Assembly (NCBI RefSeq): GCF_041083635.1
Contig: NZ_JBFPHB010000013.1
Span: forward strand, 19,529 to 83,528
Source: Leptothrix ochracea
Lineage (GTDB): Bacteria > Pseudomonadota > Gammaproteobacteria > Burkholderiales > Burkholderiaceae_C
Length of the DNA: 64,000 bases
Direction: 5' to 3'
Part shown: piece after piece, positions 1-64,000 of the stretch
Layout of the letters: each line of letters starts with the position of its first letter
Numbering within the stretch: position 1 is the first letter of the stretch
Translations under genes and position numbers: made by a program
The notes under the pieces: generated by a model
Seen by the model: the letters and a program-made list of their open reading frames with translations, nothing else
What the model was told of the DNA's origin: nothing
Databases searched by the model: none

Positions 1-1136
1 GGTGGCAAATCCTTCGGATCGACCACCTGCGCCGGCGCCATCACGGTCAACCAATGGCACACATTTTCCAGCTGACGTACGTTGCCAGGAAAGTCGAAAT
101 CCATCACCCGCAGCAAAGCAGCTTCGGAAATTCGTTTCGCTTCAACACCCAATTCTTTGGCACTGCGAGCCAAGAAATGGCGCGTCAGACCAGCAATGTC
201 TTCGCGGCGTTCCCGCAAAGGTGGCAAGCGCAGGCGGATCACATTCAAGCGATGGAACAAGTCCTCGCGAAAAACCCCCTCACGCACCCGTTCTTCCAAG
301 TTTTGATGCGTGGCAGCAATCACTCGAACATGGGTCTTGATCGGCTGATGCCCCCCCACGCGGTAGTACTGCCCGTCGCTGAGCACCCGCAAAAGACGGG
401 TCTGCAAATCGAAGGGCATGTCGCCGATTTCATCCAGAAACAGCGTGCCGTTGTCGGCTTGCTCAAAACGACCCCGACGCATGGCTTGGGCGCCCGTGAA
501 GGCACCGCGCTCATGGCCAAACAGCTCGCTTTCCAGCAAGTCCTTTGGAATCGCCGCCGTATTGATCGCCACGAAGGGGCCTTCCGCGCGCGGACTGTGC
601 TTGTGCAGCGCCCGCGCCACCAGCTCCTTGCCTGAGCCCGATTCACCGGTGATCAGCACCGTGACTTGGCTCTGGCTCAGCCGCCCGATGGCACGGAAGA
701 CGTCTTGCATCGCCGGCGCCTGACCGAGCATTTCAGGCATCTCGGTGGTGCTTTCGTCGATCAGTTCTTCGCGCAAGCTTTCTTCGGCGGCCCGACGGAT
801 CAGCTCGACCGCCTTGGTCAGATCAAAGGGCTTGGGCAGATACTCGAAAGCACCGCCTTGGAAGGCCGAAACCGCGCTATCCAGGTCGGAATAAGCCGTC
901 ATGATGATCACGGGCAACCCCGGATACATCGTCTTGGCACGCCCCAGCAGGTCGATGCCCGAGCCACCCGGCATGCGGATGTCACTCACCAACACCTGCG
1001 GGGAATCCTCTTGCAAAGCGACCAAAACGTCGCGTGGGTTGGTGAAACTGCGCACGGGCAGGCCCTCCCGAGCGAGCGCCTTCTCTAAAACGAAGCGGAT
1101 AGATTGGTCGTCATCAACGATCCAGATGGATTTCAT
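1..1136 (-). CDS. ntrC: Nitrogen regulation response regulator NtrC (3' end runs off window)
   Basis: Manual translation: [49 protein letters not shown]; directly downstream of ntrB. Confidence 0.96.
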   Translation of the reverse strand, partial: MKSIWIVDDDQSIRFVLEKALAREGLPVRSFTNPRDVLVALQEDSPQVLVSDIRMPGGSGIDLLGRAKTMYPGLPVIIMTAYSDLDSAVSAFQGGAFEYLPKPFDLTKAVELIRRAAEESLREELIDESTTEMPEMLGQAPAMQDVFRAIGRLSQSQVTVLITGESGSGKELVARALHKHSPRAEGPFVAINTAAIPKDLLESELFGHERGAFTGAQAMRRGRFEQADNGTLFLDEIGDMPFDLQTRLLRVLSDGQYYRVGGHQPIKTHVRVIAATHQNLEERVREGVFREDLFHRLNVIRLRLPPLRERREDIAGLTRHFLARSAKELGVEAKRISEAALLRVMDFDFPGNVRQLENVCHWLTVMAPAQVVDPKDLP

Positions 1137-1201
1137 GTCTTGCCCGTTTCCCTTGCATGTCCTTGGCGTGTCACCGGGCCGGGCACCATGCACACCCGGA
1201 A

Positions 1202-2284
1202 TCACGGCAACGGAATCAGGATCCGAAACAACGTCCGCCCAGGTTCGCTCTCACATTCAATCGTGCCCCGGTGCTGCTGGATGAAATCCTGCGCCAGCGT
1301 CAGTCCCAAGCCCGACCCGCCGTCCCGGCCGGAAACCAGCGGGAAGAAGATGCGATCACGAATCTCGGCGGCGACGCCGGGTCCGTTGTCCTCGATATGC
1401 AATTCCAGTGCCAGTCGGTAGCGATGCAGACCAATGGTGATCTGCCGCGCTGCGCGGGTACGGAGAATGATGCGAGCCGAGCCTTCTTGGCGGCGAGCTG
1501 CCAAAGCTTGAGCAGCGTTTTGCGTCACATTGAGCACGGCTTGAATCAACTGCTCACGGTCCCCCCGGAACTCGGGCAGAGAAATATCGTAGTCGCGCAC
1601 AAGCTCCAAACCCTTGGGGCACTCGATCAGCACCAAGGCACGCACGCGCTCTAGCACCTCGTGGATATTGACGTCAGCCACCATTTGCGGCCGACGATGC
1701 GGTGCGAGCAACCGGTCCACCAAACCCTGAAGCCGATCCACCTCGTGGATGATGACTTGGGTGTATTCGATCAAGGCCTTGTCGTTGAGATCCATCTCCA
1801 ACAACTGCGCCGCTCCCCGGATACCACCGAGCGGGTTTTTGATCTCGTGCGCCAAATTACGGATCAGCTCCTTGGTCATCCGAGCCTGGTCCAAAGTCCG
1901 GGTTTCACGGTCTTGGCGAGCCTGCTGCTTGATCTCCACCACCTCCAGCAACACCTGCTGCTGACTGCGCTCGATCTGAGTCACGATCACATGCACCGGC
2001 AGCGGCTCTTGGCTCAGCACATGGGGCTGGCGCAAGCTGGCATCAAAGCGCCCGGTGCTGTATTCGTTATCGACCACAGCCTGCACGGTGCTCATGAGCA
2101 AGGAGCGCTGAATGAACCAGTCAAACACACACTGCTGCTGCAAGTGACGCCGTGGCAACCCCAAGGTGTTTTCAAACGCAGCATTGGCAAAGACGCACTG
2201 TCCTTTGACATCGATCACGGCCACCATGGTGGCGAGATGATCAAAAGCATCGAAAGCCGATGGGCTGCGCGCAAGGGTGTTCAT
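1202..2284 (-). CDS. ntrB: Nitrogen regulation sensor kinase NtrB
   Basis: PAS domain, H-box LAHEIKNPLGGIRGAAQLL, G-boxes DNGPG and GSGLGL; in glnA-ntrC context. Confidence 0.96.
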   Translation of the reverse strand: MNTLARSPSAFDAFDHLATMVAVIDVKGQCVFANAAFENTLGLPRRHLQQQCVFDWFIQRSLLMSTVQAVVDNEYSTGRFDASLRQPHVLSQEPLPVHVIVTQIERSQQQVLLEVVEIKQQARQDRETRTLDQARMTKELIRNLAHEIKNPLGGIRGAAQLLEMDLNDKALIEYTQVIIHEVDRLQGLVDRLLAPHRRPQMVADVNIHEVLERVRALVLIECPKGLELVRDYDISLPEFRGDREQLIQAVLNVTQNAAQALAARRQEGSARIILRTRAARQITIGLHRYRLALELHIEDNGPGVAAEIRDRIFFPLVSGRDGGSGLGLTLAQDFIQQHRGTIECESEPGRTLFRILIPLP

Positions 2285-2784
2285 GGCGCGGCCACTTTGG
2301 AAAGCTCACGCCGAATCGCCGCAATGTCGGCTTCTTTGCGCGCAATGGCGGCCTTCATGTCAGCGACCCGTTCTTGGTAACGCGAGAAATTACGCTCCTC
2401 GCCACGACGCTCAGGCTCGCCGCCGTTGTAATCCTTCTGCATCTGCGCCAGCCGCTCTTCGTCCTTGCGCAACTCGGCTTCCAAGATACGTCGCGCATCG
2501 CTGTCACGGGCACGCTGCTCAGCTGGATCGACCCGCACCGCACTGGCTGGGCCCGAAGCGCCTCCCGCCGCGGACGACCCCGCTCGACGAGGGGTGGACG
2601 ATTGAACGACCGTGACCGGCGCACCATCCAAGGTCTTGCAACCCCGGGCCGCAGCCTCTTTGACACTGATCTGATCGGTGTACAGATTGCCGGGGCATCG
2701 GTACACCTGACGGTCCTGAGCATGGGCCGAGCTCAAGGTCAAGCCCAACACACCAGCAACAGACCACAGCACGATGCGTGACAT
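2281..2784 (-). CDS. Secreted DUF4124-like protein with C-terminal coiled coil
   Basis: Signal peptide, VYRCPG..YTD motif, coiled-coil tail; 4-bp overlap with ntrB start. Confidence 0.7.
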   Translation of the reverse strand: MSRIVLWSVAGVLGLTLSSAHAQDRQVYRCPGNLYTDQISVKEAAARGCKTLDGAPVTVVQSSTPRRAGSSAAGGASGPASAVRVDPAEQRARDSDARRILEAELRKDEERLAQMQKDYNGGEPERRGEERNFSRYQERVADMKAAIARKEADIAAIRRELSKVAAP

Positions 2785-2832
2785 TCAATGAACTCCAGTG
2801 ATCATGATTTCCAAGCGAGGCGAGTATGGCGC

Positions 2833-2863
2833 AAAAAAAGAGACGGCCTTGGCGGCCGTCTCT
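2833..2863 (-). terminator. Intrinsic terminator after glnA
   Basis: AGAGACGGCC-ttggc-GGCCGTCTCT hairpin with an A-run on + strand (U-run on - strand). Confidence 0.75.
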
Positions 2864-2911
2864 CGTCGTGTGCGCGAGCAAGTTGGCCGCCTTAGGAGCG
2901 ACCAAAAAGCC

Positions 2912-4327
2912 TCACAGACTGTAGTACATGTCGAACTCGATCGGATGAGTTGTCATGCGCATGCGCGTGACTTCTTGCATCTTCAACTCGATGTAGGCAT
3001 CAATGTACGAATCGGTGAACACGCCACCCTTGGTCAGGAAGGCACGACCCTTGTCCAAGTATTCGAGCGACTGCTCCAAGCTCGAGCACACGGTCGGGAT
3101 CAGCGCGTCTTCTTCTGGCGGCAGGTGATACAGATCCTTCGTGGCGGGCTCGCCCGGATGGATCTTGTTTTCCACGCCGTCCAGACCGGCCATCAACAGC
3201 GCGGCAAAACCCAAGTACGGGTTCATCAAAGGATCGGGGAAACGGGCTTCGACGCGACGGCCCTTCGGGTTCGGCACGTGCGGGATACGGATCGAAGCCG
3301 AGCGGTTCTTGGCCGAGTAAGCCAACTTCACCGGAGCTTCGTAACCCGGCACCAAACGCTTGTAGCTGTTGGTGCCCGGGTTGGTGATCGCGTTCAGCGC
3401 GCGAGCGTGCTTGATGATGCCGCCGATGTAGTACAGGGCGAATTCCGACAGACCTGCATAGCCGTCGCCAGCGAACAAGTTCTTGCCGTCTTTCCACACC
3501 GACTGGTGCACGTGCATGCCGCTACCGTTGTCGCCAACGATGGGCTTGGGCATGAACGTGGCGGTCTTGCCGTAGGCTGCCGCGACGTTATGGATGATGT
3601 ACTTTTGCAGCTGAACCCAGTCAGCGCGCTGGATCAGCGTGCTGAACTTGGTGCCGATTTCCATCTGACCCGCGTTGGCCACTTCGTGGTGATGCACTTC
3701 AACCGGGATGCCCATGGCTTCCAAGATCAAGCACATTTCCGAACGCATGTCTTGGCCGGAATCGACCGGGGGCACGGGGAAGTAGCCGCCCTTGACGGTC
3801 GGGCGGAAGCCCTTGTTGCCGTGCTCGTAGTCCTTGCCGGTGTTCCAAGCCGCTTCTTCCGATTCGATCGAAACGAAGCAACCCGACATATCGGCGTTCC
3901 AACGCACGCTGTCGAAGACGAAGAATTCAGGTTCCGGACCGAAGTAGGCGGTGTCGCCCAAGCCGGTGGACTTCATGTAGGCTTCGGCGCGCTTGGCCAA
4001 GGAGCGCGGATCGCGCTCGTAGGGCTTGCCGTCACCCGGCTCGATCACATCACAGGTGAGGATCAGGGTCGGTTCATCGAAGAACGGGTCGATGTTGGCG
4101 GTATTGGGATCCGGCAACAGGATCATGTCCGAAGCTTCGATGCCCTTCCAGCCAGCGATCGAAGATCCGTCGAACGCATGACCCGACGCGAATTTGTCTT
4201 CGTCAAAAGCAGAAATGGGCACGGAAACGTGCTGTTCCTTGCCACGGGTGTCTGTGAAGCGGAAATCAACGAACTTGACTTCGTTTTCTTTCACCAGCTT
4301 CATCACGTCGGCGACGTTCTTGGCCAT
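2912..4327 (-). CDS. glnA: Glutamine synthetase type I
   Basis: [33 protein letters not shown], adenylylation region [10 protein letters not shown]; start taken at MAKNV. Confidence 0.98.
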
Positions 4328-4407
4328 CAGAGGGCTCCTAGGGAGATGAAAAATATGCGTTGAGCGGTAGTGTGTCCCGCGCTGTGCAACGGGGCGCCCG
4401 GCAATGT

Positions 4408-4424
4408 AGCAGAAAGCATGCCGC
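4408..4424 (-). promoter_or_regulatory. sigma54 (-24/-12) promoter of glnA
   Basis: Minus strand CGGCATGCTTTCTGCT = GG-N10-GC, about 80 nt upstream of ATG. Confidence 0.8.
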
Positions 4425-4483
4425 CGACCCAAGCGGCCTCATGGAAGCGAATCCGCACGCGCCCGGGCCGCATGGACCCGCAT

Positions 4484-4556
4484 TGCACCACATTGGTGCA
4501 AACAAGGGCACCAATGCCGAGCAGGAGCGCTCAAGCACCGCGCACCATTTCGGGGC
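4484..4556. promoter_or_regulatory. NtrC enhancer sites
   Basis: Perfect TGCACCA-CAT-TGGTGCA palindrome at 4484-4500; weaker GCACCA-led sites near 4507 and 4540. Confidence 0.85.
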
Positions 4557-5361
4557 CAAGCTTGGCAGACACCTGCACCAAGCCCTGTTTCAAAGCATCG
4601 AAGGCCGCCAGCAGCTGTGGGTCACGCCCTTTGACACCCAATTCGATGTGCCGCCCGTACTGCGGGTGATCGACGCTGGGCAAACTGAACACCTTGATGC
4701 CCGCAAAACTGGCTTCGATCTCGATCATCAGCGGCGTGAGACTGGCCTCCATCGCCCCGAAAACGATCACGGAGCGTTCCCCTTGCGCTTGGCCGCCGTG
4801 CAACGCCGCGTAGCGACCGTCCAGCAAGGCCTCGATCATCGGATGCGCCATCACCGGGAATCCGGGCACGAAATGCACACTGCCCACCGAGAAACCAGCA
4901 ATCCGGTTGTAGGGGTTCGGAATGATCTCGGCCCCAGCGGGGAAATACGCCATGTTCAGGCGATGGATGTTGTCCGGATGCTCCGGCTGATAGGCCTCGC
5001 CACGCTGCTCGGCCAGTTCACGCATGCGCTCGTGGATCAGCTCAACCGCTTGCGGATGCGCCTCCAGCGGCCGACCCAAGGCTTGGGCGGCACATGCGCG
5101 CGTGTGGTCGTCAGGCGTGGCGCCGATACCACCACAGCAAAACACCACATCCCCGCTGGCAAAGGCGTCCTGCAAAGCCGCCGTGATGCGCGACCGGTCG
5201 TCACCGACATAGCGCACCGCGTCCAGCATCAACCCGCGCGCCGTCAGCAACTCGATGACTTTGGCCATGTGCCGATCTTGGCGCTTGCCCGAGAGAATTT
5301 CGTCGCCCACGATGATCAACGCAAAACGCGGGGCAGCTTGGGGAGGAGAGACAGCCGTCAT
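4531..5361 (-). CDS. CinA-like / molybdopterin-binding domain protein
   Basis: IIVGDEILSGKRQD, GGIGATPDDHT, PGFP; start at MTAVS. Confidence 0.85.
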   Translation of the reverse strand: MTAVSPPQAAPRFALIIVGDEILSGKRQDRHMAKVIELLTARGLMLDAVRYVGDDRSRITAALQDAFASGDVVFCCGGIGATPDDHTRACAAQALGRPLEAHPQAVELIHERMRELAEQRGEAYQPEHPDNIHRLNMAYFPAGAEIIPNPYNRIAGFSVGSVHFVPGFPVMAHPMIEALLDGRYAALHGGQAQGERSVIVFGAMEASLTPLMIEIEASFAGIKVFSLPSVDHPQYGRHIELGVKGRDPQLLAAFDALKQGLVQVSAKLGPEMVRGA

Positions 5362-6347
5362 GAACGATCTTTCTTGAAAAACAGCAACCGCTTCAACCCC
5401 AACCACTGCTGAGCCCAAAAGCCCTCGCCGTAGTCGCGCCCGCCCGCTTCGGGTGCTTGATCGCGGATGCCGGTGGGCTCGTTGCCACCGTCAAAACGGG
5501 CCGTGCGAAAGAGCATGTCCCACACCGGCAGCAGCACCGCAAAATTGTGCCCACCCAGCGTGCCTTGGCCTTGGGACTCGTGGCCGATACCAACGCCGTG
5601 ATGCACACGGTGGAACCGGGGCCCAACCACCAAGCGCGCACCCAACCAGCCAAAAGACAAGCGGGCATTGGCGTGCGACAGGTTCTCGACCAACTGCGTA
5701 CACGCCACCACCGCCACAAACTGCCCCGGAGCCACGCCGATCGCATGGCCCAGCGTCACCATCAAGGCGTCGCGCAGCAGATCGTCGAGCAAGTGATTGC
5801 GGCTGTCGGTCCACATCGTCATCTGGCGCTGGCTGTGGTGCACAGCATGCAAGGCCCACCACCAGTTGAAACGGTGCTGCGCCCGGTGCAAGCCGTAATC
5901 GGCCAAGTCAAAGGCCACCAAGTAGACCAAAAAGCCCGCCAGCGCCGTATCGGTCACCCCGACCCACAGCGGGGCAACCCAAGCGTCAAGCTGCACGCCC
6001 GCCACACCTTGCACCGCCAACCAGCCCCAGAGATCGTTCCAAAACGGATCGACCGTGAAGAACAAGGCCAGCCGGATCAGCCCCAAGCGGTGCAGCAGGG
6101 TGTAGAGCACATCGACGCGCACGGCGCGTTGATCAGGCCAGACTTCAATCGGCCGCCAACGCTGCAAGGGCCCGATCAGCGCCAGCATCACCGCCAGCTG
6201 GATCAGCCCCACCAGCAGCCAGCCGGTGGCGTCATAGGCGTCTTCGAGGATGGAGCCACCGCCCGTGGCAAACACCAGCGGCTGCACCACGTGCTCGAAC
6301 AAGGTTTGCTGCGCCGCTGAAAACGCCGACGTCAGAGCATCGATCAT
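5358..6347 (-). CDS. Sterol desaturase / fatty acid hydroxylase family membrane enzyme
   Basis: His boxes HRAQH, HAVHH, HRVHH plus TM helices. Confidence 0.85.
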   Translation of the reverse strand: MIDALTSAFSAAQQTLFEHVVQPLVFATGGGSILEDAYDATGWLLVGLIQLAVMLALIGPLQRWRPIEVWPDQRAVRVDVLYTLLHRLGLIRLALFFTVDPFWNDLWGWLAVQGVAGVQLDAWVAPLWVGVTDTALAGFLVYLVAFDLADYGLHRAQHRFNWWWALHAVHHSQRQMTMWTDSRNHLLDDLLRDALMVTLGHAIGVAPGQFVAVVACTQLVENLSHANARLSFGWLGARLVVGPRFHRVHHGVGIGHESQGQGTLGGHNFAVLLPVWDMLFRTARFDGGNEPTGIRDQAPEAGGRDYGEGFWAQQWLGLKRLLFFKKDRS

Positions 6348-6363
6348 CGCCACACCCGTTTCT

Positions 6364-7245
6364 TCAGAGCTTCACACCAGCGTTCACACCGGCTTTTACA
6401 CCGGCCTTCACACCCCCCGTGCGAATCCAGTCCCGGTAATCGGGATGCTCTGCCAAGGTGGCAAAGCAGTAGCCTTTTTTCAGCAAACCCGTGACCAGCG
6501 GCTCAAGCACCGCCGGTGCCCAAGGGTCTTGGCGCGACCAGATCCCTAAGTGCGCCGCCAAGATGTCGCCGGGGCGAATGTCGCGCAGCGCCTTGGCCAG
6601 CAGCTGGGCGTTGGGATAGCGCTCGCTGGGCAATTCATCGCCCAAAAAGCCCGCTGGGCTCCACGGCACCATGCGATAGCCGCATTGCTTGGCAGCCGCC
6701 TCCAACTGCGGTGACACCTTGCCACCGGGGGCGCGAAAGATCGGCGCGATGCTGCGCCCGCCGCTCATCTCGGCAAACCGCTGGGCCGGCCGATTCAGTT
6801 CGGTGCAGAACTGGGTGGCATCCCAAACCTGCGTCTTGCCAGCCTGCGGACCAAACGACGCCTTCATCTCAAAGCGCCCATCTGGCAGATCGCGCCGCCA
6901 GCCCACGTGATCCCACGTGTGGCTGCCAAAAAGGTGGCCTTCGTCGGCGCGCGCCTTCCACCACGGTGCCCAGTGGTCGTCGAGGCTGCCGCCATCGGCG
7001 GTGCGCTCGTTGGCCATGAAGAAAGTCACCTTGATCTGATGGCGCTGCAAGACCTCAGCGATCAGCGGTGCCACGCCCATGTGGCCGGTGTCAAAGGTCA
7101 GAAAAATGGGTTTGGCGCAACGGGGCGGGTTGAGCAGCGCGGGCTCCACCGGAGCCGCCATCGCCGACCCCATGGAAGCGACCGCACCCGCCGCCATCAA
7201 AGCGACCACGGCCTGGCCAAGCCCACAACGCGACAGAAGATTCAT
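6364..7245 (-). CDS. Secreted polysaccharide deacetylase (CE4/NodB-like)
   Basis: Signal peptide, LTFDTG, GSHTWDH, FRAPGG. Confidence 0.8.
   Translation of the reverse strand: MNLLSRCGLGQAVVALMAAGAVASMGSAMAAPVEPALLNPPRCAKPIFLTFDTGHMGVAPLIAEVLQRHQIKVTFFMANERTADGGSLDDHWAPWWKARADEGHLFGSHTWDHVGWRRDLPDGRFEMKASFGPQAGKTQVWDATQFCTELNRPAQRFAEMSGGRSIAPIFRAPGGKVSPQLEAAAKQCGYRMVPWSPAGFLGDELPSERYPNAQLLAKALRDIRPGDILAAHLGIWSRQDPWAPAVLEPLVTGLLKKGYCFATLAEHPDYRDWIRTGGVKAGVKAGVNAGVKL
6371..6418. repeat. Four degenerate 12-bp tandem units in the deacetylase 3' end
   Basis: ttcacaccagcg / ttcacaccggct / tttacaccggcc / ttcacacccccc, encoding GVKA/GVNA repeats. Confidence 0.8.
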
Positions 7246-7254
7246 ACAAGCGCC

Positions 7255-8328
7255 TTATTGACGGGGGGCGTGATCCAGCATCCAAACCCCATGGGGCGAT
7301 TTGCCCACATTGATTTGCTGCACCACTTTCTTCGACGCCGTGTCGATCACCGTGAGCTTGCGCGCCCAGCGCGAAGCCACATAGATGAACTTGCGGTCGG
7401 CCGACAAATCCATGCAATCGGGACCACTCGGCCCCGGATAAGTGTCGGTCACACTCAGGGTTTGGATGTCGATGCGACTGATGGAGTTGGCCACGCGGTT
7501 GCTCACCAGCACATGGCGCTTGTCGCCCCAAGCGCGGAAAGCGTGCGCGCCGTCGCCGGTCGGGATGCGCTTGATCAGCTTGGGCTCGGCCCCTTGCACG
7601 TCCCACGCCTCGACCACCGAGTCCCCCGTCAAACCAACCAACAAGGTTTTGTCATCGGCACTGAGAAACACGTCGGCCGGCATCTTGCCCGAGGGGTGCG
7701 TCCAACGCGGGGTTTGGGTGGCCAAATCAATGGCGATCAGCTGGTCGCTGTCTTGCAAGCTGGCGTAAACCACCGTGCTTTTGCTGTCGATGATCACGTG
7801 GCTCGGCGTTTTACCTGCCGGCACGCGCTTGGCCAGTTGCAGCTCGAAGCCGCCCCCTGCCGGACGAATCACCTTGTAGATATCGATGTGGTTGAGCCGA
7901 TTGGCGGCGGTCACAAACCACTTCATGTCGGGTGAAAAACGCAGCTGATAGGGATCGACGATGTCGTTGATCGTGCGTTGGATATCGCCCGTGCGCGGAT
8001 CAACCAAGGTGAGCGAATTGCCCAGCGCATTGGCCACCAAGAGCGATTTCTCGTCCGGCGAAAGGTAGAGGTGATGCGGCTCTTTGCCCACCGGCACGCG
8101 CTTGATCTCAGTCAGCGCCACCGGATCAATCACGCTCAGCGTGGCGTCGAGCGAGTTGAGGACAAATATCGGCGTCTTGGCGGACGCAGCGGTTGAGGCC
8201 GCTGGCGCCGCCGCGCCCCCTTGGGCTTGGGCCGACATCCACACCCCCAAGCTCAAGCCCAAACTCAGGCCAACCCACCGTGCCATCGATGACCCGTCAC
8301 GGCGGCCACCCATCTTCGTCAAACCCAT
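7255..8328 (-). CDS. Secreted YncE/YVTN-type beta-propeller protein
   Basis: Repeated blades (VPVGKEPHHL, VPAGKTPSHV, IPTGDGAH, INVGKSPHGV) and signal peptide; true start may be 8286. Confidence 0.85.
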   Translation of the reverse strand: MGLTKMGGRRDGSSMARWVGLSLGLSLGVWMSAQAQGGAAAPAASTAASAKTPIFVLNSLDATLSVIDPVALTEIKRVPVGKEPHHLYLSPDEKSLLVANALGNSLTLVDPRTGDIQRTINDIVDPYQLRFSPDMKWFVTAANRLNHIDIYKVIRPAGGGFELQLAKRVPAGKTPSHVIIDSKSTVVYASLQDSDQLIAIDLATQTPRWTHPSGKMPADVFLSADDKTLLVGLTGDSVVEAWDVQGAEPKLIKRIPTGDGAHAFRAWGDKRHVLVSNRVANSISRIDIQTLSVTDTYPGPSGPDCMDLSADRKFIYVASRWARKLTVIDTASKKVVQQINVGKSPHGVWMLDHAPRQ

Positions 8329-8366
8329 ATCGTCCTTGTTGATCGATTCAGAACATCAAAAAGCGC

Positions 8367-9149
8367 TCAATGCGCATGCATACCGCTCACGATAAGCGAG
8401 ATTGACCCCAGTCCAGCCGCCAACCAGATCAATTGCGACAAGGTTTCGCGCCAGTGCAGGCGGCGTTGCAACTGCGGGATCAAATCGGCCACCGCGATGT
8501 AGATGAAACTGCTTGATGCGGCCACCAGAAAATACGGCAGCAGGTCCTGAAAAGGTCCGATGACGTAATACCCCAACACCCCACCCACCACCGCAGCCAC
8601 CCCGGAGAGCGCGTTGTAAAGCAAGGCCCGGGTGCGAGAGAAGCCAGCGTTAAGCAACACGATGGTGTCGCCCACTTCCTGGGGAATCTCATGGGCAATC
8701 GCTGCAATCGCCGTGATCCAGCCCAGTTGAACGTCGGTCAGGAACGCCGCAGCGATCAAGATACCGTCGCAGAAGTTGTGGATGCTGTCGCCCACCAGCA
8801 CGCTCCAGCCACCGCGCCCCGCTTGCTGCGCGTCAAACCCGTGATGGTGATGATGGGCCGGGTCATCGCCTTCGTGGTGGTGACCGTGGCGATAAAGCTC
8901 GGCCTTTTCGAGCATGAAGAAAAACAGCAGGCCCACGAGCAGGGTCAGAAAAAGCTCATGGGCATCGGCATGGCTTTCAAACGCTTCCGGCAAAACATGC
9001 AACAGGGCCGTCCCAAGCAACACCCCGGTCGAGAGGCTGACCATGTGCGGCACCACGCGCCCCAGCACCTGATACGTCAGAAATGCGGCAATAAAGACCG
9101 ACAGCACACCACCTGCAAAGGTGGCCAACACGATGAACAACAGGGTCAT
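8367..9149 (-). CDS. ZIP family metal transporter
   Basis: His-rich loop HGHHHEGDDPAHHHHHG, HNFCDG, HEIPQE. Confidence 0.9.
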   Translation of the reverse strand: MTLLFIVLATFAGGVLSVFIAAFLTYQVLGRVVPHMVSLSTGVLLGTALLHVLPEAFESHADAHELFLTLLVGLLFFFMLEKAELYRHGHHHEGDDPAHHHHHGFDAQQAGRGGWSVLVGDSIHNFCDGILIAAAFLTDVQLGWITAIAAIAHEIPQEVGDTIVLLNAGFSRTRALLYNALSGVAAVVGGVLGYYVIGPFQDLLPYFLVAASSSFIYIAVADLIPQLQRRLHWRETLSQLIWLAAGLGSISLIVSGMHAH

Positions 9150-9167
9150 GCAATCTTTCTGGGGTGA

Positions 9168-10073
9168 TCAAGCCACGCCATGGGAACGCAGCCATGCGAG
9201 GCTACGCCGCCAACCGTCCTCGGCCGCTTCTTTGCGATAACTCGGGCGGTAATCCGCGTGAAAAGCGTGAGGGGCATCAGGGTAAACCACGAAATCGGAG
9301 GCTTGGGCCGCTTTGGTCCCCTTTGCTAAGCCTAACTTCATTTGTTCGACCTGCGCCAACGGAATACCGACATCCTGCCCGCCATACAACCCCAGGACCG
9401 GCGCAAACAACTTGGCCGCAACATCCAGCGGATGCACCGGTGAGCGCTCATTCACCGGACCCGTCAAACGGCCATACCAAGCCACCGCCGCTTTGAGACG
9501 CGGGTTATGTGCGGCATAAAGCCAACTGATGCGCCCGCCCCAGCAAAAGCCGCTCACCCCCAAGCGATTCAGATCGCCGCCTTGGGTCGTGGCCCAAGCC
9601 GCGCAAGCGTCCAAATCAGCCAACACTTGAGCATCGGGCACTTTCGAAACCACCTCGCTCATCAGCTTGGCGATTTCGCCATAGCTGCCCGCATCGCCTT
9701 GACGGGCGAAAAGTTCAGGGGCCACCACCAAATAGCCTTGGTGGGCCAAGCGGCGTGCCACATCCGCGATGTACGCATGGACGCCGAATATTTCACTCGC
9801 CAAAAGCACCACCGGCCATGGCCCGGGACCTGTCGGCACTGCACGATAGGCCGGCATTTGGAAATCAGCCACCGCGATCGTCACCTCTCCTGCCACCAAA
9901 CCACGGGTATCGGTATGCTGGGCGGTCTGCGCCAAAACGGGCAAAACAGCCGCTGCAAAACCAACACCTAATCCAGTGCGCACAAAATCGCGCCTGTTGT
10001 AATTCTGTGACGGCGTCGGTGCGTCAATTTCCAAGGGACGGGCATCATCACGATCCATAACGATTTCTTTCAT
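9168..10073 (-). CDS. Dienelactone hydrolase family protein
   Basis: EIFGV, GFCWGG nucleophile elbow, HAFHADYRPSY; Tat-like RRDF N-terminus. Confidence 0.9.
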   Translation of the reverse strand: MKEIVMDRDDARPLEIDAPTPSQNYNRRDFVRTGLGVGFAAAVLPVLAQTAQHTDTRGLVAGEVTIAVADFQMPAYRAVPTGPGPWPVVLLASEIFGVHAYIADVARRLAHQGYLVVAPELFARQGDAGSYGEIAKLMSEVVSKVPDAQVLADLDACAAWATTQGGDLNRLGVSGFCWGGRISWLYAAHNPRLKAAVAWYGRLTGPVNERSPVHPLDVAAKLFAPVLGLYGGQDVGIPLAQVEQMKLGLAKGTKAAQASDFVVYPDAPHAFHADYRPSYRKEAAEDGWRRSLAWLRSHGVA

Positions 10074-10135
10074 GCGCTGGGGTCGCCATTCTAGGAATTC
10101 AACCCTTGCTCTGCACCACAGGGACTCTTCGGACC

Positions 10136-11683
10136 ATGCTCGCTACGCCATCTCATACGCTTGACGGTCGTCTTTATGCTGCGTTGGATCTCGGCTCCAA
10201 CAGCTTCCGACTTGAGATCAGCCGTCTACGCCAAGGCCGCTATCTGCGGCAGGACTACTTGAAAGAATCGGTGCGGCTTGGTGCAGGTCTGAGTCGTCAC
10301 GGACGGTTGAACGAAGACGCGATGCGGCGCGGCTTGGCCTGCCTGGCACGCTTTCGAGATCGTCTGGATGCCGTCCCTGAGGCCCAAGTTCGGGTGGTGG
10401 CCACCCAAACCTTGCGCGAGGCCGTGAATCGAGACAGTTTTGTTCATCGTGCTGAATTGGTCCTCGGGCATCCGATTGACCTGATTGGCGGGCGCGAAGA
10501 GGCCCGCTTGATCTACTTGGGCGTTTCGCGCCTTCAGCCCGCCAAGCGCACCCGACTGGTCATCGACATCGGGGGGCGCTCCACCGAATTGATTCTGGGT
10601 CGTGGCGCAGAGGCTACGGCCACCGAATCCTTTGGGGTCGGCTGCATCAGCTTGGCCCAGCGCCATTTCCCCGATGGACGCTATACCCCCGAAGCCTTCA
10701 GAGCCGCTCAAATCACCGCTGCGGCCTGCTTTGGCCCCGGACTTGGCACCTTCGGAGCCTCGCACTGGCAAGAAGCCTTGGGCTCTTCAGGCACGGTGGC
10801 CTCCATTGCCGACATTCTTTACGTCAACAAGATCACCGACGGCACCGTCACTCCAGCCGGTCTGCGCTGGTGCATCGAAGCCTGCCTCCAAGCAGGCCGA
10901 CTCGATCGACTCGATCTGCCGGGGCTTGAACCGGGTCACCGCGCTGTGCTGGCCAGCGGCTTGGCGATCCTGTACACCTTGGCGATCCATCTGGACATTC
11001 AGTCCCTCTTGCCAGCCCGGGGAGCCCTGCGTCAAGGCGTGGTGTTCGACCTTGATGACCGGCTCAATGCTCAGCACATTCTGCCTGGTCGCCCCTCACC
11101 CACCGACTTGCGCGACCTCACGGTTCAAACCCTGCAAACCCGGTTTCAAGTCGATGGGCGTCAAGCACGCCGGGTCCATGCCGTGGCCTTGATGTTGTTC
11201 GATCAGGCGTGGCCCTGTGCCCCGCGCGAAGCTCGCCAACAACTCGGTTGGGCAGCCGCGCTCCACGAAACGGGACGCTTGGTGTCACACCATGAGCCGC
11301 ACCGCCATGGCGCCTACTTGGTGGAACACGCCGATGCACCAGGCTTTTCGTACAACGAGCAACAACGCATCGCAGCCCTGATTGGCACGCATCAGGGTCC
11401 TCTACCGAGCGAACATGGCACGCCCTGGGATGACACCCAGATTCATCAAATGTTGTGCCTACGCTTGGCCACGTTGATCTGCCATGGTCGAGATCAGGGA
11501 CTCTCCCAAGGCACGACGCTCCATGTGGACCGACAGCAGGTACGCATCCATCTTCCTGAAGGTGGCACCAGCCTTCATCTGCGCACCACCCACTTGCTTG
11601 GCGAGGAGATCTATCTCTGGCAACGAGCACCCCATTTGCGTCTGATGCTGAGCAGCCGGACGTCACCCGGCTTTCTGCGCTGA
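10136..11683 (+). CDS. ppx: Ppx/GppA family exopolyphosphatase
   Basis: DLGSNSFRL, GREEARL, DIGGRSTE, C-terminal HD-like LHETG. Confidence 0.85.
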   Translation: MLATPSHTLDGRLYAALDLGSNSFRLEISRLRQGRYLRQDYLKESVRLGAGLSRHGRLNEDAMRRGLACLARFRDRLDAVPEAQVRVVATQTLREAVNRDSFVHRAELVLGHPIDLIGGREEARLIYLGVSRLQPAKRTRLVIDIGGRSTELILGRGAEATATESFGVGCISLAQRHFPDGRYTPEAFRAAQITAAACFGPGLGTFGASHWQEALGSSGTVASIADILYVNKITDGTVTPAGLRWCIEACLQAGRLDRLDLPGLEPGHRAVLASGLAILYTLAIHLDIQSLLPARGALRQGVVFDLDDRLNAQHILPGRPSPTDLRDLTVQTLQTRFQVDGRQARRVHAVALMLFDQAWPCAPREARQQLGWAAALHETGRLVSHHEPHRHGAYLVEHADAPGFSYNEQQRIAALIGTHQGPLPSEHGTPWDDTQIHQMLCLRLATLICHGRDQGLSQGTTLHVDRQQVRIHLPEGGTSLHLRTTHLLGEEIYLWQRAPHLRLMLSSRTSPGFLR

Positions 11684-11716
11684 AGCCCATTGAACCTTCC
11701 TGCACGAATCACCACC

Positions 11717-11947
11717 ATGCATGCCGACAAAGAAATCGACACCCGAGGCCTGAATTGCCCTTTGCCCATCCTCAAGGCTAAAAAAGCCTTGGCCGACATG
11801 AACAGCGGCGAAGTCCTCAAAATCTTGGCCACCGACAACAGTTCGCTGCGCGACTTCAAGATGTTTGCCAAGCAAAGCGGCAATGAACTCGTTGAGCAAC
11901 AAACCCTTGCACCCAACGAATTCGTGCACTGGTTACGCCGCCGCTGA
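11717..11947 (+). CDS. TusA/SirA sulfurtransferase family protein
   Basis: DTRGLNCPLPILK (CPxP motif). Confidence 0.88.
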   Translation: MHADKEIDTRGLNCPLPILKAKKALADMNSGEVLKILATDNSSLRDFKMFAKQSGNELVEQQTLAPNEFVHWLRRR

Positions 11948-11968
11948 GCCTTCAAGGCGGCGCAGCTT

Positions 11969-12835
11969 TCACAGCGCCAGCGATTTCAGATAAGCCCGGA
12001 AACCCTCGCCCAACTCGGGGTGCTGTAGGGCCAGTTCGACGTTGGCTTCGAGCCAGCCATCCTTGCTGCCGCAGTCGTAGCGCTTACCGCTGTACTGATA
12101 AGCAAAGACTTTTTCCCGACGCAGCAACGAGGCAATGCCATCGGTCAGCTGGATCTCACCGCCCACACCCCGGGGTTGGGCGGCGATTTCGTGGAACACC
12201 CCCGGCGTCAGGATGTAGCGCCCGGCCACACCAAGACGTGAAGGCGCCAGCTCCGGCGAAGGCTTTTCAACGATGCGCTGCACATCGATCAGCCGGTCAC
12301 TCACAGACACACCGGCGACAACGCCATAACGCCGGGTGTGTTCGAGCGGCACCTCCTGAACGGCCAGAATCGAAGCGCGCCACTCTTGGAACTGCGCCAC
12401 CATTTGCTGGAGGATGGGCGGCTCACCGATCATCAAATCGTCAGCCAGCAAGACGGCAAACGGCTCGTTCCCGACAAGGCGTTGCGCGCAAAGCACGGCA
12501 TGCCCCAAACCCAAGGCCTGAGACTGGCGCACATAGATGCATTCCATGTCCGCAGGCTTGACGCTACGAACCACCTCCAACAATTCACGCTTGTTCGCCT
12601 GTTCCAAAGCGACCTCAAGCTCAAAAGTCATGTCGAAATGATCCTCGATCGGCCGTTTGTGGCGTCCTGTCACAAAGATCATCTCCCGTACCCCTGCCGC
12701 ATAGGCCTCCTCAACGGCATACTGGATCAGTGGTTTATCCACCACAGGCAGCATTTCCTTGGGCTGGGCTTTGGTAACGGGTAGGAAACGTGTTCCCAAG
12801 CCGGCTACCGGAAAAATCGCTTTCTTGACTTGCAT
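11969..12835 (-). CDS. galU: UTP-glucose-1-phosphate uridylyltransferase
   Basis: [32 protein letters not shown]. Confidence 0.96.
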
Positions 12836-12963
12836 AAAAGAGACCATGTTGTGACTGAAATGATTCTGTCATGTCAAATCCCGCGCGATTCGTCCGCTTG
12901 TGAACAACTGTGCGGCCCTGCACATGTTTAACATGCAGGCTATATCAAGGACATCGTGAACCC

Positions 12964-14316
12964 ATGGACCTGCTCATTGCCGAACCCCTTGAGGCTGACG
13001 TGCTGCAGTGGCTGGATGCGCGCCACGAGCTTTTCTACGCGCCCCGCTTAGCTCGGGAACGTCGTGCGTTCCAAGAAGCTCTGGCCAGCACGCGTGCTGT
13101 GCTGATCCCACCACAGATTGGCATCGACGCTCAGACCCTCGAAAACGCCCCCAACCTTCAGGCCATTGGTCGGATTGTGGCGGGGCCAGAAAATATCGAC
13201 CTCTCCGCCTGCGCGCGCCAAAAGATCGAGGTGGTCCGCAGTTCAGACGCCGCTGCGCCCGCTGAGGCTGAATTCATGCTGGGGGCGCTCTTGGCCTTGC
13301 TACGCCCCAGCCCGGAAGACGCGGACCGTATCGCTGGACGGGAGCTGGGGGCGTGCACCGTGGGCTTGGTCGGCATGACCCAAACCTCACGCGTCTTGGC
13401 GCGACTGTTGCAACCGCTGGGCTCAAGAATCGTGGGCTACGACCCCTCCTTGCATGCCTCCGACGGCCAATGGAGCCGCTGGGGTGTCCAACCCTTGGGA
13501 TTGCGCGAACTGTTCGAAAACACCGACGCGGTGTGCGTGCAGATGAGCTACTACAACCGCTACCGGGGCTTGCTCGGCGAACGGGCCCTGCCCTATTGCC
13601 GTCAAGGCCAAGTGCTGGTGAGTGTCTCGCCTTTGGCGCTGTTCAACGAAGAAGTCTTGGCAGATGTGCTGAAAAGTGGGCGCATGGCTGCGGCGTGGCT
13701 CGACAGCATGGGGCCGGGCAGCTTGGACCCAGGGCAGCCCCTGCACAACGCAAGAGGGCTGCTCGCCACACCGCGGTTGGCGGCCTACACCCGTGAAGCG
13801 CGCCTGCGCAGCGCTTGGGGCGTGGCGCGCCGCATCGACGAGATCCTGCGGACCTCCAACGCCAAGACGCCCATGTCGCGCAGCAGCAGCACCCCTCGTC
13901 CCAGTGCCGCCACGCCGGAGCCAGCCCCCGCACCCATGCGGCCCATCGCGCCGATGACGGATGATCCACTGCTGCAACCGCCGCTGCATGGTCTGTCCTC
14001 GAACTTGGCACCCACCGCACCGGTCCCGTTGCACAGCAATACCGCGTCACAACCGATCATGACCCCGCTATCCCCCTCGGCGAGCAAGTCGCTGAGTGCG
14101 AACCGGGGCAGTGGCAGTGGTTATCGCAGCAACAATCCGGTCTCGTCCGACAAGGATGAAGGGCAGCCGACACTGCCCTTCCCTCACAACGACGAACAAG
14201 ACATGCTGTTCCGGCAAAACGAAATGCAGCAGATCTTTGCCAACGATCTGCTGTTTCGCAACACCGTCAGCCCAGACGCTGCGCCTGCTCCCGCACCCGT
14301 TCGAGAGTCAACTTAA
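12964..14316 (+). CDS. D-2-hydroxyacid dehydrogenase-like protein with degenerate catalytic motifs and a low-complexity tail
   Basis: Family-like layout ([26 protein letters not shown]) but Rossmann and catalytic motifs altered. Confidence 0.7.
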
Positions 14317-17149
14317 AGCCGGCAACCCGCTCGCGCTCCTGCGCCACCACGGCCGCCGGGGCGCGGGCCACAAAGCTCTCGTTGCCCAACTTGGCCTCGG
14401 CTTTGGTGATCTCACCCGCCAAACGGGCGATTTCCTTGGCCAGACGGACCCGCTCAGCCGCCACGTCCATCTCCACCTTCAGCGCCAAGCGCGCTGCGCC
14501 CTGCACCGCCACCGGCGCCATCTCGGTGGCAGCGGCAAAAGCGGCTTCTTCGCTCAGCACCTGCACATCGCTGAGCTTGGCCAACGCCTTGAGCAACGCT
14601 GCGGCGGAGGTGATGAACTCGGCGTCCCCCAAGGTCACCAAAGGGACACGCTCTGCGGGCGACAGACTCATCTCGCTGCGCAGGCCTCGGCACACGCCCA
14701 CCACCGCTTTAAGGCGCGCCACCCAAGCGTCAGCGGCCGCATCCACACGCTCCAGTTGCGCCAGCGGATAGGCCGCCGTGACGAGGGATGCGGCGGAGCC
14801 CGCAGCCTTACGCCCAGCCACCGGCGCCACCGCTTCCCAAAGTTCAGCGGTGATGAACGGCGTGATCGGATGCAGCAAGCGCAGGATGGTTTCCAGCACG
14901 CGGATCAAGGTGCGGCGCGTTGCACGGGCTGCTGCCTCGTCGCCGCTCTCTTTGGCCACGGCCAGCTGCACCTTGGCGATTTCCAGGTACCAGTCGCAGT
15001 ACTCGTCCCAGACAAACTGGTAGATCGCGTTGGCCACAAAGTCGAGCCGGTAATCGGCAAAACCTTGGGCCACAGTGGCTTCAAGGCGTTGCAACTCGCT
15101 GGTGATCCAGCGGTCCGCTTGACTGAAGGACAGATAACCGCCCGCCACGCAGACCGCGGCACCATGCTCGGCCAAACCGCAGTCTTGCTCTTCGGTGTTC
15201 ATCAACACGAAGCGGGTGGCGTTCCAGAGCTTGTTGCAGAAGTTGCGGTAGCCCTCGCAGCGCTTGGCGTCGAAGTTAACGCTGCGCCCCAAGCTGGCCA
15301 TGGCGGCAAAGGTGAAGCGCAGCGCATCCGCGCCGTAGCCGGGAATGCCTTCGGGGAATTCCTTCTCGGTGGCTTTGCGCACCTTGGGCGCGGTCTCGGG
15401 CTTGCGCAAGCCTTGGGTGCGCTTGTCCAGCAGCTCGGGCAGTGCGATGCCGTCGATCAGATCGACCGGATCGAGCACGTTGCCTTCCGACTTGCTCATC
15501 TTCTTGCCCTGCGCATCGAGCACCAAGCCGTGGATGTAGACGTGCTTGAAAGGCACCTTGCCCTCTGGGCACTCCGGCGTCCGGGTGAAGTGCTTGGTCA
15601 TCATGATCATCCGGGCGACCCAGAAAAAGATGATGTCGTAGCCGGTCACCAGCACCGAGCTGGGCAAGAACAAGTCTTGCTCAATGGTTTTTTCAGGCCA
15701 GCCCAGCGTGCTGAAGGGCACCAGCGCCGACGAATACCACGTGTCCAGCACATCCTCGTCGCGGGTCAGCGCGCCGCTGTAGCCGGCCGCCGTGGCCTTG
15801 GCACGGGCCTCATCTTCGCTGCGCGCCACGAAGAGTTCGCCGCTCTCGCCGTACCAAGCCGGGATTTGATGGCCCCACCAAAGCTGGCGGCTGATGCACC
15901 AGTCTTGGATGTTCTTCATCCACTGGTTGTAGGTGTTGACCCACTGCTCGGGCACGAAGGTCACCTCGCCCGAATCAACCGCCTCGATGGCCCCTTGGGC
16001 GATGCTCTTGCCGGAGGCCCCCGGCTTGGTCATGGCCACGAACCACTGGTCGGTCAGCATCGGCTCGATGATCTGGCCGGTGCGGGCGCAACGCGGCACC
16101 ATCAGCTTGTGCTTTTTCACCTCGACCAGCAGGCCTTCGGTCTCCAGATCAGCCACCAGCGCCTTGCGAGCGACAAAGCGATCCAAGCCGCGCAGGCCGG
16201 TGGGAATGTCGTCCAGATCCGTGCGCACGCTGGCGTCGAGCGTGAAGATCGTGATCATCGCCAAGCCGTGGCGCAGGCCGACTTGGTAGTCGTTTTGATC
16301 ATGCGCCGGCGTCACCTTGACCACGCCAGTGCCGAAGGCCTTGTCCACGTAGGCGTCAGCGATGATGGGCACCAAGCGACCGGTGATCGGCAGCTTGACT
16401 TGCTTGCCGATCAGGTGGGTGTAGCGCTCGTCCTCGGGGTGCACCATCACGGCGGTGTCGCCGAGCATGGTTTCCGGACGGGTCGTCGCCACCACCAGCG
16501 TTTCATCCGAACCGTCCACCGGATAGCGGATATGCCAGAGATGGCCGTCTTCTTCCTCGCTCTCGACTTCCAGATCCGACACCGCCGACTTCAGGATCGG
16601 ATCCCAGCTCACCAGCCGCTTGCCCCGGTAGATCAGACCTTCGTCATAGAGACGCACGAAGGTCTCGGTGACGACCTTCGAGAGCTTGTCGTCCATCGTG
16701 AAGTACTCGTGCGGCCAGCTCACCGAGTCACCCATGCGGCGCATCTGACGGGTGATGGTCGAGCCGGACTGCTCCTTCCACTCCCAGACCTTGGCGACAA
16801 AGTTCTTGCGCCCCAAGTCGTGGCGCGTCTTCTGACCTTCGACGCCTTTTTCTTGCAACTGGCGCTCAACCACGATCTGGGTGGCGATGCCTGCGTGATC
16901 GGTACCCGGAATCCACAAGGTGTTGTGGCCCAGCATGCGGTGATAGCGCGTCAACGAGTCCATGATGGTCTGGTTGAACGCGTGGCCCATGTGCAGGGTG
17001 CCGGTCACATTGGGCGGCGGCAACTGGATACAGAAGCTCGGCTTGGTCGGATCAAGCGTCGGGGCGTACACCCCACTCGTTTCCCAAGCCGGCCCCCATT
17101 GGGCTTCGATCGGTTGGGGCTCAAAAGACTTGGAAAGCACGTGGGTCAT
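14267..17149 (-). CDS. valS: Valyl-tRNA synthetase
   Basis: [13 protein letters not shown] (HIGH), [18 protein letters not shown]-terminal coiled coil. Confidence 0.98.
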
Positions 17150-17295
17150 GGGATTGAACGTCTAGGAAGGCACAAAGTCTGTGCAAAGGCGAGATTTTAG
17201 GGAGATCCCTTCTCATCAAGGGTGTCCGCTTGATCGTTTCGGCCCGACAATTCGGCACTTGAGTTACAGGACGGAAAGAATTGGAGTCCCCCAGC

Positions 17296-18177
17296 ATGAG
17301 CAGTACGAGCCCGAACAACAGCCTTGGCCGTGAAATTCAAACCGTCGGCGTCATCGGCGCTGGCACCATGGGCAACGGCATCGCCCAAGCCTGCGCGGTG
17401 TCCGGCATTCAGGTCGTGATGATCGACATCAGCGAAGCCGCCGTTCAAAAAGGCTTGGCCACCATCAGCGGCAGCCTTGATCGGCTGCTCAAAAAGGACA
17501 AGATCAGCGCTGAAGCCAAGGCCAGCGCCTTGGCCCACATCCGCATCTCGACCGACTACGCTGACTTGAAAGAAGCCCAGCTTGTCATCGAAGCAGCCAC
17601 CGAGAACGAAGCCCTCAAGGTCAAGATCCTCCAGCAGCTCGACGCCATGCTCGCGCCGGACGTGATCGTTGCGACCAACACCAGTTCGATCTCGATCACC
17701 AAGCTGGCCGCAACCACCCAGCGCGCCGACCGTTTCATCGGCATGCACTTCTTCAACCCGGTGCCGATGATGGCGCTGGTGGAGTTGATCCGAGGCTTGC
17801 AAACCAGCGACGCCACCCACGCCAAGGTCAAGACCCTGGCCGAAACGCTGGGCAAAACACCGATCACGGTCAAAAACGCGCCGGGCTTTGTGGTCAACCG
17901 CATCTTGATTCCGATGATCAACGAAGCCTTCTTCGTCTTGGCCGAAGGCTTGGCGACGCCAGAAGACATCGACGCCGGCATGAAACTCGGCTGCAACCAA
18001 CCCATCGGTCCCTTGGCCTTGGCCGACATGATCGGTTTGGATGTGTGTTTGGCGGTGATGGACGTCTACATGAAGGAGTTCAACGACTCCAAGTACCGCC
18101 CAGCCCCCTTGCTGAAGGAGTACGTCGCTGCGGGCTGGCTGGGCCGCAAGAGCGGTCGAGGCGTCTACAGCTATTGA
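17296..18177 (+). CDS. hbd: 3-hydroxybutyryl-CoA dehydrogenase
   Basis: GAGTMGNG, NTSSISI, GMHFFNP, PGFVVNR. Confidence 0.9.
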   Translation: MSSTSPNNSLGREIQTVGVIGAGTMGNGIAQACAVSGIQVVMIDISEAAVQKGLATISGSLDRLLKKDKISAEAKASALAHIRISTDYADLKEAQLVIEAATENEALKVKILQQLDAMLAPDVIVATNTSSISITKLAATTQRADRFIGMHFFNPVPMMALVELIRGLQTSDATHAKVKTLAETLGKTPITVKNAPGFVVNRILIPMINEAFFVLAEGLATPEDIDAGMKLGCNQPIGPLALADMIGLDVCLAVMDVYMKEFNDSKYRPAPLLKEYVAAGWLGRKSGRGVYSY

Positions 18178-18214
18178 GGCCCTCTGCTTGGTGCGCGCTC
18201 TGCCCCTCTGACCC

Positions 18215-19150
18215 ATGTCGACCAACGCCATCGTCATGCTCAATCGCCATGCGGGTCATGGCATGGCGAGCCAACTTCAAACCCCCATAGAAGCTTGGTT
18301 GAAACGCCACGCTCCGGGGGTGCCGCTGCTGGCACCGACCAGTGCCCACGCAGCCTTGGCCACGTTGATCATCTTGGCCCCACGCACCCGGGTGGTGCTG
18401 GTGGGGGGCGATGGCACGATCAACACCATGCTACCGGCCATGCTGCGGCGTGGTCACCGCCTCGGATTGGTGCCGGCGGGGCACACCAACAGTTTGGCCC
18501 ACGCCCTGGGACTGACGGGCATGACATGGCAAAACGCCTTGCCGTTCGCCCTCAATCACCCCTCGGCGGCGATCGACGTGGGGCAAATCGATACCGGCAA
18601 AGGCAGTTGGCCCTTTGCGTCTCGGCTCAGCATCGGTCTGGACGCGTTGATGGGATTGCGCGCCCAGATGGCCCCCGCTTTTTTGCGGAGCAGTGGCATG
18701 CGACGACTCTGGGGGGTGATGCACGAATGGCCCCGCAGCAAGGCCTTGCCGATGCGCGTCTGGGTGGACGGCAAGTTGGCCCATGAAGGGGACACGCTCG
18801 CGGTCTCTGTCACCAACACCCCCCGTGTGGTCGCGACCCGAGGGGATCGCACCGAACCCATCACCGCAGCGCCTCCGGGCACCATGGATGCCCTGATCCT
18901 TGGCAAGCTGGGCAGCCTGCGAGGCTTGTCAGCCATGATGCGCGCCACCCCCCAGCCCAGCCCCCCGAAGATCATCAGCATGCGTATGCATCAGATCCAG
19001 ATCGACTCGGGCACCCCGCTGCCTTTGTGTGCCGATGGCGAAGAGCTACCGGCCACGGGCCGGCTCGGCATCCAAGTCCTGCCTCGCTCTTTACAAGCCG
19101 TGGGGCAACACGCCGAGGCAGAACTCTGGGCGCCCTCGACCCAAAGTTAA
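18215..19150 (+). CDS. Diacylglycerol/lipid kinase family protein (YegS-like)
   Basis: GGDGT, LGLVPAG..N, ADGE. Confidence 0.8.
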   Translation: MSTNAIVMLNRHAGHGMASQLQTPIEAWLKRHAPGVPLLAPTSAHAALATLIILAPRTRVVLVGGDGTINTMLPAMLRRGHRLGLVPAGHTNSLAHALGLTGMTWQNALPFALNHPSAAIDVGQIDTGKGSWPFASRLSIGLDALMGLRAQMAPAFLRSSGMRRLWGVMHEWPRSKALPMRVWVDGKLAHEGDTLAVSVTNTPRVVATRGDRTEPITAAPPGTMDALILGKLGSLRGLSAMMRATPQPSPPKIISMRMHQIQIDSGTPLPLCADGEELPATGRLGIQVLPRSLQAVGQHAEAELWAPSTQS

Positions 19151-19167
19151 AGGCCGGCACGGTTCGC

Positions 19168-19665
19168 CTACCGACGGTGATCCATCGATTCAAACGCTGG
19201 TACAAATCGCGCCAACTCCGTCAGCGCACGCTCATAAACTTGGCGCTTGAACTCGATCACCATTTCCAGCGGCACCCAGTAATCGTGCCAACGCCAAGCG
19301 TCGAACTCGGGATGATCGGTGGCGCGCAGATTCACGTCACTGTCATGCCCTAAGAGCTGCAACAGAAACCAGATCTGCTTTTGACCCTTGTAATGCCCAC
19401 GGGCATCACGCCGGATGTAATGATCCGGCACCTCATAGCGCAGCCAGTCCCGAGTTCGGGCCAAGATGCGCACATGCTCAGGCAAAAGACCTATTTCTTC
19501 GTGCAATTCTCGGAACATGGCCTGCTCGGGCGACTCACCATATTTGATGCCGCCTTGCGGAAACTGCCAGGAGTGGGTGCGAATACGTTTGCCCCAGAAC
19601 ACCTGATTCCACGGATTGAGCAGGACGACGCCGACGTTGGGCCGGAAGCCTTCACGGTCGAGCAT
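19168..19665 (-). CDS. rppH: RNA pyrophosphohydrolase
   Basis: [12 protein letters not shown], Nudix box [22 protein letters not shown]. Confidence 0.96.
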
Positions 19666-19765
19666 AATCAGACCCCAGATTTTTAACTGAGCCGATTATT
19701 GCACCGACCTTGTGTGGCACAAGCCCGCACAAATCCCGATCCGGTGACGGCTCCCCCCGCCCATC

Positions 19766-21523
19766 ATGAAAGCATCCCAGTTCTTCATCGCCACGCTGAA
19801 GGAAGCGCCCGCCGACGCCGAGATCAACAGCCACAAGCTGATGATGCGCGCCGGTTTTATCAAGCGCCTCGGCGCGGGCATCTACAACTACATGCCGATG
19901 GGCTTGCGGGTCATCCGCAAGGTCGAAGCCATCATCCGAGAGGAAATGAACCGCGCTGGAGCCGTCGAGCTCCTGATGCCCATCGTGCAGCCGGCTGAGC
20001 TGTGGCAAGAAACGGGCCGCTTCGACAAGATGGGCCCCGAGTTGCTGCGCGTGAAGGATCGCCACGAGCGCGACTTCATCATCCAGCCGACCAGCGAAGA
20101 AGTCGTCACCGACATCGCCCGCCAAGAGCTGCGCAGCTACAAGCAGCTGCCGAAAAATTTCTATCACATCCAGACCAAGTTCCGCGACGAACGCCGGCCG
20201 CGCTTTGGCATCATGCGCGGGCGCGAGTTCACCATGAAGGACGCTTACTCCTTCGACCGTGACGCCGCCAGCGCGGCCAAGAGCTACGAGGCGATGTTTG
20301 CGGCTTACAAGCGCATCTTCGAGCGCTTCGGCTTGCAATACCGCGCGGTGGCCGCCGACACCGGCGCCATCGGTGGCGATCTCTCGCACGAGTTCCAAGT
20401 CATCGCCGACATCGGTGAAGACGCGATCATTTACTGCCCGACCAGCGATTACGCCGCCAACATCGAGCTGGCCGAAGCGCTGCCGCTGCTGGACAGCCGC
20501 GCCGCACCGACCCAAGCCTTGACGAAGCAGCCCACCCCGGTGACCACCGTCTGCGCCGATGTGGCCCGGATGCTGGGCGTGGACCTGAGCCGCACGGTCA
20601 AGTCGCTGGTGCTGGCCACCGACGAGTTGGGGGAGCACGGCGAGATCGTCAAGACCCGCGTCTGGCTGCTCTTGGTACGCGGTGACCACGATCTGAACGA
20701 AGTCAAGGCTGGCAAGGTCGAAGGGCTGAAAGGCGGCTTCCGCTTTGCGTCCACCCTTGAGATCGAAGAGCACTTCGGCTGCAAGCCGGGCTACCTTGGG
20801 CCGATCTTCAACAAAGAGGGCCTGACAAAGCCGGTGAAGGTCATCGCTGACCGTACCGTCGCGCGGATGAGTGACTTCGTCAGCGGGGCCAACGAGGAAG
20901 GTTTCCACCTCAGCGGCATCAACTGGGGCCGCGATCTGCCCGAGCCCGACGTGGTGGCCGACATCCGCAACGTCGTGGCGGGTGATCCCTCGCCCGACGG
21001 CCAAGGTGTGCTGGCCATTCAGCGCGGTATCGAAGTGGGCCACGTGTTCTACCTCGGCACCAAGTACTCCAAGGCGATGAACGCCACCTTCTTGGATGAA
21101 AACGGCAAGCCGCAGTTCATGGAAATGGGCTGCTACGGCATCGGCGTGACGCGCATCTTGGGTGCGGCCATTGAACAGAGCCACGACGCGCGCGGCATCA
21201 TCTGGCCGGACGCCATCGCCCCGTTCACCGTCGCCATCTGCCCCATCGGCATGGACCGCTCCGAAGCCGTCAAAGCGGCCGCGCAAGCGTTGCATGACGA
21301 GCTGCAAGCCGCTGGCGTCGATGTGATCCTCGACGACCGGGGCGAGCGTCCGGGGGCGATGTTTGCCGACTGGGAACTGATCGGCGTGCCGCACCGCGTG
21401 GTGATCTCCGACCGGGGCCTCAAAGAAGGCCAGGTCGAATATCAAGGGCGGCGCGATGCCGCGGCCACCCCAGTGGCAGCGGCAGAGGTCGCGGCCTTCT
21501 TGAAGGGCCGCGTGAAGGTTTGA
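19766..21523 (+). CDS. proS: Prolyl-tRNA synthetase (with editing insertion)
   Basis: [33 protein letters not shown]. Confidence 0.98.
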
Positions 21524-21527
21524 CGGC

Positions 21528-22145
21528 ATGACCCCCGCCCGACGCGCCCTGCTCGTCTTGGCGGGTGGGGCCTGCCTCAGCCTCAGCGGTGGGCAACCCG
21601 CCCAAGCGGGCTCACAAGTCGAAGAGCCCTTGGCCGATGCGGTCCGGGGCGCTTTGTCTTCGGCGGTGGCCGAACACGCCCCGCCCAAACCCGAATTCAG
21701 CCGCACCGAAGAGCGCATCGCCTACCTGCGCTGGCTGGGCAAGATGAGCCCCAAGCTGGCGCGGCGCTATCAAGACTTCGACAGCCGGCGCGAGTTTCTC
21801 GAAACCCTTTGGTACGAGAGCCGTCGCGCCGGGCTGGAGCCCAATCTGGTGCTCGGTTTGGTGGAAGTGGAAAGCGGCTTTCGCAAGTACGCCATTTCCA
21901 GTGCGGGAGCGCGCGGCTACATGCAGGTCATGCCTTTTTGGACTCGGCTGATCGGCGACGGCAATCCGGCAGCGCTGTTCCACATGCAGACCAATCTGCG
22001 CTTTGGCTGCGTGATCCTGCGCCACTACCTCGACCGCGAAAGCGGCGACGTCTTCATGGCGCTGGGCCGCTACAACGGCAGCCGAGGCCAAGCGCCCTAT
22101 CCCAACATGGTGCTCGGGGCCAAGAAGCGCTGGGAGTCCGGCTAG
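21528..22145 (+). CDS. Lytic transglycosylase (SLT domain)
   Basis: VEVESGF, GARGYMQVMP, ALGRYNG; Tat-like RR signal. Confidence 0.9.
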   Translation: MTPARRALLVLAGGACLSLSGGQPAQAGSQVEEPLADAVRGALSSAVAEHAPPKPEFSRTEERIAYLRWLGKMSPKLARRYQDFDSRREFLETLWYESRRAGLEPNLVLGLVEVESGFRKYAISSAGARGYMQVMPFWTRLIGDGNPAALFHMQTNLRFGCVILRHYLDRESGDVFMALGRYNGSRGQAPYPNMVLGAKKRWESG

Positions 22146-22184
22146 ACTGGCGCCCACCGCCAACCTTCAACCCACGCCCCCACC

Positions 22185-22751
22185 ATGTCGCCAGAACTCA
22201 GTTACGCCGTGACCGGGTTGGGCATTTTGCTCTGCCTGTTTTGTTTTGCCGTGGTCTTTCGCGGCCAGCGCATTCCCGGAGATGAAGGCAGCGCCCAAGA
22301 GCTTGAGTTCAAGGGGTTGAAGCTCAAAGCCAATTCGCTGGTGACGCTTTTGATCGTCTCAGCGCTGCTGGCCGGTTTTCCGCTCGGGCTGCAAGCGTGG
22401 ATCCAGATCAACACACCGGCCGCAACGCCGACCGCGCCCGCCACAGCGCCACAACCGGCCACGCTGCGGCTGTTTGTGACCGGCCAAGTGCTGGACGGCA
22501 ACGGCGGCCAGATTGAGAACGCCACCGTGCGCGTCTTTGATGTGCGCCAAGGCCGCCAAATCCACGAGGCCCAAACCGACGGCTTTGGCAGCTTCGACTT
22601 CCCGCCGTTGGAGCTGGGCCAAGACGATCGCTACAAGGTTGTGATGTCCAAAGACGGCTTTTTGGAACAGACCGTGCTGATGGGCCCGGGCGGGTCGGTT
22701 GGCTTCAACGCTGCGCTGGTCAAGCGCAAGACCCCGGGGACACCACCATGA
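22185..22751 (+). CDS. Hypothetical 2-TM membrane protein with a carboxypeptidase-regulatory/CnaB-like beta domain
   Basis: Two hydrophobic helices, P/A/T linker, VTGQVLDGNGGQIENATV..TDGFGSF. Confidence 0.65.
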   Translation: MSPELSYAVTGLGILLCLFCFAVVFRGQRIPGDEGSAQELEFKGLKLKANSLVTLLIVSALLAGFPLGLQAWIQINTPAATPTAPATAPQPATLRLFVTGQVLDGNGGQIENATVRVFDVRQGRQIHEAQTDGFGSFDFPPLELGQDDRYKVVMSKDGFLEQTVLMGPGGSVGFNAALVKRKTPGTPP

Positions 22752-23527
22752 ACGCACGCGCAGCACTCGTCATCACCGCCGGGCTGTGGGTGGTTGCGGT
22801 ACAAGCTACTGAGCTCGCCACCACCCACATCAGCCCCATCGACCAAGCTGAGATGGTGCTGGTGCCCGCTGGGCCGTTCATCTACGGCGAGGAGGGCCGC
22901 AAATTGCGCCAACTCCTGAGCGATCGGCTCCAAGCGGCGTGGGCCCCCAATTACGCCAGCGAAGCCCCTCGCCAGACGCGCAACCTGCCCAGCTTCTACA
23001 TCGACCGCTTTGAAGTGAGCAACGCGCGCTACAGCGCCTTCTTGCGCGCCCAGCCCGGCCACCGCGCCTCGCGCTACGCCAGCTATCCGCAGTTCAACGC
23101 TCCTGATCAACCCGTGGTGGGTATCGGCTGGTCAGAAGCGGCGGCGTTCTGCGCTTGGGCGGGCAAGCGTTTGCCGAGCGAAGAAGAATGGGAAAAAGCC
23201 GCCCGAGGCACCGACGGTCGCCTCTGGCCCTGGGGTGACGCCTTGAACGAAGCCAGCTTCAACGGCCGCAGCGCCGGGGTCTACAACCCCGCCCCGGTCG
23301 GCAGCCACCGCAGCAGCGACAGCCCCTACGGCGCAGCGGACATGGCCGGCAACGTCTGCGAAATGACCGCCACCCCGTGGGATGCCACCCCAAAGCACGT
23401 CATGCGCGGCGGCTCCTTTCTGAACCGCCTTCCCGACGTCCGCACCACCGTCCGCTGGGCCACCCCGGACGAAGACAACGGCACCAAGTGGCTGGGATTC
23501 AGATGTGCGAGTGCGGTGAAACCGTGA
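22748..23527 (+). CDS. Secreted FGE-sulfatase (SUMF1-like) domain protein
   Basis: PVVGIGWSEAAAFCAWAGKRLPSEEEWEKAARG, DMAGNVCE, RGGSF, GFRCA. Confidence 0.9.
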   Translation: MNARAALVITAGLWVVAVQATELATTHISPIDQAEMVLVPAGPFIYGEEGRKLRQLLSDRLQAAWAPNYASEAPRQTRNLPSFYIDRFEVSNARYSAFLRAQPGHRASRYASYPQFNAPDQPVVGIGWSEAAAFCAWAGKRLPSEEEWEKAARGTDGRLWPWGDALNEASFNGRSAGVYNPAPVGSHRSSDSPYGAADMAGNVCEMTATPWDATPKHVMRGGSFLNRLPDVRTTVRWATPDEDNGTKWLGFRCASAVKP

Positions 23528-23542
23528 CGGCAGCAGCCAACA

Positions 23543-23569
23543 ATGTATATACTTTGTGTATATATACAT
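23543..23569. promoter_or_regulatory. Putative vapBC promoter/operator inverted repeat
   Basis: ATGTATATA-N9-TATATACAT in an AT-rich patch just before the AGGAG RBS. Confidence 0.7.
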
Positions 23570-23581
23570 CAGGAGTCTGCC

Positions 23582-23812
23582 ATGAGCTACGCCCGCATCT
23601 TCCAGTCTGGCAACAGCCAAGCTGTGCGCTTGCCCAAAGAATTCCGCTTCGACGTCGAACAAGTCGAGATCTTTCGTCGCGGCGATGAGGTGGTGTTGCG
23701 CCCGATGGCGGTGAATGGCGCGGTCGCCTTTGATGTCTTGCGCCGTCTTCCCGACGATTTCATGGCCGATGGCCGTGAGGAGCAGCCGCCTCAAGAACGC
23801 GAGGGGCTGTGA
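23582..23812 (+). CDS. vapB: Antitoxin VapB (AbrB/MazE fold)
   Basis: RIFQSGNSQAVRLPKEFRF; stop overlaps toxin start. Confidence 0.93.
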   Translation: MSYARIFQSGNSQAVRLPKEFRFDVEQVEIFRRGDEVVLRPMAVNGAVAFDVLRRLPDDFMADGREEQPPQEREGL

Positions 23813-24216
23813 TGGGTGTGCGCTACTTGCTGGATACCAACATCTGCATCTACATCGCCAAGCACAACCCACCGCAGGTTCGTGCCCGATTTGCCCAACA
23901 CACACTCCAAGAACTGGTGATGTCGGTGATCACGTTGGGCGAGCTGCAATTTGGTGCCGAAAAAAGCCAGCAGCGCGAACGAGCCCTCAGCACCATCCGC
24001 GATCTGACGCACCTGATCACCGTTGCACCGCTGCCAGAAAGCGTCGGCACTCATTACGGTCAGATTCGCGCCGATTTGCAACGCAGCGGCCAAATCATCG
24101 GCAACAACGACCTCTGGCTGGCAGCCCACGCACGCGCCGAAGGCTGGATTCTGGTCACCAACAACGAACGCGAATTCACCCGGGTCGAAGGTTTACAGAT
24201 CGAAAACTGGGCCTAG
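23812..24216 (+). CDS. vapC: Toxin VapC (PIN domain ribonuclease)
   Basis: LLDTNICIY, TLGEL, IGNNDLWLAAHA, LVTNNEREF. Confidence 0.95.
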   Translation: MGVRYLLDTNICIYIAKHNPPQVRARFAQHTLQELVMSVITLGELQFGAEKSQQRERALSTIRDLTHLITVAPLPESVGTHYGQIRADLQRSGQIIGNNDLWLAAHARAEGWILVTNNEREFTRVEGLQIENWA

Positions 24217-24220
24217 CCCC

Positions 24221-24790
24221 TCACACCCCCACCCAACTCTTGGGCGTGGCTTGGGGGATGCCGCTGAGTTGCAGCACGCGCTCGACGGTGTCATCGACGA
24301 GTTCGTCGATGGTTTGTGGTCGGTGATAGAAGGCCGGCAGCGGCGGGAAGATGATGCCGCCCATCTCGGTCACCAGCGTCATGTTGCGCAGGTGGGCGAG
24401 GTTGAACGGGGTTTCGCGCACCATCAGGATCAGGCGGCGGCGCTCCTTGAGCGTGACATCAGCGGCGCGGGTGAGCAGGTTGTCGCCAAAACCATGGGCC
24501 ACGGCGGCCAAGGTTTTCATGGAACAAGGGGCGACGATCATGGCGTCCGTGGTGAAGCTGCCGCTGGCGATGCAAGCCCCGACGTCACCGGGCGCGTGCG
24601 CCTCGTCGGCCAAGGCTTCAAGCGCCTTGCGATCCAAGCCCAATTCGTGATGCACATTGATCACCCCCGCAGGCGTGACCACCACATGGGTTTGCACCCC
24701 AAGAGCGCGAGCCCGTTGCAGCAGGCGCACGCCATAAACCGCCCCGGACGCACCCGTGATGCCAAGGATCAAGCGAGCAGCGGTGGACAT
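24221..24790 (-). CDS. ubiX: Flavin prenyltransferase
   Basis: GITGASG, PCSMKTL, RETP, PAFY. Confidence 0.95.
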   Translation of the reverse strand: MSTAARLILGITGASGAVYGVRLLQRARALGVQTHVVVTPAGVINVHHELGLDRKALEALADEAHAPGDVGACIASGSFTTDAMIVAPCSMKTLAAVAHGFGDNLLTRAADVTLKERRRLILMVRETPFNLAHLRNMTLVTEMGGIIFPPLPAFYHRPQTIDELVDDTVERVLQLSGIPQATPKSWVGV

Positions 24791-24847
24791 CGGAACTCCT
24801 CGGGGCCTCGACAAGCTCAGCCCGAACGGTCGCTGGAAACGAGCGGC

Positions 24848-25159
24848 TTAGGCCTTGAGCAGTTCTTGCAGCTCACCGGCTTGGTACATCTCCATCATGA
24901 TGTCCGAGCCGCCGACGAATTCGCCCTTGACGTAGAGCTGCGGGATGGTCGGCCAGTTGGCGTAGTCCTTGATGCCTTGGCGAATGGCCTCGTCTTCGAG
25001 CACGTTGACCGTCTTGAGCTCGGTCACGCCGCAGGCCTTGAGGATCTGCACCGCACGGCCTGAGAAGCCGCACATCGGAAACTGGGCGGTGCCCTTCATG
25101 AACAGAACCACGGTGTGGGTCTTAACGAGGTCGTCAATGCGCTGCTGAACAGGATTCAT
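24848..25159 (-). CDS. grxD: Monothiol glutaredoxin Grx4
   Basis: CGFS, WPTIPQLYVKGEFVGGSDI. Confidence 0.96.
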   Translation of the reverse strand: MNPVQQRIDDLVKTHTVVLFMKGTAQFPMCGFSGRAVQILKACGVTELKTVNVLEDEAIRQGIKDYANWPTIPQLYVKGEFVGGSDIMMEMYQAGELQELLKA

Positions 25160-25201
25160 GATGTCGGAAGAGATGAAAAGAAGGAGGCGGGAAAGCCCGC
25201 T

Positions 25202-26044
25202 TTATACGGCAAAGCACGCCCCCGTGCAGCGGCAGTGCCCGGCAAGGTCATGGCGATGGGTGATATGACGAAAACCACGGGTCTGAAGCAGCCCGGCCAC
25301 CGCCGGCCCTTGATCGTGGCCGTGCTCCAACAACAGCCAACCGGCTGGCAGCAGATGGTCGGGCGCTTGCTCGACGATGTGGCGGATCGCATCCAACCCG
25401 TCCGCGCCAGAGGTCAAGGCCAACAAGGGCTCATGACGCAGCGCCGGCAGATGCGGGTCGCCTTCAGCGATGTAGGGCGGATTGCTGACGATCATGTCAA
25501 AACGCTGGTCGATCAAAGGCTCGAACCAGCTGCCCTGCAACCAATGCACTGGCAGGCCCAATCGCTCACCGTTCGAACGCGCCACGTCGAGCGCTGCCGG
25601 CGACACATCGACCGCCCAAACCGCTGTGTGGGCGGCACTGCGACAACGCAGCGCCAAGGCAATCGCGCCACTGCCCGTGCCCAAATCGACCACCTGTGGG
25701 GTGGGATGAGGATGACTGGCAAGCAATTCCAAAGCCCAATCGACCAAGGTTTCGGTGTCGGGACGCGGGTCCAGCACGGCCGAAGTGACGTCTAAATCAA
25801 GGCCGTGAAACTCATGGCGCCCGGTCAAGTACGCCAAGGGCACACCCTCGGCGCGCTGCTGCACCATCTGCGCCCACGCTTCGGCCTGCTCGGGAGCGAG
25901 CACCGCATCATCGTGAGCGATGAGCCAGCCGCGCGAGCAACGCAGCACATGCGCCAAAAGCAGCTGCGCATCCAAACGCTCGACGCCCAAGGTGCGGGCT
26001 TGGATCAGGGCCTCAGCAAGGGAGGGGCAAGGCAAGGCACTCAA
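25202..26044 (-). CDS. prmC: Release factor glutamine methyltransferase
   Basis: PRPDTE, DLGTGSG, SNPPY; follows prfA. Confidence 0.96.
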
Positions 26045-27132
26045 CGGTTTTCCAATTCAGCCAACAGCTCAGCCGCGCGGGCCGTTTGCAAGGCCGTCAA
26101 GATCTCATCCAAGGCACCGTCCATGATGGCGTCGAGTTTGTAGAGCGTGAGGTGGATACGGTGATCGGTCAGCCGCCCTTGCGGGAAGTTGTAGGTGCGG
26201 ATGCGGTCGCTGCGGTCACCGCTACCGATCAGGCTCTTGCGCGCTGCGGCTTCGCGGCTTTGGCGCTCAAGCCGGTCGCGGTCGCGCAAGCGCGCCGCCA
26301 ACACCGCCAAGGCCTTGGCCTTGTTGCGATGCTGCGAGCGATCGTCCTGACACTCCGCCACCAAGCCGGTGGGCAAGTGCGTGACGCGCACCGCCGAATC
26401 GGTCTTGTTGATGTGCTGCCCACCGGCACCGCTGGCGCGGAAGGTGTCGATGCGCAACTCGGCCGGGTTGATCGTGACTTCTTCGGTCGCATCGGGCTCG
26501 GGCAGCACCGCCACGGTGCAAGCGCTGGTGTGGATGCGGCCCTGGGATTCGGTCACCGGCACACGCTGCACACGGTGGCCGCCTGACTCAAACTTCAAAG
26601 CGGCGTACACCGCCTCGCCCTCCATGCGCAGCACCACTTCCTTGTAGCCGCCCAGATCCGACGCACTGGCCGACATCAACTCGGTCGTCCAGCCTTGGCG
26701 CTCAGCGTGGCGCAGATACATGCGCAGCAAGTCAGCGGCAAACAAGGCCGATTCATCGCCCCCGGCACCGGCACGAATTTCAAGAAAAACGTTGCGTTCA
26801 TCATCCGGGTCGCGCGGCACCAACGCCAAATGCAGCAAGGCTTCGAGCCGCACCAGATCAGCTTGGGCGGCGCGGACTTCTTCCTGCGCCATCTCGGCCA
26901 TCTCGGCGTCCAGCGCCGGGTCGGCCAACAAGGCCTCAGCTTCAGCCTGATCGCGCTCGCGCTGGGTGAATTGCGTCCAATAGCCCACCCGCTCGCTCAC
27001 TTGGGCGTATTCACGGTTGAGGGCGCGCAAGCGGGCCAAATCGGTCGCCACGCTGGGCTCAGCCAAGGCGGCGTCGATTTCAGCCAGACGCAGCGGCTGG
27101 CGATCAAGCTGGAGACGGAGGAAGGGGGTCAA
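26041..27132 (-). CDS. prfA: Peptide chain release factor 1
   Basis: GGQ motif, RVPVTE (PxT anticodon). Confidence 0.96.
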
Positions 27133-28448
27133 CGGGAACGATCTGCGAAAGGGGTCGTTGTATCGGCCCCTTGGGGACGTTCACCGCGCAAAAAGAGCCG
27201 CGTGACAGCGGTCGCCATCTGCGCGCGCTGCACCGGATCAGCGTTGTGCAACTCAGCCAAGGCACCGTGCAGCATCTTTTGGGTCAAACCCCGCGCCAAA
27301 GCCTCCAACGCCTCTTCGGGGGATGCGCCCTTGGCCAAGAGCTTGCGGGCCCGCCCAAGCTCCGCATGACGCCAAGCTTCGGCCTGAGTGTGCAAAGACT
27401 GAATCAGCGGCACGGTCGAGCGCTGATCAAGCCAGTGCACAAAGTTCTGCACACCCGACTCGATGATGGCTTCGGCTTGGGCCACTGCGGCTTGGCGCTT
27501 TTCGCTGGCGGTTTGCACCAGCGCCGACAAATCATCGACGGTGTAGAGGTAGACGTCATCCAGCCGCGCCACTTCGGGCTCGATATCGCGCGGCACGGCC
27601 AAATCGACCATGAAGATGGGCCGCCGACGTCGGGCCTTGAGCGCGCGCTCAACCGCCCCCAAACCGATGATCGGCACTGGGCTGGCGGTGCAGGAGATCA
27701 CGGCGTCGAATTCATGCAAGCGAGCCGGCACATCTTCGAGCCGCATGGCTTCGGCACCAAAGTGAGACGCCAGCTTTTCGCCGCGCTCCAGCGTGCGGTT
27801 CGCCACCGACATGTGGGCCGGATTGCGCGCTGCAAAGTGCGTCGCCGCCAGTTCAATCATTTCACCCGCACCCACAAAGAGGATGCGGATACGGCTCAGG
27901 TCCTCAAAAAGCTGAGCCGCCAACCGCACGGCTGCGGCCGCCATGCTGATGGAATGCGCGCCGATCTCGGTCGATGTCCGAACTTCCTTGGCCACCGAAA
28001 AAGAACGCTGAAAAAGCTGATGCAGCGTGGTGCCCAAAGCCCCGGCCGCGTCAGCTTCGCGCACCGCTTGCTTCATCTGGCCCAAGATTTGCGGCTCACC
28101 CAACACCATCGAATCCAGCCCAGAGGCCACCCGAAAGGCGTGGCGTGCGGCGGCGTGGCTTTCCATGACGACGGTGTGATCCATCAACTGATCCGGGCTC
28201 ACCCCCCCGCGCTGCGCCAGCCACTCCAAGGCCGGCCGAATCAGGGACGAAGCCCGATGTGAGCCCGTCGCGACGTACAGCTCGGTGCGGTTGCAGGTGG
28301 ACAGCAGCGCCGCCTCGGGTCCCAGCTTGGCAAGGTTGACACAGAACTCTTGCAAGGCCGGCGACAATTGTTCCGGGGCGAACGCAAACCGACCGCGCAG
28401 ATCAAGGGGTGCGGAATGATGGTTCAGGCTCAGGGCTACGACGCTCAT
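27129..28448 (-). CDS. hemA: Glutamyl-tRNA reductase
   Basis: [28 protein letters not shown]. Confidence 0.97.
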
Positions 28449-28477
28449 AACCTCGATTGTAAGATTGCGCAAAACTC

Positions 28478-28771
28478 ATGGGTCTGATTGACGCCTTTTG
28501 GCACCTTCTTAACTTCGTTGCACCGGCCTTTGCTGTCGGATTGATCAGCACCGGCATGGCGCGTTTGCTCTGGCGTAAGGAGCTCGCTGGCACGCCGTGG
28601 CAACGGATGGCGACATGGGCCATCGGTGCTGATTTGCTGGTTTTATGTGCGGGTTTGGCGCTAAGCGGCCATGACGGCAAAATGACCACTTATGCCAGTT
28701 TGCTGATGGTCAATGCGGGGGCGTTGTGGTGGGGAGGTTTCGGACCGGGAAAACGGGTTCGGCGTTCCTGA
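28478..28771 (+). CDS. Small hypothetical membrane protein
   Basis: Hydrophobic 97-aa ORF with DGKMTTY motif, divergent from hemA. Confidence 0.6.
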   Translation: MGLIDAFWHLLNFVAPAFAVGLISTGMARLLWRKELAGTPWQRMATWAIGADLLVLCAGLALSGHDGKMTTYASLLMVNAGALWWGGFGPGKRVRRS

Positions 28772-28812
28772 CGCACGGCACAGACCACAGACATGCACTC
28801 ATGAGGTCATCA

Positions 28813-29547
28813 ATGCGCATTGAAGGTCAATTCATCGCCTGGGACGAAAAGCGTCATTTCGGCTTCATCCAACCTGCTCATGGCGGCAAAGACATTTTGG
28901 TCAGCGATGGGTCGTTCGACAACAAGGCCGCACGCCCCTCACTCAATGACAAGGTGAGTTTCGAAGTCGAGCTCAGCTCCAAAGGGCGTGAACGAGCCCG
29001 GCGAGTGCGCCCACTGTCAGACACCGACACCAAGCCACAAGCGACAGCCGCCCACTCACCCACAGAGGCCGCCGCCGAGGCCTCACCCAGCACCACGCCG
29101 CATCATCATCGTCGCCATCCCACCGCCAGCGCATCCTCGTGGGACGTCCCCACGCTCTTCGCCATTCCACTGTTTCTGGCGTTTTTTCTTTTCATCAGCG
29201 CCGTCTGGAAGATTCCCAAGATCAGTTTGCTCTGGCCCTTGATGATGAGCATCGCCACCTTCATTGCTTATGCCAAAGATAAGCGCGCGGCTCACAGCCC
29301 CGAAGGCGAGGAGGAAGACCGTATTCCAGAGACGACGCTGCATGGTCTGGCCTTGCTCGGCGGCTGGCCGGGGGCGCTGCTGGCTCAGCAGATGCTGAAA
29401 CACAAAAACGATCAGCGTGTCTTTCGCCTGATGTTCTGGCTCAGCGTGGTCGGCAACAGCGTCTTGTGCGTCGTGTTGTCCATGTCCTACGCCGCTTGGT
29501 TCCTACGCAAAGCCGTCGCCGAAACCTGCACCAGTCTGCCCTGTTGA
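28813..29547 (+). CDS. Cold-shock domain / DUF1294 fusion membrane protein
   Basis: N-terminal FGFIQP..VSFEV; C-terminal AYAKDK..RIPETTLH..GGWPGALLAQQMLKHK. Confidence 0.85.
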   Translation: MRIEGQFIAWDEKRHFGFIQPAHGGKDILVSDGSFDNKAARPSLNDKVSFEVELSSKGRERARRVRPLSDTDTKPQATAAHSPTEAAAEASPSTTPHHHRRHPTASASSWDVPTLFAIPLFLAFFLFISAVWKIPKISLLWPLMMSIATFIAYAKDKRAAHSPEGEEEDRIPETTLHGLALLGGWPGALLAQQMLKHKNDQRVFRLMFWLSVVGNSVLCVVLSMSYAAWFLRKAVAETCTSLPC

Positions 29548-29644
29548 CCCATGTAGGTACAACGCCACGCTCACCCCATCCAAGTGAGGGTGGCGACGTG
29601 GAAAGCTCCGGCTGAAGGGCTCCTGATCCTGTACAAGCAGAGCC

Positions 29645-30781
29645 ATGGAGCTTGACGCCAGAGGCCCGCAATGGGGGGCCCCACTGATCCCCTCATCCCG
29701 ACAACCCACCCTGTCGGCAGCGTTGGGTCGTTCGCGCGTCGCGGGTTTGGATGCGGTGCGAGCGGGGGCCGTGTTGCTCGTCTTGCTTGATCACTCCGAA
29801 CTCACCCCTTTGTGGGACATCGCCATCATTGATGGGGGGTTGGGCGTCGAGATGTTCTTCGTCCTCAGCGGCTTTCTGATCACGTGGCTGCTGCTTGGCG
29901 AGAACGAACATCACGGCCACATCGGCCTGATCAGCTTCTACCGACACCGTGTAGCGCGTTTGATGCCAGCCCTCTTCGCGTATGTCGGTACCGGTTTGCT
30001 GCTCCTGCTGGTGCAAGACAAGCCTGTGCCATGGGGTGCGGTGGTGTCTTCGGCGTTGTATGTCATCAACTACTACCAAGCCTTCACCGGTGCCGAAACC
30101 CATTACCTCGCGCACTGCTGGTCGCTGGCCATTGAAGAGCAGTTCTATCTGCTCTGGCCGCTGATTCTGATCGTGCTTTTGCGCCGCCACGAACCCTTGG
30201 TGCGCGTGCTGGCCTTGACCATCGGGGCGCTTTGGTTGCTCAAAGCGGTGTTGATTCTCGATTCCGGCGCCAGCGATGCCTACGTTTACAGGGCCCTGGA
30301 AACCCGCACCGATCAACTGGCCATCGGCTGCATGCTGGCAGCCATGCTGAAGTCGTTTTTCTGGCGCGAATGGTTCGAGAATCTGGCGCGCCAACGTTGG
30401 TTGTTATGGACACTCGGGGGCCTGCTGCTGCTATCGACCCTGTTGCTGCGCCACTCGATGATCGAGAAGTACCTGATCGGCTACACCTTGGAGCCCCTGC
30501 TGGTCGCGCTCATCTTGCCTTTGGTGATTCTGGAAGCGCAACGCAGCAGCTGGCTCGCCCAACTGCTGAATGCCCAACCCTTGATTCTGATCGGCCAAGT
30601 GTCCTACGGCATCTACCTCTATCACCCCTTGGTGATGCACCCGGTTCGACGCATCGTCGAAACATGGAGCGGCTCAGCCACGCTGGGCATCAGCACCTCC
30701 ATCTTGGCCGTGATCGGCATGGCCTACCTCTCCTTCCGCTTCTTCGAGCAGCCGCTGCGGCAGAAATTGCGGGGCCACTGA
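29645..30781 (+). CDS. Acyltransferase family 3 (OafA-like) membrane protein
   Basis: GLDAVRA, GVEMFFVLSGFLIT, HCWSLAIEEQFY, SYGIYLYH. Confidence 0.9.
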   Translation: MELDARGPQWGAPLIPSSRQPTLSAALGRSRVAGLDAVRAGAVLLVLLDHSELTPLWDIAIIDGGLGVEMFFVLSGFLITWLLLGENEHHGHIGLISFYRHRVARLMPALFAYVGTGLLLLLVQDKPVPWGAVVSSALYVINYYQAFTGAETHYLAHCWSLAIEEQFYLLWPLILIVLLRRHEPLVRVLALTIGALWLLKAVLILDSGASDAYVYRALETRTDQLAIGCMLAAMLKSFFWREWFENLARQRWLLWTLGGLLLLSTLLLRHSMIEKYLIGYTLEPLLVALILPLVILEAQRSSWLAQLLNAQPLILIGQVSYGIYLYHPLVMHPVRRIVETWSGSATLGISTSILAVIGMAYLSFRFFEQPLRQKLRGH

Positions 30782-30784
30782 AAC

Positions 30785-30814
30785 AAAAAAGCGCGGCTTG
30801 AACCGCGCTTTTTT
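30785..30814. terminator. Bidirectional intrinsic terminator
   Basis: AAAAAAGCGCGG-cttgaa-CCGCGCTTTTTT between convergent genes. Confidence 0.9.
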
Positions 30815-30830
30815 GGGGGGAGGCGAGTGC

Positions 30831-32627
30831 TCAGCCTTGAGCCGCCATGGCTGCATTGCGCAAGCGGATGTGCAATTCGCGCAGTTGCTTTTCATCGACC
30901 AAGCTCGGCGCGCCGGTCAGCAAGCACTGGGCGCGTTGGGTCTTGGGGAAGGCGATGACGTCGCGGATCGATTCCGCCTTGGTCATCATGGTGACGATGC
31001 GGTCCAGACCGAAGGCCAAGCCACCGTGCGGCGGCGCGCCGTATTGCAGCGCGTCGAGCAAGAAGCCGAACTTGACTTGGGCGTCTTCCTTGCTGATGTT
31101 CAAGGCGCTGAAGACCTTGCTTTGCACCTCGGCACGGTGGATACGGATCGAGCCGCCGCCCAGCTCCCAGCCGTTCAAGACCATGTCGTAGGCCTTGGCG
31201 ATGCACTTGCCCGGATCGGTGTCCATGTAGTCTTCATGGCCGTCCTTCGGCGCGGTGAACGGGTGATGGACCGCGTTCCAGCGGTTGTCATCCTCGTCGT
31301 ACTCGAACATCGGGAAGTCCACCACCCACAGCGGGGCCCAACGGTCTTCAAAGAGGCCGTTCTTCTTGCCGAACTCGCTGTGACCGACCTTCAGGCGCAG
31401 CGCGCCGATGGCGTCGTTGACCACCTTGGCCTTGTCAGCGCCGAAGAACAGCAAATCACCGTTTTGCGCGCCGGTGCGGCTGAGGATGTCAGCAATCGCT
31501 TGGTCGTGCAGATTCTTGACGATAGGCGATTGCAGACCGTCACGACCTTTGGCCGCATCGTTGACCTTGATCCACGCCAAGCCCTTGGCGCCGTAGATCT
31601 TGACGAACTCGGTGTAGCCGTCGATCTCGCCTCGGCTCATCGCGCTGCCGCCGGGCACGCGCAGCGCCACCACGCGGCCCCCCTTGGTGGTGGCCGGCGT
31701 CGAGAAGACTTTGAAGTCCACCGTGCCCATGACGTCGGTCAGCTCGGTGAATTCGAGCTTGACGCGCAGGTCGGGCTTGTCGGAGCCGAAGCGGTGCATC
31801 GCTTCGCCGTAAGCCATCACCGGATAGTCGCCCAGCTCGACGTTCAACGCCTTGCGGAAGACGTGACGGATCATGCCCTCGAACATCGCGCGGATCTCTT
31901 CCTCGGTCAGGAACGAGGTTTCGATATCGATCTGGGTGAATTCGGGCTGACGGTCCGCACGCAAATCTTCGTCACGGAAGCACTTGACGATCTGGTAGTA
32001 GCGGTCAAAACCGGCCACCATCAACAGCTGCTTGAACAGCTGCGGCGACTGCGGCAGGGCAAAGAAATGGCCGTCATGCACACGGCTGGGCACGAGGTAA
32101 TCGCGCGCACCTTCCGGGGTGCTCTTGGTCAGCATCGGGGTTTCGATGTCCACGAAGCCGTGTTCGTCGAGGAACTTGCGCACCTCCATCGCCACCTTGT
32201 AGCGCAGCATCATGTTCTTTTGCATCGCGGGGCGACGCAGATCAAGCACACGGTGCGTCAGACGGGTGGTCTCGCTCAGGTTGTCGTCGTCGAGCTGGAA
32301 GGGCGGTGTGACGCTGGGGTTGAGCACCTCGACCTCATGGGCCAGCACTTCGACCTTGCCGCTGATCAGATTGGCGTTTTCGGTGCCAGTGGGCCGAGCA
32401 CGCACCAAGCCGACGATCTTGAGACAGAACTCGTTGCGCACGCCTTCGGCGGTCTTGAACATCTCGGCGCGGTCGGGGTCGCAGACGATCTGCACCAAGC
32501 CCTCGCGGTCGCGCAAGTCGATGAAGATCACGCCGCCGTGGTCACGACGACGGTGGGCCCAACCCATGAGGGTGACGGTCTGACCGGTCAGCGCTTCGCT
32601 GACAAGGCCGGCATAGCAAGTACGCAT
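30831..32627 (-). CDS. aspS: Aspartyl-tRNA synthetase, probably non-discriminating
   Basis: HRRRDHGG (His typical of ND-AspRS), [20 protein letters not shown]. Confidence 0.97.
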
Positions 32628-32660
32628 GAAACAGATCTCTTTGGCTAAGGAACGCCGGGC

Positions 32661-33320
32661 TCAGAGGCCGGCGGGGCGGGTGGTCTGCGGCGCGGAGGCA
32701 AGACCCTCGGCCGTCGGCGCAACCACGCCCATGGAAATGATGTATTTGAGAGCCTCATCGACGCTCATGGCGAGCGGGATGACATCGGCGCGCCGCATCA
32801 TGAGGAAAAATCCCGAGGTCGGATTGGGCGTGGTTGGCACATACAAACTGACGTACTCCCCGTCCAGATGTTCCGCCACCGTGCCGCTCGGACGCCCGGT
32901 CACAAAAGCGATGGTGAGCGAGCCCGCGTGCGGATAAGGCACCAACACCGCCTCACGAAAAGCTTGGCCGCTGGACGAAAACAGCGTGTCCGAAACCTGC
33001 TTGACCGAGGTGTAGATCGACTTGACGATGGGGATGCGTGACACCAGCGCATCCCACTGCCGCAAGGACCATTGCCCCACAAAGTTGGTGACGAAGATCC
33101 CCGTCAGCAGCAGCAACGACAGCAAAATCGCCACGCCCACGCCAGGAATTTCCACCAGTTGATGAAGCACATCGTGGGTACTCAAGGGCAGGATCGCCGC
33201 CGCACCCTGCACCAAAACGTCAAAGACGCTTTCGAGCAGGTTGATGACCCAACGCAGCACCCAAACGGTGATGGCCAACGGCAACCAAGCCAGCAGGCCG
33301 GCAATGATGTATTTCTTCAC
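32661..33320 (-). CDS. DUF502 domain membrane protein
   Basis: IPIVKSIY, YVPTTPNPTSGF. Confidence 0.92.
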   Translation of the reverse strand: MKKYIIAGLLAWLPLAITVWVLRWVINLLESVFDVLVQGAAAILPLSTHDVLHQLVEIPGVGVAILLSLLLLTGIFVTNFVGQWSLRQWDALVSRIPIVKSIYTSVKQVSDTLFSSSGQAFREAVLVPYPHAGSLTIAFVTGRPSGTVAEHLDGEYVSLYVPTTPNPTSGFFLMMRRADVIPLAMSVDEALKYIISMGVVAPTAEGLASAPQTTRPAGL

Positions 33321-33329
33321 AGGGTCCGT

Positions 33330-33656
33330 TCAGTGACAAGCACACGAACCGCCACAGGGCGTCGCAGGCGCAGCAGCAGCCTCGGAAGAAGCACTGCTTG
33401 TGGGCGCTGCTGCGGGTGCCGCAGCATCAGCCGATGGGCTGGCCACGGCCGTGGTCGAAGCAGCTGTGCCCGAACCATGGCGGAAATCCGTCGCGTACCA
33501 GCCAGAACCCTTGAGCTGAAAACCTGCCGCCGTCACTTGCTTGGCAAACGCCTCGGCGCCACAAGCTGGGCAGAGGGTCAGCACAGGATCAGACAGCTTT
33601 TGCAACACGTCCTTGGCGTGCCCGCAGGCACCGCATCGATAAGCATAGATCGGCAT
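33330..33656 (-). CDS. FmdB family zinc-ribbon protein
   Basis: MPIYAYRCGACG, CPACG, FQLKGSGWYATDF. Confidence 0.92.
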   Translation of the reverse strand: MPIYAYRCGACGHAKDVLQKLSDPVLTLCPACGAEAFAKQVTAAGFQLKGSGWYATDFRHGSGTAASTTAVASPSADAAAPAAAPTSSASSEAAAAPATPCGGSCACH

Positions 33657-33670
33657 CCCAACCCCTTGAA

Positions 33671-35107
33671 TCAAACCATCCACAAGCGCGCGAGTATACG
33701 AGAGCCCCACGGCGGAACCAGCGAACCCAACACCATCCCAATCACCGCCATGACCAAGCCCACCAGCTGCGGGGGGAAACCGGACAAGGCGCTGGGCACA
33801 CCCAGCCCGAGAGCCCACGTGCCCAAACCCAAGACGATCGACAGCACCGCGCCTTGGGTCGTGGCCCGGGACCAATAAAGCCCGGCGGCCAAGGGCACAA
33901 AGGCCCCAACGAGGGTGACTTGGTAGGCGCTCGACACCATCTCGTAGATCGAGGTGCCTTGCAAAACAATGGCGTAGGTACAGACCAACGCGCTGAACAC
34001 CAGCACCGCCACCCGCATGGTCAAAAGCTCCTCGCGATCGCTTTGCCGGGGGAAAAACTGGCGCCAGATGTTTTCGACAAACGTCACCGAGGGCGCCAGC
34101 AAGGTGGCCGAAGCGGTCGATTTGAGGGCCGAGAGCAAAGCGCCAAAGAACAGCACCTGCATCGCAAACGGCATGCGCTCCATCACCAACGTTGGGATGA
34201 CCTTTTGCGGGTCGTCTTTCATCAGCGCGCCAGCCTGCTCGGGCATGATCAGCAAGGCACTGGTGACGATGAACATGGGCACAAAGGCAAACAGGATGTA
34301 GCTCAAGCCGCCAATCACCGGCCCCCGGGTGGCGGCGTACTCATTCTTGGCCGACATGACGCGCTGGAACACGTCTTGCTGCGGGATGGAGCCCAGCATC
34401 ATCGTGACAGCCGCCGCGACAAAGGCTGTGATCTGCTCGAAGGTCGGCTCCGGCAAAAAGCGGAACATGTCCTTGTCCACCATCAGCTGCACCACCCGGT
34501 GCGCCCCACCGGCTTGATCGGCAGCGAACAGGGCGATGATCGACAAGCCCACCACCAAGATGATCATCTGAATGAAGTCGGTCACCGCCACCGACCACAT
34601 GCCGCCAAACAGCGTGTACGCCAAGATCGACACCGTGCCCAACACCATGCCCACGGGCACGCTGATGCTGCCACCGGAGAGCAAGTTGAACACCAGCCCC
34701 AGCGCGGTGACTTGGGCTGAAACCCAGCCAAGGTAGCTCAGGATGATGATGAACGAGCACAGCACCTCGATGCTGCGCCCGTAGCGTTCACGGTAGTAGT
34801 CGCTGATGGTCAGCAGCGTCATGCGATAGAGCTTGGCGGCAAAAAACACCCCGACCAAGATCAGGCAAGTGCCCGCCCCAAAGGGATCTTCCACCACGCT
34901 GCCCAAACCGCCATTGACGAACTTGGCCGGGATACCGAGCACCGTTTCCGCCCCAAACCAAGTCGCAAAGGTGGTGGTGACGATCATCGCCAAGGGCAAA
35001 TGTCGCCCAGCGATGGCGAAGTCGGCCGTGTTTTTCACCCGCCGGGCAGCCCACAGGCCGATGGTGATCGTGCCCAACAGATAGACAAAAACAAGCGTCA
35101 GCAGCAT
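33671..35107 (-). CDS. Sodium:solute symporter family protein
   Basis: DFAIAGR, ATWFGAET, YTLFGGMWSVAVTDFIQ. Confidence 0.92.
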   Translation of the reverse strand: MLLTLVFVYLLGTITIGLWAARRVKNTADFAIAGRHLPLAMIVTTTFATWFGAETVLGIPAKFVNGGLGSVVEDPFGAGTCLILVGVFFAAKLYRMTLLTISDYYRERYGRSIEVLCSFIIILSYLGWVSAQVTALGLVFNLLSGGSISVPVGMVLGTVSILAYTLFGGMWSVAVTDFIQMIILVVGLSIIALFAADQAGGAHRVVQLMVDKDMFRFLPEPTFEQITAFVAAAVTMMLGSIPQQDVFQRVMSAKNEYAATRGPVIGGLSYILFAFVPMFIVTSALLIMPEQAGALMKDDPQKVIPTLVMERMPFAMQVLFFGALLSALKSTASATLLAPSVTFVENIWRQFFPRQSDREELLTMRVAVLVFSALVCTYAIVLQGTSIYEMVSSAYQVTLVGAFVPLAAGLYWSRATTQGAVLSIVLGLGTWALGLGVPSALSGFPPQLVGLVMAVIGMVLGSLVPPWGSRILARLWMV

Positions 35108-35135
35108 AGGGTCGGCCCTCAAAGCCTCGAAAAAT

Positions 35136-36719
35136 TCAATACGGCAGACCGAGCCCACCGTGCCCATGAAGCACAAAGCGCACGATCACAGCCCCCAGCA
35201 CAAAGCCCATCACGATCGAGATCAGCGCCAGCAGCAGTCGGTTGGTGCGACGCTGCTCAAGCAACAGGGCCGTCATCACCGCCTCTTCGTTTTGACCCCG
35301 GCCCTTGCCGGTTTGCAGGGACAAGGTTTCGTGCATCAGGCGCGGCAAAGCGGGCAAGAACTTGGCGTAGCGCGGTGCTTCGTCCCGGAGGTGATGAAGC
35401 AGCGCACGCCAACCGACTTGCTCGTTCATCCAGCGCTCAAGGAAAGGCTTGGCGGTGCTCCACAGATCAAGCTCAGGGTCGAGCTGCCGGCCCAAGCCCT
35501 CGATGTTGAGCAAGGTCTTTTGCAGCAGCACGAGCTGCGGCTGGATCTCGACGTTGAAGCGGCGCGAGGTTTGGAAAAGCCGCAACAGCACTTGACCCAA
35601 AGAAAGGTCTTTGAGCGGACGGTCGAAATGCGGCTCGCACACCGCCCGCACCGCCCCTTCGAGCTCATCGACCCGGGTGTTGGGCGGCACCCAACCGGAT
35701 TCAATGTGCAGCTCAGCCACCCGGCGATAGTCACGCTGGAAAAAGGCCAAAAAGTTGTGCGCGAGGTAATCCTTGTCGCGCTGATCCAGCGTGCCGACGA
35801 TGCCAAAGTCCAGCGCGATGTAGCGCCCGAACGTCGCCGGCTCTAGGCTGACTTGGATGTTGCCCGGGTGCATATCAGCGTGGAAAAAACCGTCGCGAAA
35901 CACCTGCGTGAAGAAAATCGTCACCCCGTCGCGGGCCAGCTTCTGGATATCGACGCCCGCTGCGCGCAGACGCTCAATCTGGCTGACCTGCACGCCCTTC
36001 ATGCGCTCCATCACCAGCACCTGCGGCGTGCAGTAATCCCACACCATCTCGGGCACCAAAACCAGATCCAGACCGGCCATGTTGCGCCGCAATTGGGCGG
36101 CGTTGGCTGCCTCGCGCACCAGATCAAGCTCGTCGTGCAGGTACTTGTCGAACTCGGCCACCACCTCACGCAGGCGCAAGCGCCGACCGTCTTGCGAGAC
36201 TTGCTCGACCCACCCGGCTGCCGTGCGCAGCAGACCCAGATCAGACTCGATCACCTTGAGCATGCCGGGTCGCAGCACCTTGACCGCCACCTCGCGCCCG
36301 CCGTGCAGTCGCGCAAAGTAAACCTGCGCGATCGACGCGCTGGCAATCGGTTCGGCATCGAACTGCTCAAAAACAGCGTCGATGGGCCGCCCAAAAGCAC
36401 CCTCGATCAGCGCCCGAGCCTGTTCGCCCGGAAACGGCGGCACTTGATCTTGGAGCTTGGACAACTCATCGGCGATATCGGGCGGCAACAAATCCCGCCG
36501 CGTCGAAAGCACTTGACCAAATTTGACAAACACCGGCCCCAAGCGCTCGAAAGCAATCCGCAGCCTCTCACCCCGAGGTGCTTGCTTGCGCCGACCGATC
36601 AAGGCCAAGCGGGCCAGCACACGCAACAAGGGATAGTCCAGCGAGGACAGCGCCATCTGGTCCACGCCATGACGCAGCAACACCCAACCAATGCGGGCCA
36701 GTCGAAAGGCGCGCTTCAT
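35136..36719 (-). CDS. ubiB: Ubiquinone biosynthesis kinase-like protein
   Basis: [39 protein letters not shown]. Confidence 0.96.
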
Positions 36720-37246
36720 GAAGCACTGGGTGGCATGCCACGACGCAAGAAGGGCAGCGCCCGACTCAAGGCATCCACAAAGCCTCGGCCCAAACGCATC
36801 AGTTGATGCGCCGGCGCATCGCCGATCAAGCCTGCCAAATCTTCTTCGATCTCCCAGCGCAGGTTTTGCGCCAGCCAAGCCACCTCAGCGGCAAAGACCG
36901 CATCGCCTTGAATCGCCATGGGGGGCGGGCCGCTGCGGCCGCTCATCAACCACGCCAGCACCGCCTTGGCATCGAGCTGCACCACCAAACCCTCCGAGGC
37001 CTCGCCGGGCTCATCGAGTTCAAACAACCCAGCGGGCGTGACATGCCAAGCGCCTGCGGGTGGCGGCGGCAACCACGCTGGCCCTCCTGCGGGCCACTCC
37101 ACACGCACACCGCGCCCAACATGGGCTTGCAGCCGCCGCGTGGCTTCAGGCTCAGCCAACACGATGTGGTTGAGCAACAGCGTGATGCGGGTCAGGGCTT
37201 CGCGGCCCAAGGTGGGCACCACGGATTCAAGGAGGTTTTGCAACAT
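36716..37246 (-). CDS. ubiJ: Ubiquinone biosynthesis accessory factor (UbiJ/SCP2-like)
   Basis: [33 protein letters not shown]; overlaps ubiB start. Confidence 0.8.
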
Positions 37247-37354
37247 CCGCAAATTGTAGGTGGCTGTTCACACTTGCCCCGATATGTGCTGACACACCGA
37301 CACATTCCCCCGGGCTGGCTTTGCCAGAATGGGCCAGACGCTTTCAACATCACC

Positions 37355-38395
37355 ATGACCACCATCCTTCTCACCGGCGCGACCGGCTACATCGCTTCCC
37401 ACACTTGGATCGCCCTGAAGCAAGCCGGCTTCAAGGTCGTCGGTGTGGACAACTTCGTCAACAGCTCACCCGCTGTGTTGAGCCGCTTGGCCGAATTGCT
37501 GGGCGAGGCTCCAGTCTTCGAGCAAGGCGATGTCTGCGACGCTCAAACCATGGCCACGATTTTTGCCAAACACCCGGTGGACGCGGTGGTGCATTTCGCC
37601 GCCCACAAAGCGGTGGGTGAGTCGGTGGCGCAGCCGCTGGAATACTTCCGCAACAACTTGGGCGGCTTGGTCAATGTGGCGCAAGCCATGCAAAAGCAGG
37701 CCGGGCAACACCAAGGTGTCTTCAAGCTGGTGTTCAGCTCCTCGGCCACGGTCTACGGCACGCCTGAGCGCTTGCCCATCACCGAAGACGCCGCGCTGTC
37801 TGCCACCAATCCCTACGGCATGACCAAGCTGCTGGGTGAACAGTTGCTGCGCGAACTCGAACGCTGCGACCCACGCTGGCGCATCGCTTACCTGCGCTAC
37901 TTCAATCCGGTGGGCGCGCACCCCAGCGGCCAAATCGGGGAAGACCCACGCGGCGTGCCCAACAACCTCATGCCCTACGTCGCCCAAGTCGCGGTTGGCA
38001 AGCGCGAGCGGCTGCATGTCTTCGGCGGGGACTACGACACCCCGGACGGCACAGGCGTGCGCGATTTCATCCACGTGATGGATCTGGCCGAAGGCCATGT
38101 GGCGGCATTGCGCCATCTGCTGGCCGACAAGCCGTCGCTCACCGTCAACCTCGGCACGGGCCAAGGCTACAGCGTGCTCGACGTGGTGCGGGCTTTCGAG
38201 CGCGCCAGTGGCCGCGCCGTGCCGTACCACATCACCGCCCGCCGCCCCGGCGATGTCGGCGCTTGCTACGCCGACCCCAGCCGCGCCCGTGAACTGCTCG
38301 GTTGGCAAGCCACACGCGGCTTGGACGATATGTGCATCGACAGCTGGCGCTGGCAGAGCCAGAATCCGCACGGATTCCCCAGCAGCACAGCTTGA
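37355..38395 (+). CDS. galE: UDP-glucose 4-epimerase
   Basis: TGATGYIASH, FSSSATVYG, YGMTK, LRYFNPVGAH. Confidence 0.95.
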   Translation: MTTILLTGATGYIASHTWIALKQAGFKVVGVDNFVNSSPAVLSRLAELLGEAPVFEQGDVCDAQTMATIFAKHPVDAVVHFAAHKAVGESVAQPLEYFRNNLGGLVNVAQAMQKQAGQHQGVFKLVFSSSATVYGTPERLPITEDAALSATNPYGMTKLLGEQLLRELERCDPRWRIAYLRYFNPVGAHPSGQIGEDPRGVPNNLMPYVAQVAVGKRERLHVFGGDYDTPDGTGVRDFIHVMDLAEGHVAALRHLLADKPSLTVNLGTGQGYSVLDVVRAFERASGRAVPYHITARRPGDVGACYADPSRARELLGWQATRGLDDMCIDSWRWQSQNPHGFPSSTA

Positions 38396-38404
38396 ACATT
38401 GCGC

Positions 38405-39118
38405 ATGAAAATCGATCTCGTCTCCGATATCTCCTGCCCTTGGTGCGCCATCGGGCTGCACGCGCTTGAACAAGCGCTCAGGCGCGTGGCCCCTCACATT
38501 CAAGCCACGCTGCATGTTCAGCCCTTCGAGCTCAACCCAGCAATGGCGGCCGAAGGCGAAGACATCGTCGAGCACTTGGCGCACAAATACGGCATCTCCG
38601 CCGAACAGATCGCCGCCAACACCGAGGGCATCCGCCAACGCGGTGCGGCGCTCGGTTTCACCTTCAGCCAAGGCAAGCGCAGCCGGATCTACAACACCTT
38701 TGAGGCTCACCGACTGCTGCACTGGGCCGGTTTGCAATCGCCTGCGGCGCAGCTCCAGCTTAAACACGCCCTGTTTGCGGCCTATTTCACCGAGGGCCTG
38801 AACCCCGGCGATCACGCGGTGCTGCGGCGCTTGGTCAGCGAGATCGGGCTGGATGTCGAGGCGGCTCAGGCCGTGTTGAGCAGCCACGCCTTCGCCGACG
38901 AAGTGCGCCAAGCGCAAGCCTTTTATCAACAACAAGGCATCCGCTCGGTACCAGCCGTCATCATCAATGACCGGCACTTGATTTCCGGGGGCCAGCCGGT
39001 GGAAGTCTTCGAGCAGGCCTTGCGTCAGATCGCCGCAATCCCACGCAGCATCTCGGCCCCGAGCGCTTCAGCCGCTTCAATGCCATCGACCCCAGCGGAC
39101 ATGATCCCGCCGGCATAG
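38405..39118 (+). CDS. DsbA/FrnE family oxidoreductase
   Basis: SDISCPWC, PFELNP, GIRSVP, ISGGQP. Confidence 0.9.
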   Translation: MKIDLVSDISCPWCAIGLHALEQALRRVAPHIQATLHVQPFELNPAMAAEGEDIVEHLAHKYGISAEQIAANTEGIRQRGAALGFTFSQGKRSRIYNTFEAHRLLHWAGLQSPAAQLQLKHALFAAYFTEGLNPGDHAVLRRLVSEIGLDVEAAQAVLSSHAFADEVRQAQAFYQQQGIRSVPAVIINDRHLISGGQPVEVFEQALRQIAAIPRSISAPSASAASMPSTPADMIPPA

Positions 39119-40695
39119 CCAGCGCCTTCGCCAGCAGGATAGAGACCGCGCACATTCAGGCTTTGATAGTCCCGACCCCGGGTGATACGCAGCGGCGAGG
39201 ACGTGCGCGTTTCAATGCCGGTGAGCACCGCATCCGGCATCGAAAAGCCCCGAATCTGGCGCTCAAAGGCCGGCAATGCCTCGCGAATCGCCTCCAAGGA
39301 GGCCTGCGGCAAACTGCCCCGACCCGGTTCGGCCAAATTCGTCAGATGCACGCCCGGCTTGTAAGACGGCTCCACACTGCCCAACACTCGACTGGCTTGG
39401 CCTTTGAGGAAGTCGCCCACCAACTGCGCCGGCGCTTCATAGGTGCCGCCACCGAGTTCAAAGGCGCGCGACTCCCAGAAACGCTGAAACCGCATGCCGT
39501 CGAGCGGATCGACCACCCCACTGCCGCCCCGGTCTTGGCGATAGTCCTCGGGGGACAGTCCGACCACGATGCCAGCGTTGGCGTTGCGTTCGTTGCGCGA
39601 GTATTGACTCATGCCGTTGGTCACCACGCGGTGGAGCTCAGAGGTCGCGGCCACCACCGTACCGCCCGGGCACATGCAAAAGCTGTACACCGAACGGCCG
39701 TTCTTGGCGTGATGCACCAGCTTGTAGTCGGCGGCCCCCAAGATCGGATGGCCCGCATTGGGGCCAAAGCGCGCTTTGTCGATGATGCTTTGGGGATGCT
39801 CAATGCGAAAACCCATCGAAAACGGCTTGGCTTCCATGTAGACGCCACGCTCGGCCAGCATCTCGAAGGTGTCGCGCGCACTGTGGCCCAGCGCCAGCAC
39901 CACATGATCGGCGCGCAAGGTTTCGCCGCTGGCCACGGTCAGACCGCGCACATGGCCGTCTTCGATCAGCACATCGGTCACGCGCTGCTGAAAGCGAATC
40001 TCGCCGCCCAGCGCTTCGATGTCGGCGCGGATCTTTTCCACCATGCTCACCAACCTGAAGGTGCCGATGTGCGGCTTGGCGACGTAGAGGATTTCCTCCG
40101 GTGCGCCCGCCTTGACGAATTCGGTCAGCACCTTGCGCGTCAGGTGACGCGGATCGCTGATCTGGCTGTAGAGCTTGCCGTCCGAGAAGGTACCGGCCCC
40201 CCCCTCACCGAACTGCACGTTCGACTCCGGGTTGAGCACCTTCTTGCGCCACAAACCCCATGTATCTTGGGTGCGTTCGCGCACCTGTTTGCCACGCTCC
40301 AGCACGATCGGGCGCAGCCCCATCTGCGCCAGAATCAGCGCCGCAAAGAGGCCACACGGCCCAAAACCGATCACCACCGGACGTGGCCGGTCCTCGGCTT
40401 GAAAGTCCGCTGGCGCGTGCCCGACAAAGCGATAGTCGGTGTCCGGGGTGAGGCGAATGTGCACATCGGTGGCCCACCGAGCCAACACGGCGGCCTCATC
40501 AGCCTCGGTGCTCAAGGTGCAGTCGATGGTGTAGATCAAGACGATGGCGCTTTTCTTGCGCGCGTCGTAGCTGCGCTTGAAGACCGTGAAGGTGCTCAAT
40601 AGCGCGTCCGGAATCCCGAGACGGGCCACGATGGCGGGCCGCAGCTCGGTCTCAAGGTGATTCAGGGGCAGGCGTAGTTCGGTGATTCTCAGCAT
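39025..40695 (-). CDS. FAD-dependent oxidoreductase (COG2509-like)
   Basis: GFGPCG, FGEGGAGTFSDGK, FCMCPGG, GEGAGYAGGI. Confidence 0.9.
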   Translation of the reverse strand: MLRITELRLPLNHLETELRPAIVARLGIPDALLSTFTVFKRSYDARKKSAIVLIYTIDCTLSTEADEAAVLARWATDVHIRLTPDTDYRFVGHAPADFQAEDRPRPVVIGFGPCGLFAALILAQMGLRPIVLERGKQVRERTQDTWGLWRKKVLNPESNVQFGEGGAGTFSDGKLYSQISDPRHLTRKVLTEFVKAGAPEEILYVAKPHIGTFRLVSMVEKIRADIEALGGEIRFQQRVTDVLIEDGHVRGLTVASGETLRADHVVLALGHSARDTFEMLAERGVYMEAKPFSMGFRIEHPQSIIDKARFGPNAGHPILGAADYKLVHHAKNGRSVYSFCMCPGGTVVAATSELHRVVTNGMSQYSRNERNANAGIVVGLSPEDYRQDRGGSGVVDPLDGMRFQRFWESRAFELGGGTYEAPAQLVGDFLKGQASRVLGSVEPSYKPGVHLTNLAEPGRGSLPQASLEAIREALPAFERQIRGFSMPDAVLTGIETRTSSPLRITRGRDYQSLNVRGLYPAGEGAGYAGGIMSAGVDGIEAAEALGAEMLRGIAAI

Positions 40696-40739
40696 GGGCG
40701 CCATTATCTGGGGCCTGATTCCGGGCCACAATGCCGGCC

Positions 40740-42041
40740 ATGAATGCCACGCCCGACATCCTTCAAGACATCCCCGCCTACATGGACCACCTTGGTCGTG
40801 CGGCGCGCACCGCCGCCACGGCCATGGCCAAGGCCTCGACAGCGGCCAAGAACCGCACGTTGCTGCGTTTGGCCGAACTGTTGCGCACCGACAGCGCCAT
40901 CACGGCCCTGCAAATCGCCAATGCCCGCGACTTGGACGCCGCCCGCGCGGCCGGTCTGACGGAGCCGATGGTCGATCGGCTCAAGCTCACGCCCAAGGTG
41001 ATCGCCACCGTCGCCGAAGGCTGCGAGCAACTGGCCGGCATGCCTGATCCGGTCGGTGAAATCCTCCACGTGCGCCAACGTCCCACCGGCATCAGCGTCG
41101 GCCAGATGCGCGTGCCGCTGGGCGTGTTCGGCATGATCTTTGAGAGCCGCCCGAACGTCACCATCGAAGCCGCCTCGCTGGCCATCAAGAGCGGCAACGC
41201 CTGCGTGCTGCGTGGCGGCTCGGAGGCCATTCACTCCAATCTCGCCTTGTGGCAACTGGTGCAACAGGCCTTGGTCGATGCCGGTCTACCCGCCACAGCG
41301 GTGCAGCTGGTCGAGACCACCGACCGCGCCGCCGTCGGCCGCCTGATCGCCATGCCCGAATTTGTCGATGTGATCATCCCGCGCGGTGGCAAGGGCTTGA
41401 TTGAGCGCATCAGCGCTGAGGCCAAGGTGCCGGTGATCAAGCATCTGGACGGCAACTGCCACACCTACGTCGATGCCGAGGTCGATCTGGCTTTGGCGCT
41501 CAAGGTCACCGACAACGCCAAGACCCAAAAGTACAGCCCCTGCAACGCCACCGAATCCTTGCTGGTACACACCGCGCAGGCGGCACGTTTCCTGCCCGAG
41601 ATCGGTGCCATCTTCGCCGCCAAGGGCGTGGAAATGCGCTGCTGTCCGGCGGCCAAGGCCATTCTGAGCGGCGTACCGGGGGCCAAGGTGCTTGACGCGG
41701 TGGAAAGCGACTGGTCGGAGGAGTACCTCGCTCCGATCATCAGCGTGAAGGTGGTGGCGCATCTTGACGAGGCGATCCATCACATCAACCGCTACGGCTC
41801 GCACCACACCGACGCCATCCTGACCACCAACCACCCCAACGCCATGCGCTTTTTGCGCGAGGTCGATTCAAGCAGCGTGATGGTCAACACCAGCACACGC
41901 TTTGCCGACGGCTTTGAGTACGGCTTGGGCGCAGAAATCGGCATCTCCACCGACAAGTTCCACGCCCGAGGCCCTGTGGGACTCGAAGGCCTGACCTCGC
42001 TCAAATACGTGGTGCTCGGTCAGGGCGAAGTGCGCAGCTAA
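40740..42041 (+). CDS. proA: Gamma-glutamyl phosphate reductase
   Basis: [35 protein letters not shown]. Confidence 0.97.
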
Positions 42042-42066
42042 GCGCAGCACGCGATCAAGCGGCGGA

Positions 42067-43680
42067 TCATTGGCCGGGCAGGCCGAGGATCGTCGCTTCC
42101 TTGGGATAGCTGAGGACATAGTCAGCGCTGAAGCGCTGCACCGCCTTGGGCTCCATCGTCAGCTCCCAAGCCATCACGCCGGGTTGCTTGCGCCAGCTCT
42201 CCAGGGCCGGCTTGGGTTGAAGCTGGGCCTGCACCTTGATGTCCTCATGACGCGACACCGGCGCGGCTTCCAGCACTTGCACAGCAAAACGGCGCTGGTG
42301 CAGGTTCTCAATCCGATACACCCGACCGATCTTTCTCTCGGTGCGAGTACCGATGAAGCCCGCCGCCCCCGCATGGCGCTGCTCAGGCTCCACACTGACA
42401 CGCACCAGCTCATCGTGACCAAAGAAGAGATCGAGCTGCTCTTGATCGGCGATGCGCAAGTCATTCTGACCGGCAAAGGCACCGTCCCGGAACAGCTGCA
42501 CCGGCCCCGGAGGCCAAATCCCGTCCGGCCGAGCACTTTCCGCCACCAAGTAGGCCTTGTCTTCGACCGAGGGTTGTGTCCGGGCCATCACCTTGGATGA
42601 CAGCATCACTTCGCCCAGCTTGAGCACAATTTGCTGCCCATCCGCCGCCACTGACGGCCGGCCTGGAACATCAAACTCGGCGGTAAATTCACCTTCAATC
42701 ATCTGCACAGAGGCAACCCCCTCATCGTCCAACGAGGGCGCATCTCCCATGACATTCGGGCTCGACAGCTTCATCGATGTGGGCGGAGCCATCGCCCCGG
42801 TAGCTAGGGGATGGTAGGCATCCTCATCACGGTGGGATGGCGGGGTCAAGAGATCCACGTTCCAAGGGCGGGGTGGCGTCATGCGGAGGGCATCACTTGG
42901 CCGCGTGGTCGAAAGCCGCAGCCTCACATCGGTCCAATCTTCACCACTGGCTTGGGACAGCTGCGCATGTCGCTCCAGCCGCAGCTGGCCGGACGTCGTC
43001 TCCAGATAAGCGCGATACACCGGCACCCAGTTCGCGTGCGAGGTTCGATAACTGAGGCGTACCTCTGCATCCCGCGTGGCGGCCATCAACACCGTCAGTG
43101 AGCGCAGTTTGGGATTGGTTTTATGCAACTTGTTCCGCTCAGCTTCCAGCGGCACCAGCTGCGCCTTGAGTTCACTCTGGCGTTTGGTCAGGGCGAGGTA
43201 CGGCGGAACACTGTCGATGGCACTTTTGCGCAAGGCCTCCATGGTGGCCGTGAGCGTCGCGACCGAGGATGGCGTCGTGGTTTGTGGATAGTTTTTCAGA
43301 TAGCCCATCCCGAGCTCGCGTGCACCGATCTCAGCTCCGACCCTATCGAGCTGATCTTGAAGCTCAGTGATGCGTTTATCCAGGGGGGTGTTGGCGCACT
43401 CGGGCATGCTGACGCGATCCACCGTTCGGATCGATATCGCGCCCAAACTAAGACCCGGGGCAGGCTGAATTTGGAGGGAGTCTGGGTCGAAATACTGACT
43501 CAGACAATTCAGATGCAACTCCTTCTGCCCGGCTTTCACCGCGACCACACGCTCGACCGTCGCCCCACCGGGATACACCAAGACCTGATCCACACGGCTG
43601 GTCTCGGCACGGGTGTCAGCCTGCACCCAAACCGGCCAAAGCATGGGCATGACAGCCCACAAGATGCGCGATTTCTTCAT
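42067..43680 (-). CDS. DUF4139/DUF4140 (MuiA-like) secreted protein
   Basis: [12 protein letters not shown], coiled coil, WVPVY, SGEDW..LST. Confidence 0.85.
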
Positions 43681-43725
43681 AAGAAGCTCCCAATCGATGG
43701 TCGGCGGAACATACCATGGCACCCC

Positions 43726-44442
43726 ATGAGCACGACCACTCCTCTTTCACAGCGCAAGGCACTGGTGCTGTTCTCCGGCGGCCAAGATTCGACCACCTGC
43801 CTCGCTTGGGCCCTTGACCGCTTTGACCATGTCGAAACCCTCGGCTTCGACTATGGTCAGCGCCATCACGTCGAACTGACATGCCGACTGAACGTGCTGC
43901 GCGAGTTGCGCGCGCAGTTCCCGGCTTGGCGTGATCGGCTCGGTGAGGATCACGTTCTGGACTTGCGACTGCTGAGCCAAATCTCGGACACCGCCATGAC
44001 CGATGAGCGGGCCATTGAGATGCAGGCCAACGGTCTACCCAACACCTTTGTACCGGGTCGAAACTTGCTCTTCTTGAGCTTTGCGGCCACCTTGGCGTAT
44101 CGACGCGAGGCCTCAGTCTTGGTGGGCGGGATGTGCGAAACCGATTACTCCGGCTACCCGGACTGTCGCGACAACACCCTGAAAGCGCTGCAAGTCGCAC
44201 TCTCGCTCGGGCTGGATGGGCCGATGACGATCGAAACGCCGCTGATGTTTCTGACCAAAGCCGAGACGTGGGCACTGTCCGATGGGCTGGGAGGCCCCCT
44301 TTTGAACGCCCTGATCATCGACCACACCCACACGTGCTACTTGGGTGACCGGAGCCATCAGCATCCTTGGGGCTGGGGTTGTGGCACATGCCCAGCCTGC
44401 GTTTTACGAGCCACTGGGTACGAAGCGTGGCTGACCGCTTGA
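43726..44442 (+). CDS. queC: 7-cyano-7-deazaguanine synthase
   Basis: [21 protein letters not shown]. Confidence 0.95.
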
Positions 44443-44616
44443 AAGACCCCACCCATTCGAGGTGGCGCAGCGAGCACCCTGAATTTTCCTAAGCCAATCG
44501 ATATTTGGCTGCGTTAAAGTCGCGCCGTTCGAACATCAAAAAAGTAAGAATTAAGTTACAAGTTCACGTTCCGTCAAGCCGGGGGAGATCAAAACCCAGA
44601 GCCAACGGAGTGAAGT

Positions 44617-45168
44617 ATGAGTACTGGACTGATTGTCGTGATCACCTTCGGCGTGATTTGGACCTTCTGGACTTTGGCGGCTTACATCCGCCTCGTTCGC
44701 CTGCGCAACGCCATTGCACAGGCTTTTGCAGGATTGATTGCACAACTCCAAGAGCGCCACACCTTGGTTGACACCATCGTGCGTGTCAACGCCGAGATGC
44801 CCGCACCCATCCAACAGGCCACCGAAACCGTTTTGGCAGCGCATCGTCATGCTTGGGCATCCTGCCAAGTCGCTGCACCGCGCTCGCTGGTCGCTGGCCC
44901 TGTCCGGCAAATGGACCTCGCCGAAGGTGCCTTGAGTCAAGCCTTGGTTCATTGGCAGGAACAACTTGGGGGTAGCTCGTGGGTCGAACAAGTCACACCC
45001 TTTATCGCGCTGCAAACCCGCATCCATGCGGCTCAACAGGCCTACAACGCAGCAGCTTCGGCGTACCACGACGCCCTGCAACCCTTACCCACAGCGGTGA
45101 TCGCGAACCTGTTCCGCTTCGACCCCGTCAGTGTCTTGGTGTTGCGAACACCACGACACGCCCACTAA
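44617..45168 (+). CDS. LemA family protein (divergent)
   Basis: N-terminal TM, LVRLRNAIAQAF..LQERHTLV, YNAAASAY..P..VIANLF. Confidence 0.8.
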   Translation: MSTGLIVVITFGVIWTFWTLAAYIRLVRLRNAIAQAFAGLIAQLQERHTLVDTIVRVNAEMPAPIQQATETVLAAHRHAWASCQVAAPRSLVAGPVRQMDLAEGALSQALVHWQEQLGGSSWVEQVTPFIALQTRIHAAQQAYNAAASAYHDALQPLPTAVIANLFRFDPVSVLVLRTPRHAH

Positions 45169-45272
45169 GCCCGTCGCGGAGGTGATGGCGGTTTCGTGAC
45201 GTTTTTGAGGATGTTGGTCGTTTTGTAAAAAATTGGTAATTTCATACCGATCGTTGTGTAGACACTGGAGGC

Positions 45273-46148
45273 ATGTTTCATCCGACCTCCGTCGTTCAAA
45301 GTATTCATCGGCAGTCCGCCCGTGCCCAACCTTGGCACCGGCCCGGAGAAGCGACCGCCCGTGCGACGTTGCTGCGACTTCAAGACCATCAGCAGATCCG
45401 CGCCGCCGTGTTGGCACTGATCCTGACGCCAGGAAGTCGTTTGGAACATGCATGCTGGTCGGAAGAAACCGCGCAAGTCGCAACCGCCACGACCTTGCAT
45501 ACCCAAGCCACACGCCTCAGCCCCATGAGCCGCGTTCCCGTGCTGGAAGCCTTGCTCCGACATCTGGCCCGTGAACCCTCGCACAGCCGTTCACAAATCC
45601 GGCTCAGCGCCCGCCGCATCATGTGCGCCGACGGTCGGGTGGGCCCCTTGGATCGCCTGCACTGGCTTTTGATACGGCATCTCACGTACGCCGATGATCC
45701 GCCACGAACGTGCCTCGATGTGCCTTCGCGCTTGCCCATCATTGAGGGGGTGAAACGCATGGACTCGCACCAAAAAAAGGCTTGGGCCGAGTGGACGGCT
45801 TATCTGGCTCGCTTGGTGCCGCACCCGGAAACATCGGCCACCGGGGATATCCACGCCGCAGGTTTAGCGTGGTACCACCAAGTGATCGCGCAGATTTGGC
45901 CGCAACCGTTGAGCCGCCCGACGGCGTTTCAAACGCCGGACGTCGATCAACTGGTGAATGCCCTGTTCGAGCTTCAAGCGCTGTCGAAGAACTTGCGCCC
46001 ATTGATCGCCAAGACATGGCTCGACTGCCTGCCCACGAAACCGTCCGGCGACCCCGAGCTCAACCCCAATGCGGCCGAAGCCCTGCGCATCGCTTGTCGC
46101 CTGATCGATACCCCCCTGCCAACAGCGCTCGAAGCCGCCTTCATCTGA
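45273..46148 (+). CDS. Hypothetical protein with a TerB-like helical segment
   Basis: 291-aa ORF between lemA and rsmB; IMCADGRVGPLD resembles the TerB-like ADG motif. Confidence 0.55.
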   Translation: MFHPTSVVQSIHRQSARAQPWHRPGEATARATLLRLQDHQQIRAAVLALILTPGSRLEHACWSEETAQVATATTLHTQATRLSPMSRVPVLEALLRHLAREPSHSRSQIRLSARRIMCADGRVGPLDRLHWLLIRHLTYADDPPRTCLDVPSRLPIIEGVKRMDSHQKKAWAEWTAYLARLVPHPETSATGDIHAAGLAWYHQVIAQIWPQPLSRPTAFQTPDVDQLVNALFELQALSKNLRPLIAKTWLDCLPTKPSGDPELNPNAAEALRIACRLIDTPLPTALEAAFI

Positions 46149-46180
46149 GTCACCCTGGGTCTCCCCTTAGACTCGGGCGG

Positions 46181-47548
46181 GTGATTGCCAAAACCTCTAC
46201 CCCCCCTACCCCTGCCAACGGCCCAGCACTCTCCACGCTGCTGGATCAAGCTGCACGCCTTTTGCAGGCAGTTCGCTGCGGCCGCTCACTCACCGATGCG
46301 CTCCAAACCTGTCCAGCGGAGCTGCGCCCCGGGGCCCAGGCCCTGAGTTTTCACACCTTGCGTCACGCCGGTGGTGCCGAAGCCGTCCGCAACCGACTGG
46401 TGCCCAAAGCGCCGCCACCGGCCGTGGACAGCGTGCTGATCACCGCCTTGGCCTTGCTTTGGCCCAGCACCACACAGCCACAGCCCTACACCGATCACAC
46501 GCTGGTCGATCAAGCCGTCGAGTGCGTGCGCCAGCGCCAACCGGGGAGCGCGGGCTTTATCAATGCTGTCTTGCGCCGCTTCTTGCGCGAACGTCATCTG
46601 CTGGTGGCACAGCTTCAGGCCGAAGATCCCGTCGCTCGCTATCAACATCCCCGCTGGTGGATCGACAAAGTCCGACGTGACTGGCCCACCCATGCGACAG
46701 CCCTCCTTGAGGCCGCCAACGTCCAGCCGCCCATGACCTTGCGCGTCAATGCCCGGCATGGTGATGCCACCAGCTATGCCGAACAACTGGCCCATATCGG
46801 AATCACAGCGAAGATCGCCGGTTCGCATGCCTTGGTGCTCGACCAAGCCGTGCCAGTGCATCGTTTGCCTGGATTTGATCAAGGCCACGTCTCTGTCCAA
46901 GATCTTTCAGCCCAACTGGCGGCACCGCTGCTCTTGGGAGAAGGCGCTGATGCCCTTCCCGCAGGTGCACGGGTCTTGGACGCCTGTGCCGCACCCGGCG
47001 GCAAGACAGCACACCTGCTGGAACTCCAAACGCTGGACCTTCTCGCGTTGGATGTGGACCGGGAACGTTTGGTCAAAGTAGCGCAGACGCTCGCTCGCCA
47101 GAACCTGCACGCCACGCTGCAAGCTGGCGACGCAGCCGAACCGACCCCTTGGTGGGATGGCCGACTTTTCGATGCTATCTTGCTCGACGCGCCATGCAGC
47201 GCCTCGGGCATCGTGCGCCGACACCCCGATATCCGTTGGCTGCGTCGTCCCGCCGACATCACCACGCTGGTTCGGACCCAAGCTCGGTTGCTGGACACCC
47301 TATGGTCCCTCCTCGCACCGGGTGGGCGTCTGGTTTACGCCACATGCTCGCTGTTCAAAGCCGAAGGCGCCGATCAAATTGACGCTTTTTTGCAACGGAC
47401 CCCCCACGCAATCCGGCGGCCGGCCCCCGGACACCGACTGCCACTCGGTGAGAATGTCAGTGGGTCCGTGAAAAATTGTTCAGAAGCCGGTGACGGTTTC
47501 TATTACGCGCGGCTCGACAAACCCGGCGCCGCCGGCCCTTCGATCTGA
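46181..47548 (+). CDS. rsmB: 16S rRNA m5C967 methyltransferase (start uncertain)
   Basis: SVQD, LDACAAPGGKT, LLDAPCSASG, YATCS. Confidence 0.93.
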   Translation: MIAKTSTPPTPANGPALSTLLDQAARLLQAVRCGRSLTDALQTCPAELRPGAQALSFHTLRHAGGAEAVRNRLVPKAPPPAVDSVLITALALLWPSTTQPQPYTDHTLVDQAVECVRQRQPGSAGFINAVLRRFLRERHLLVAQLQAEDPVARYQHPRWWIDKVRRDWPTHATALLEAANVQPPMTLRVNARHGDATSYAEQLAHIGITAKIAGSHALVLDQAVPVHRLPGFDQGHVSVQDLSAQLAAPLLLGEGADALPAGARVLDACAAPGGKTAHLLELQTLDLLALDVDRERLVKVAQTLARQNLHATLQAGDAAEPTPWWDGRLFDAILLDAPCSASGIVRRHPDIRWLRRPADITTLVRTQARLLDTLWSLLAPGGRLVYATCSLFKAEGADQIDAFLQRTPHAIRRPAPGHRLPLGENVSGSVKNCSEAGDGFYYARLDKPGAAGPSI

Positions 47549-47624
47549 TGATGCCTTTCACGTGCCCGCGAGCCCCGAGCCTTCTTGGACCGAGCGCCGA
47601 GCCAGCCCTCATCGGCGCGGGCTC

Positions 47625-48194
47625 ATGGTCGGTTTCGTCTTGTGCGTATGGATCGGACTGACCTTGGGACTTCTGGGTGCGCCAGCACCTGCGCAAGCCC
47701 GCTCAGAAGCCATCGAACTCCAGCACATCGAAGCGCACCGGCAAGACGGCAATCTTGATGTGAGCTTTGACACCCGCTTTGAATTAGCCCCCAGCGTGGA
47801 AGAGGCGCTGCAGAAAGGGGTGTCGCTGTACTTCGTGGCCGAAGCGGAGGTGCAACTCTCCCGCTGGTACTGGTTTGATCGCACCTTGCTCAAAGCGCGG
47901 CGGGTATGGCGTCTGAGTTATCAACCGCTCACCATGAACTACCGCGTTCATCTTGGCGGTTTATCGCAGACCTATGCGACTTTGGCGGAGGCCTTGAAAA
48001 CACTGCAACGCAGTAAAAACTGGCGCCTCAATGAACCCCCTATGCTGGTGGACGAGGGTCCGCTGAATATCGAGTTTTCTTACCGCCTTGATGCCACCCA
48101 ACTTCCGCGGCCCTTGCAACTCAGCATCGGCGCGCAACGCGAATGGCACCTCCACGTCCAACGCAGCTTGGATGTGGGGCCTTCACCCCACTGA
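47625..48194 (+). CDS. DUF4390 domain protein (start uncertain, could be 47490)
   Basis: EEALQKGVSLYF, RWYWFD, LSYQPLT, LPRPLQ. Confidence 0.85.
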   Translation: MVGFVLCVWIGLTLGLLGAPAPAQARSEAIELQHIEAHRQDGNLDVSFDTRFELAPSVEEALQKGVSLYFVAEAEVQLSRWYWFDRTLLKARRVWRLSYQPLTMNYRVHLGGLSQTYATLAEALKTLQRSKNWRLNEPPMLVDEGPLNIEFSYRLDATQLPRPLQLSIGAQREWHLHVQRSLDVGPSPH

Positions 48195-48224
48195 TCGGGT
48201 TTTCCAACCTTGTTCTTTCTGCCC

Positions 48225-50567
48225 ATGATGCCCATCCGCTCGACACGCTGGATCGGGTTGATGGTGCTGGGTGCCACGCTGACTGCGGCACTGGCATTGA
48301 TCTTCCTGCTGACCATCGCCACTCAGAATCTAGCCCGTTACGAACGCCACTTCGACTGGCTCCTCACGATCAATATCAGCGTGGCCGCCATCCTTGGTGT
48401 GGCGGTTGTCATCACGGGGGTACGTCTGATAAGGCGGGTACGCAAGGGGCAATTCGGCAGCCGCCTGCTGCTGAAGCTGGCCGCCACCTTCGCCTTGGTG
48501 GGTGCGGTTCCAGGCACCCTGATTTATCTAGTGTCCTATCAGTTCGTCTCCCGCAGCATCGAGAGCTGGTTTGACGTCGAGATTGAACAGGCCTTGGAGT
48601 CTGGACTCAGCCTTGGCCGCACCAGCTTGCAGGTTCTCAGCAGTGGCTTGGCCAACAAAACACGCCTAGCCACCGATCGCTTGGCCGAGATGCCGGCATC
48701 GCAGCAAGTGATTTCCTTGGAGCGCATACGAGAACAACTGGGGGCCGACGACGTGATGCTTTTGTCGGACAACGGTCAGGTTTTGGCCTCCGCCCATGGG
48801 TCGCTCGAACATCACGTCACCCCTCCACGCCCCACGCCCAGCCAGATGCGCCAAGCCCAGTCGCTACGCGTCCAAACCAGTGTGGAGGGGCTGGAGGAAC
48901 ACGACCCCGACAATGCAACAGGCCTCCAACCCGCGCCAGTGCGTGCACGCATTCAAGCCTTGGCATGGATTGCGTCGAGCACCTTTGCTCTGGACGACAG
49001 CCATGAACGCTATTTGCAAGTGACGCAGCAAATTCCGGTGGAACTGGCGACCAATGCCCTGGCGGTAGCCTCCGCCTACAAGGAATATCAGCAGCGCATG
49101 CTGGGGCGGATGGGGCTGCGCAAGATGTACATCGGCACCCTGACGCTCACCCTGATCTTGGCGCTGTTTTGTGCCTTGCTGATGGCCGCTGCCTTGGGCC
49201 AACAACTGGCGCGACCCTTGCTGCTCTTGGCCGAGGGCGTCAACCAAGTGGCCCAAGGTGACCTACGCCCCAAGGCCGTCTTTGCTTCACGTGATGAGCT
49301 TGGCGGTCTGACACGTTCGTTCGCGCTCATGACGGAACAACTCGATGATGCACGCACGCAGCTTCACACCAGCCTGACTGAACTGGAAAGCGCTCGCACG
49401 CATTTGCAAACCATTCTCGACAATCTCACAGCAGGTGTGATCGTCTTCGATCTGGAAGGACACATCGATACAGTCAACCCGGGTGCCTTGCGTATCCTGC
49501 GCGCTCCAACGGGATCAACGTGGCGCGGGCAACGGCTCGACCACATCCCCGGACTCGCCGGACTCGCCCATGCCATCGAACACCATTTCACCGCCCACGC
49601 CCACACTCATGACCCTGACAGCACCGACCCCGATCACTGGCAGGACTCGCTGGAGCTTCAATCTCAAGCCGAGCACGATGTGCTGACGCTGCTTGTTCGC
49701 GGCGCTTCCTTGCCCAGCAAAACTCGGCTGATCGTTTTCGATGACATCAGCGACGTCGTCTCGGCCCAACGCAGCGTGGCATGGGCCGAAGTGGCCCGCC
49801 GTCTGGCCCACGAAATCAAGAATCCCCTGACCCCCATTCAACTGTCGGCGGAGCGCATTCAGCACAAGCTGGAAAACCGCCTTGAAGGCACGGATCGACA
49901 GTTGCTGGTGAAGTCAGTTGCCACCATCGTGGCGCAAGTCCAGTCCATGAAACAACTGGTCAACGAGTTCCGCGACTACTCCCGCCTGCCCTCCGCCAAT
50001 CTGACCCCCCTCGACTTGAATGCGTTGGTGGCAGAAGTCTTGGGGCTGTACGGCAACGCCCTCGAAACGGGCTTGCTGCGCGCAGAAACCACCCCGGATC
50101 TACCCACCATCCAAGGCGACACCACCCAACTTCGTCAAGTCATCCATAACTTGGTGCAAAACGCCTTGGACGCCGTGGCCCAACGGAACGAGGGCCGTGT
50201 CATGGTTCGCACGGAGATCGTCAACGATGAGCATGGCGCAGTTCGATCGGTGCGACTCAAGGTCATCGACAACGGCCCAGGCTTCACCGACAAGGTGCTC
50301 AAACGCGCTTTTGAGCCTTACGTCACCACAAAACCCAAGGGCACGGGACTCGGTCTGGCGGTGGTCAAGAAAATCGCCGAAGAACATGGGGCACGTGTAA
50401 GAATTCAAAATCTTGGTGACGAGATAGGTACTTTTGGTGGCGAATTCACGGGAAATGGCGCCCAAGTTTCGATAACATTTGTTCGTTCGGTCCTCGGTGC
50501 ACCTGCTTCGAAAGAGACCTCGCCTCCTAACCCTGCAACCATGATTACCGGCCCACGGGCTTCCTGA
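48225..50567 (+). CDS. NtrY-family sensor histidine kinase (PlrS/EsaS-like)
   Basis: TM helices, SIESWFD, HAMP, PAS, RRLAHEIKNPLTPIQLSAE, GTGLGL. Confidence 0.9.
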   Translation: MMPIRSTRWIGLMVLGATLTAALALIFLLTIATQNLARYERHFDWLLTINISVAAILGVAVVITGVRLIRRVRKGQFGSRLLLKLAATFALVGAVPGTLIYLVSYQFVSRSIESWFDVEIEQALESGLSLGRTSLQVLSSGLANKTRLATDRLAEMPASQQVISLERIREQLGADDVMLLSDNGQVLASAHGSLEHHVTPPRPTPSQMRQAQSLRVQTSVEGLEEHDPDNATGLQPAPVRARIQALAWIASSTFALDDSHERYLQVTQQIPVELATNALAVASAYKEYQQRMLGRMGLRKMYIGTLTLTLILALFCALLMAAALGQQLARPLLLLAEGVNQVAQGDLRPKAVFASRDELGGLTRSFALMTEQLDDARTQLHTSLTELESARTHLQTILDNLTAGVIVFDLEGHIDTVNPGALRILRAPTGSTWRGQRLDHIPGLAGLAHAIEHHFTAHAHTHDPDSTDPDHWQDSLELQSQAEHDVLTLLVRGASLPSKTRLIVFDDISDVVSAQRSVAWAEVARRLAHEIKNPLTPIQLSAERIQHKLENRLEGTDRQLLVKSVATIVAQVQSMKQLVNEFRDYSRLPSANLTPLDLNALVAEVLGLYGNALETGLLRAETTPDLPTIQGDTTQLRQVIHNLVQNALDAVAQRNEGRVMVRTEIVNDEHGAVRSVRLKVIDNGPGFTDKVLKRAFEPYVTTKPKGTGLGLAVVKKIAEEHGARVRIQNLGDEIGTFGGEFTGNGAQVSITFVRSVLGAPASKETSPPNPATMITGPRAS

Positions 50568-50572
50568 AATCC

Positions 50573-51415
50573 ATGGCCACTATTCTTGTCGTCGATGATG
50601 AACTGGGCATCCGTGCCCTGCTGTACGAAATCCTCACGGACGAGGGGCATGCCGTAGAGCTGGCTGAGAACGCCGCCCAAGCGCGCACGATCCGGGAGCT
50701 CAAACGGCCTGACTTGGTGCTGCTCGACATCTGGATGCCCGATGTCGATGGCATCACACTTCTCAAGGAATGGGGCGCGGGTCCCTCGCCGCTCAACATG
50801 CCCGTGATCATGATGTCAGGACACGGCACGATCGATACAGCGGTCGAAGCCACCAAATATGGTGCGATTGCTTTTCTTGAAAAGCCCATCACGCTGCAAA
50901 AACTCTTGCGGGCCGTCGAGCACAGCTTGGCCAAAGCCAGCCAGAAAGCCGCTGTACCGTCACCCGCTGCGTCGAGCGTGACAACCCCAACGGCGGCCGG
51001 ATCCAGTGGTTCCGCAACGCCCAACTATTCGACCCCCTTCCACGCAGCCGAACGGGCCACAGGCCTCGGCGGGGCTGAAGGGACAAGCCACGCCGCAACC
51101 TCACCCCAGCCTATGCCCGCCCTCTCCGGCGCAGGGAACATCCATGCGGCGGCGCAACTGGAAAGCTTGAATGAAGCCATCCCCTTAGCCGTAAGCAGCA
51201 CAGGCCCGGCCTACGAACAGCGCTTCGTGCTCAACAAGCCCCTGCGTGAGGCCCGTGATGCCTTTGAAAAGGCCTATTTCGAATTTCACTTGGCCACCGA
51301 AAACGGCAGCATGACCCGCGTTGCCGAGCGCACCGGCCTAGAGCGCACGCATCTTTATCGCAAGCTCAAGCAGCTCGGGGTGGACCTCTCCCGCAGTCGC
51401 CGGAGTGGTCACTGA
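50573..51415 (+). CDS. NtrX-like response regulator lacking the AAA+ domain (PlrR/EsaR-like)
   Basis: REC domain (DIWMPD), low-complexity linker, Fis HTH ERTHLYRKLK. Confidence 0.88.
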   Translation: MATILVVDDELGIRALLYEILTDEGHAVELAENAAQARTIRELKRPDLVLLDIWMPDVDGITLLKEWGAGPSPLNMPVIMMSGHGTIDTAVEATKYGAIAFLEKPITLQKLLRAVEHSLAKASQKAAVPSPAASSVTTPTAAGSSGSATPNYSTPFHAAERATGLGGAEGTSHAATSPQPMPALSGAGNIHAAAQLESLNEAIPLAVSSTGPAYEQRFVLNKPLREARDAFEKAYFEFHLATENGSMTRVAERTGLERTHLYRKLKQLGVDLSRSRRSGH

Positions 51416-51487
51416 GCATTTTTTTCATACCTGCTGAGAAATTTCGGTAAATCGTAAAAATTCGGGCTACAATTCCGCCTCTGTTTT

Positions 51488-51563
51488 GGCCAAGTAGCTC
51501 AGTCGGTAGAGCAGCGGATTGAAAATCCGCGTGTCGGTGGTTCGATTCCGCCCTTGGCCACCA
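51488..51563 (+). tRNA. tRNA-Phe (GAA)
   Basis: 76 nt GGCCAAG..CTTGGCCACCA, anticodon loop TTGAAAA, T-loop GTTCGATT, encoded CCA. Confidence 0.97.
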
Positions 51564-51570
51564 AAATCAA

Positions 51571-51604
51571 GCAAAACGCCAATCCTCCGGGGTTGGCGTT
51601 TTGC
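51571..51604 (+). terminator. Intrinsic terminator after tRNA-Phe
   Basis: GCAAAACGCCAA..TTGGCGTTTTGC hairpin followed by T-rich sequence. Confidence 0.8.
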
Positions 51605-51639
51605 TTTGTGCAAAGCCATGGAGTTCTTCGAACCGAGCC

Positions 51640-52056
51640 ATGAGATCCTCGATTCACATCGTCGATGTTGATCGACTGGAAACTTGGACCCGCTATCGGC
51701 AGGGTCTGTGCGACAGCTGCGCGGCCAACTGCTGCACCATGCCGGTCGAGATCCGGCTCGCTGACCTCGTGCGCTTGGGGCTGGTCGATCCCTTTGAAGC
51801 TGAACACGAAGAACCTCGCCTCATCGCTAGGCGTCTGGTCAAGTCTCGACAGGTCGAGCGCTACAACCACAAAGATGGCCTCTTCACCATGGCCCGGCGC
51901 GCCAACGGCGATTGCCAGTTTCTTGACGCCCAAACCCGCCGTTGCACGGTCTACGAGCAGCGCCCCAACACGTGCCGCAAGCATCCTCAGGTGGGACCCA
52001 AGCCGGGGTACTGCCCTTACGGCGCCCGAGTCAAGTCGCTGACACCTTCCGCGTAA
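51640..52056 (+). CDS. YkgJ-family cysteine cluster (CxxCxxxCC) protein
   Basis: LCDSCAANCC, DCQFL, RCTVYEQRPNTCR. Confidence 0.85.
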   Translation: MRSSIHIVDVDRLETWTRYRQGLCDSCAANCCTMPVEIRLADLVRLGLVDPFEAEHEEPRLIARRLVKSRQVERYNHKDGLFTMARRANGDCQFLDAQTRRCTVYEQRPNTCRKHPQVGPKPGYCPYGARVKSLTPSA

Positions 52057-52676
52057 AGTTGAATCGAGAGGCTTCGATCGGCATCGAATTCAAAGTGCAG
52101 GCGAGATGGAAGCAGTCCGAGGTGATGTGCCTGCACGGCAAGCGCCAAGAGTTGCTCAATTTGAGGGCGGACCGTCTCATCGGGTCGCGGATCACAAACA
52201 AGGTCATCAGCCGCTGACGGCTGGATGCAATCGATGCGATAAGGCAGGCTTATCGCCAGATCTCGGTGGCTTTGGGCGAGTTGCTGACCCAAGGCTTGGA
52301 CCCGTGCTACGCGCTGCTGCGCCTCCACATACGCCCGGTAAGCAAGCTCACCGGACATGCCCATGCCGGTGAGGTGCGACGGCGGCCGAAACACGGCGAC
52401 CGGCACAACATCTTCTGCACGCAAGATCACAGGCGCTGAGGCCACCGGAGGGGGTACAGGAACAACGGGCCCCGCACGAGTCCGCCGCCCCCTCATCCGC
52501 GGACGTGGTGGCAGGGGAGCCGGCATCCGTACAGCACGCACGACCCTCGTTTTAAACACACCATGCCTCAAAGACACCGAGGGAGAAGAGGTGAAAAAGG
52601 GCTGATGCATCAGCATGGCAGCATGCAGCGCCACGCTGATCAGCCCGGCAAAGACGACGCAGCGTACTTGCAGCAC
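52017..52676 (-). CDS. Hypothetical membrane-anchored Pro-rich protein (TonB/TolA-like architecture)
   Basis: GTG start with GAGGA SD; TM with SVALH (S-x3-H); Pro/Arg-rich linker; globular tail with 2 Cys. Confidence 0.55.
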   Translation of the reverse strand: MLQVRCVVFAGLISVALHAAMLMHQPFFTSSPSVSLRHGVFKTRVVRAVRMPAPLPPRPRMRGRRTRAGPVVPVPPPVASAPVILRAEDVVPVAVFRPPSHLTGMGMSGELAYRAYVEAQQRVARVQALGQQLAQSHRDLAISLPYRIDCIQPSAADDLVCDPRPDETVRPQIEQLLALAVQAHHLGLLPSRLHFEFDADRSLSIQLYAEGVSDLTRAP

Positions 52677-52691
52677 GCGGTCCTCACGGAC

Positions 52692-54989
52692 TCACTGAAT
52701 CACACCATGGATGACGCCAAAGCCACCGCTGACACTGGGCTGAGAGCCGATGTAGAAGGGATCGGCGGCACTGCTTGGGTCATGCAGGCTGGCGGCTGAG
52801 GGCAACGTCTGCGGGTTCAACGCCAGCCCGGCACAAGCACTCGGCGTGGTCTTGCCCAGACGAACTTCCGCGTTCAGTGCCTTCACGATCAGCGGCGTGC
52901 TGGCAGCACCCGCCATGCCCGGCAAAGTCATCGTGGCGCCGTCCGTCAACGCAAAGACCGGCACAAAACGCACGTTGCCGCCATCACAGGGGGCCGGCTG
53001 GTTATCCACCGGATTCACACAACTCCCGGGAATGCCAAACAGGTTGCCAAAACCGTTGAACTGCAACTGAATGGTTTTGCCCACCCAAACCCCGGTGGGG
53101 TCATCCGTGGCACTGATTGGGTACTGGATGTTGCGTGGCGGGTCGAAACTCATCACTTGGGCATTGCTGGTGCGCGTCAGCCATGTGGATTGATTCCACG
53201 ACTGCACACCCGTTTCCCACGTGTAGTACGTGGCGGGTGCTTGCGGTTCACAAACCGTTGCCGACATACCCATGTAGGGCGGTGTGCATGACGTCAGCGG
53301 TGCGGTGAACAACCGACCCGTCATCACGCCCCCCATGTATTGGGACGAGAAGTGACTGGGGTTGGTGTCCGTCACCGGAGCCCCCGACTCTTTCAGACCC
53401 GAGCCGTCAAAGGTGTAATGCACCGACTGCGCACCGTACATCCACTGCTGCCCGGTACCGCTGCCAAAAGGCCCATTCATGCCGGTGAACGCAGCCAGCG
53501 AGGCAGCCGTGGGGCAATTGCTCATGCAGTAAAAATCGGTGGGGGCACCGGCACTGCCAGGCAACACTACGTTTTGGGTGTAGTACGTCACCGCATCCGT
53601 CCCCACATGGGCCACGCCGGTCGAAGGCACGTTCACATTGCCACCCACCGCATCCGACCACCCCGAAAGCGGCATACCCGCCAAGGCAGCCGCGCCGATC
53701 TTGGCAGCTGGAGTGACCGAGGCCACCACACACCCCGTGGGGTTGCAACTCTGCTTGCCCGTCACATAAACCGCCGCAGTGGTTTTGTCCCAATGGGCCT
53801 GCCATGTGTTGAAGCCTGTGACCGACGGGTTATCCGTCAGGCTGGCTTGCGGGTTCGTGGGATCACTCAGGTTGCCCCAGAAAAACATCGGGATACCGTC
53901 CACCGCATCCAGCGTGGTGCTGCCTTGACTCCACTGTGTCAGCTTACCGCTGACCTTGGAGAGGCTGTAGACGTTGGTGTTGTTGGGGCGCTGATCGGTG
54001 ATGGTGTAGCCGTTGACCAAGCCGTCGGGCAAAGCCCCCAGATCCACCCCTTGGAGGTTGAGTCCCCAGTAGCCGGCATAACCGTAGACCTTGCTGCCGT
54101 CAGCCGTCTTGGTCGCCACGATCGGAAAGCCTGGATGGACCGTATCGACCCGCGCACCCGTGACAGCGTCGTACGTGCCGTAGCTCCATACGGATTTGTT
54201 CGCCTGAGCGATGGAACGGTTGAAACACACATCGTTGGCGGTGTCGCTGCGCCGAAAGAGCGCACTGTCATAGGCGAAATCAAAACTTGTGCCATTGACC
54301 GCCATGGTCCCAGCACCCGACGTGGTGGACGCCGCCGCCATGGTCAAACCGTTAACCCGCAAAGGATTGCCCGGCTCGGTGTTGCGCTCGAAGTAACTGA
54401 TGGCCCCGGCGGACGAGTCGATAAAGCCATTGAACATTTGCAGCCCACCCGACTGACCCGCGTAGTCGAGGCGAAACACCCCATACGGCGGCACATCGGT
54501 CGGCGACTGGCTGGCCGCAACACGCACATCCACCGTCACGGGCATGCCGTTGCCGTTGTTGAAGCTCAACCAAACCTTGGCGATCATCGGCGCGCTGTTG
54601 CTGGCCCGAGAAACGTTGACCACCGCATTCATATAGGACGGCGTGGCCTCGGCTGCCGAAGACGTTGCCGTGGAGTTGCTGGCGTTGGCACGCTTGGACG
54701 AGTCGCACTTGTTCTGATCCACCAAAGCGCTGTAGAGCACACTCACACTGCCATCGGCAGCAGCAGTGCCCTTTTGGTCCAGCATCTCGGCTGGGCGCAT
54801 CGCGTTCATGATGCAAAGCACCATGTTGAGCTGATTGACCCCATCCGAGGTGGCGTCTTGGACATAGACGTTTTGGGGATCGGTGTAGTACGGCGAGGCG
54901 GTATCGGCAGGTGCCGCCATCAAGGGCGAGGCCAGCCCCAACAAAGCCACCGCAGACGCCACACGGGTAAGACGCAGCTTCATGATCAT
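52692..54989 (-). CDS. Large secreted Cys-rich hypothetical protein (765 aa)
   Basis: Sec signal MIMKLRLTRVASAVALLGLASPLMA; 12 Cys; beta-strand-rich T/S/G/N composition. Confidence 0.85.
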   Translation of the reverse strand: MIMKLRLTRVASAVALLGLASPLMAAPADTASPYYTDPQNVYVQDATSDGVNQLNMVLCIMNAMRPAEMLDQKGTAAADGSVSVLYSALVDQNKCDSSKRANASNSTATSSAAEATPSYMNAVVNVSRASNSAPMIAKVWLSFNNGNGMPVTVDVRVAASQSPTDVPPYGVFRLDYAGQSGGLQMFNGFIDSSAGAISYFERNTEPGNPLRVNGLTMAAASTTSGAGTMAVNGTSFDFAYDSALFRRSDTANDVCFNRSIAQANKSVWSYGTYDAVTGARVDTVHPGFPIVATKTADGSKVYGYAGYWGLNLQGVDLGALPDGLVNGYTITDQRPNNTNVYSLSKVSGKLTQWSQGSTTLDAVDGIPMFFWGNLSDPTNPQASLTDNPSVTGFNTWQAHWDKTTAAVYVTGKQSCNPTGCVVASVTPAAKIGAAALAGMPLSGWSDAVGGNVNVPSTGVAHVGTDAVTYYTQNVVLPGSAGAPTDFYCMSNCPTAASLAAFTGMNGPFGSGTGQQWMYGAQSVHYTFDGSGLKESGAPVTDTNPSHFSSQYMGGVMTGRLFTAPLTSCTPPYMGMSATVCEPQAPATYYTWETGVQSWNQSTWLTRTSNAQVMSFDPPRNIQYPISATDDPTGVWVGKTIQLQFNGFGNLFGIPGSCVNPVDNQPAPCDGGNVRFVPVFALTDGATMTLPGMAGAASTPLIVKALNAEVRLGKTTPSACAGLALNPQTLPSAASLHDPSSAADPFYIGSQPSVSGGFGVIHGVIQ

Positions 54990-54995
54990 GCCCCT

Positions 54996-55169
54996 TCAGT
55001 GGGTGGTGGCTGTCACCACCGAGACACTGCCCGGCATGCCCACACCTTTGACGGTGCTGGTGTTCGTCGTCCCGCCTCCAGAGGAAGAACCACCCGAAGA
55101 CCCGCCGCCACAAGCTGCAAGCCACGGCAACCCCATCGCCAAAACCCAAACGATCAGCAATTTGTTCAT
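54996..55169 (-). CDS. 57-aa lipoprotein with Gly/Ser tether
   Basis: GAAGGAG SD, lipobox LAA-C20, GGGSSGGSSSGGG linker, C-terminal GVGMPGSVSVVTA. Confidence 0.85.
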   Translation of the reverse strand: MNKLLIVWVLAMGLPWLAACGGGSSGGSSSGGGTTNTSTVKGVGMPGSVSVVTATTH

Positions 55170-55436
55170 GGTGACTCCTTCAGAAAACGTCAAGGCCACA
55201 CTCACGGTCCCTTGTAGCAGCCTTGGCCTTTTTCAACGGAGTATCCGAGCCGACTTAGACTTGCATCAACAAGGCCCCGACATGGGACTTTTCAAGCCAC
55301 CACGGAAAGCGCACGCTTAACAGTTTTGGGGCCACTTTCACCCGCCTGTCCATGCACCACATCGAAAACGGGTCGATATCCTCCCTCATGAATCGCCTGG
55401 CCAGTCATGTCGACTTTCAACACGGACCCCACATGC

Positions 55437-56810
55437 TCAATCGGGCTTGCCTTCTAGGGTTTTCAAACGCCGATACAAGGTCCGCTCACTGACGCCTAAA
55501 CGCTGGGCCAGTTCGGCACGGCTACCGCGATGCGCCAAGACTTCAGCGCGCAAAAGATCGCGGCTGAGATCGTGCAAGGAGCGTGGCGGGACGGCTGCTT
55601 CGGCGGGTGGCACGGTGCTGGGCGAAGCGGGTGGGGGGCTCACCGCTTCACGGGCAGCGCGACTGAACTCAGGTGTCAGGGCTTCTTCAACGTGGTGCGG
55701 CTCCAGCACCGGACCATCACAGAGCAAGCTGGCGCGCTCAAGCAAGTTGCGCAATTCGCGCACATTGCCGGGAAAATCATAGGCCGACAGCAGTTCGAGC
55801 GTGGCGGGAGCCAGCGTCACCGGCCCATCGCGCCGCAGGCGTGCCAGCAATGCGGGGACCAGCAGGGCCAGATCCTCACGACGTTCACGCAGCGGCGGCA
55901 AGTGGATCGGAAAGGTACTGAGCCGGAAATAGAGATCGGAGCGAAACAGATTCTGCGAAGCCATGTCGCGCAGATCACGATGCGTGGCGGAGATGACCCG
56001 AATATCGGCGTGACGCCACTCCGTCGAACCAACCCGGCGGTACGTGCCGGATTCAAGCAAGCGCAGCAACTTGACCTGCATCGGCAACGGAATCTCGCCG
56101 ACTTCGTCGAGAAACAGCGTGCCCCCGCTCGCTGATTCCACCAGACCTTGCTTTTGATGGGTGGCCCCGGTGAAGGAGCCTCGCTCGTGACCGAAAAGCT
56201 CGCTCTCAAACAAATGTTCGGGCAAGCTGGTGCAGTCCAGCACCACCAGCGGCTTGTGTGCCCGGCGGCTGGCGGCATGCACCGCACGCGCCACCAATTC
56301 TTTGCCCGTGCCCGACTCCCCTTGGAGCAACACCGTGGCCTCGCTCGGGGCCACGCGGGCCACCTTTTGCAACATGCGCTGGAAAGCCGGGGCACGCCCC
56401 ACCAGCTCCCATCCAGCTGCCGCTGCGGTCGCTGACGACACGGTGCGCACGGCTTCCATTTTTTCGACAAAGTACGCCATCTCGCCTTCGGCATTGCGCA
56501 AGGGCAACAACTCAATGTTGACGTAGGCCTCGCCCTTGGGCGTGTGGTGCAAATGCAAGACGCGCTCACGCTGTCCCGAACTACGGGCCTTGGCCAAAGG
56601 GCAACATTCACCCGCTTGATCGCAGGGCACGCTGAAGTGGTGCGAAACCTCGTAGCACGTCCGGCCCACCACACTGCCTTCGGGACTGAACTGCTTGCGA
56701 TACGCCGCGTTGGCCGCAAGGATGCGGTACTGGCGATCAAACAAGATATGCGGCTCGGCGAGCCCTTCTAGGTATGACACCAACTCGGGCAACAACTTCA
56801 CGCCAGGCAT
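55437..56810 (-). CDS. FisR-type PAS / sigma54 AAA+ / Fis-HTH activator
   Basis: [40 protein letters not shown]; PAS Cys52/63/69/70. Confidence 0.9.
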
Positions 56811-56840
56811 CTGACACCTCTTTTCATGGGTCGCCGATTG

Positions 56841-56875
56841 TGTCAGAGCACTGCCATAACTGTCAGTGAGCGTCA
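56841..56875 (+). promoter_or_regulatory. Candidate activator enhancer (phased TGYCA repeats)
   Basis: TGTCA 56841, TGCCA 56852, TGTCA 56861, CGTCA 56871. Confidence 0.6.
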
Positions 56876-56993
56876 GTAAAGCCATCCCCTGGATGCAACA
56901 AATCGCCCCCCTCGGGGGGGCTCCTTGAGGCTTAAACGTGCATAAATGCCTCGACGAAGGGGCGACGCCCCACTTTTGGACCTCATACACGGC

Positions 56994-57008
56994 TGGCATG
57001 GTTCTTGG
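56994..57008 (+). promoter_or_regulatory. sigma54-like promoter of the cyd operon
   Basis: TGGCATG-GTTC-TTGG: good -24 box, correct spacing, -12 C replaced by G. Confidence 0.6.
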
Positions 57009-57040
57009 AATACATAGGGTATTCACGCAAAGCATCTGCC

Positions 57041-57190
57041 ATGTCACCCAACCTCTCGCACGACCCGCACCACGCCCCAAAGCCAGTGCGCCAACGCCTC
57101 AGCCTATCCCTGAGCAGCGAACTAACCCTGATCATCCTCATCAAGCTCGTCGCACTCTGGATGCTTTGGGCCCTGACAAGGAGTGCATGA
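57041..57190 (+). CDS. CydP-like small membrane protein (49 aa)
   Basis: Single TM ELTLIILIKLVALWMLW ending 1 nt before the cydA ATG. Confidence 0.65.
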   Translation: MSPNLSHDPHHAPKPVRQRLSLSLSSELTLIILIKLVALWMLWALTRSA

Positions 57191-57191
57191 C

Positions 57192-58739
57192 ATGTCTGAC
57201 CAACTTGTGGATGTGTCACGGCTGCAATTCGCCGTCACCGCGCTTTATCACTTCCTGTTTGTGCCCTTGACCATCGGCATGACATGGATGCTGGTCATCA
57301 TGGAAAGCGTTTACGTCATGACCGGCCAAGTGGTTTGGAAGGACATGACGCGCTTTTGGGGCAAGTTGTTCGGCATCAACTTCGCCTTGGGCGTGACCAC
57401 CGGCATCACGATGGAGTTTCAGTTCGGCACCAACTGGGCTTACTACTCGCACTATGTGGGTGATGTCTTCGGCGCACCGCTGGCCATCGAAGGGCTGATG
57501 GCCTTCTTCCTCGAATCGACTTTCATCGGTCTGTTTTTCTTCGGCTGGGACCGTCTCGCGCGCACCCAACATTTGTTGGTGACCATCCTGATGGCGCTGG
57601 GCACCAATCTGTCCGCGCTGTGGATTCTGATCGCCAATGGCTGGATGCAAAACCCGGTCGGGGCTGAGTTCAGCTGGCAGACCATGCGCATGGAAATGGT
57701 CGATTTCTGGGCCGTGCTCTTCAACCCGGATGCTCAAGCGAAGTTTGTGCACACCGTCTCGGCCGGCTACGTGACCGGTGCGATGTTCGTGCTCTCGATC
57801 TCGTCGTGGTACTTGCTCAAAGGCCAAGACGTGGCCTTTGCCCGACGCAGCTTCCGCGTGGCCTCCGCCTTCGGTCTGGCCTCGGTGTGCTCGGTGATCG
57901 TGCTGGGCGATGAGTCCGGCTACACCGTGGGCGAAGCCCAGCAAACCAAGATGGCCGCGATCGAAGCCATGTGGGACACCGAACCCGCGCCAGCAGCTTT
58001 CAACCTGATCGCTTGGCCCAACGAGGCCGAGATGAAAAACGACTGGGCGATCGAAATTCCGTGGGTGATGGGGCTGATCGGCACGCGCTCCATCCACAAG
58101 GAAATTCCTGGCATCAAAGAACTGATCGCCCGCAACCGCACCCGCATCGTCTCGGGCATCGAAGCCGTCAAGGCACTGGACACGCTGCGCCACGATCGCA
58201 GCCACCGAGAAGCGGAGTCCGTCCTCAAGCAGCATCAAGCCAATCTCGGCTTCGGTTTGCTGATGCGCAAATATGTCAAGTCGATGGCGGAGATCACCCC
58301 CGCGCTGATCGACCAAGCGGCCCGCGACACCATCCCCAAGGTCACACCGATGTTCTGGGGCTTCCGTGCCATGGTCGGTTTGGGCATGGGCATGCTGCTG
58401 CTTTTTGCGACCGCGTTCTGGTCCACGCTCAAGGTGCGCTGCGGTGAACAACGCTGGTTGCTGCGCTGGGCCCTGCTGATGCTGCCCGCCCCTTGGCTGG
58501 CGTGTGAGTTGGGCTGGTTTGTGGCGGAGTATGGCCGCCAACCGTGGACGATCTACGGCGTGCTGCCCACGCACCTTTCGGTGTCAAGCATCAGTGTCGA
58601 GAGCGTCTATCGCTCTTTGGCGGGCTTTGTCGCCTTCTACACGGTGCTGCTGATCATCGAAATGGGTTTGATGATTCGCTTTGCTCGCCTCGGTCCCGGC
58701 AGTCTCGGTACCGGCCGCTACGCCAACGAAACCCATTGA
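57192..58739 (+). CDS. cydA: Cytochrome bd ubiquinol oxidase subunit I (long Q-loop)
   Basis: YHFLFVP, EFQFGTNW, KFVHT, KMAAIE, FRAMVG, GWFVAEYGRQPW. Confidence 0.97.
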   Translation: MSDQLVDVSRLQFAVTALYHFLFVPLTIGMTWMLVIMESVYVMTGQVVWKDMTRFWGKLFGINFALGVTTGITMEFQFGTNWAYYSHYVGDVFGAPLAIEGLMAFFLESTFIGLFFFGWDRLARTQHLLVTILMALGTNLSALWILIANGWMQNPVGAEFSWQTMRMEMVDFWAVLFNPDAQAKFVHTVSAGYVTGAMFVLSISSWYLLKGQDVAFARRSFRVASAFGLASVCSVIVLGDESGYTVGEAQQTKMAAIEAMWDTEPAPAAFNLIAWPNEAEMKNDWAIEIPWVMGLIGTRSIHKEIPGIKELIARNRTRIVSGIEAVKALDTLRHDRSHREAESVLKQHQANLGFGLLMRKYVKSMAEITPALIDQAARDTIPKVTPMFWGFRAMVGLGMGMLLLFATAFWSTLKVRCGEQRWLLRWALLMLPAPWLACELGWFVAEYGRQPWTIYGVLPTHLSVSSISVESVYRSLAGFVAFYTVLLIIEMGLMIRFARLGPGSLGTGRYANETH

Positions 58740-58752
58740 AGAAAGAGTCACC

Positions 58753-59892
58753 ATGCTTTTCGATTACGAAACCCTCAAGGTGATCTGGTGGCTGCTGGTG
58801 GGCCTGCTGCTGGTCGGTTTTGCCATCATGGACGGCCACGATATGGGCGTGGGCGCGCTGCTGCCCTTTGTTGGCCAAGGCGACGAGGAACGTCGTGTGG
58901 TCATCAACACCGTCGGCCCGCACTGGGACGGCAACCAAGTCTGGTTCATCACCGCCGGTGGCGCGCTCTTTGCCGCTTGGCCGCTGGTCTACGCCACCGC
59001 TTTTTCTGGTTTTTACTGGGCCATGCTGTCGGTCCTGTGGGCGCTGTTTTTGCGCCCCGTCGGCTTCGACTACCGCAGCAAGATCCATCACCCGCTCTGG
59101 CGTCAAACCTGGGACTGGGGTCTGTTCATCGGCGGGATCGTGCCCCCGCTGGTGTTTGGCATCGCCTTCGGCAACTTGCTGCAAGGGGTGCCCTTTTATT
59201 TCGATGACTTGCTGGTGTCGCACTACACCGGCAGCTTTGCCGACATGCTCAACCCCTTTGCCCTGCTGAGCGGCGGGGTGGCCTCGGCCATGATCATCCA
59301 GCATGGCGGCGTGTATTTGGCCCACCGCACCGAAGGTGATGTGCAGCGCCGATCTATGCGTGCAGCAAGCGTGGCGGGTGTGCTCTGTCTGATTTTGTTC
59401 GCAGGGGCCGGTTTGTGGCTGGAACGGATCCCCGGCTATGTGATCACGTCGGTGGTGGATACCGCTGCCCTGCCCGATCCGCTGAATAAAACGGTGATCC
59501 AGGTCGATGGGGCTTGGTTGAGCAACTTCCTGCACTGGCCGTGGCTGTGGCTGCTGCCCACCTTGACGTTTGCCGGCACAGGCCTTGCCATCGTGCTCGG
59601 CCAAGGGGGCCGCACAGGGTGGGCTTTTGTGGCCTCGTCGCTGTCCATGGCCGGCATCATCGGCACGGCCGGGGCCGCAATGTTCCCCTTTGTCATGCCC
59701 TCATCCACGCATCCGAACGCCAGCTTGACGGCGTGGGACAGTGTTTCCAGCCCGCTCACCCTCAGCATCATGCTGGTGGCCGCGGCTATTTTTATCCCGC
59801 TCATCGTCGTCTACACCAGTTGGGCGTATCGGGTGATGCGGGGCAAGGTCACGGTGGACCATATCCGCCGCAACGCTCACAGCGCCTATTGA
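58753..59892 (+). CDS. cydB: Cytochrome bd oxidase subunit II
   Basis: IMDGHDMG, GPHWDGNQVW, LRPVGFDYRSK, YTSWAY. Confidence 0.97.
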   Translation: MLFDYETLKVIWWLLVGLLLVGFAIMDGHDMGVGALLPFVGQGDEERRVVINTVGPHWDGNQVWFITAGGALFAAWPLVYATAFSGFYWAMLSVLWALFLRPVGFDYRSKIHHPLWRQTWDWGLFIGGIVPPLVFGIAFGNLLQGVPFYFDDLLVSHYTGSFADMLNPFALLSGGVASAMIIQHGGVYLAHRTEGDVQRRSMRAASVAGVLCLILFAGAGLWLERIPGYVITSVVDTAALPDPLNKTVIQVDGAWLSNFLHWPWLWLLPTLTFAGTGLAIVLGQGGRTGWAFVASSLSMAGIIGTAGAAMFPFVMPSSTHPNASLTAWDSVSSPLTLSIMLVAAAIFIPLIVVYTSWAYRVMRGKVTVDHIRRNAHSAY

Positions 59893-59917
59893 TTTATGGG
59901 GATACGGAGGGACTCTT

Positions 59918-59962
59918 ATGCAAAACACCCCTACGGTTTACGTTGATATCGACAAGCTTTGA
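59918..59962 (+). CDS. Possible 14-aa small ORF MQNTPTVYVDIDKL
   Basis: GGAGG 7 nt upstream of ATG in the 90-bp cydB-cydX gap. Confidence 0.35.
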   Translation: MQNTPTVYVDIDKL

Positions 59963-59982
59963 CGGTTCAAGAGGAGATTTTC

Positions 59983-60129
59983 ATGTGGTATTTCACCTGG
60001 ATACTGGGCGTCGGCTTTGCCGTCTTGCTGGCCATTCTCAACGCCATGTGGGGCGAACACGCACTGGCACGGAGCGAGAGTCATCGTCCCGATCCAGCAT
60101 CCGCTGACACGGACGGATCACACCCTTGA
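59983..60129 (+). CDS. cydX: Cytochrome bd small subunit CydX (48 aa)
   Basis: MWYFTWILG..AILNAMWGE; GAGGAG SD; too short for the ORF track. Confidence 0.93.
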   Translation: MWYFTWILGVGFAVLLAILNAMWGEHALARSESHRPDPASADTDGSHP

Positions 60130-60362
60130 ATCTGCTGGTCCTTGGGGGTGCGTGTGCCATCGCGCTGGTGGTCACGATTTACCCCCCTATGCTTGTGCAA
60201 AGCGACGGCCACGTGGATCATGTGCGCCTCGCTTTACTGATGTTGGCCATGAGCACCGGTTTTATCCGGGGCGTCGGCTATATCCCGAGCCACCGCTTCT
60301 GGCGGTGGCTTTTTTCGACACCGACTGCTTTGGCATGGCTGTTGCTGGCAGTCTGGTGGTGA
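60126..60362 (+). CDS. ybgE: cyd operon YbgE-family membrane protein
   Basis: GFIRGVGYIP..FWRWLFS; TTG start overlaps cydX stop. Confidence 0.8.
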   Translation: MNLLVLGGACAIALVVTIYPPMLVQSDGHVDHVRLALLMLAMSTGFIRGVGYIPSHRFWRWLFSTPTALAWLLLAVWW

Positions 60363-60396
60363 TTCCTTGACGGGCCTTGCCCTGAACATCCACACC

Positions 60397-61035
60397 ATGC
60401 CTGACGTCTACTTTCGCCAACTCTATGACGCTCATCACGGGGCCCTGACCTATGTCTTGGGCGAGACCGAACAAGGTGAGGCCATCGTGATTGATCCCTT
60501 GGCGCAGGACAGCGTGCTGCTCGGCGCCATGTTGCAGGAACAAGGTTTGCGTCTGCGCTGGGTCCTGCACACGCATTTGCACCACGGCTCAGAACGCCAA
60601 GGCCTCAAGGCAGGTCATGTCTACAGCCGACAAATCACCCGAGGCCTTCCGACAGCCCACATCCCCAAAGAAACCCGGCTGGTCGATCACAACGAGCTGA
60701 TTGCTTTTGGTCAAGAGCGCCTGCGTGTCATTGCGACACCCGGTCACACACCCAGTTCCATCAGTTTTCTGTGGCGGGACCGCTTGTTTTGTGGGGACGC
60801 GCTGCACTTGGGCGGCTGCCCACCATGCAATGATCCCAGCAGCGATGCTGGGGCCATGTATGACAGCGTGACCACACACCTGCTCACGCTGCCCGGTGAA
60901 ACGCTGGTGTTTCCAGGACACGATCTGGCGGGCCGTAGCGTCTCCACCATCGCCGAGGAGCGTCGCCGCAACAAAGCCTTTTCAGGCCAGTCGCGGGACG
61001 CCTTCATGAGCCTCAGTCCAGCATTTCCGGCTTAG
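60397..61035 (+). CDS. ETHE1-type persulfide dioxygenase-like MBL protein with degenerate motifs
   Basis: FRQLYD, IDPL, TPGHT, FCGDAL, FPGHD, STIAEE; HxHxDH reads HLHHGS. Confidence 0.8.
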   Translation: MPDVYFRQLYDAHHGALTYVLGETEQGEAIVIDPLAQDSVLLGAMLQEQGLRLRWVLHTHLHHGSERQGLKAGHVYSRQITRGLPTAHIPKETRLVDHNELIAFGQERLRVIATPGHTPSSISFLWRDRLFCGDALHLGGCPPCNDPSSDAGAMYDSVTTHLLTLPGETLVFPGHDLAGRSVSTIAEERRRNKAFSGQSRDAFMSLSPAFPA

Positions 61036-62680
61036 CCATCCACTCACGGCCCTTGAGCATCGCCTCCCAATACAAGGGCGGCATGATCCGTTCCTTGAGC
61101 CACCAAGCCAGCCGTGAGGGGCGAGTGCCGTCGAGCAACCAACTCGGGAAGCTCGGGGCAACCTTGCCACCATAGGTGAACTCAGCCAACACGATCTTGC
61201 CGCGCTCAACGGTCAACGGGCAAGAGCCGTAGCCATCGTAGCTTGCCGAAACTTTGCGACCCTCACGGTCAGCAAGCAGGTTCTCAGCCACGACCGGAGC
61301 TTGCTTACGCGCCGCCGCCGCCGTCTTGGCGTTGGGCGTTGAGCTCACGTCGCCGAGCGCAAAGATGTTGTTGTAACGACGATGACGCAGCGTGGTTTGA
61401 TCCACCTCCACCCAGCCCGCAGCATCGGCCAAGGGACTGACGCGGATGAAGTCTGGGGCCTGCTGTGGCGGGCAGACGTGAATCATGTCGAAGCTGCGCT
61501 CCACCGTGTCCTTGGTGCCATCCGCCTTGGTGCGGGTGAACACCGCTTTACGACCCGGGCCGTCAATGGCGGTCAGGTTGTGCGTGAAGTTGAGGTCCAC
61601 GTTGTAGCGCTTGATGTATTCCATCAAGGCCGGTACGTAGTCGGCCACGCCGAACAACGCTGGCCCAGCGGTCATGAAGGAGATGTTGATGTCCTTCAAA
61701 CGGCCCTGACGCAGCCAGTGGTCACCGGAGAGATACATCGCCTTTTGCGGTGCACCCGCGCACTTGATCGGCATGGTCGGCTGGGTGAACAGCGCCTTGC
61801 CCGATTTCAACTCCTGCACCAACTTCCACGTGTAGGGCGCCAAGTCATAGCGATAGTTGGAGGTCACACCATTGCGACCCAACGTATCGATCAGCCCCTC
61901 GATGCCGTTCCAGTTCAGCTTGATCCCTGGGCAGACCACGAGATGCTTGTATTTGACGATCCGGCAGCCATCCAAAATCAAGGCATCTTGCTCAGGCTCG
62001 AACGCCGCCACCGCAGCCTTGATCCAATGCACGCCCCGGGGCAAAACCGCGCCCATCTGACGAACAGTTTGTTCTGCGGTGAACACGCCGCCACCCACCA
62101 AGGTCCAACCCGGCTGGTAGTAATGAACATCGGCCGGATCAATCACGGCGATATCCAAATGACGATCGCGCGCCAGCAAGCTCGCCGCCACAGCCGCCCC
62201 CGCAGCACCGCCCCCCACGATCACAATGTCGTGACGGGCATCAGCCACATCCACCGGCGTCTTGCCACCGTTGGCGATCCGGCGCACCACGCCATGCATC
62301 TTGAAACCAGCTTGACTGGAGCGTTCCAAAATTTCTGGCAAAGGCGTCCTGCCGGCTTGCGACAAGGCCCACAGCGTGACAGTACGGGTACCCGTGCGGC
62401 AATAACCGAGCGTGGGCTTGGGCAAGGAGTCGAAGACCTTGCCAAATTCGACGGCATTCTCATCGCTGACCTTGCCGGACTCCACCGGCAGGTACACGGC
62501 CACCATGCCCAGAGCTTCGGCAGCGCGACTGATTTCCTTGAACAGCGGCTGATCCCCAGCTTCCCCGTCAGGACGATTGCAAACCACCGAGCGAAAGCCC
62601 AGCTTGTTCAGTTCAGCAAGGTCAGCCGGCTGGATTTGCGCGGTGACTGATAGCTCAGGCGTAAGGGCCCGGATTTCCAT
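61013..62680 (-). CDS. sqr: DUF442 (rhodanese-like) fused to type II sulfide:quinone oxidoreductase
   Basis: C34 (VCNRPDGE), C94 (YCRTGTR); GGGAAG, HYYQPGWTLVGGG, KCAGAPQK, YGSCPL. Confidence 0.93.
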   Translation of the reverse strand: MEIRALTPELSVTAQIQPADLAELNKLGFRSVVCNRPDGEAGDQPLFKEISRAAEALGMVAVYLPVESGKVSDENAVEFGKVFDSLPKPTLGYCRTGTRTVTLWALSQAGRTPLPEILERSSQAGFKMHGVVRRIANGGKTPVDVADARHDIVIVGGGAAGAAVAASLLARDRHLDIAVIDPADVHYYQPGWTLVGGGVFTAEQTVRQMGAVLPRGVHWIKAAVAAFEPEQDALILDGCRIVKYKHLVVCPGIKLNWNGIEGLIDTLGRNGVTSNYRYDLAPYTWKLVQELKSGKALFTQPTMPIKCAGAPQKAMYLSGDHWLRQGRLKDINISFMTAGPALFGVADYVPALMEYIKRYNVDLNFTHNLTAIDGPGRKAVFTRTKADGTKDTVERSFDMIHVCPPQQAPDFIRVSPLADAAGWVEVDQTTLRHRRYNNIFALGDVSSTPNAKTAAAARKQAPVVAENLLADREGRKVSASYDGYGSCPLTVERGKIVLAEFTYGGKVAPSFPSWLLDGTRPSRLAWWLKERIMPPLYWEAMLKGREWMAKPEMLD

Positions 62681-62757
62681 GACTGATTTCCCTAAAGAAG
62701 AGTGGAGACGCAAGAGAGTGACGGGGTTGAAGCTAGATGACAACCTTCTGATCTAGC

Positions 62758-62772
62758 TCAAGATTCGTGCCA
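62758..62772 (-). promoter_or_regulatory. sigma54-like promoter of sqr
   Basis: Minus strand TGGCACG-AATC-TTGA: perfect -24 box, -12 C replaced by A. Confidence 0.7.
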
Positions 62773-62868
62773 ACATCGACGACACCATTAGGCTGCGATT
62801 TTCATCACACATTCAGATTAGGTGCGTATCAATCGTTGCAAACCTTTGCGCGGTTCGCCCCAAACCCC

Positions 62869-62923
62869 TGCCAGCCATGTCATATCACTGCCAGTCCTTG
62901 GCATGAAATGGCACAAATTGGCA
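62869..62923. promoter_or_regulatory. Candidate symmetric (3+3) enhancer array between sqr and the TDT gene
   Basis: TGCCA 62869, TGTCA 62878, TGCCA 62889, then TGGCA 62899, 62909, 62919. Confidence 0.65.
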
Positions 62924-63010
62924 GTCTCGCTGCACCGCCTGCCTGCGCTTGTTGGTTTCGAACAAGACCCCATACCGGCACGAGGGTACCGCAGAGGGTA
63001 TTCTTTCACC

Positions 63011-64000
63011 ATGGCAAAAAACCCGACTCCTCTCAAATTTTTGGCCCCTGGCTGGTACGCCATCGTCATGGGCTTGGCTGGTTTATCGCTGGCATGGCAA
63101 CGCGCCACCCCCTTCATGGGCGAACAAGCCAACATGGTCGCATGGGCCCTTGGTGGCTTGGCCGTGGTCGTTTTTGCGGTCTTGGCACTCCTCACCGTGA
63201 TCCGTGGTCAACGCTATCCTGAGGCTTGGGCCGACGATCGCCGTCACCCGGTGCGCCACACGTTCATTGCCACCTTGCCCATCTCTATGTTGTTGCTGGC
63301 GACCGTGGCCGTGGCGTTGAACGGGGTGAGTGAACCCGCACGTTGGCTTTGGTGGATGGGCAGCCTCGGGCAGTTTGTCGTCTCGATTTGGGTGCTGGCT
63401 CGCTGGTGGCTCGGCCCGCAAGCGGGTGGCTTGGTCTGGGCCAGCGTCACCCCGGCTCTTTTGATTCCGATCGTCGGCAATGTGATCGCGCCCTTGGCGG
63501 GTGTCCCCTTGGGCCATACCGAGTGGGCGGCGGCGCAATTTGGCATTGGCTTGCTCTTTTGGCCGATCATCTTGGCCCTTCTCGTCATCCGCGTGGCGAT
63601 CCAAGGTTTGTGGCCTGAACGATTCATGCCAACGCTGTTCATTTTGATCGCCCCGCCAGGCGTTGGTGGGTTGGCCCTGCTGCAACTTGGCGCACCGAGT
63701 TTGGTGGGATGGGCGCTTTGGGGAATCGCCTTTTTCAGTTTTGTGTGGATCGCGACCCAGATGCCACGCATCACTGGCCTGCCCTTTTCGCCCATGCACT
63801 GGGCGATGTCGTTCCCAATGACCGCCTTGGTTGCCTTGACGTTGAAGCTGGCCACGCCCGGCAGCGGTATGGGTTTGCTGGGCATCACCTTGCTGGCGGC
63901 GACCTCCTTGATCGTCTTGAGCTTGGTCACCGCCACCATCCGGGGTTTGCGTGAGGGCACCCTCCTCGCTCCCGAGCAGATTGCCGTGATTCAGCCCACT
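63011..64000 (+). CDS. TDT (TehA/SLAC1) family anion transporter, 3' end off window
   Basis: Manual translation MAKNPTPLKFLAPGWYAIVMGLAGLSLAW..FIPIVGNV..WAMSFP; many TM helices. Confidence 0.85.
   Translation, partial: MAKNPTPLKFLAPGWYAIVMGLAGLSLAWQRATPFMGEQANMVAWALGGLAVVVFAVLALLTVIRGQRYPEAWADDRRHPVRHTFIATLPISMLLLATVAVALNGVSEPARWLWWMGSLGQFVVSIWVLARWWLGPQAGGLVWASVTPALLIPIVGNVIAPLAGVPLGHTEWAAAQFGIGLLFWPIILALLVIRVAIQGLWPERFMPTLFILIAPPGVGGLALLQLGAPSLVGWALWGIAFFSFVWIATQMPRITGLPFSPMHWAMSFPMTALVALTLKLATPGSGMGLLGITLLAATSLIVLSLVTATIRGLREGTLLAPEQIAVIQPT

Follow-up and report, generated by a model that had tools for sequence, protein, structure and literature searches.

Several described systems of the bacterial envelope share parts with the locus reported here. 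In Tol-Pal, an outer-membrane lipoprotein and a beta-rich periplasmic partner are joined by an inner-membrane protein with an S-x3-H motif and a long extended linker. Partners in this system recognize each other by beta-strand augmentation, as the TolB N-terminus does with TolA domain III. TonB combines an S-x3-H helix with a Pro-rich spacer and serves TonB-dependent transporters (TBDTs). In donor-strand complementation, familiar from chaperone-usher pili, a fold is built from two chains, one of which supplies a single strand to the other. The mini-lipoprotein LptM assists the oxidative maturation of LptD. Finally, in LpoA, LpoB, TbpB and fHbp a lipobox leads into a long, disordered tether, rich in Gly, Ser and Pro, which keeps a folded domain off the membrane; these are single polypeptides with known folds and partners.

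The locus studied here, from Leptothrix ochracea, resembles each of these in some respects and departs from each in others. It lies in the window, by which we mean the whole 64,000-nucleotide stretch of DNA that was analysed, and encodes a mini-lipoprotein, a large exported protein and an inner-membrane protein:

54996 to 55169, minus strand: mini-lipoprotein gene, ATG start, 57 aa; ORF, Shine-Dalgarno (SD) site and lipobox read directly from the sequence.
55175 to 55180, minus strand: SD-like AAGGAG, 5 nt upstream of the mini-lipoprotein ATG, read from the sequence.
55008 to 55049, minus strand: conserved strand peptide, codons 41-54 of the mini-lipoprotein gene (KGVGMPGSVSVVTA), part of the large protein itself in fused homologues.
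52692 to 54989, minus strand: gene for the large exported protein, 765 aa, from the ORF and its homologues.
52017 to 52676, minus strand: third gene, GTG start, 219 aa, from the ORF.
52596 to 52661, minus strand: membrane helix of the third gene product, codons 6-27, with the S-x3-H motif (Ser14, His18), from alignment A3 and hhalign.

The overall plan recalls Tol-Pal, yet nothing here resembles Pal, TolB or TolA domains II and III in either sequence or fold. The mini-lipoprotein lacks an OmpA-like peptidoglycan-binding domain, the operon contains no tolQR, and the TolA-like gene is missing from most related loci. As with LptM and LptD/E, a very small mature lipoprotein is encoded with a large disulfide-containing envelope protein; here, however, the conserved part is the C-terminal strand and not the anchor-proximal region, and the partner is not an outer-membrane barrel. 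The tether resembles those of the LpoA and TbpB group, but here anchor and domain are each encoded by a gene of their own, and the fold has no match.

Direct reading confirmed the layout given in an earlier note on this DNA: three co-oriented genes with gaps of 6 and 15 bp, each with its own SD-like site. GAAGGGG overlaps the mini-lipoprotein stop just before the large ORF, and GAGGA lies 4 nt upstream of the third gene's GTG. The surroundings were also as that note had described them, with a tRNA-Phe gene at 51488-51563 and neighbouring genes for a sigma-54 activator, cydAB, an MBL-fold protein and an SQR-like protein. Upstream of the operon we found no sigma-70 consensus and no sigma-54 promoter that might link it to the adjacent activator; the sole sigma-54 candidate has four mismatches. 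A tblastn search of a plasmid collection gave no match, and no mention of these genes was found in the Leptothrix ochracea genome paper (PMC11412304) or in a Sideroxydans paper.

Are such small reading frames real genes? That the three are more than chance ORFs is argued by hundreds of homologues of the large protein, by retention of the mini-ORF in 50 other loci, and by metatranscriptome contigs that span the gene junctions. Conservation and transcripts were our grounds for discarding the view that either the mini-ORF or the third ORF is spurious. In Leptothrix ochracea iron mats the operon is expressed in situ, as judged from metatranscriptome contigs that cover it and cross both junctions, although such contigs may contain DNA and carry no strand information. 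In run X20 it was covered to a depth of 32-38, whereas the regulator and cydA next to it reached 13.8, and the third gene appears to be co-transcribed with the pair in the window. Automated annotation hides this architecture, because the mini-lipoprotein gene is easily missed and the helix of the third protein is cut off. The former was left uncalled in both of the source annotations inspected, though the exact 57-aa sequence is present in NCBI/UniRef; NCBI's 142-aa version of the third protein (P0389) starts downstream of the membrane helix. The NCBI start of the large protein lies two codons downstream of ours, giving 763 aa.

The mini-lipoprotein has the form that the earlier note had proposed, an outer-membrane-type lipoprotein made of a tether and one strand. 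Its signal peptide ends in a lipobox (WLAAC20GGG) that agrees with the pattern [LVI][ASTVI][GAS]C of Lgt/LspA substrates. After Cys20 come a 28-residue Gly/Ser/Thr tether and a conserved C-terminal peptide containing SVSVVTA. Across 51 split mini-lipoproteins, the window's included, the lipobox Cys and a following Gly, Ser, Thr or Asn are always kept (Gly in 41, Ser in 8, Thr and Asn in one each). Asp, the signal for inner-membrane retention, never occurs at this +2 position. The tether varies from 19 to 50 residues and the mature protein from 28 to 58. The C-terminal peptide, by contrast with the tether, follows a consensus, TGVATPxSVSVVTA[N/K]; one Val is present in 51 of 51, and in 47 of 51 the protein ends one residue past the peptide.

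The nature of this peptide emerged from a comparison of 71 related loci with an intact 5' end. In 69 of these the strand module either immediately precedes the gene for the large protein's body or is fused to it in frame. It forms a gene of its own, upstream, in 50 loci, as it does in the window and two degenerate cases, and it is fused in 17. The module is separate in Proteobacteria and part of the same polypeptide in Nitrospirota, Thermodesulfovibrionia, Desulfuromonadaceae/Oryzomonas, SAR324 and Planctomycetota. In the fused polypeptides, where the lipobox Cys is also retained, the order is lipobox, Gly/Ser tether, the strand KVSVV[D/E]A, a linker of about 25 residues and a disulfide-rich body of about 700 residues. 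In Proteobacteria, including the window, the split falls exactly after the strand: the lipoprotein retains anchor, tether and strand, and a Sec signal peptide on the body replaces the linker. Fusion is seen in 17 loci and in over 100 database proteins, a large family in itself, which makes it unlikely that the fused homologues are artefacts of assembly or gene calling.

The strand keeps its place beside the body even where the architecture is longer. Where InlB-B-repeat or BACON domains have been added at the N-terminus, the strand is found shortly ahead of the body and not beside the anchor; in Ig-extended and simple fused members, too, KVSVV[D/E]A comes shortly ahead of the body. In an AlphaFold model of the fused protein P0121, a 10-residue block holding most of the strand has a pLDDT of 82 and both flanking linkers fall below 50; in the same model, however, the strand segment takes part in no beta ladder by DSSP.

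Given their near-invariable co-occurrence and their fusion in other phyla, the first two genes function, by these sequence comparisons, as one real unit, the halves of one large lipoprotein. The position of the strand module in 69 of 71 loci identifies the mini-lipoprotein as the detached lipid anchor, Gly/Ser tether and conserved strand of the large protein. We therefore favour a reading in which the locus encodes an outer-membrane lipoprotein in two pieces, a split lipoprotein, and carries in addition an accessory gene that is lineage-specific, and put the probability of this at about 0.6.

The mini-lipoprotein might instead act transiently, as a factor for maturation or assembly in the manner of LptM, leaving the mature large protein soluble in the periplasm. 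Its gene is tightly coupled to that of the large protein, in which up to six disulfides must form, and NCBIfam gives a weak match to LptM. That match covers only residues 1-21, the signal peptide and lipobox region, and at 12.4 bits falls far under the cut-off of 27.7. In other phyla, moreover, the same strand and anchor are a permanent part of the polypeptide, which argues for a stable structural role. We consider a transient factor highly unlikely.

If the split-lipoprotein reading is right, both products would be exported and the body oxidized in the periplasm to form up to six disulfides. With Gly or Ser at position +2, and in no case Asp, the Lol pathway would send the lipoprotein to the outer membrane. 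The mini-lipoprotein most likely re-docks onto the large protein in the periplasm, its C-terminal strand binding the body non-covalently in the style of donor-strand complementation. A flexible leash of 19-50 residues would then suspend the body from the outer membrane, on its inner face. Unlike the donors of chaperone-usher pili, the putative donor here is a peptide some 33 residues long with a lipid anchor, and its presumed purpose is tethering, not polymerization.

What is the tethered body? As the earlier note had it, the large protein is exported and beta-rich with 12 cysteines: a Sec-type signal peptide spans approximately residues 1-25, ending SPLMA/AP, and the cysteines lie at residues 59, 95, 255, 415, 420, 488, 492, 568, 580, 657, 668 and 719. 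An AlphaFold model (pLDDT 81.7, pTM 0.73) contains about 45 strands and few helices by DSSP. The family of the body comprises at least 1,124 clusters at 50% identity, from matches at E<=1e-3, in Proteobacteria, Nitrospirota, Desulfuromonadaceae/Oryzomonas, SAR324 and Planctomycetota. No characterised family or fold matched it. Neither Pfam-A 2025 nor NCBIfam 20.0 gave a hit above family cut-offs for any of the three window proteins, which agrees with the earlier note's statement that none has a recognised domain. Pfam found no match in 108 members of the body family (alignments A1 and A2, 52 and 56 sequences) and no recurrent family across these and the 14 members of A3. PDB searches with the single protein and with profiles from A1, A2 and A3 were equally without a match. 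Two independent, confident AlphaFold models compared by Foldseek with the PDB, and one of them with BFVD, yielded nothing at E<=0.001, and the best TM-scores were about 0.1 or less. ApoB100, VDAC, TbpB and the supersandwich domains of amine oxidases and carbohydrate-active enzymes recurred among the non-significant matches, on which we do not rely.

Several identities for the large protein were rejected. Because it is rich in disulfides, has Gln as its last residue and matches no barrel, we did not take it for an outer-membrane barrel. A TonB-dependent transporter is contradicted by the lack of Pfam matches to Plug (PF07715) or the 22-strand barrel (PF00593), by a C-terminal residue that is Gln and not aromatic, and by the 12 cysteines; Foldseek matches to TBDT/SusC proteins had E>0.4 and TM<0.1. 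WD40 and propeller matches were also non-significant (E about 0.1-1, TM<=0.1), and the strands, at 8-19 residues, are too long for propeller blades, so a TolB-like beta-propeller was set aside.

Conservation within the body gives some indication of its role. Positions invariant in both clades are mostly Gly, Pro, aromatic and Cys, with a few Arg, Asp, Asn and Lys, and the C-terminus is an invariant G-V-[VI]-Q whose last residue is Gln. Across both clades the body contains no invariant His or Glu, no unpaired Cys and no catalytic signature. On this pattern we read the body as a module for binding or scaffolding, which may serve a glycan or other envelope polymer, and not as an obvious enzyme.

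The same residues bear on whether the body faces inwards at all. If the lipoprotein were flipped to the outer leaflet, the complex would be exposed on the surface, as an adhesin, a binder of nutrients or polymers, or a glycan-active enzyme. The long flexible tether would suit such a location, and the many invariant aromatic, Arg, Asp and Asn residues would fit glycan binding, as would the very weak Foldseek matches that include supersandwich domains of carbohydrate-active enzymes; all fold matches, however, are non-significant, and the body conserves no catalytic signature. Some homologues have BACON, InlB-B-repeat or CarboxypepD_reg-like spacers; those of the BACON type are typical of surface lipoproteins and speak against placement on the inner face. 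Nitrospirota loci adjoin a secreted HExxH metalloprotease with CFI-box-CTERM, or an S8 subtilase, and these secreted proteases hint at an extracellular role there. Against this, the split pieces would have to cross the outer membrane, either singly or together, and across 78 related loci export machinery is not among the conserved neighbours of the pair. On balance we regard a surface-exposed complex as unlikely.

The third protein is the inner-membrane, Pro-rich protein that had been predicted: it is bitopic, with an N-terminal membrane helix, a Pro/Arg-rich linker (23 Pro in the protein, 14 of them within residues 50-110) and a C-terminal domain of about 100 residues with two conserved Cys. 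Homologues differ in the length and composition of this linker; all 14 sequences of alignment A3 have His18. The description of this protein as TonB/TolA-like held for the S-x3-H helix and the extended linker and failed for the C-terminal domain. Pfam gave no match to TonB_C (PF03544) at E<=1 in any of the 14 members, and neither TonB_C nor TolA domain III was detected by Pfam, PDB profile search or hhalign. A TolA domain II, a long Ala/Lys-rich alpha-helix, is likewise absent. Against the E. coli sequences, hhalign aligned the membrane helix alone, to TolA residues 9-30 at 14% probability and to TonB at 6.5%; S-x3-H is in register with that of TolA and with S16/H20 of TonB.

The three genes do not form a fixed set, as the earlier note's grouping of them into one system would imply. 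An HMM built from A3 found the third gene in only 13 of the 78 loci, all betaproteobacterial; it is missing from the other 65, many of them betaproteobacterial too. In its place there is nothing conserved, or another partner such as the HExxH metalloprotease of Nitrospirota. Across the 78 loci no neighbour is conserved beyond the lipoprotein, the third gene and that metalloprotease. We infer that the third gene is a betaproteobacterial add-on, dispensable for the core unit. Its product would be an accessory anchored in the inner membrane, from which it could reach the tethered complex.

The earlier note had suggested a trans-envelope adhesin, receptor or uptake assembly; none of the present analyses showed such an activity or a reach across the envelope. 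A stronger form of this proposal is that the locus is an energy-coupled trans-envelope system. Through its S-x3-H helix the third protein would sit on a motor of the ExbBD/TolQR type, its Pro-rich linker would bridge the periplasm, its C-terminal domain would grip a strand of the tethered complex, and proton-motive force would drive uptake, release or a conformational change. The register of S-x3-H, the invariant His18, the Pro-rich linker and the adjacent, apparently co-transcribed gene all agree with this, as does the VVTA motif at the lipoprotein's end: SVSVVTA[N] resembles the TonB box of E. coli BtuB, DTLVVTAN. Against it stand the 65 loci that lack the third gene, the missing TonB_C or TolA domain III, the low hhalign probabilities, and a large protein that is no plug-and-barrel receptor. 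No exbBD or tolQR genes are conserved beside the pair in the 78 loci, and the strand adjoins the body in every architecture, as expected of a structural element. Energy coupling is thus quite improbable. In its most ambitious form, a widespread family of novel fold would be held on the outer membrane by the donor strand of a lipopeptide of about 33 residues and engaged, in some Betaproteobacteria, by a new transducer of the TonB/TolA class. We offer this as a long shot; if true, it would be an unrecognised energy-coupled trans-envelope system whose "TonB box" lies on a lipoprotein rather than on a barrel.

A full-text literature search found no description, among lipoproteins, of a detached anchor that donates a strand, and we know of no such arrangement. 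Lacking both a Pfam or NCBIfam model and a structural analogue, the family of the body plainly invites structure determination and a family model of its own. For the split lipoprotein that we favour, comparison of the fused and split forms provides a directly testable mechanism: a lipid anchor encoded apart would lend one strand to a periplasmic protein and so tether it to the outer membrane.

Three open reading frames, all read directly on the minus strand, make up the operon. Their common orientation and their gaps of 6 and 15 bases are as the earlier note described them, and the tRNA-Phe gene and the upstream neighbours do place the operon between that tRNA and a sulfide island. The features are as follows.

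ATG 55169, stop 54996, minus strand: mini-lipoprotein gene (57 aa), AAGGAG in front; sequence MNKLLIVWVLAMGLPWLAAC/GGGSSGGSSSGGGTTNTSTVKGVGMPGSVSVVTATTH
54989-52692, minus strand: large ORF (765 aa), start 6 bases past the lipoprotein stop; Sec-type signal peptide (...SPLMA/AP), 12 Cys
GTG 52676, stop ending 52017, minus strand: third ORF (219 aa), start 15 bases past the second stop; GAGGA in front
51601-52056, plus strand: ORF with a CxxCxxCC (PF03692) zinc- or iron-chelating domain, convergent with the third gene
51488-51563: tRNA-Phe
48210-51415, plus strand: NtrY-like histidine kinase and NtrX-like response regulator, just past tRNA-Phe
55437-62743, upstream of the operon: sulfide-handling neighbourhood (regulator, cydAB, MBL-fold gene, SQR-like fusion)

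The upstream regulator combines a Cys-rich PAS domain, a sigma-54 activator domain and HTH_8, and we take it to be FisR-like. Beyond it lie cydAB, the MBL-fold (persulfide-dioxygenase-like) gene and a fusion of BLH-phosphatase-like and pyridine-nucleotide-disulfide-oxidoreductase parts, which is SQR-like. No convincing sigma-54 promoter was found ahead of the lipoprotein operon, and GC content at the locus is unremarkable. The CxxCxxCC ORF as listed shares 52017-52056 (40 bp) with the end of the third gene.

The operon is expressed. Contigs from three iron-mat metatranscriptomes tile it; single contigs bridge the junction of the lipoprotein and large genes (for example 54414-55179 and 54592-55490), and one contig (52500-53627) bridges that of the large and third genes. 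Run X20 gives an assembler depth of 32-38 across the large gene versus 13.8 for the regulator and cydA, from strandless contigs of a kind of library that may include DNA. The NtrY-like and NtrX-like genes reach a depth of about 150-190 in one metatranscriptome, much above the operon. Contigs from run X19 carry three substitutions near the lipoprotein stop codon and in the intergenic spacer (54990, 54995, 54997).

What holds these genes together? We compared 78 loci from species-representative genomes, nearly all of them metagenome-assembled. They come from Gammaproteobacteria (including Burkholderiales, Gallionellaceae, Sideroxydans, Steroidobacteraceae and Chromatiaceae), Nitrospirota and Thermodesulfovibrionia, Desulfuromonadaceae and Oryzomonas, SAR324, and Planctomycetota. 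In nearly all proteobacterial loci a mini-lipoprotein homologue lies directly 5' of the large gene. Non-proteobacterial loci have no separate gene; there the large ORF itself starts with a lipobox and a Gly/Ser tether, followed by the strand found in the mini-lipoprotein. One such fused homologue, P0121 (783 aa; 5800-8151 of its locus, L054), reads ...LAAC-G8S4-GAATALTVAEQVSIVDAQ...ALKIGKLYLAPSDIPANSDYYND..., and fused members make up a large family by themselves. The 5' end is intact in 71 loci, and 69 of them have the strand module: as a separate gene in 50, degenerate or frameshifted in 2 and fused in 17. It was undetected in the other two.

By this Rosetta-stone evidence the first two genes encode the halves of one protein, and a single lipoprotein was either the ancestor or the descendant of the pair. 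The split point falls exactly after the strand, and the fused linker ALKIGKLYLAPSD sits where split proteins have the h and c regions of a signal peptide, ALLGLASPLMAAPAD. Clustering of ORFs across all loci revealed no further conserved neighbour, and the genomic contexts are unrelated, so the two-part lipoprotein is a self-contained unit. The proposal of a new envelope unit thus stands for the first two genes, adjacent or fused in 69 of 71 loci. Support does not extend to a general three-gene trans-envelope system, since the third gene is limited to 13 betaproteobacterial loci and the window.

The small gene is easily overlooked. In the source annotation of two loci (L001, 9649-9987; L002, 9782-9991) it is uncalled and falls in a seemingly empty gap of about 500 bp 5' of the large gene. 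One metagenome-assembled genome, MFD02416.bin.1.7, has two large-gene paralogues (L004 and L072); upstream of the second copy the mini-lipoprotein looks degenerate or frameshifted, yet ends VTAN.

The first gene product has the parts of an outer-membrane-type lipoprotein with a tether and one strand, as had been claimed: a signal peptide, a lipobox, Gly at +2, a low-complexity tether and a beta-prone segment. In the window the mature lipoprotein would span residues 20-57, and the mature body about 26-765. Across 51 split copies the mature peptide is 28-58 aa long (median 33), and 19-50 aa (median 25) separate the lipid-modified Cys from the strand. The +2 residue is Gly in 41, Ser in 8, Thr in 1 and Asn in 1, and never Asp. 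The C-terminus, T-G-V-A-T-P-x-S-V-S-V-V-T-A-[N/K]-COOH, is strongly conserved, with one Val present in all 51 copies, and the chain ends one residue past the motif in 47. The window copy is atypical: it ends ...VVTATTH (54996-55007, minus strand), TTH being three residues extra relative to ...VVTA[N/K]-COOH.

The strand is conserved and keeps its place close to the body, as we call the large protein. In members with an N-terminal InlB B-repeat or BACON domain, some of which have no lipobox, it comes after the added domains, with about 25-35 residues left to the start of the body. By this position the strand is structurally part of the body, not of the region near the membrane. P0121 was modelled with AlphaFold at a mean pLDDT of 82.9; residues 41-50, the bulk of the strand segment at 41-54, score 82 and the linkers on either side score below 50; DSSP assigns no beta ladder to the segment. 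We read this model as placing the strand, in a putative geometry, packed against the body.

The large protein is, as the earlier note said, exported, beta-rich and supplied with 12 Cys: it has a Sec-type signal peptide and a strand-rich AlphaFold model (52-sequence alignment; pLDDT 81.7, pTM 0.73). The model opens with a short N-terminal helical hairpin bearing the invariant C59 and C95, followed by a disordered loop rich in Ser/Thr. Antiparallel strands, 8-13 residues each, then fill a long stretch (about 119-475) that leads into a loop-rich, disulfide-stapled C-terminal region. The suggested profile and structure searches matched it to no characterised family in Pfam, NCBIfam, PDB or Foldseek. 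Indeed, none of the three window proteins has a recognised domain, as had been noted: Pfam and NCBIfam gave no family at threshold for any of them, and a search of PDB sequences gave no match. Foldseek against PDB, with this model and an independent fused one, found nothing at E<=0.001 (best TM about 0.1 or less), nor did Foldseek against BFVD at that threshold. Profile searches of PDB sequences with the family were empty, and Pfam found no recurrent family on 108 members. Hundreds of full-length homologues exist in the databases, all unnamed, the best match being a 99%-identical protein from an L. ochracea metagenome-assembled genome, which marks the source of the window as L. ochracea or a near relative of it. 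Searched with a family profile, 1.84 billion cluster representatives yielded 1,124 matches at E<=1e-3, 506 of them at E<=1e-30.

Gly, Pro, Trp, Tyr, Phe and Cys account for most of the positions invariant in both clades; the polar members of this set are D37, N55, N71, D91, R128, R247, R258, R280, K703 and the last residue, Q765. The most conserved stretches are YYTW[QE]TGxNxWNQ and NGFGNLxGIPGxC. No His or Glu is invariant across both clades, and the Cys number is even, so that all could pair. These features, with the make-up of the invariant residues, hint weakly at a protein that binds or acts as a scaffold rather than an enzyme. Two members depart from the common form. P0340 (1459 aa) carries within its body a big insert of Cys-rich tandem repeats (C-x-N/D-K-x-T-S-x-C-x-D-P...) near the proteobacterial C415/C420 hairpin, so that loop accepts large additions. 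P0334 (987 aa) starts with a type-II membrane anchor, contains an extensin-like SPPP-rich region and lacks the final Gln; its eukaryotic, alga-like look suggests that the gene left bacteria by horizontal transfer.

The third protein is membrane-anchored and Pro-rich as predicted: its N-terminal helix is hydrophobic, and residues 50-110 include 14 Pro. An HMM made from an alignment of 14 homologues matches only the window and 13 loci, all betaproteobacterial, the gene lying 3' of the large gene in 12 of the 13 and 5' in one. One locus with the full set of three is L029, from the cultivable Oxalobacteraceae bacterium GrIS 1.18. It was not found within 6 kb in the other betaproteobacterial loci or in any gammaproteobacterial or non-proteobacterial locus. 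In the N-terminal helix a His is invariant, and most homologues have a Ser four residues before it. Run against the E. coli sequences, hhalign sets this S-x3-H in register with TolA S18/H22 (14%) and TonB S16/H20 (6.5%), both low probabilities, and nothing beyond the membrane-helix motif aligns. Pfam gave a hit to neither TonB_C nor another family in these members, and a PDB profile search was empty. The C-terminal 100 aa or so, about residues 110-219, hold two conserved Cys and, by eye, a helix, hairpin, helix and strand(s), a pattern compatible with a TonB/TolA-like C-terminal domain, though not evidence for one. The NCBI annotation in L. ochracea (P0389, 142 aa) uses an internal start and so leaves out the S-x3-H helix together with most of the Pro-rich linker; the 219-aa GTG form is supported by homologues, which conserve the upstream helix.

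In Nitrospirota a different gene follows the fused lipoprotein. In six loci it encodes an MXAN_6640-family HExxH metalloprotease that carries a CFI-box-CTERM sorting domain, and a 200-aa lipoprotein sometimes intervenes.

L054 8224-10888 (also L052, L056 and L066): metalloprotease after the fused lipoprotein
L057 8596-10956: S8 subtilase after the fused lipoprotein, one locus

The lipoprotein could be linked in function to these secreted proteases, or the adjacency may be no more than synteny within the lineage.

The locus architecture is reminiscent of the Tol-Pal and TonB systems, but it fits neither, and the defining domains that we looked for are absent: TolA domains II/III and the propeller of Tol-Pal, and TonB_C, the Plug and the barrel of the TonB system. 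The likeness of the lipoprotein's SVSVVTA[N] to a TonB box is a lead rather than a result. Conceptually, donor-strand complementation and the LptM-type mini-lipoproteins that bind a large partner come closest. When full texts were searched for strand complementation and lipoprotein tethers, a review of the BAM complex was the only result.

How might the two halves come together? Sec would export both; the lipoprotein would be acylated and then sorted by Lol to the outer membrane, while the body would be oxidised in the periplasm. The C-terminal strand would then dock on the body, which would hang from a flexible tether of 19-50 residues, or roughly 60-160 Å. Some Betaproteobacteria may add a contact to this complex, made by an inner-membrane protein that combines a TonB/TolA-type helix with a Pro-rich spacer. 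For the body we favour a predicted periplasmic location, where split halves would assemble simply in trans. Surface display is disfavoured: for two chains to reach the outside, machinery would be required, and none is conserved nearby. We rate the locus as a predicted type of tethered outer-membrane lipoprotein, in which a large protein family without annotation or structural match has its anchor split in an unusual way.

Follow-up and report, generated by a model that had tools for sequence, protein, structure and literature searches.

In chaperone-usher donor-strand complementation (FimC–FimH, PapD–PapG), one chain provides another, non-covalently and in the periplasm, with a short Val-rich extended segment that the latter needs. 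In the tiny lipoprotein LptM (YifL), which binds the LptD/E translocon, a lipid anchor is combined with a disordered Gly/Ser-rich region and with a short functional peptide whose target is a large beta-rich partner. In the pairs NlpI–Prc, LbcA–CtpA, and LpoA/LpoB–PBP1A/1B, an outer-membrane lipoprotein holds at the membrane a soluble periplasmic protein that is exported separately, likewise non-covalently. Rosetta-stone pairs, strand 11 of split GFP, and SpyTag/SpyCatcher illustrate how what is one chain elsewhere can occur as two, with a short peptide reassembling the parts.

The gene pair analysed here lies in a stretch of 64,000 nucleotides from Leptothrix ochracea (the window), and encodes a small lipoprotein and a large secreted protein (the body), which we propose to be joined through the tail of the lipoprotein. 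As proposed, the pair would share each of the features named above, but it differs from all of these systems. Unlike in chaperone-usher pili, a 38-residue lipopeptide would serve as donor, in place of a chaperone or neighbouring pilin; polymer, usher, and Ig-like pilin fold are all lacking, and the motif is not predicted to form a strand. The pair and its neighbours gave no match to pilins, ushers, or chaperones in Pfam or PDB, and the locus does not qualify as a chaperone-usher system. LptM, in contrast, is an assembly factor that works through its lipidated N-terminus and whose gene does not adjoin lptD. NlpI, LbcA, and LpoA/LpoB are folded adaptors (TPR or globular) with regulatory roles, whereas the adaptor here would consist of a leash plus a motif of ~17 residues, split off from the N-terminus of its partner. 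Unlike Rosetta-stone pairs and engineered split tags, the present pair is natural, belongs to the cell envelope, and has an export signal on each half (SPII and SPI). No covalent bond is expected within the pair because the mature peptide holds no suggestive residue besides the acylated Cys. We know of no described case of fission in which the small fragment is the lipid anchor; a literature search (‘lipo-invert’; small lipoprotein plus strand complementation) returned nothing on the VSVV-motif family and nothing closer.

Gene pair and junction

The small lipoprotein gene (54996..55169, minus strand; all coordinates are window positions), delimited from the sequence and the ORF list, encodes a precursor of 57 aa that reads MNKLLIVWVLAMGLPWLAAC, then GGGSS and onward to MPGSVSVVTATTH, and from which a mature protein of 38 aa would be released. 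The large gene (52692..54983, minus strand) encodes 763 aa from the ATG at 54983. Its ORF (52692..54989) opens in the frame of the small gene, two codons past the TGA stop (54996-54998), where a further ATG at 54989 would give 765 aa. Across the junction the minus strand reads GTC TCG GTG GTG ACA GCC ACC ACC CAC TGA AGG GGC ATG ATC ATG AAG; the junction itself (54984..54998, minus strand) comprises TGA, the Shine-Dalgarno-like AGGGGC, and ATGATC. We regard the ATG at 54983 as the probable start of the large gene because AGGGG sits 7 nt 5' of it and because it is the start in a 99% identical L. ochracea entry (P0001). Read-through of the TGA would yield 825 codons. The sequence-only reading had described a lipoprotein and a large protein in one frame, separated by a single TGA, with a signal peptide and Shine-Dalgarno-like bases belonging to the second; both descriptions hold on the minus strand.

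The junction is letter-identical in contigs of four independent DNA runs, and a sequencing error is therefore ruled out. A metatranscriptome contig from a co-occurring strain carries TAA at the stop (C>T at 54997 on the plus strand). Metatranscriptome contigs cover both genes and span their junction, and show the two to be co-transcribed, with the reservation that RNA data may include contaminating DNA. The short intergenic distance and the Shine-Dalgarno bases right after the stop suggest that translation of the two genes is also coupled. A scan for the sigma-54 promoter pattern, allowing three mismatches, gave 406 sites against 382 expected, and thus no excess; a sigma-70 promoter scan found nothing.

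Small lipoprotein and its conserved tail

The signal peptide of the small protein, MNKLLIVWVLAMGLPWLAA followed by Cys, has the features of an SPII substrate, with Lys3, a hydrophobic core, and the lipobox L-A-A-C (Cys20 codon at 55110-55112, minus strand). The lipobox Cys is invariant in 38/38 aligned homologues, and the whole protein is identical to one member of the protein collection (P0206). The mature lipopeptide is probably sorted to the outer membrane, judging only from the Gly at +2. Residues 21–38 (55056..55109, minus strand) form a low-complexity Gly/Ser/Thr leash, which varies among homologues in both sequence and length; none of the columns separating the Cys from the tail motif is conserved (alignment A3), and the mature protein spans 28–50 aa, mostly about 30–37, in correctly delimited rows.

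Conservation is confined to the lipobox and the last ~17 residues, the latter represented in the window by T39–A54, TVKGVGMPGSVSVVTA (55008..55055, minus strand), a putative docking motif. Its family consensus is (T/A)VxG(V/L/I)xTPxxVSVVTA(N/K), and the VSVVTA tail to which the sequence-only reading had drawn attention thus lies in the sole conserved part besides the lipobox (42 loci; A3). One Val of the tail is invariant over the 42 loci and is encoded by GTC in 18, GTG in 13, GTA in 7, and GTT in 4; this spread over all four codons indicates that selection acts on the protein. Judged by such codon use, the tail motif is under purifying selection at the protein level.

A profile of the small protein retrieved 1126 proteins at a permissive E ≤ 10, the best 120 of which all have E ≤ 4e-12 and lengths of 48–79 aa. 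Weak matches to NCBIfam NF058595 (‘invert_tail’ or ‘lipo-invert’ C-terminal anchoring domain) were found in 24/38 small lipoproteins, the best scoring 20.5 bits against a cut-off of 37 bits. Scans of fragments traced the match to the signal peptide and Gly/Ser region, with the tail alone scoring nothing, and this lead was dropped because the match consists of those parts only. LptM (NF047847) was rejected similarly: scores were 12–19 bits against a cut-off of 27.7, and the match covers residues 1–21, which are signal peptide only.

Large secreted protein

The large protein carries a Sec signal peptide of the SPI type (54915-54983, minus strand), MKLRLTRVASAVALLGLASPLMA followed by AP, with no lipobox Cys, leaving a mature body of ~740 aa. 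Among the matches listed, 120/120 homologues have an equivalent AxA-like signal peptide and none has a lipobox; in every split locus (that is, with motif and body on separate products), a Shine-Dalgarno sequence and a signal peptide belong to the large gene itself. There are at least 289 homologues of the large protein, none with a Pfam domain, and the body has no sequence match in Pfam, NCBIfam, or PDB. The body family amounts to at least 1216 cluster representatives (50% identity) at E ≤ 1e-3, with shared signatures that include an N..ILC helix region, LQ(F/Y)NG.G.L.GIPG, and a C-terminal VIDGVxQ. The body is mostly beta-strand, with conserved Cys pairs; the AlphaFold2 model of the window body has a pLDDT of 80.3 and a pTM of 0.70. 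Foldseek searches of PDB with the window body and with a fused homologue (P0125) gave a best E of 0.02 and TM values of about 0.1 (≤ 0.15). The body occurs in the iron-oxidisers L. ochracea, Gallionella, and Sideroxydans, and iron-mat metatranscriptome contigs cover it.

Conservation of the pair

A tiny lipoprotein gene lies just upstream of the large gene in 46/47 intact split-type loci, adjacency that is far beyond chance. The intergenic gap is 5–33 nt in 40/42 measured loci (mode 10), and GGAG- or GGGG-like bases directly follow the stop in homologous loci; in two loci, the genes overlap out of frame. Unlike the conserved pair, the wider gene context differs between loci, and no other gene was consistently linked to the pair in the neighbourhoods compared. 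In the one locus where the small gene is degraded (L052), the large gene is degraded as well (co-loss).

Fused homologues and gene fission

The majority form of the family is a single-chain lipoprotein, which accounts for about 100 of the top 150 of the 1216 cluster representatives; this classification into fused and split forms rests on regular expressions and reading by eye. The order along the fused chain is lipobox, G/S leash, GLxxPxxVSVV motif, variable linker, and body, and in P0121–P0135, as in these representatives, the lipobox, motif, and body occur on one chain, without a second signal peptide. The motif of the fused homologues (xVxGLxxPxxVSVVxA, ~14–17 residues) forms an island between two variable low-complexity linkers. 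In some relatives the lipid anchor is replaced by a coiled-coil or Ig-like N-terminus, and the motif directly before the body is kept. The window body aligns end-to-end with fused forms at 23–32% identity, and a profile of fused forms retrieves split-type bodies. The pair thus belongs with the ‘VSVV-motif’ lipoproteins (P0121–P0135, P0256 onward), with motif and anchor placed on a separate upstream product. Fused proteins with a Gly/Ser lipoprotein N-terminus, PxxVSVV, and a Y..D...V.D...N..LC domain, mentioned in the sequence-only reading, therefore exist, and are the common form of the family.

In each of four separate split lineages (P0386, from Chitinivorax sp. B; P0404; P0388; and P0370), the gene upstream encodes a lipoprotein with an end of the type VSVVEAK, VSVVDAK, VSVVEAKTN, or VSVVEDSGSQ; a neighbour-joining tree without support values places these lineages among fused forms. 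It appears that fission directly behind the motif took place at least two to three times. In P0135, a hydrophobic stretch between motif and body, IAPLVLGAVIGDLPAAS, resembles a fossil second signal peptide; fusion by stop loss may therefore also have occurred in nature. MAFFT alignments A2, A4, A5, and A6, whose first sequence is the read-through product of the window with TGA read as W, were set aside, since they placed the fused signal peptide and motif on the second signal peptide or stretched tails to the C-terminus of the body.

Proposed anchoring in trans

We consider it probable, on balance, that the two genes are the halves of a fission, and that the tail motif still holds the body at the membrane, non-covalently and in trans. 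The ancestral and still common form would be a single lipoprotein of ~750–850 residues, comprising an SPII peptide, lipidated Cys, leash, motif, linker, and beta-rich body. A cut two to four codons past the motif would have divided the gene in the Leptothrix/Gallionella/Burkholderiales/Steroidobacterales clade, and the body would have gained a Sec signal peptide of its own. Both products would be exported, the 38-residue lipopeptide to be acylated and the body to be released into the periplasm, where binding of the lipopeptide tail to the body would recreate the ancestral state, in which a flexible lipid leash carries the body. The tail might bind as an extended peptide in a groove or as an added beta-strand. 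Anchoring in trans through the motif is most likely, and is well supported indirectly, because the pair and the motif are conserved, fused forms are the majority, and fission has repeatedly fallen after the motif; physical binding itself is inferred.

More tentatively, and at slightly less than an even chance, the peptide of ~17 residues on its 38-residue lipopeptide would suffice to keep a 740-residue body on a membrane in trans, as a natural minimal system of leash and docking peptide that has been reached repeatedly. To our knowledge, if binding in trans holds, this would be the first lipoprotein anchor to survive as a free lipopeptide that recaptures its former body. The cut could then make anchoring reversible, and allow stoichiometry or release of the body to be regulated apart from the anchor; the peptide and its receptor could also serve as a portable pair, the peptide being a small tag for tethering proteins in the bacterial envelope. 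An architecture of lipid anchor, leash, motif, linker, and body can now be assigned to a large family that is nameless in all libraries searched. Nature has provided an experiment in the split forms, which single out the motif as the connector between anchor and body; what was a hypothetical protein thereby becomes a peptide–protein interaction open to direct test. A split form occurs in the cultured Chitinivorax sp. B (WP_137936139.1), which makes genetics feasible.

Predicted structure of the motif and alternative partners

An AlphaFold2 monomer model of the natural fused homologue P0125 stands in for the window pair. In this model, residues 1–39, which include the equivalent of the leash, have pLDDT < 50; by blocks, the value is 34 immediately before the motif, 74 in the block with GVSVVEPDTS, and then 61 and 70. 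The chain is thus predicted to be ordered from the motif onward, with only moderate confidence. DSSP assigns no strand to residues 1–60, including VSVV, and therefore no beta-ladder with the body is predicted.

These results bear on the proposal of the sequence-only reading that the tail GSVSVVTA is a donor beta-strand filling a missing strand of the body sheet, after the manner of donor-strand complementation in pili. In its favour, the motif abounds in beta-branched residues in an alternating pattern (VSVVTA), its position is the same in fused forms, the fused model becomes ordered there, and the body consists largely of beta-strand; but the DSSP result, the lack of any structural relative with an incomplete fold in the Foldseek search of PDB, and the absence of chaperone or usher genes nearby make this specific mode of binding possible but rather unlikely.

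The motif could instead bind a third component, such as an outer-membrane protein, a machine for lipoprotein export to the surface, or a TonB-like downstream product, with the lipopeptide and the body as separate subunits or clients. The variable linkers on both sides of the motif in fused forms would suit a short linear motif, as would the non-strand assignment at moderate confidence in the monomer model. A candidate partner follows the pair: the downstream ORF (52017..52676, minus strand; 219 aa) is often linked to it. In its product, an N-terminal membrane helix bearing the S-x3-H signature (ISVALHAA) is followed by a Pro-rich spacer and, in the C-terminal part, a Cys pair. No Pfam family was found for this ORF. 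A comparable ORF, judged by position, membrane helix, and S-x3-H signature, lies directly 3' of the large gene in about 13/46 loci, among them those of the independent split lineages L056, L058, and L059, and the module may include it as a third member. The proteins are so hard to align that an HMM of four such ORFs yielded only weak matches (E 5e-4 to 4e-3). Most loci lack the third gene, however, and no other gene takes its place as a consistent neighbour; the monomer prediction orders the chain from the motif onward; and a cargo-less sorting lipopeptide of 30 residues would have no evident reason to remain translationally coupled to the body in > 40 genomes and through at least two to three independent fissions. 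A third component as the partner of the motif is accordingly improbable, more so than a donor strand.

Reading frame and stop codon

The shared reading frame of the window pair is a coincidence, and its in-frame TGA carries no signal. The pair is in frame in 16/42 homologous loci (38%; chance 33%; binomial against 1/3, p = 0.52), and TAA, TAG, and TGA all serve as the stop of the small gene, with TAA and TAG as common as TGA; neither stop identity nor frame is conserved among homologues, although conservation of both would be expected under read-through or selenocysteine recoding. The weight given to the in-frame TGA in the sequence-only reading does not survive this comparison, which removes the tempting interpretation of the junction as a read-through site. 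Programmed read-through (or Sec/Trp recoding), by which an 825-residue lipoprotein would be added beside the two products, could draw on the single TGA between in-frame genes, on the existence of fused homologues, and on the fossil-like second signal peptide of P0135; against it stand the chance-level frame, the choice of stops, the two loci that overlap out of frame, the TAA of the co-occurring strain, and the translation start and export signals proper to the large gene in every split locus, and we regard it as very improbable.

A search of close relatives for a sense codon at the stop, which the sequence-only reading would have taken as a sign of recent nonsense mutation or error, found none. 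That the stop is such a mutation or an error, or that the small gene is a functionless decaying remnant, might be suggested by the predominance of fused single-chain homologues, but has a negligible probability given the identical junction in four DNA runs, the stop in 42/42 measured split loci, the purifying selection on the motif at the protein level, the signal peptide that the large protein always carries, the metatranscriptome contigs over both genes, and the degradation of the large gene in the sole locus whose small gene is degraded.

A lipoprotein gene ahead of the gene for a secreted protein

On the minus strand of the window, a 57-codon lipoprotein ORF (54996..55169; product MNKLLIVWVLAMGLPWLAAC-GGGSSGGSSSGGGTTNTSTVKGVGMPGSVSVVTATTH), with a lipoprotein signal peptide and the lipobox L-A-A-C, directly precedes a large ORF (52692..54989; 765 aa) that encodes a secreted protein (hereafter the body) with a separate Sec-type signal peptide. 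The junction reads ...GTC TCG GTG GTG ACA GCC ACC ACC CAC TGA AGG GGC ATG ATC ATG AAG CTG..., in which the stop codon TGA (54996-54998) is followed by AGG GGC and, in the same frame, by the large ORF; read-through would give 825 codons. AGGGG lies 7 nt ahead of the second ATG of the large gene (54983), the start used in P0001, a 99%-identical Leptothrix ochracea protein of 763 aa. All the junction features described in the sequence-only reading (TGA, shared frame, second signal peptide, and Shine-Dalgarno-like bases) are thus present in the sequence. The two genes are co-transcribed: metatranscriptome contigs from two runs, X17 (54414-55179) and X18 (54592-55490), span both genes and the junction, although such contigs can contain DNA.

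Homologous loci were collected from genome assemblies encoding the large protein (51 loci) and from metagenomes (several more); at each, the start of the large gene was found, and then the ORF ahead of it. A lipoprotein gene of 47-58 codons lies directly upstream of the large gene at 46 of 47 intact loci, and genes further out vary. The gap between the two genes is 5-33 nt (mode 10), with overlaps of 1 and 4 nt at two loci; this tight spacing, with Shine-Dalgarno bases immediately behind the stop, suggests coupled translation. Where the large gene is degraded (L052), the small gene is degraded as well. L052 is a second copy of the pair in the MAG that also carries L005; its large gene carries an internal stop and encodes no signal peptide, and its lipoprotein gene is frameshifted, still ending ...VTAN. 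Of the intact split-type loci, L043 alone has no clean small gene and is ambiguous: at ~2700..3000 a lipobox-like ORF enters a WWRWW-type frame, possibly through a frameshift in a GGC-rich leash, and NPVVEVVAP is in frame with the large gene. Either an error in the assembly or another gene arrangement might account for this.

Only two parts of the small protein are conserved: the lipobox Cys and the last ~17 residues, with the consensus (T/A)VxG(V/L/I)xTPxxVSVVTA(N/K)-stop. The stretch between them (the leash) is rich in Gly, Ser, Thr, Ala, and Pro, and varies in sequence and length. Synonymous codons are fully mixed at the conserved positions (for the invariant Val codons: GTC 18, GTG 13, GTA 7, GTT 4); therefore selection acts on the peptide, rather than on DNA or a ribosome-binding element. 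A small-protein profile matched 1126 proteins at a permissive threshold (E <= 10), of which the best 120 all had E <= 4e-12 and lengths of 48-79 aa. Matches of the small protein to the NCBIfam families LptM and 'invert_tail' were below the cut-off and came from the signal peptide only.

Fused forms and repeated fission

At the Planctomycetota locus L054, lipobox, motif, and body form a single chain (MDFRS...LALPAC-SGSGSDSPATISALTAPTGVSVVEAD-(linker)-AFVADAASVQIFDPS...ANQILC...), and fourteen further full-length proteins share this plan. A profile of the fused form, run against 1.84 billion cluster representatives, gave 1216 matches at E <= 1e-3 (543 at E <= 1e-30), and the N-termini of the 150 best of the 1216 were read to classify their architectures. 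About 100 of these 150 are single-chain lipoproteins, in the order lipobox, Gly/Ser leash, xVxGLxxPxxVSVVxA, variable linker of 18-50 residues, and body; fused proteins of the kind named in the sequence-only reading therefore exist. In some fused forms, such as P0264, the small protein's tail runs on into the linker (...VNGLDLPSAVSVVTAN-GTSGG...). In ~10 of the 150, a long coiled-coil-like or Ig-like N-terminus replaces the lipid anchor, and the motif still stands directly before the body. Proteins of this type (P0273-P0282, P0295, P0314, P0320, P0339, and P0368; 915-1459 aa) have GLxxPxxVSVV directly before the body, and a Lys/Ala/Glu-rich or Ig-like N-terminus instead of the leash.

Both fused and split homologs were found, the fused being commoner; the single chain is the common state of the family, and probably the ancestral one. 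A few of the 150 representatives are split-type, with an SPI signal peptide only. DNA was fetched for four of these, P0386 (Chitinivorax sp. B, WP_137936139.1), P0404, P0388, and P0370, and each has an upstream lipoprotein gene, with a product ending ...GLQVAEQVSVVEAK, ...SLTVSNNVSVVDAK, ...GLSVANKVSVVEAKTN, or ...ALPERVSVVEDSGSQ. When the bodies were placed in a neighbour-joining tree, which is without support values and hence indicative only, the split proteins of the window type grouped in a single clade, and the P0386 group and P0370 fell among fused proteins. The tree points to a minimum of two to three separate fission events, each two to six residues past VSVV. The reverse step may also have occurred: in the fused P0135 (L055 417..2927; 836 aa), the hydrophobic stretch IAPLVLGAVIGDLPAAS, with AAS at its end and followed by DY, lies between VSVV and the body and resembles the relic of a second signal peptide, so that a split pair may have been re-fused through stop loss.

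Predicted structure and proposed anchoring of the body

The AlphaFold2 model of the window body alone (mean pLDDT 80.3, pTM 0.70) starts with a short helical part at the N-terminus and continues in many strands. The model of the fused P0125 (mean pLDDT 85.3, pTM 0.78) has pLDDT below 50 over the signal peptide and leash (residues 1-39), 74 in block 41-50 (GVSVVEPDTS), and 61 and 70 in the next two blocks; order in the predicted chain thus sets in at the motif, a pattern compatible with docking on the body. DSSP strand assignments start no earlier than residue 78, and no beta-ladder is predicted for the motif in this model. Foldseek with both models found no structural relatives in the PDB, and sequence searches with the body found nothing in Pfam, NCBIfam, or the PDB. 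The invariant body residues are mostly Gly, Pro, and Trp, plus two Cys, and give no catalytic hint.

We propose that the pair would be the fission product of one lipoprotein, its halves exported separately (small via SPII, large via SPI). The lipopeptide would be acylated and, having Gly at +2, probably be sorted to the outer membrane. Through the conserved tail it would rebind the body non-covalently, restoring a body on a ~20-residue leash. Gene linkage, conservation of the tail, the fusions, repeated fission, co-loss, co-transcription, and the order that begins at the motif lend partial support to such anchoring in trans through the motif, which we regard as somewhat probable and worth testing. 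That the tail completes a sheet of the body, as the sequence-only reading proposed, is a narrower claim and less probable than not. The main rival, in which the motif would bind a third component, seems unlikely.

The proposed anchoring would work somewhat like donor-strand complementation, but without a pilin fold, usher, or chaperone, and somewhat like the lipoprotein adaptors in NlpI-Prc and LpoB-PBP1B, without the pair being a member of that group; in build, the small protein is similar to LptM, likewise without membership. The closest concepts are Rosetta-stone fission pairs and engineered split tags, although here the split is natural, it is in the envelope, and the small fragment is the lipid anchor. 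Literature searches returned no description of this family, which is large and unnamed; non-covalent lipoprotein-mediated tethering and gene fission are, in general, known phenomena.

The shared reading frame

The shared frame pointed out in the sequence-only reading carries no meaning. The two genes are in frame at 16 of 42 distinct loci (38%; binomial vs. 1/3, p = 0.52), and TAA, TAG, and TGA are all used as small-gene stops; the shared frame is a coincidence. In a co-occurring iron-mat strain (X17 contig), the junction differs at 54990, 54995, and 54997: the last change (C>T on the plus strand) turns TGA into TAA, and the others AGG into GGG and GGC into GGA, so that the stop is retained and the Shine-Dalgarno match is better. 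Read-through of the TGA, which would yield a single lipoprotein, is very improbable, there being no indication of it in frame or stop identity over the 42 loci and the strain variant. Sequencing error or a pseudogene is even less credible: the junction is letter-identical across contigs of four independent DNA runs, and, with the stop kept in homologous loci and the strain variant, close relatives do not carry a sense codon here. Both explanations are effectively ruled out.

Neighbourhood of the pair

Directly after the large gene lies an ORF of 219 aa (52017..52676, minus strand) without a Pfam family. Its product has an N-terminal membrane helix bearing a TonB-like S-x3-H signature (ISVALHAA), then a spacer rich in Pro, and two paired Cys in the C-terminal part. 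At ~13 of 46 loci, among them those of the independent split lineages L056, L058, and L059, the large gene is likewise succeeded by such an ORF, whose product may be a third partner. Farther on are a CxxCxxCC-domain ORF (51601..52056, plus strand) and, between it and a response-regulator gene, tRNA-Phe (GAA) (51488..51563, plus strand). That regulator (280 aa; Fis-type HTH_8, no sigma-54 AAA+ domain) follows a HAMP/HisKA/HATPase_c histidine kinase (785 aa) in a two-component pair (48210..51415, plus strand) with, judged by eye, an NtrY/NtrX-like layout.

On the other side, upstream of the small gene, 267 nt separate it from the end of a sigma-54 activator gene (PAS_4, Sigma54_activat, HTH_8; 55437..57080, minus strand). 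A pattern scan for a sigma-54 promoter did no better than chance; the spacer holds GGGGCCTTGTTGATGCA (~55258..55277, minus strand), which agrees with a -24/-12 promoter in its GG-N10-GC spacing and matches poorly otherwise. Divergent from the activator gene is that for cytochrome bd oxidase subunit I (57183..58739, plus strand; Pfam E = 4e-173).

Follow-up and report, generated by a model that had tools for sequence, protein, structure and literature searches.

The 64,000-nt window of Leptothrix ochracea DNA analyzed here probably carries a FisR-family sulfide/sulfane-sulfur response unit, in which one activator would serve two sigma-54 promoters, one ahead of a cytochrome bd operon (P_cyd) and the other ahead of a sulfide:quinone oxidoreductase (SQR) gene (P_sqr). 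All nine genes that the original prediction had claimed for positions 55437-64000 are present, in the same order and orientation: the regulator (-), cydP-cydA-cydB-cydX-ybgE and an MBL-fold gene (+), DUF442-sqr (-) and a TDT transporter (+). The same gene order is found on metagenome contig L001, whose regulator is 90% identical to the window regulator. The regulator-cyd adjacency also recurs across other loci, so the arrangement is not due to chance. All of these genes had been proposed to form one switch. In silico, this holds for a cyd operon under a FisR-type sigma-54 switch alongside sqr and pdo, based on the sensor cysteines, a -24/-12 element before cydP and a conserved layout matching the Cupriavidus fisR-pdo2 spacer. 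The features are listed in Table 1.

Table 1. Genes and predicted regulatory elements of the island, in window positions.
Feature	Position	Strand	Evidence or remark
FisR-type sigma-54 enhancer-binding protein, 457 aa	55437..56810	-	PAS_4, Sigma54_activat and HTH_8 (Pfam)
Candidate sigma-70-like promoter of the regulator gene, CTGACA-18-CACAAT	56837..56866	-	Consensus scan only, weak evidence
Predicted degenerate upstream activator sites, TGTCA-N7-TGCCA-N4-TGTCA	56841..56866	.	Kept in L001, where the surrounding spacer has diverged
TTGAGGCTTAAAC, possible weak counterpart of the family IHF-like box	56925..56937	+	By-eye alignment of 50 intergenic regions
P_cyd, predicted sigma-54 type -24/-12 element, TGGCATGGTTCTTGGA	56994..57009	+	32 nt ahead of the cydP ATG
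cydP-like small membrane protein, 49 aa	57041..57190	+	Stop and cydA start overlap
cydA, cytochrome bd-I subunit I, 515 aa	57192..58739	+	PF01654 (Cyt_bd_oxida_I), 4.4e-173
cydB, subunit II, 379 aa	58753..59892	+	PF02322, 4.6e-102
cydX	59983..60129	+	PF08173, 2.7e-15; TIGR02106 above cut-off
ybgE	60126..60362	+	PF09600, 3.9e-18; start overlaps the cydX stop
ETHE1/persulfide-dioxygenase-like MBL-fold protein	60367..61035	+	Likely start is the ATG at 60397
DUF442 (sulfurtransferase-like)-sulfide:quinone oxidoreductase fusion, 555 aa	61013..62680	-	Pfam and NCBIfam
P_sqr, predicted sigma-54 type element, TGGCACGAATCTTGAG	62757..62772	-	Exact match to the family consensus; L001 version TGGCATGAATCTTGAG
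Putative IHF-like box between P_sqr and its upstream sites	62827..62843	-	Comparison with the family box
Predicted canonical FisR-type sqr upstream sites, three direct TGCCA repeats, then TGCCA-N5-TGGCAG	62868..62926	.	Predicted
TDT/SLAC1-family anion transporter, proposed sulfite/thiosulfate exporter	63011..64000	+	Gene runs past the window end

By its sequence, the regulator is a member of the FisR-family sigma-54 activators. The AAA+ domain matches PF00158 (5.5e-67), with the GAFTGA loop reading GSFTGA, and the C-terminal Fis-type HTH matches PF02954 (3.5e-06). The N-terminal PAS-like sensor contains Cys52, Cys63 and Cys70, plus an extra Cys69. It shares 99% identity with a protein from a Leptothrix ochracea MAG and, over its whole length, 52% with the C. 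metallidurans protein that occupies the fisR position, divergent from pdo2-sqr. The comparison with FisR was made through this syntenic C. metallidurans CH34 locus (L084), which stands in for C. pinatubonensis. The three window cysteines align with Cys53/Cys64/Cys71 of the C. metallidurans regulator and are invariant in both family alignments. The sensor cysteines of FisR in Cupriavidus are reportedly numbered Cys53/64/71 in the 2017 work of Li and colleagues. The surrounding motif CYxVSH...PCDQxGExCP is common to window-type and Cupriavidus regulators. According to PMC9774590, the C. pinatubonensis FisR uses three cysteines to detect reactive sulfur species. The A. baumannii FisR lacks these sensor cysteines (PMC7315123), so sensing may differ within the FisR family. 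The candidate sigma-70-like promoter of the regulator gene overlaps the upstream half-sites of P_cyd.

The regulator gene is divergent from P_cyd, which leads to the PDO-like MBL gene, and P_sqr has canonical upstream sites. The -24 of P_cyd is a perfect TGGCAY, and the -12 reads TTGG, not TTGC. The pattern TGGCAYG-N4-TTGR has three matches in the 64 kb versus 0.35 expected, and two of the three precede cydP and sqr. The third match (9746-9760, minus strand) lies inside a dienelactone-hydrolase-like ORF and was taken as chance. The upstream sites of P_cyd are three half-sites in one orientation with no clean palindrome. The box aligned with the family IHF-like box CAAGTCATTGATTTRAAAC is about 20 nt farther from the -24 than in relatives and is without the full IHF consensus. 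As predicted elements, P_cyd and its upstream sites are the weakest and most degenerate of the family. A scan of the plus strand ahead of cydP found no sigma-70-like promoter, and no Anr/FNR box is visible in the regulator-cydP spacer.

The same type of element is found in the relatives. All 32 related genome loci with cydA as the first divergent gene have a sigma-54-type element that agrees in position and direction. It was recovered by regular expression in 26 of these, 203-237 nt before cydA; at that position four loci have the canonical TGGCAC-N5-CTGCA and two have one-letter variants. Matches to the family -24/-12 element on the opposite strand amount to one in total. The cyd loci of relatives also have upstream TGYCA-N3-5-TGRCA sites and an IHF-like box, and 39 of 47 loci have this palindrome versus 0.12 expected. 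The same promoter and upstream layout is found at Cupriavidus pdo2, at Pseudoalteromonas cydP and at the window's own sqr promoter. More distant lineages have fully canonical GG-N10-GC promoters ahead of cydA or cioA. Only 7 of 63 family promoters have the canonical C of the -12; since it is rare, the proposed use of sigma-54 rests on the analogy with Cupriavidus.

The CydA, CydB, CydX and YbgE family matches are in bd-I operon order. The small ORF ahead of cydA has no Pfam or NCBIfam match, the CydP models (PF28236 / NCBIfam CydP) included; therefore, its product is named cydP-like and not CydP. It resembles the CydP of relatives only in the transmembrane core LIKLVALxMLW, and the C-terminal VRDxRVxVD tail is absent. 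The junctions from cydP to the MBL gene are overlapping or closely spaced, and a terminator scan found terminator-like sites that were not above the chance count. The tightly packed genes from cydP to ybgE and the PDO-like gene are proposed to form one operon. Examination of 31 cyd or CIO-like loci found no conserved promoter ahead of the MBL gene, which suggests that this gene is read from P_cyd through the cyd genes. An internal sigma-54-like match before the window MBL gene (60331-60346, TGGCATGGCTGTTGCT) is absent from L001 and was taken as chance. None of the 31 loci has a sigma-54-like match at that position, and the only match, in L031, is within a 984-nt gap.

The MBL-fold protein is closely similar to solved persulfide dioxygenases (PDOs). 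Its phmmer matches in the PDB include 9rhq (3e-46), the M. xanthus PDO 4ysb (1.5e-35), ETHE1 4chl (2.7e-27) and 5ve3 (1.9e-24). The window motif is THLHHG where THxHxDH is expected, which departs from the canonical HxHxDH. At this place L001 has THGHTP, and about 60 relatives have THEHD(A/D). The window protein retains the TPGH His and the GDAL Asp. Since HxHxDH is missing, the protein is classed as PDO-like and not as a PDO; the gene had earlier been labeled pdo with an asterisk, and the asterisk is justified.

The 3' end of sqr overlaps the convergent MBL gene by 23 nt. The SQR part of the fusion matches PF07992, as expected for a flavoprotein disulfide-reductase fold, and shares 71% identity with the SQR encoded in the C. 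metallidurans pdo2-sqr operon; the NCBIfam type III SQR model scores below its cut-off on this protein. The -12 of P_sqr is TTGA, and the pattern of its upstream sites is the same as in the C. metallidurans fisR-pdo2 spacer. The partial TDT gene matches TIGR00816 (6.5e-36) with 124 bits versus a cut-off of 237, and the L001 orthologue has a PF03595 match. A sigma-54-like match before this gene (62919-62934) falls on a TGGCAG half-site that belongs to the sqr upstream sites, is not kept in L001 and was not accepted as a promoter. Control of the exporter gene by the switch is therefore unsupported.

In the proposed mechanism, sulfane sulfur would modify the three sensor cysteines of the activator, by analogy with the C. 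pinatubonensis FisR. The activator would then bind TGYCA-type sites that lie about 100-150 bp ahead of each promoter. A bend at the IHF-like box may aid the activator, which would use ATP to open sigma-54 RNA polymerase at P_cyd (56994-57009) and P_sqr (62772-62757), with both promoters presumably sigma-54 dependent in vivo. P_cyd would drive cydP-cydA-cydB-cydX-ybgE and the PDO-like gene as a single operon, and P_sqr would drive the DUF442-SQR gene. SQR would pass sulfide electrons to quinone and make the persulfide inducer, which would give positive feedback. A sulfide-insensitive bd oxidase would reoxidize the quinol while haem-copper oxidases are poisoned. Disposal of sulfur would fall to the PDO-like enzyme and the TDT transporter, given the presumed chemistry of the former and substrate of the latter.

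The synteny check named in the original prediction was run on loci from the best 80 of roughly 545 or more genomes with regulator relatives. Of the 72 classified loci of this set, 32 have the regulator adjacent to cyd; among 36 more distant metagenome loci that had sufficient flank, 12 do. A bd-type oxidase comes first on the divergent side in 29 of 62 genome loci, again from the best 80 of roughly 545 or more, and in 16 of 36 metagenome loci. About 45% of the FisR-family loci examined have a bd-type oxidase first, mostly bd-I and some CIO-like. Both subfamilies fill the same slot behind the sigma-54 promoter, and the oxidase always sits between that promoter and the remaining genes. The arrangement is found in Beta- and Gammaproteobacteria. 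Its cultured carriers include Sphaerotilus sulfidivorans D-501, Hydrogenophaga taeniospiralis, Ideonella benzenivorans B7, Undibacterium sp. WLX3042 and Pseudoalteromonas xiamenensis. Among the loci compared it is widespread, neither a one-off insertion nor special to this genome. The original prediction took the cyd cassette as inserted between fisR and pdo; on the regulator tree, loci with and without cyd are intermixed, so insertion and loss of the cassette are not distinguishable. Recent horizontal transfer of the island was rejected since its base composition has no island-like shift (GC 0.55-0.65 throughout), and an Rfam search of 55300-64000 gave no match.

Most loci have SQR, a PDO-type gene or both within the regulator-linked unit. 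On the TARA contigs, cioAB, canonical PDO2 and DUF442-SQR form a single string that follows one sigma-54 promoter. The Pseudoalteromonas FisR-family locus has cyd alone, and this locus and nine metagenome loci have the regulator next to cyd without PDO/SQR sulfur genes within 9 kb. Therefore, the signal might not be sulfide everywhere. Some other plasmid-collection matches were set aside: the Variovorax one is a PQQ/ped regulator, and those from a Polaromonas plasmid and from Halomonas are other activators that have neither cyd nor sulfur genes nearby.

The island is covered by contigs from iron-mat metatranscriptomes; these are unstranded environmental contigs and indicate the presence of RNA. 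The depth is 5-10x higher over ybgE-MBL-sqr-TDT than over cydAB. This step could result from a separate start downstream of cydB or from antisense read-through from sqr. Contigs that span the divergent promoters suggest DNA carry-over or merged transcripts.

It is unlikely that the bd operon is mainly under oxygen or redox control through an unrecognized promoter, with the activator serving only sqr and perhaps the MBL gene, and the cyd adjacency having no regulatory meaning. The B. cenocepacia cydPABX operon is Anr and RoxSR dependent (PMC11742914), ArcA/FNR control is found in E. coli, and Leptothrix ochracea is a microaerophile which would need a high-affinity oxidase anyway. The degenerate P_cyd and upstream sites of the window and the unlike RNA contig depth over cydAB and MBL-sqr are also consistent with such control. 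However, the plus strand before cydP has no sigma-70-like site or Anr box, and the -24/-12 element keeps a fixed spacing to cydP or cydA throughout the cyd loci and is essentially never on the other strand. The MBL gene, without a conserved promoter, would be read from P_cyd through cyd, and two unrelated oxidase subfamilies occupy one slot.

The activator could also drive cyd from a sigma-54 promoter in response to a signal other than sulfide or sulfane sulfur. This could be a different thiol-reactive or respiratory stress that bd oxidases guard against, such as cyanide, NO, peroxide or the quinone redox state, with the sulfur genes as secondary passengers in some lineages. The Cupriavidus regulator has the three cysteines and the motif in common with the window regulator, and its orthologue in C. 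pinatubonensis is reported to be sulfur-sensing (PMC9774590); this argues against a different signal, as do the SQR and PDO-type genes of most loci and the gene string on the TARA contigs. This alternative is improbable, although the ten cyd loci without PDO or SQR within 9 kb, the frequent promiscuity of cysteine-based sensors and a partner MBL family without the canonical PDO motif are in its favor. Neutral gene shuffling in Burkholderiales with no shared function is highly improbable and is effectively refuted already by the comparative data; the interleaving on the regulator tree does indicate frequent rearrangement, but both Beta- and Gammaproteobacteria have the arrangement, with two types of oxidase, and each time the oxidase lies between the sigma-54 promoter and the remaining genes.

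The proposed FisR-type unit can be compared with the FisR-pdo-sqr system of Cupriavidus pinatubonensis JMP134 (Li et al. 2017, Mol Microbiol 105:373, as cited in PMC7315123 and PMC9774590). The activator domain order, the three sensor cysteines and the regulator gene divergent from a sigma-54 promoter are alike. C. metallidurans CH34 also has the promoter form TGGCACG-N4-TTGAG, TGCCA/TGGCAG upstream sites and an orthologous SQR. The target operon in Cupriavidus is pdo2-sqr only, whereas the window has cydP-A-B-X-ybgE first behind the promoter. The dioxygenase-like protein of the window is short, ETHE1-like and without HxHxDH, unlike the type II PDO of Cupriavidus, and the window sqr stands apart as a convergent unit that has its own promoter and a DUF442 fusion.

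In A. baumannii, FisR activates pdo-sqr-exporter and sulfide raises cydAB (Walsh et al. 2020, PMC7315123). Unlike in the window, cydAB (A1S_1433-1434) is unlinked to fisR (A1S_1707) there, the inducer pathway is unassigned (PMC7315123), and the exporter is TauE and not TDT. The window bd-I operon has a small cydP-like gene first, as does cydPABX of B. cenocepacia H111, which is typical of Burkholderiales (PMC9104464, PMC11742914); however, the H111 operon is under Anr and RoxS/RoxR control at low oxygen, with no sigma-54 activator or sulfur genes reported. CstR (cst operon, S. aureus), SqrR (Rhodobacter) and BigR are likewise persulfide-sensing regulators over SQR, PDO and an exporter (PMC9774590, PMC7315123). 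These act by derepression at sigma-70 promoters with no terminal oxidase in the sensor's operon, whereas sigma-54 activation is proposed for the window.

Cytochrome bd keeps respiration running in sulfide, and sulfide induces cydAB in A. baumannii, E. coli and M. tuberculosis (PMC7315123); in A. baumannii this induction was reported without an assigned regulator (PMC7315123). The A. baumannii authors already propose a link between SQR and CydAB via the quinone pool (PMC7315123), so the physiology had been suggested before and the surprise is limited. What is new is the proposed direct wiring of sensor to oxidase, and no published description of the FisR-cyd arrangement was found in the literature searched. 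There is about an even chance that, across Beta- and Gammaproteobacteria, FisR-family activators widely act as a direct switch from sulfide to respiration, with a sulfide-insensitive quinol oxidase, either bd-I with CydP or CIO-like, heading the sulfide-oxidation operon and the oxidase as sole target in some lineages. If true, this would supply a direct regulator for the sulfide induction of cytochrome bd. It would also be a new, non-oxygen mode of cyd regulation, via a sigma-54 promoter class with a TTGA -12. With oxidase and sulfur-disposal genes off one promoter, electron input (SQR) and output (bd oxidase) would rise together. The loci offer a concrete, testable answer on sulfide control of cyd for a large group of environmental bacteria. 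The finding would widen the FisR regulon and draws attention to the partner MBL family and to an embedded Rieske protein. A dedicated Rieske protein often accompanies the oxidase genes in FisR-family loci.

The most fitting reading of the locus is a FisR sulfide regulon that has taken in a terminal oxidase, a variant that is provisionally new and is widespread. The originally predicted gene list and order hold from 55437 to the window end, and the island uniting regulator, cyd, pdo and sqr is confirmed by its genes, their order and its recurrence in relatives. The plus-strand genes from cydP to the MBL gene (the ETHE1/PDO-like gene at the operon end) have operon-like spacing: cydP overlaps cydA and cydX overlaps ybgE, in each case stop over start, 13 nt separate cydA from cydB, and the ybgE-MBL gap is 4-34 nt. 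No island-like shift in base composition was found across the region, and its DNA matches are iron-mat and freshwater metagenomes.

Genes of the island, in window coordinates
Feature	Position	Strand	Evidence
sigma-54 activator	55437-56810	-	PAS_4 sensor, Sigma54_activat 5.5e-67, Fis-type HTH
cydP-like small ORF	57041-57190	+	no family match; transmembrane core like relatives' CydP
cydA	57192-58739	+	4.4e-173
cydB	58753-59892	+	4.6e-102
cydX	59983-60129	+	family match
ybgE	60126-60362	+	family match
MBL-fold PDO-like gene	60367 or 60397 to 61035	+	similarity to solved PDOs
DUF442-SQR fusion	61013-62680	-	family matches; 71% to C. metallidurans SQR
TDT/SLAC1 transporter	63011 to window end	+	gene runs past window end

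The MBL gene and sqr are convergent and overlap by 23 nt (61013-61035; 44 nt in L001, a metagenome contig with the same gene order) with no terminator between them; transcription from both sigma-54 promoters would collide or yield antisense RNA. Directly downstream of the regulator (52692-55205) are two further genes, one for a lipoprotein-like product of 69 aa and one for a secreted protein of 765 aa, family unassigned. At this place L001 carries UbiH-like and DsbC-like genes; therefore, synteny stops at the 3' end of the regulator. The TDT start codon is closely preceded by a direct repeat, AGGGTA-N6-AGGGTA (62983-63000), which is kept in L001. This repeat has no Rfam family match and could be a candidate site for another regulator.

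A Leptothrix ochracea MAG encodes a protein with 99% identity to the activator. As a stand-in for the C. pinatubonensis FisR, the comparison used the second replicon of C. metallidurans CH34. The best relative on that replicon is 52% identical to the window regulator end to end; a type II pdo and then sqr run divergently from it, the arrangement published for Cupriavidus. In the window protein, Cys52, Cys63 and Cys70 align with Cupriavidus Cys53, Cys64 and Cys71 in a motif common to both regulators (CYxVSH...PCDQAGExCP). Three conserved cysteines are the means by which FisR senses reactive sulfur species (review, PMC9774590). Identity, synteny and the aligned cysteines thus all place the window protein in the FisR family at the sequence level, and we infer that it responds to sulfide. 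The window regulator also has a fourth cysteine, Cys69, beside sensor Cys70, where relatives have Ser, Thr or His.

Matches to TGGCAC-N5-TTGCA with two mismatches are not above chance in number across the whole window. Such matches lie 32 nt before cydP (56994-57009, TGGCATGGTTCTTGGA) and before sqr (62772-62757, TGGCACGAATCTTGAG). The related set comprised the best 80 genome loci of roughly 545+ genomes, retrieved with a sensor-domain probe. In 26 of the 32 cydA-first divergent loci, TGGCA(C/T)G-N4-TTG(A/G/T) immediately precedes cydP, at a distance of 203-237 nt from cydA; four others have a canonical TGGCAC-N5-CTGCA at the same place and the remaining two carry one-letter variants. The element also occurs in 32/34 loci with the MBL side first and in 4/4 with low-identity CIO-like cydAB, and all loci together give one opposite-strand match. 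The family consensus is TGGCACG-NNT-CTTGATA (63 distinct sites, only 7 of which have the usual -12 C). In the 64-kb window the family-defined motif occurs 3 times against 0.35 expected, and two of these matches are those given above for cydP and sqr. The third (9746-9760, minus strand, TGGCACGCCGCTTGG) is intragenic, falling within a dienelactone-hydrolase-like ORF, probably by chance. Distant metagenome relatives have fully canonical GG-N10-GC promoters before cydA or cioA (e.g. TGGCACAAAAACTGCA, TGGCATGCGCCTTGCA). No sigma-70-like site faces cydP; the sole such site is directed toward the regulator.

Nearly all loci have TGCCA/TGGCAG half-sites that precede the -24 element by about 90-150 bp. 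TGCCA-N3-5-TGGCA is found in 27 of 47 non-redundant spacers (0.05 expected) and the looser TGYCA-N3-5-TGRCA in 39 of 47 (0.12 expected). Between these sites and the promoter is a conserved A/T box, CAAGTCATTGATTT(G/A)AAAC, which in our reading would fit the IHF consensus in reverse. The C. metallidurans fisR-pdo2 spacer has the family layout, with three TGCCA, then TGCCA-N3-TGGCAG, then TGGCACGGGTTTTGAG 53 nt before pdo2; a Pseudoalteromonas xiamenensis chromid has the same layout, with TGCCActtaTGACA and then TGGCATAGGACTTGTA before cydP. The cyd promoters thus have the Cupriavidus-type fisR-pdo regulatory layout.

The sqr promoter of the window is a textbook family member: first come three TGCCA copies in direct repeat together with the palindrome TGCCA-N5-TGGCAG (62868-62926), next an IHF-like box (62827-62843), and last the promoter. 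The cyd promoter is the most eroded of the family, with TTGG at -12, a cluster of upstream sites (TGTCA-N7-TGCCA-N4-TGTCA, 56841-56866) that has no clean palindrome, and an A/T box that is weak and displaced. Cluster and promoter are kept in L001 (regulator 90% identical) despite the diverged surrounding spacer. The stretch from the upstream sites to the cyd promoter also contains a near-perfect G+C palindrome with an unpaired centre base (GCCCCCCTCGGGGGGGC, 56905-56921), which is absent from L001.

The core of the original prediction, a cytochrome bd operon under a FisR-type activator, seems well supported by these features. The window cyd genes are probably read from a FisR-type sigma-54 promoter, and the full mechanism including the sulfide signal is somewhat less certain but still probable. 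Contigs from three iron-mat metatranscriptomes cover the whole island, showing that its RNA is present in situ, which bears on presence only and not on sulfide. The contigs are unstranded and some span divergent spacers; therefore, DNA carry-over or merged transcripts are possible. Depth over 60104-64000 is 5-10x that over cydAB.

The nearest solved relatives of the MBL protein are persulfide dioxygenases (M. xanthus PDO, 1.5e-35; human ETHE1, 2.7e-27). An MBL partner is near-universal beside these regulators, with 37-45% identity to that of the window (73% in L001). The whole regulator-linked family (~60 relatives) has THEHD(A/D) at the PDO THxHxDH position, and the Leptothrix-like pair lacks even the Asp (THLHHG in the window, THGHTP in L001). 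The TPGH His and GDAL Asp are retained. The predicted pdo therefore holds as a similarity but not as a canonical motif, and the gene is labelled PDO-like. The family may be a distinct enzyme class rather than a standard persulfide dioxygenase. Across 31 cyd or CIO-like loci, no conserved promoter was found in the ybgE-MBL gap, suggesting that the MBL gene is read through the cyd genes.

In A. baumannii, sulfide induces cydAB, which is unlinked there, and the authors explicitly propose SQR-CydAB coupling via the quinone pool (PMC7315123). The name cydP comes from B. cenocepacia, where the operon is under Anr and RoxSR (PMC9104464, PMC11742914). No paper linking a FisR-type activator or sigma-54 promoter to a cyd operon was found in a search largely outside subscription journals, and the architecture is provisionally considered undescribed.

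Recurrence was counted in loci with at least 3.5 kb upstream. Bd-I type cydAB comes first in 25 of 62 genome loci and 12 of 36 more distant metagenome loci, and a CIO-like oxidase in 4 of each. Named carriers include Sphaerotilus sulfidivorans, Hydrogenophaga taeniospiralis, Ideonella benzenivorans, Undibacterium, Glaciimonas, Ottowia thiooxydans and Acidovorax benzenivorans, most with a one-strand string cydPAB-(Rieske)-cydX-ybgE-MBL-SQR. TARA contigs have a single canonical sigma-54 promoter followed by cioAB-PDO2-DUF442-SQR, and in Pseudoalteromonas the regulator faces only cydP-A-B-X-ybgE. Cyd-bearing and cyd-less loci are interleaved on a neighbour-joining regulator tree (without support values), suggesting that the cassette was gained or lost many times. 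For this lineage the interleaving fits either a gain, the originally suggested insertion between fisR and pdo, or a loss.

The second, CIO-like kind of CydAB is short (26-35% identity) and takes the place of bd-I after the same promoter (L009, L017, L036, L039, L069, L118, L123, L144, L155, L160); two TARA contigs have it ahead of a canonical PDO2 and DUF442-SQR. Operons of relatives also contain a ~205-aa PetA-like Rieske iron-sulfur protein (CTHLGC...CPCHGS), as in S. sulfidivorans D-501 (L012, 6238-6858) and H. taeniospiralis (L003, 3738-4358), as do many MBL-first loci (e.g. L018, L020, L026, L113-L117). Its gene is in the cydB-cydX gap or directly after the sigma-54 promoter ahead of the MBL gene, is accompanied in Hydrogenophaga by a multihaem cytochrome c and a cytochrome b, and is absent from the window. 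Two metagenome contigs (L141, L148) have the regulator divergent from PDO2-DUF442-SQR, with cydA-cydB after the regulator on its own strand, which is a third way of linking regulator, cyd and sulfur genes.

Follow-up and report, generated by a model that had tools for sequence, protein, structure and literature searches.

A helically phased half-site array as a predicted FisR enhancer for a sigma-54 promoter of a cytochrome bd-persulfide dioxygenase operon in Leptothrix ochracea

In Leptothrix ochracea, a run of short half-sites spaced by about one helical turn lies between fisR and a divergent operon that joins cytochrome bd oxidase genes to a persulfide dioxygenase gene. We analysed a 64,000-nucleotide stretch of the genome (hereafter the window) together with orthologous loci. 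The comparison supports a reading in which FisR binds the phased units and a non-canonical sigma-54 promoter lies downstream of them, an arrangement that is repeated at sqr (Table 1). The array beside fisR is probably a FisR enhancer that drives the sigma-54 promoter of the cyd-pdo operon. As a bacterial enhancer acting on a sigma-54 promoter, the switch would be of an ordinary kind; what would apparently be new is the direct control of cytochrome bd by FisR.

Table 1. Positions of genes and predicted regulatory elements in the window.
Feature	Position	Strand	Description
fisR	55437..56810	minus	Sigma-54-dependent activator, 457 aa; PAS-like sensor, AAA+ domain, Fis-type HTH
Predicted enhancer array at fisR	56837..56877	none	Four half-sites: TGTCAG 56841-56846, ACTGCCA 56850-56856, TGTCAGT 56861-56867, CGTCAGT 56871-56877
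Core 18-bp dyad of the array	56850..56867	none	ACTGCCATAACTGTCAGT; consensus ACTGCCA-N4-TGGCAGT, one mismatch
Sigma-70-like fisR promoter	56837..56866	minus	-35 CTGACA 56866-56861, 18-nt spacer, TG-extended -10 CACAAT 56842-56837
Predicted sigma-54 promoter of the cyd operon	56994..57008	+	TGGCATGGTTCTTGG; -24 GG 56995-56996, -12 GG (not GC) 57007-57008
Small ORF in CydP position	57041..57190	+	49 aa, single-helix membrane
cydA	57192..58739	+	Cytochrome bd oxidase subunit I; Pfam Cyt_bd_oxida_I, E = 4e-173
cydB	58753..59892	+	Cytochrome bd oxidase subunit II; Pfam Cyt_bd_oxida_II, E = 4e-102
cydX	59983..60129	+	YbgT family small subunit; Pfam YbgT_YccB, E = 2e-15
ybgE	60126..60362	+	cyd operon protein; Pfam Cyd_oper_YbgE
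pdo	60397..61035	+	ETHE1-type persulfide dioxygenase, metallo-beta-lactamase fold; Pfam Lactamase_B
sqr	61013..62680	minus	Fusion of a sulfurtransferase-like domain and a sulfide:quinone reductase-type flavoprotein; Pfam BLH_phosphatase, Pyr_redox_2
Predicted sigma-54 promoter of sqr	62758..62772	minus	TGGCACGAATCTTGA; -12 GA for GC; predicted start near 62746
Second predicted enhancer, at sqr	62869..62923	none	Six half-sites, spacing 9-11 bp, three per orientation

The start codon of fisR (ATG at 56810) is preceded by GAGGTG. The encoded protein matches the Pfam families PAS_4, Sigma54_activat (E = 4e-67), AAA_lid_14 and HTH_8 (residues 417-450); it contains the Walker A motif GESGTGKE and the GSFTGA loop expected of a bEBP AAA+ domain, while HTH_8 provides the C-terminal Fis-type HTH of such proteins. 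NCBIfam holds no FisR-specific model. The protein is 99% identical to one from a MAG named L. ochracea. Compared with a FisR-type protein of Cupriavidus metallidurans, it shows 51% identity over the full length, and the HTH and recognition helix regions of these two are nearly identical. Three cysteines are conserved between them: Cys52, Cys63 and Cys70 in the window's FisR correspond to Cys53, Cys64 and Cys71 in C. metallidurans, the residue numbers described for the sensor of Cupriavidus FisR. The gene neighbourhood also agrees with the FisR family, since pdo lies in the divergent operon and sqr has a sigma-54 box and an enhancer of its own. In C. metallidurans, the layout of the fisR-pdo-sqr locus is presumably the one known for the characterised FisR. 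Three cysteines of the R domain constitute the FisR sensor (PMC12754779).

Upstream of fisR, three strict matches to TG(T/C)CA were found on the plus strand, TGTCA at 56841-56845, TGCCA at 56852-56856 and TGTCA at 56861-56865, with spacings of 11 and 9 bp. A fourth unit follows 10 bp on (56871-56875). An earlier note on this DNA had claimed four TG(T/C)CA pentamers; three of them stand, and the fourth reads CGTCA and is a variant. The spacing of 9-11 bp given there was found again, and the claimed distance of about 30-65 bp from the fisR start was measured as 31-65 bp. We prefer to describe the array as a core dyad flanked by further half-sites, about 10 bp apart and in mixed orientation, and reject a simple direct repeat, because the arms are perfectly inverted in two orthologous loci (L001 and L011) and what the genomes have in common is the N4 dyad. 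If up to one mismatch is allowed, the core dyad is the only match to ACTGCCA-N4-TGGCAGT in the 64-kb window. The alternative register, TGGCAG-N4-CTGCCA, was not specific (6 matches versus 6.6 expected). We also rejected tandem -24 elements, or a cryptic sigma-54 promoter of fisR, as an explanation of the array, since by inspection no unit has a properly spaced -12.

The array lies 119-153 bp upstream of TGGCATGGTTCTTGG, in good agreement with the 120-150 bp from a non-canonical sigma-54 box that the earlier note had proposed and within the range of about 80-200 bp expected for an enhancer; the gene for the putative cognate bEBP, fisR, adjoins it. The -24 element of the box reads TGGCAT (56994-56999), and TGGCAY was present in 12/12 orthologous boxes, all of which point away from the activator gene. 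Exactly ten bases separate the GG from the -12 dinucleotide. The -12 itself departs from GC: the cyd box reads TTGG and the sqr box TTGA, so that the G of the GC pair is retained. TTG is followed by G, A or T in all Burkholderiales orthologues, and C occurred only in gammaproteobacterial loci. The lack of C at -12 could mean weak sigma-54 binding. On the minus strand of the same window, upstream of glnA, we found a canonical GG-N10-GC box (CGGCATGCTTTCTGC, 4423-4409) with an NtrC dyad (TGCACCAATGTGGTGCA, 4500-4484). Thus, the deviation at -12 belongs to the fisR/sqr-type promoters specifically and does not reflect a general trait of sigma-54 in this organism. Standard -24/-12 geometry predicts a transcription start near 57020, which leaves 21 nt to the small ORF. 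A consensus scan for sigma-70-like promoters on the plus strand upstream of cydA found none.

fisR and the cyd operon are divergent, and the 230-bp spacer between them holds both the array and the sigma-54 box. The box is predicted to head a cydP-like-cydA-cydB-cydX-ybgE-pdo operon. The small ORF at its beginning had no Pfam or NCBIfam match, CydP included; its positional counterparts in the loci L021 and L025 carry the Pfam domain CydP. Among solved structures, the best relatives of the pdo product were 9rhq, 4ysb, human ETHE1 (4chl) and BpPRF (5ve3). The sqr gene is convergent with pdo and overlaps it by 23 bp. In NCBIfam its product matches the type III SQR model (below cutoff) and the sulfur transferase domain TIGR01244. 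Beyond sqr, and divergent from it, a gene for a SLAC1/TehA-type anion channel begins at 63011.

The second array, at sqr, has TGCCA at 62869, TGTCA at 62878, TGCCA at 62889 and TGGCA at 62899, 62909 and 62919, with spacings of 9, 11, 10, 10 and 10 bp, and lies 97-151 bp upstream of TGGCACGAATCTTGA. The same pentamer and geometry had already been claimed for sqr in the earlier note, and these six units confirm it. In the locus L019, a 90% relative, the sqr box is identical except for one C/T change and is accompanied by five phased units at the same position. Most of them have the opposite orientation, and the phasing is kept. Such a shift of half-site orientation between close relatives is unusual for a strictly dyadic operator and is not explained by simple dyad recognition.

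We then asked what chance would produce in a sequence of this size. At least four TGNCA within 55 bp occurred in 49/100 Markov-simulated 64-kb sequences, and the cluster at fisR, taken alone, is therefore within chance expectation; the six-unit cluster at sqr was equalled in 1/100 simulations. The window contains only two clusters of at least four TGNCA, one on the fisR side and one at sqr. It also contains exactly two perfect clade-type boxes of the form TGGCAYGNNTCTTGD, a pattern abstracted from the orthologues, and one of them lies beside each cluster. With up to one mismatch, TGGCAYGNNTCTTGD had three matches, a number reached in none of 100 shuffles. That the recurrence at sqr argues against chance, as had been suggested, holds insofar as the two clusters adjoin the two boxes, while the fisR-side cluster by itself is unremarkable. 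The fisR-side array is insignificant alone and significant in the context of the sqr array, the boxes and the orthologues.

Orthologous loci were retrieved from genome, metagenome and assembly collections by protein search and contig look-up, and the C. metallidurans CH34 chromid was added (L026). The layout of array and box was present beside FisR-family genes in 12 other genomes, including C. metallidurans. Motif discovery in orthologous regions had been suggested as a check, and an alignment of the spacer from the window and three relatives (FisR 71-90% identical to that of the window) displayed only two conserved islands, CGATTGTGKCAGARCACTGCCA..CTGKCAG, which corresponds to the array, and TGGCAYGSTTCTTGGARTA, which corresponds to the box. 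In L001 and L011 the first island is TGGCAGAACACTGCCAACCCTGGCAGT, the form with perfect inverted arms. Allowing up to two mismatches, ACTGCCA-N4-TGGCAGT occurred once each in L001, L011, L019, L021, L022, L025 and L012, in each case 40-87 bp ahead of the activator start codon, with no further occurrence in up to 17 kb per locus; L023 has a perfect N3 form of the dyad. Co-conservation of the dyad with the activator gene at eight loci is the pattern expected of a UAS.

From 51 half-sites we derived the consensus aCTGCCAa, in which C occupies position -1 in 75% and the centre in 75%. Twelve distinct orthologous regions of 150 bp contained 53 TGNCA, compared to 11.1 +/- 3.2 expected from shuffles, and 20 adjacent pairs 9-11 bp apart, compared to 0.16 +/- 0.4 expected. 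Neither the observed count nor the observed number of phased pairs was reached in any of 2000 shuffles. Chains of at least three phased TGNCA were found 14 times in the 236 kb comprising the window and the loci, and 12/14 lay at FisR-gene or sqr enhancers. Conversely, 12/12 clade-type sigma-54 boxes had a phased chain nearby. These data bear on the reading that the spacing at 56841-56875 is a product of chance in GC-rich DNA and that the TTGG box is no promoter. Equally dense TGNCA clusters in half of random 64-kb sequences would fit such a reading, as would the non-canonical -12 and the frequency of the degenerate box pattern in the window (4 matches versus 1.4 expected). However, array and box are conserved where the remaining spacer has diverged, the dyad is unique in the window and occurs once per orthologous locus, and shuffles equalled neither the enrichment and phasing across genomes nor the number of clade-type boxes. 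Chance is already contradicted by the comparative data, and we give it hardly any weight.

The genomes also differ in what the array accompanies. The fisR-pdo-sqr locus of C. metallidurans has no cyd genes; its spacer nevertheless contains CGCCAT, CTGCCA, CTGCCA and then ACTGCCA-AGT-TGGCAGT with a phasing of about 10 bp, followed by the box TGGCACGGGTTTTGA. In L022 and L023, array and box are kept at divergent operons without cydAB, which comprise Rieske, FixG-like, globin and metallo-beta-lactamase genes. An ArcA-like control of cyd was rejected, as the array accompanies the activator gene also where cydAB is absent (L022, L023 and L026). Judged by these comparisons, the element follows the regulator gene and not cyd. 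The pairing of activator and cyd is kept in L001, L011, L019/L020, Hydrogenophaga taeniospiralis (L021), L024, a Rhodoferax MAG (L025) and Marinobacterium (L003), and L019/L020 have the complete layout of the window including pdo, sqr and SLAC1. The dyad centre and the -24 GG are separated by 137 bp at the cyd operon of the window, about 125.5 bp at its sqr, 115.5 bp in L001/L011, 147.5 bp in L019 and 92-93.5 bp in L021-L025. Calculated from the positions, the differences between these distances within each clade come close to whole helical turns.

Gene content raises the question of the signal. The activator might be a paralogue within the FisR family whose signal is not sulfide-derived sulfur but, for example, oxygen, redox state or nitric oxide, and which mainly controls respiratory-chain genes through the same enhancer and promoter. 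The divergent operons of L021-L025 point in this direction, with mostly cydAB, Rieske/cytochrome b, FixG-like ferredoxin and globin genes instead of pdo and sqr, and a review-style statement holds that the FisR cysteines are not generally conserved across the family (PMC12754779). In the window, however, all three Cupriavidus-type cysteines are present, pdo is part of the predicted operon and a second enhancer lies at sqr. Sulfur-related genes occur in the other loci as well: the L024 operon has a gene for an SQR-type flavoprotein, the operons of L022 and L025 contain rhodanese and hydrolase genes, with a metallo-beta-lactamase gene in addition in L022, and sox genes lie on the other side of the activator gene in L025. 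We consider a signal other than sulfide-derived sulfur unlikely for the window's FisR.

A sigma-70-like promoter of fisR lies entirely inside the array (9/12 consensus matches versus 0.2 expected in shuffles), and the third half-site, read on the opposite strand, supplies its -35. An activator promoter of this type inside the array was found in 4/5 genomes tested (the window, L019, L021 and C. metallidurans, L026). A half-site doubles as the -35 of the activator promoter in L019, L021 and L026. In L023 the arrangement was not found. It is conceivable on these grounds that the array is simply the sigma-70 promoter of fisR, or is bound by another protein, a separate regulator of fisR, and that FisR acts elsewhere. 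The -35 CTGACA and the -10 CACAAT coincide with array units, TGTCAG read on the other strand is close to a consensus -35, and FisR binding to the array is itself a prediction. Against this, aCTGCCAa with its G/C centre is conserved also where it is unlike a -35, and the same units precede the sqr box by 97-151 bp, in a place where no activator gene begins. Moreover, arrays and clade-type boxes always occur together, and the spacer offers no alternative conserved island that could act as enhancer. We regard another binding protein, or a mere fisR promoter, as improbable.

If the array is a FisR enhancer, as we favour, its overlap with the fisR promoter makes autoregulation plausible. Bound FisR would hinder polymerase at this promoter and probably limit its own synthesis, because the array covers the -35, the spacer and the -10. 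NorR and NtrC are comparably autoregulated. In the original Cupriavidus study, FisR was reportedly expressed constitutively, and if so, the autoregulatory step, the weakest of the proposed mechanism, would be weaker still.

The candidate FisR UAS would comprise the core 18-bp dyad and one half-site about one helical turn off each side, and the phasing would place all FisR sites on the same face of the DNA. By analogy with the NtrC/NorR class, FisR dimers bound to the array may form the active AAA+ oligomer. As trigger we envisage that sulfide-derived sulfane sulfur modifies the three conserved sensor cysteines and thereby releases the AAA+ domain. DNA looping over about 137 bp would bring the oligomer into contact with sigma-54 RNA polymerase at the cyd box, and ATP hydrolysis would open the promoter for transcription from near 57020. 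Between the cyd enhancer and the box, a search for the IHF consensus WATCAANNNNTTR that tolerated up to two mismatches found nothing; in the sqr region it gave just two weak matches. A hairpin at 56959-56971, upstream of the -24, was no better than shuffles (z = -0.8). The transcript would encode the CydP-like peptide, the cytochrome bd quinol oxidase (cydABX, ybgE) and the persulfide dioxygenase, while the six-unit enhancer would play the same role for the convergent sqr. The resulting regulon would combine SQR, which passes electrons from sulfide to quinone, the sulfide-insensitive bd oxidase, which passes them from quinol to oxygen, and PDO, which removes sulfane sulfur.

The window shares several features with the FisR-pdo-sqr systems of Cupriavidus pinatubonensis JMP134 and of Acinetobacter baumannii (PMC7315123), namely a divergent sigma-54 activator whose sensor domain bears cysteines, genes of sulfide oxidation under a sigma-54 promoter, and pdo and sqr as targets. 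With the C. metallidurans system it has the half-site array and the C-less -12 in common. It differs from these systems in that the fisR-adjacent promoter heads cydP-like-cydABX-ybgE, with pdo last, and in that sqr forms a separate, convergent unit with a predicted enhancer to itself and a sulfurtransferase-like domain at the N terminus of its product. In A. baumannii, cydAB is induced by sulfide, but is located elsewhere and was not assigned to FisR; bd oxidase is sulfide-refractory, and a functional link between SQR and CydAB via the quinone pool has been suggested (PMC7315123). Induction of cydAB by sulfide has been seen in several bacteria, with no regulator named for it in the papers examined (PMC7315123).

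NtrC at glnAp2 likewise has a dyad enhancer about 80-140 bp upstream of the -24/-12, a Fis-type HTH and oligomerisation on adjacent phased sites. The half-site (ACTGCCA versus TGCACCA in NtrC), the dyad spacer (N4 versus N3), the sensor (Cys/PAS-like versus a receiver domain) and the -12 (GG/GA versus GC) all differ. In the norR-norVW system of E. coli, the divergent activator NorR binds several close sites by its own promoter, activates its target and represses its own gene. Its signal is a respiratory poison, sensed by an iron-GAF domain, and its site is GT-N7-AC. The divergent layout and the sites at the activator promoter are thus alike in NorR and the window, whereas site consensus, sensor and targets are different. 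ArcA and FNR control cydAB of E. coli at sigma-70 promoters, and ArcA uses phased repeats 10-11 bp apart. The window has cyd as a target in common with them, but its promoter is of the -24/-12 type and its array tracks the FisR gene in loci without cydAB (L022, L023 and L026).

In the literature searched, neither a FisR operator nor control of cyd by FisR was described, but for Cupriavidus the operator may have been published already in the original FisR paper. Among papers that mention both FisR and cytochrome bd, none appears from its title or abstract to report direct control of cyd by FisR. The candidate operator, aCTGCCAa half-sites with the core ACTGCCA-N4-TGGCAGT, and the promoter signature, TGGCAYGNNTCTTG followed by any base except C, could serve to predict which genes FisR controls, both in genomes and in metagenomes. 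The systematic lack of C at -12 offers natural variants for studying how sigma-54 promoters are tuned at that position.

More speculatively, FisR promoters could form a distinct class, with a helically phased run of up to six pseudo-symmetric TGNCA half-sites, an orientation that can flip between close relatives while function is kept, and a systematically C-less -12; separately, FisR and sigma-54 could be the missing regulator of the sulfide induction of cydAB in many Betaproteobacteria. We put both forward only tentatively, as rather doubtful extensions of the sequence data. If true, the six units at sqr would match in number the DNA-binding domains of a single hexamer, and the whole hexamer could dock on DNA, in contrast to two dimers bound to DNA and one recruited from solution. 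The C-less -12 could then tune the stability of the closed complex or the basal leakiness of a regulon that responds to a poison.

For Leptothrix-like bacteria of iron mats and many Comamonadaceae, we predict that a sulfide/persulfide sensor directly switches on a sulfide-resistant bd oxidase, whose genes would share this control with those of SQR and persulfide dioxygenase. A metatranscriptome from a microbial mat (run X4) contains the locus in the form of unstranded assembled contigs for which DNA carry-over is possible. One of these contigs runs across fisR, the spacer and cydA and shows no start site. A strain variant in the same metatranscriptome has changes only in flank and spacer bases of both regulatory regions, and its pentamer cores and box are intact.

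As an internal control for a canonical -12 element we used the promoter region of glnA. Its upstream region (4409-4515, - strand) contained classic NtrC dyads, with TGCACCAATGTGGTGCA at 4500-4484, as well as the box CGGCATGCTTTCTGC (4423-4409, -), which follows the canonical GG-N10-GC pattern. Two further sigma-54-like boxes of the window lie inside long ORFs: TGGCACTGGAATTGC (1399-1413, -) within ntrB, and TGGCACGCCGCTTGG (9746-9760, -). Since a phased array of TGNCA, the half-site core of the predicted FisR enhancer, was absent upstream of both, they are probably chance matches.

In the spacer between the fisR enhancer and the sigma-54 box, the GC-rich hairpin GCCCCCCCGAGGGGGGC gave z = -3.2. 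In the 90% relative that has the complete window layout (L019), a strong hairpin with a T-run (7845-7862, z = -3.6) is located just 5' of the -24 element; it is unrelated to GCCCCCCCGAGGGGGGC and lies on the opposite strand. Insulation against read-through and DNA bending are both possible roles for these spacer hairpins. The conserved patch TTAAACGTGCATAAATGCC has the highest A/T content in the spacer and is common only to the window and L019, its closest relative, where the patch reads TAAAACGTGCCGAAATGCC. Comparison of this patch with the IHF consensus gave no match.

Coordinates of additional features in the window
Feature	Position	Strand	Location
GC-rich hairpin GCCCCCCCGAGGGGGGC, then GATTTGTT	56895-56921	-	between enhancer and sigma-54 box
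Third short conserved patch, TTAAACGTGCATAAATGCC	56932-56950	+	between enhancer and promoter
Hairpin and T6	60293-60318	+	precedes TGGCATGGCTGTTGC
Inverted repeat GCTAGAT-N12-ATCTAGC	62732-62757	-	directly after the sqr promoter -12, across the predicted start
ntrB	1202-2284		follows glnA

A perfect sigma-54 consensus, TGGCATGGCTGTTGC (60331-60345, +), was observed within the coding region of ybgE, some 50 bp upstream of pdo. At this position L019 has TGGCTT. In the metatranscriptome, a contig with roughly ten-fold higher mean depth starts at 60104. TGGCATGGCTGTTGC may act as an internal promoter for pdo or be a mere by-product of the coding sequence. At their 3' ends, the convergent genes pdo (+) and sqr (-) overlap by 23 bp (61013-61035), so that the ends of both predicted FisR-dependent transcripts would be mutually antisense.

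At the sqr promoter, the inverted repeat GCTAGAT-N12-ATCTAGC (RNA fold z-score of -2.1) is nearly unchanged in L019, and could serve as the operator of a second regulator or as a leader hairpin. Divergent from sqr, the leader of a SLAC1/TehA-type channel gene was strongly conserved (62950-63013 in the window versus 1835-1900 in L019) and comprised the repeat AGGGTA-CCGCAG-AGGGTA. No sigma-54 box facing toward this gene was found.

In C. metallidurans (L026), another chain of four phased TGNCA units (7332-7361) lies directly 3' of fisR; no clade-type box, that is a sigma-54 box lacking C at -12, was detected near it. Genomes differ in the gene content of the operon that is transcribed divergently from the FisR-like gene. 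In Hydrogenophaga (L021, 1738-4772), genes for a multihaem cytochrome, a cytochrome b and a Rieske protein are interposed from cydB to cydX, and the corresponding operon of L024 (1982-4850) encodes a flavoprotein of the SQR type together with a thioredoxin/ankyrin protein. At two further loci (L022 and L023, 5100-7950) the divergent operon is without cydAB and comprises FixG-like ferredoxin, truncated globin, Rieske and rhodanese/hydrolase genes.
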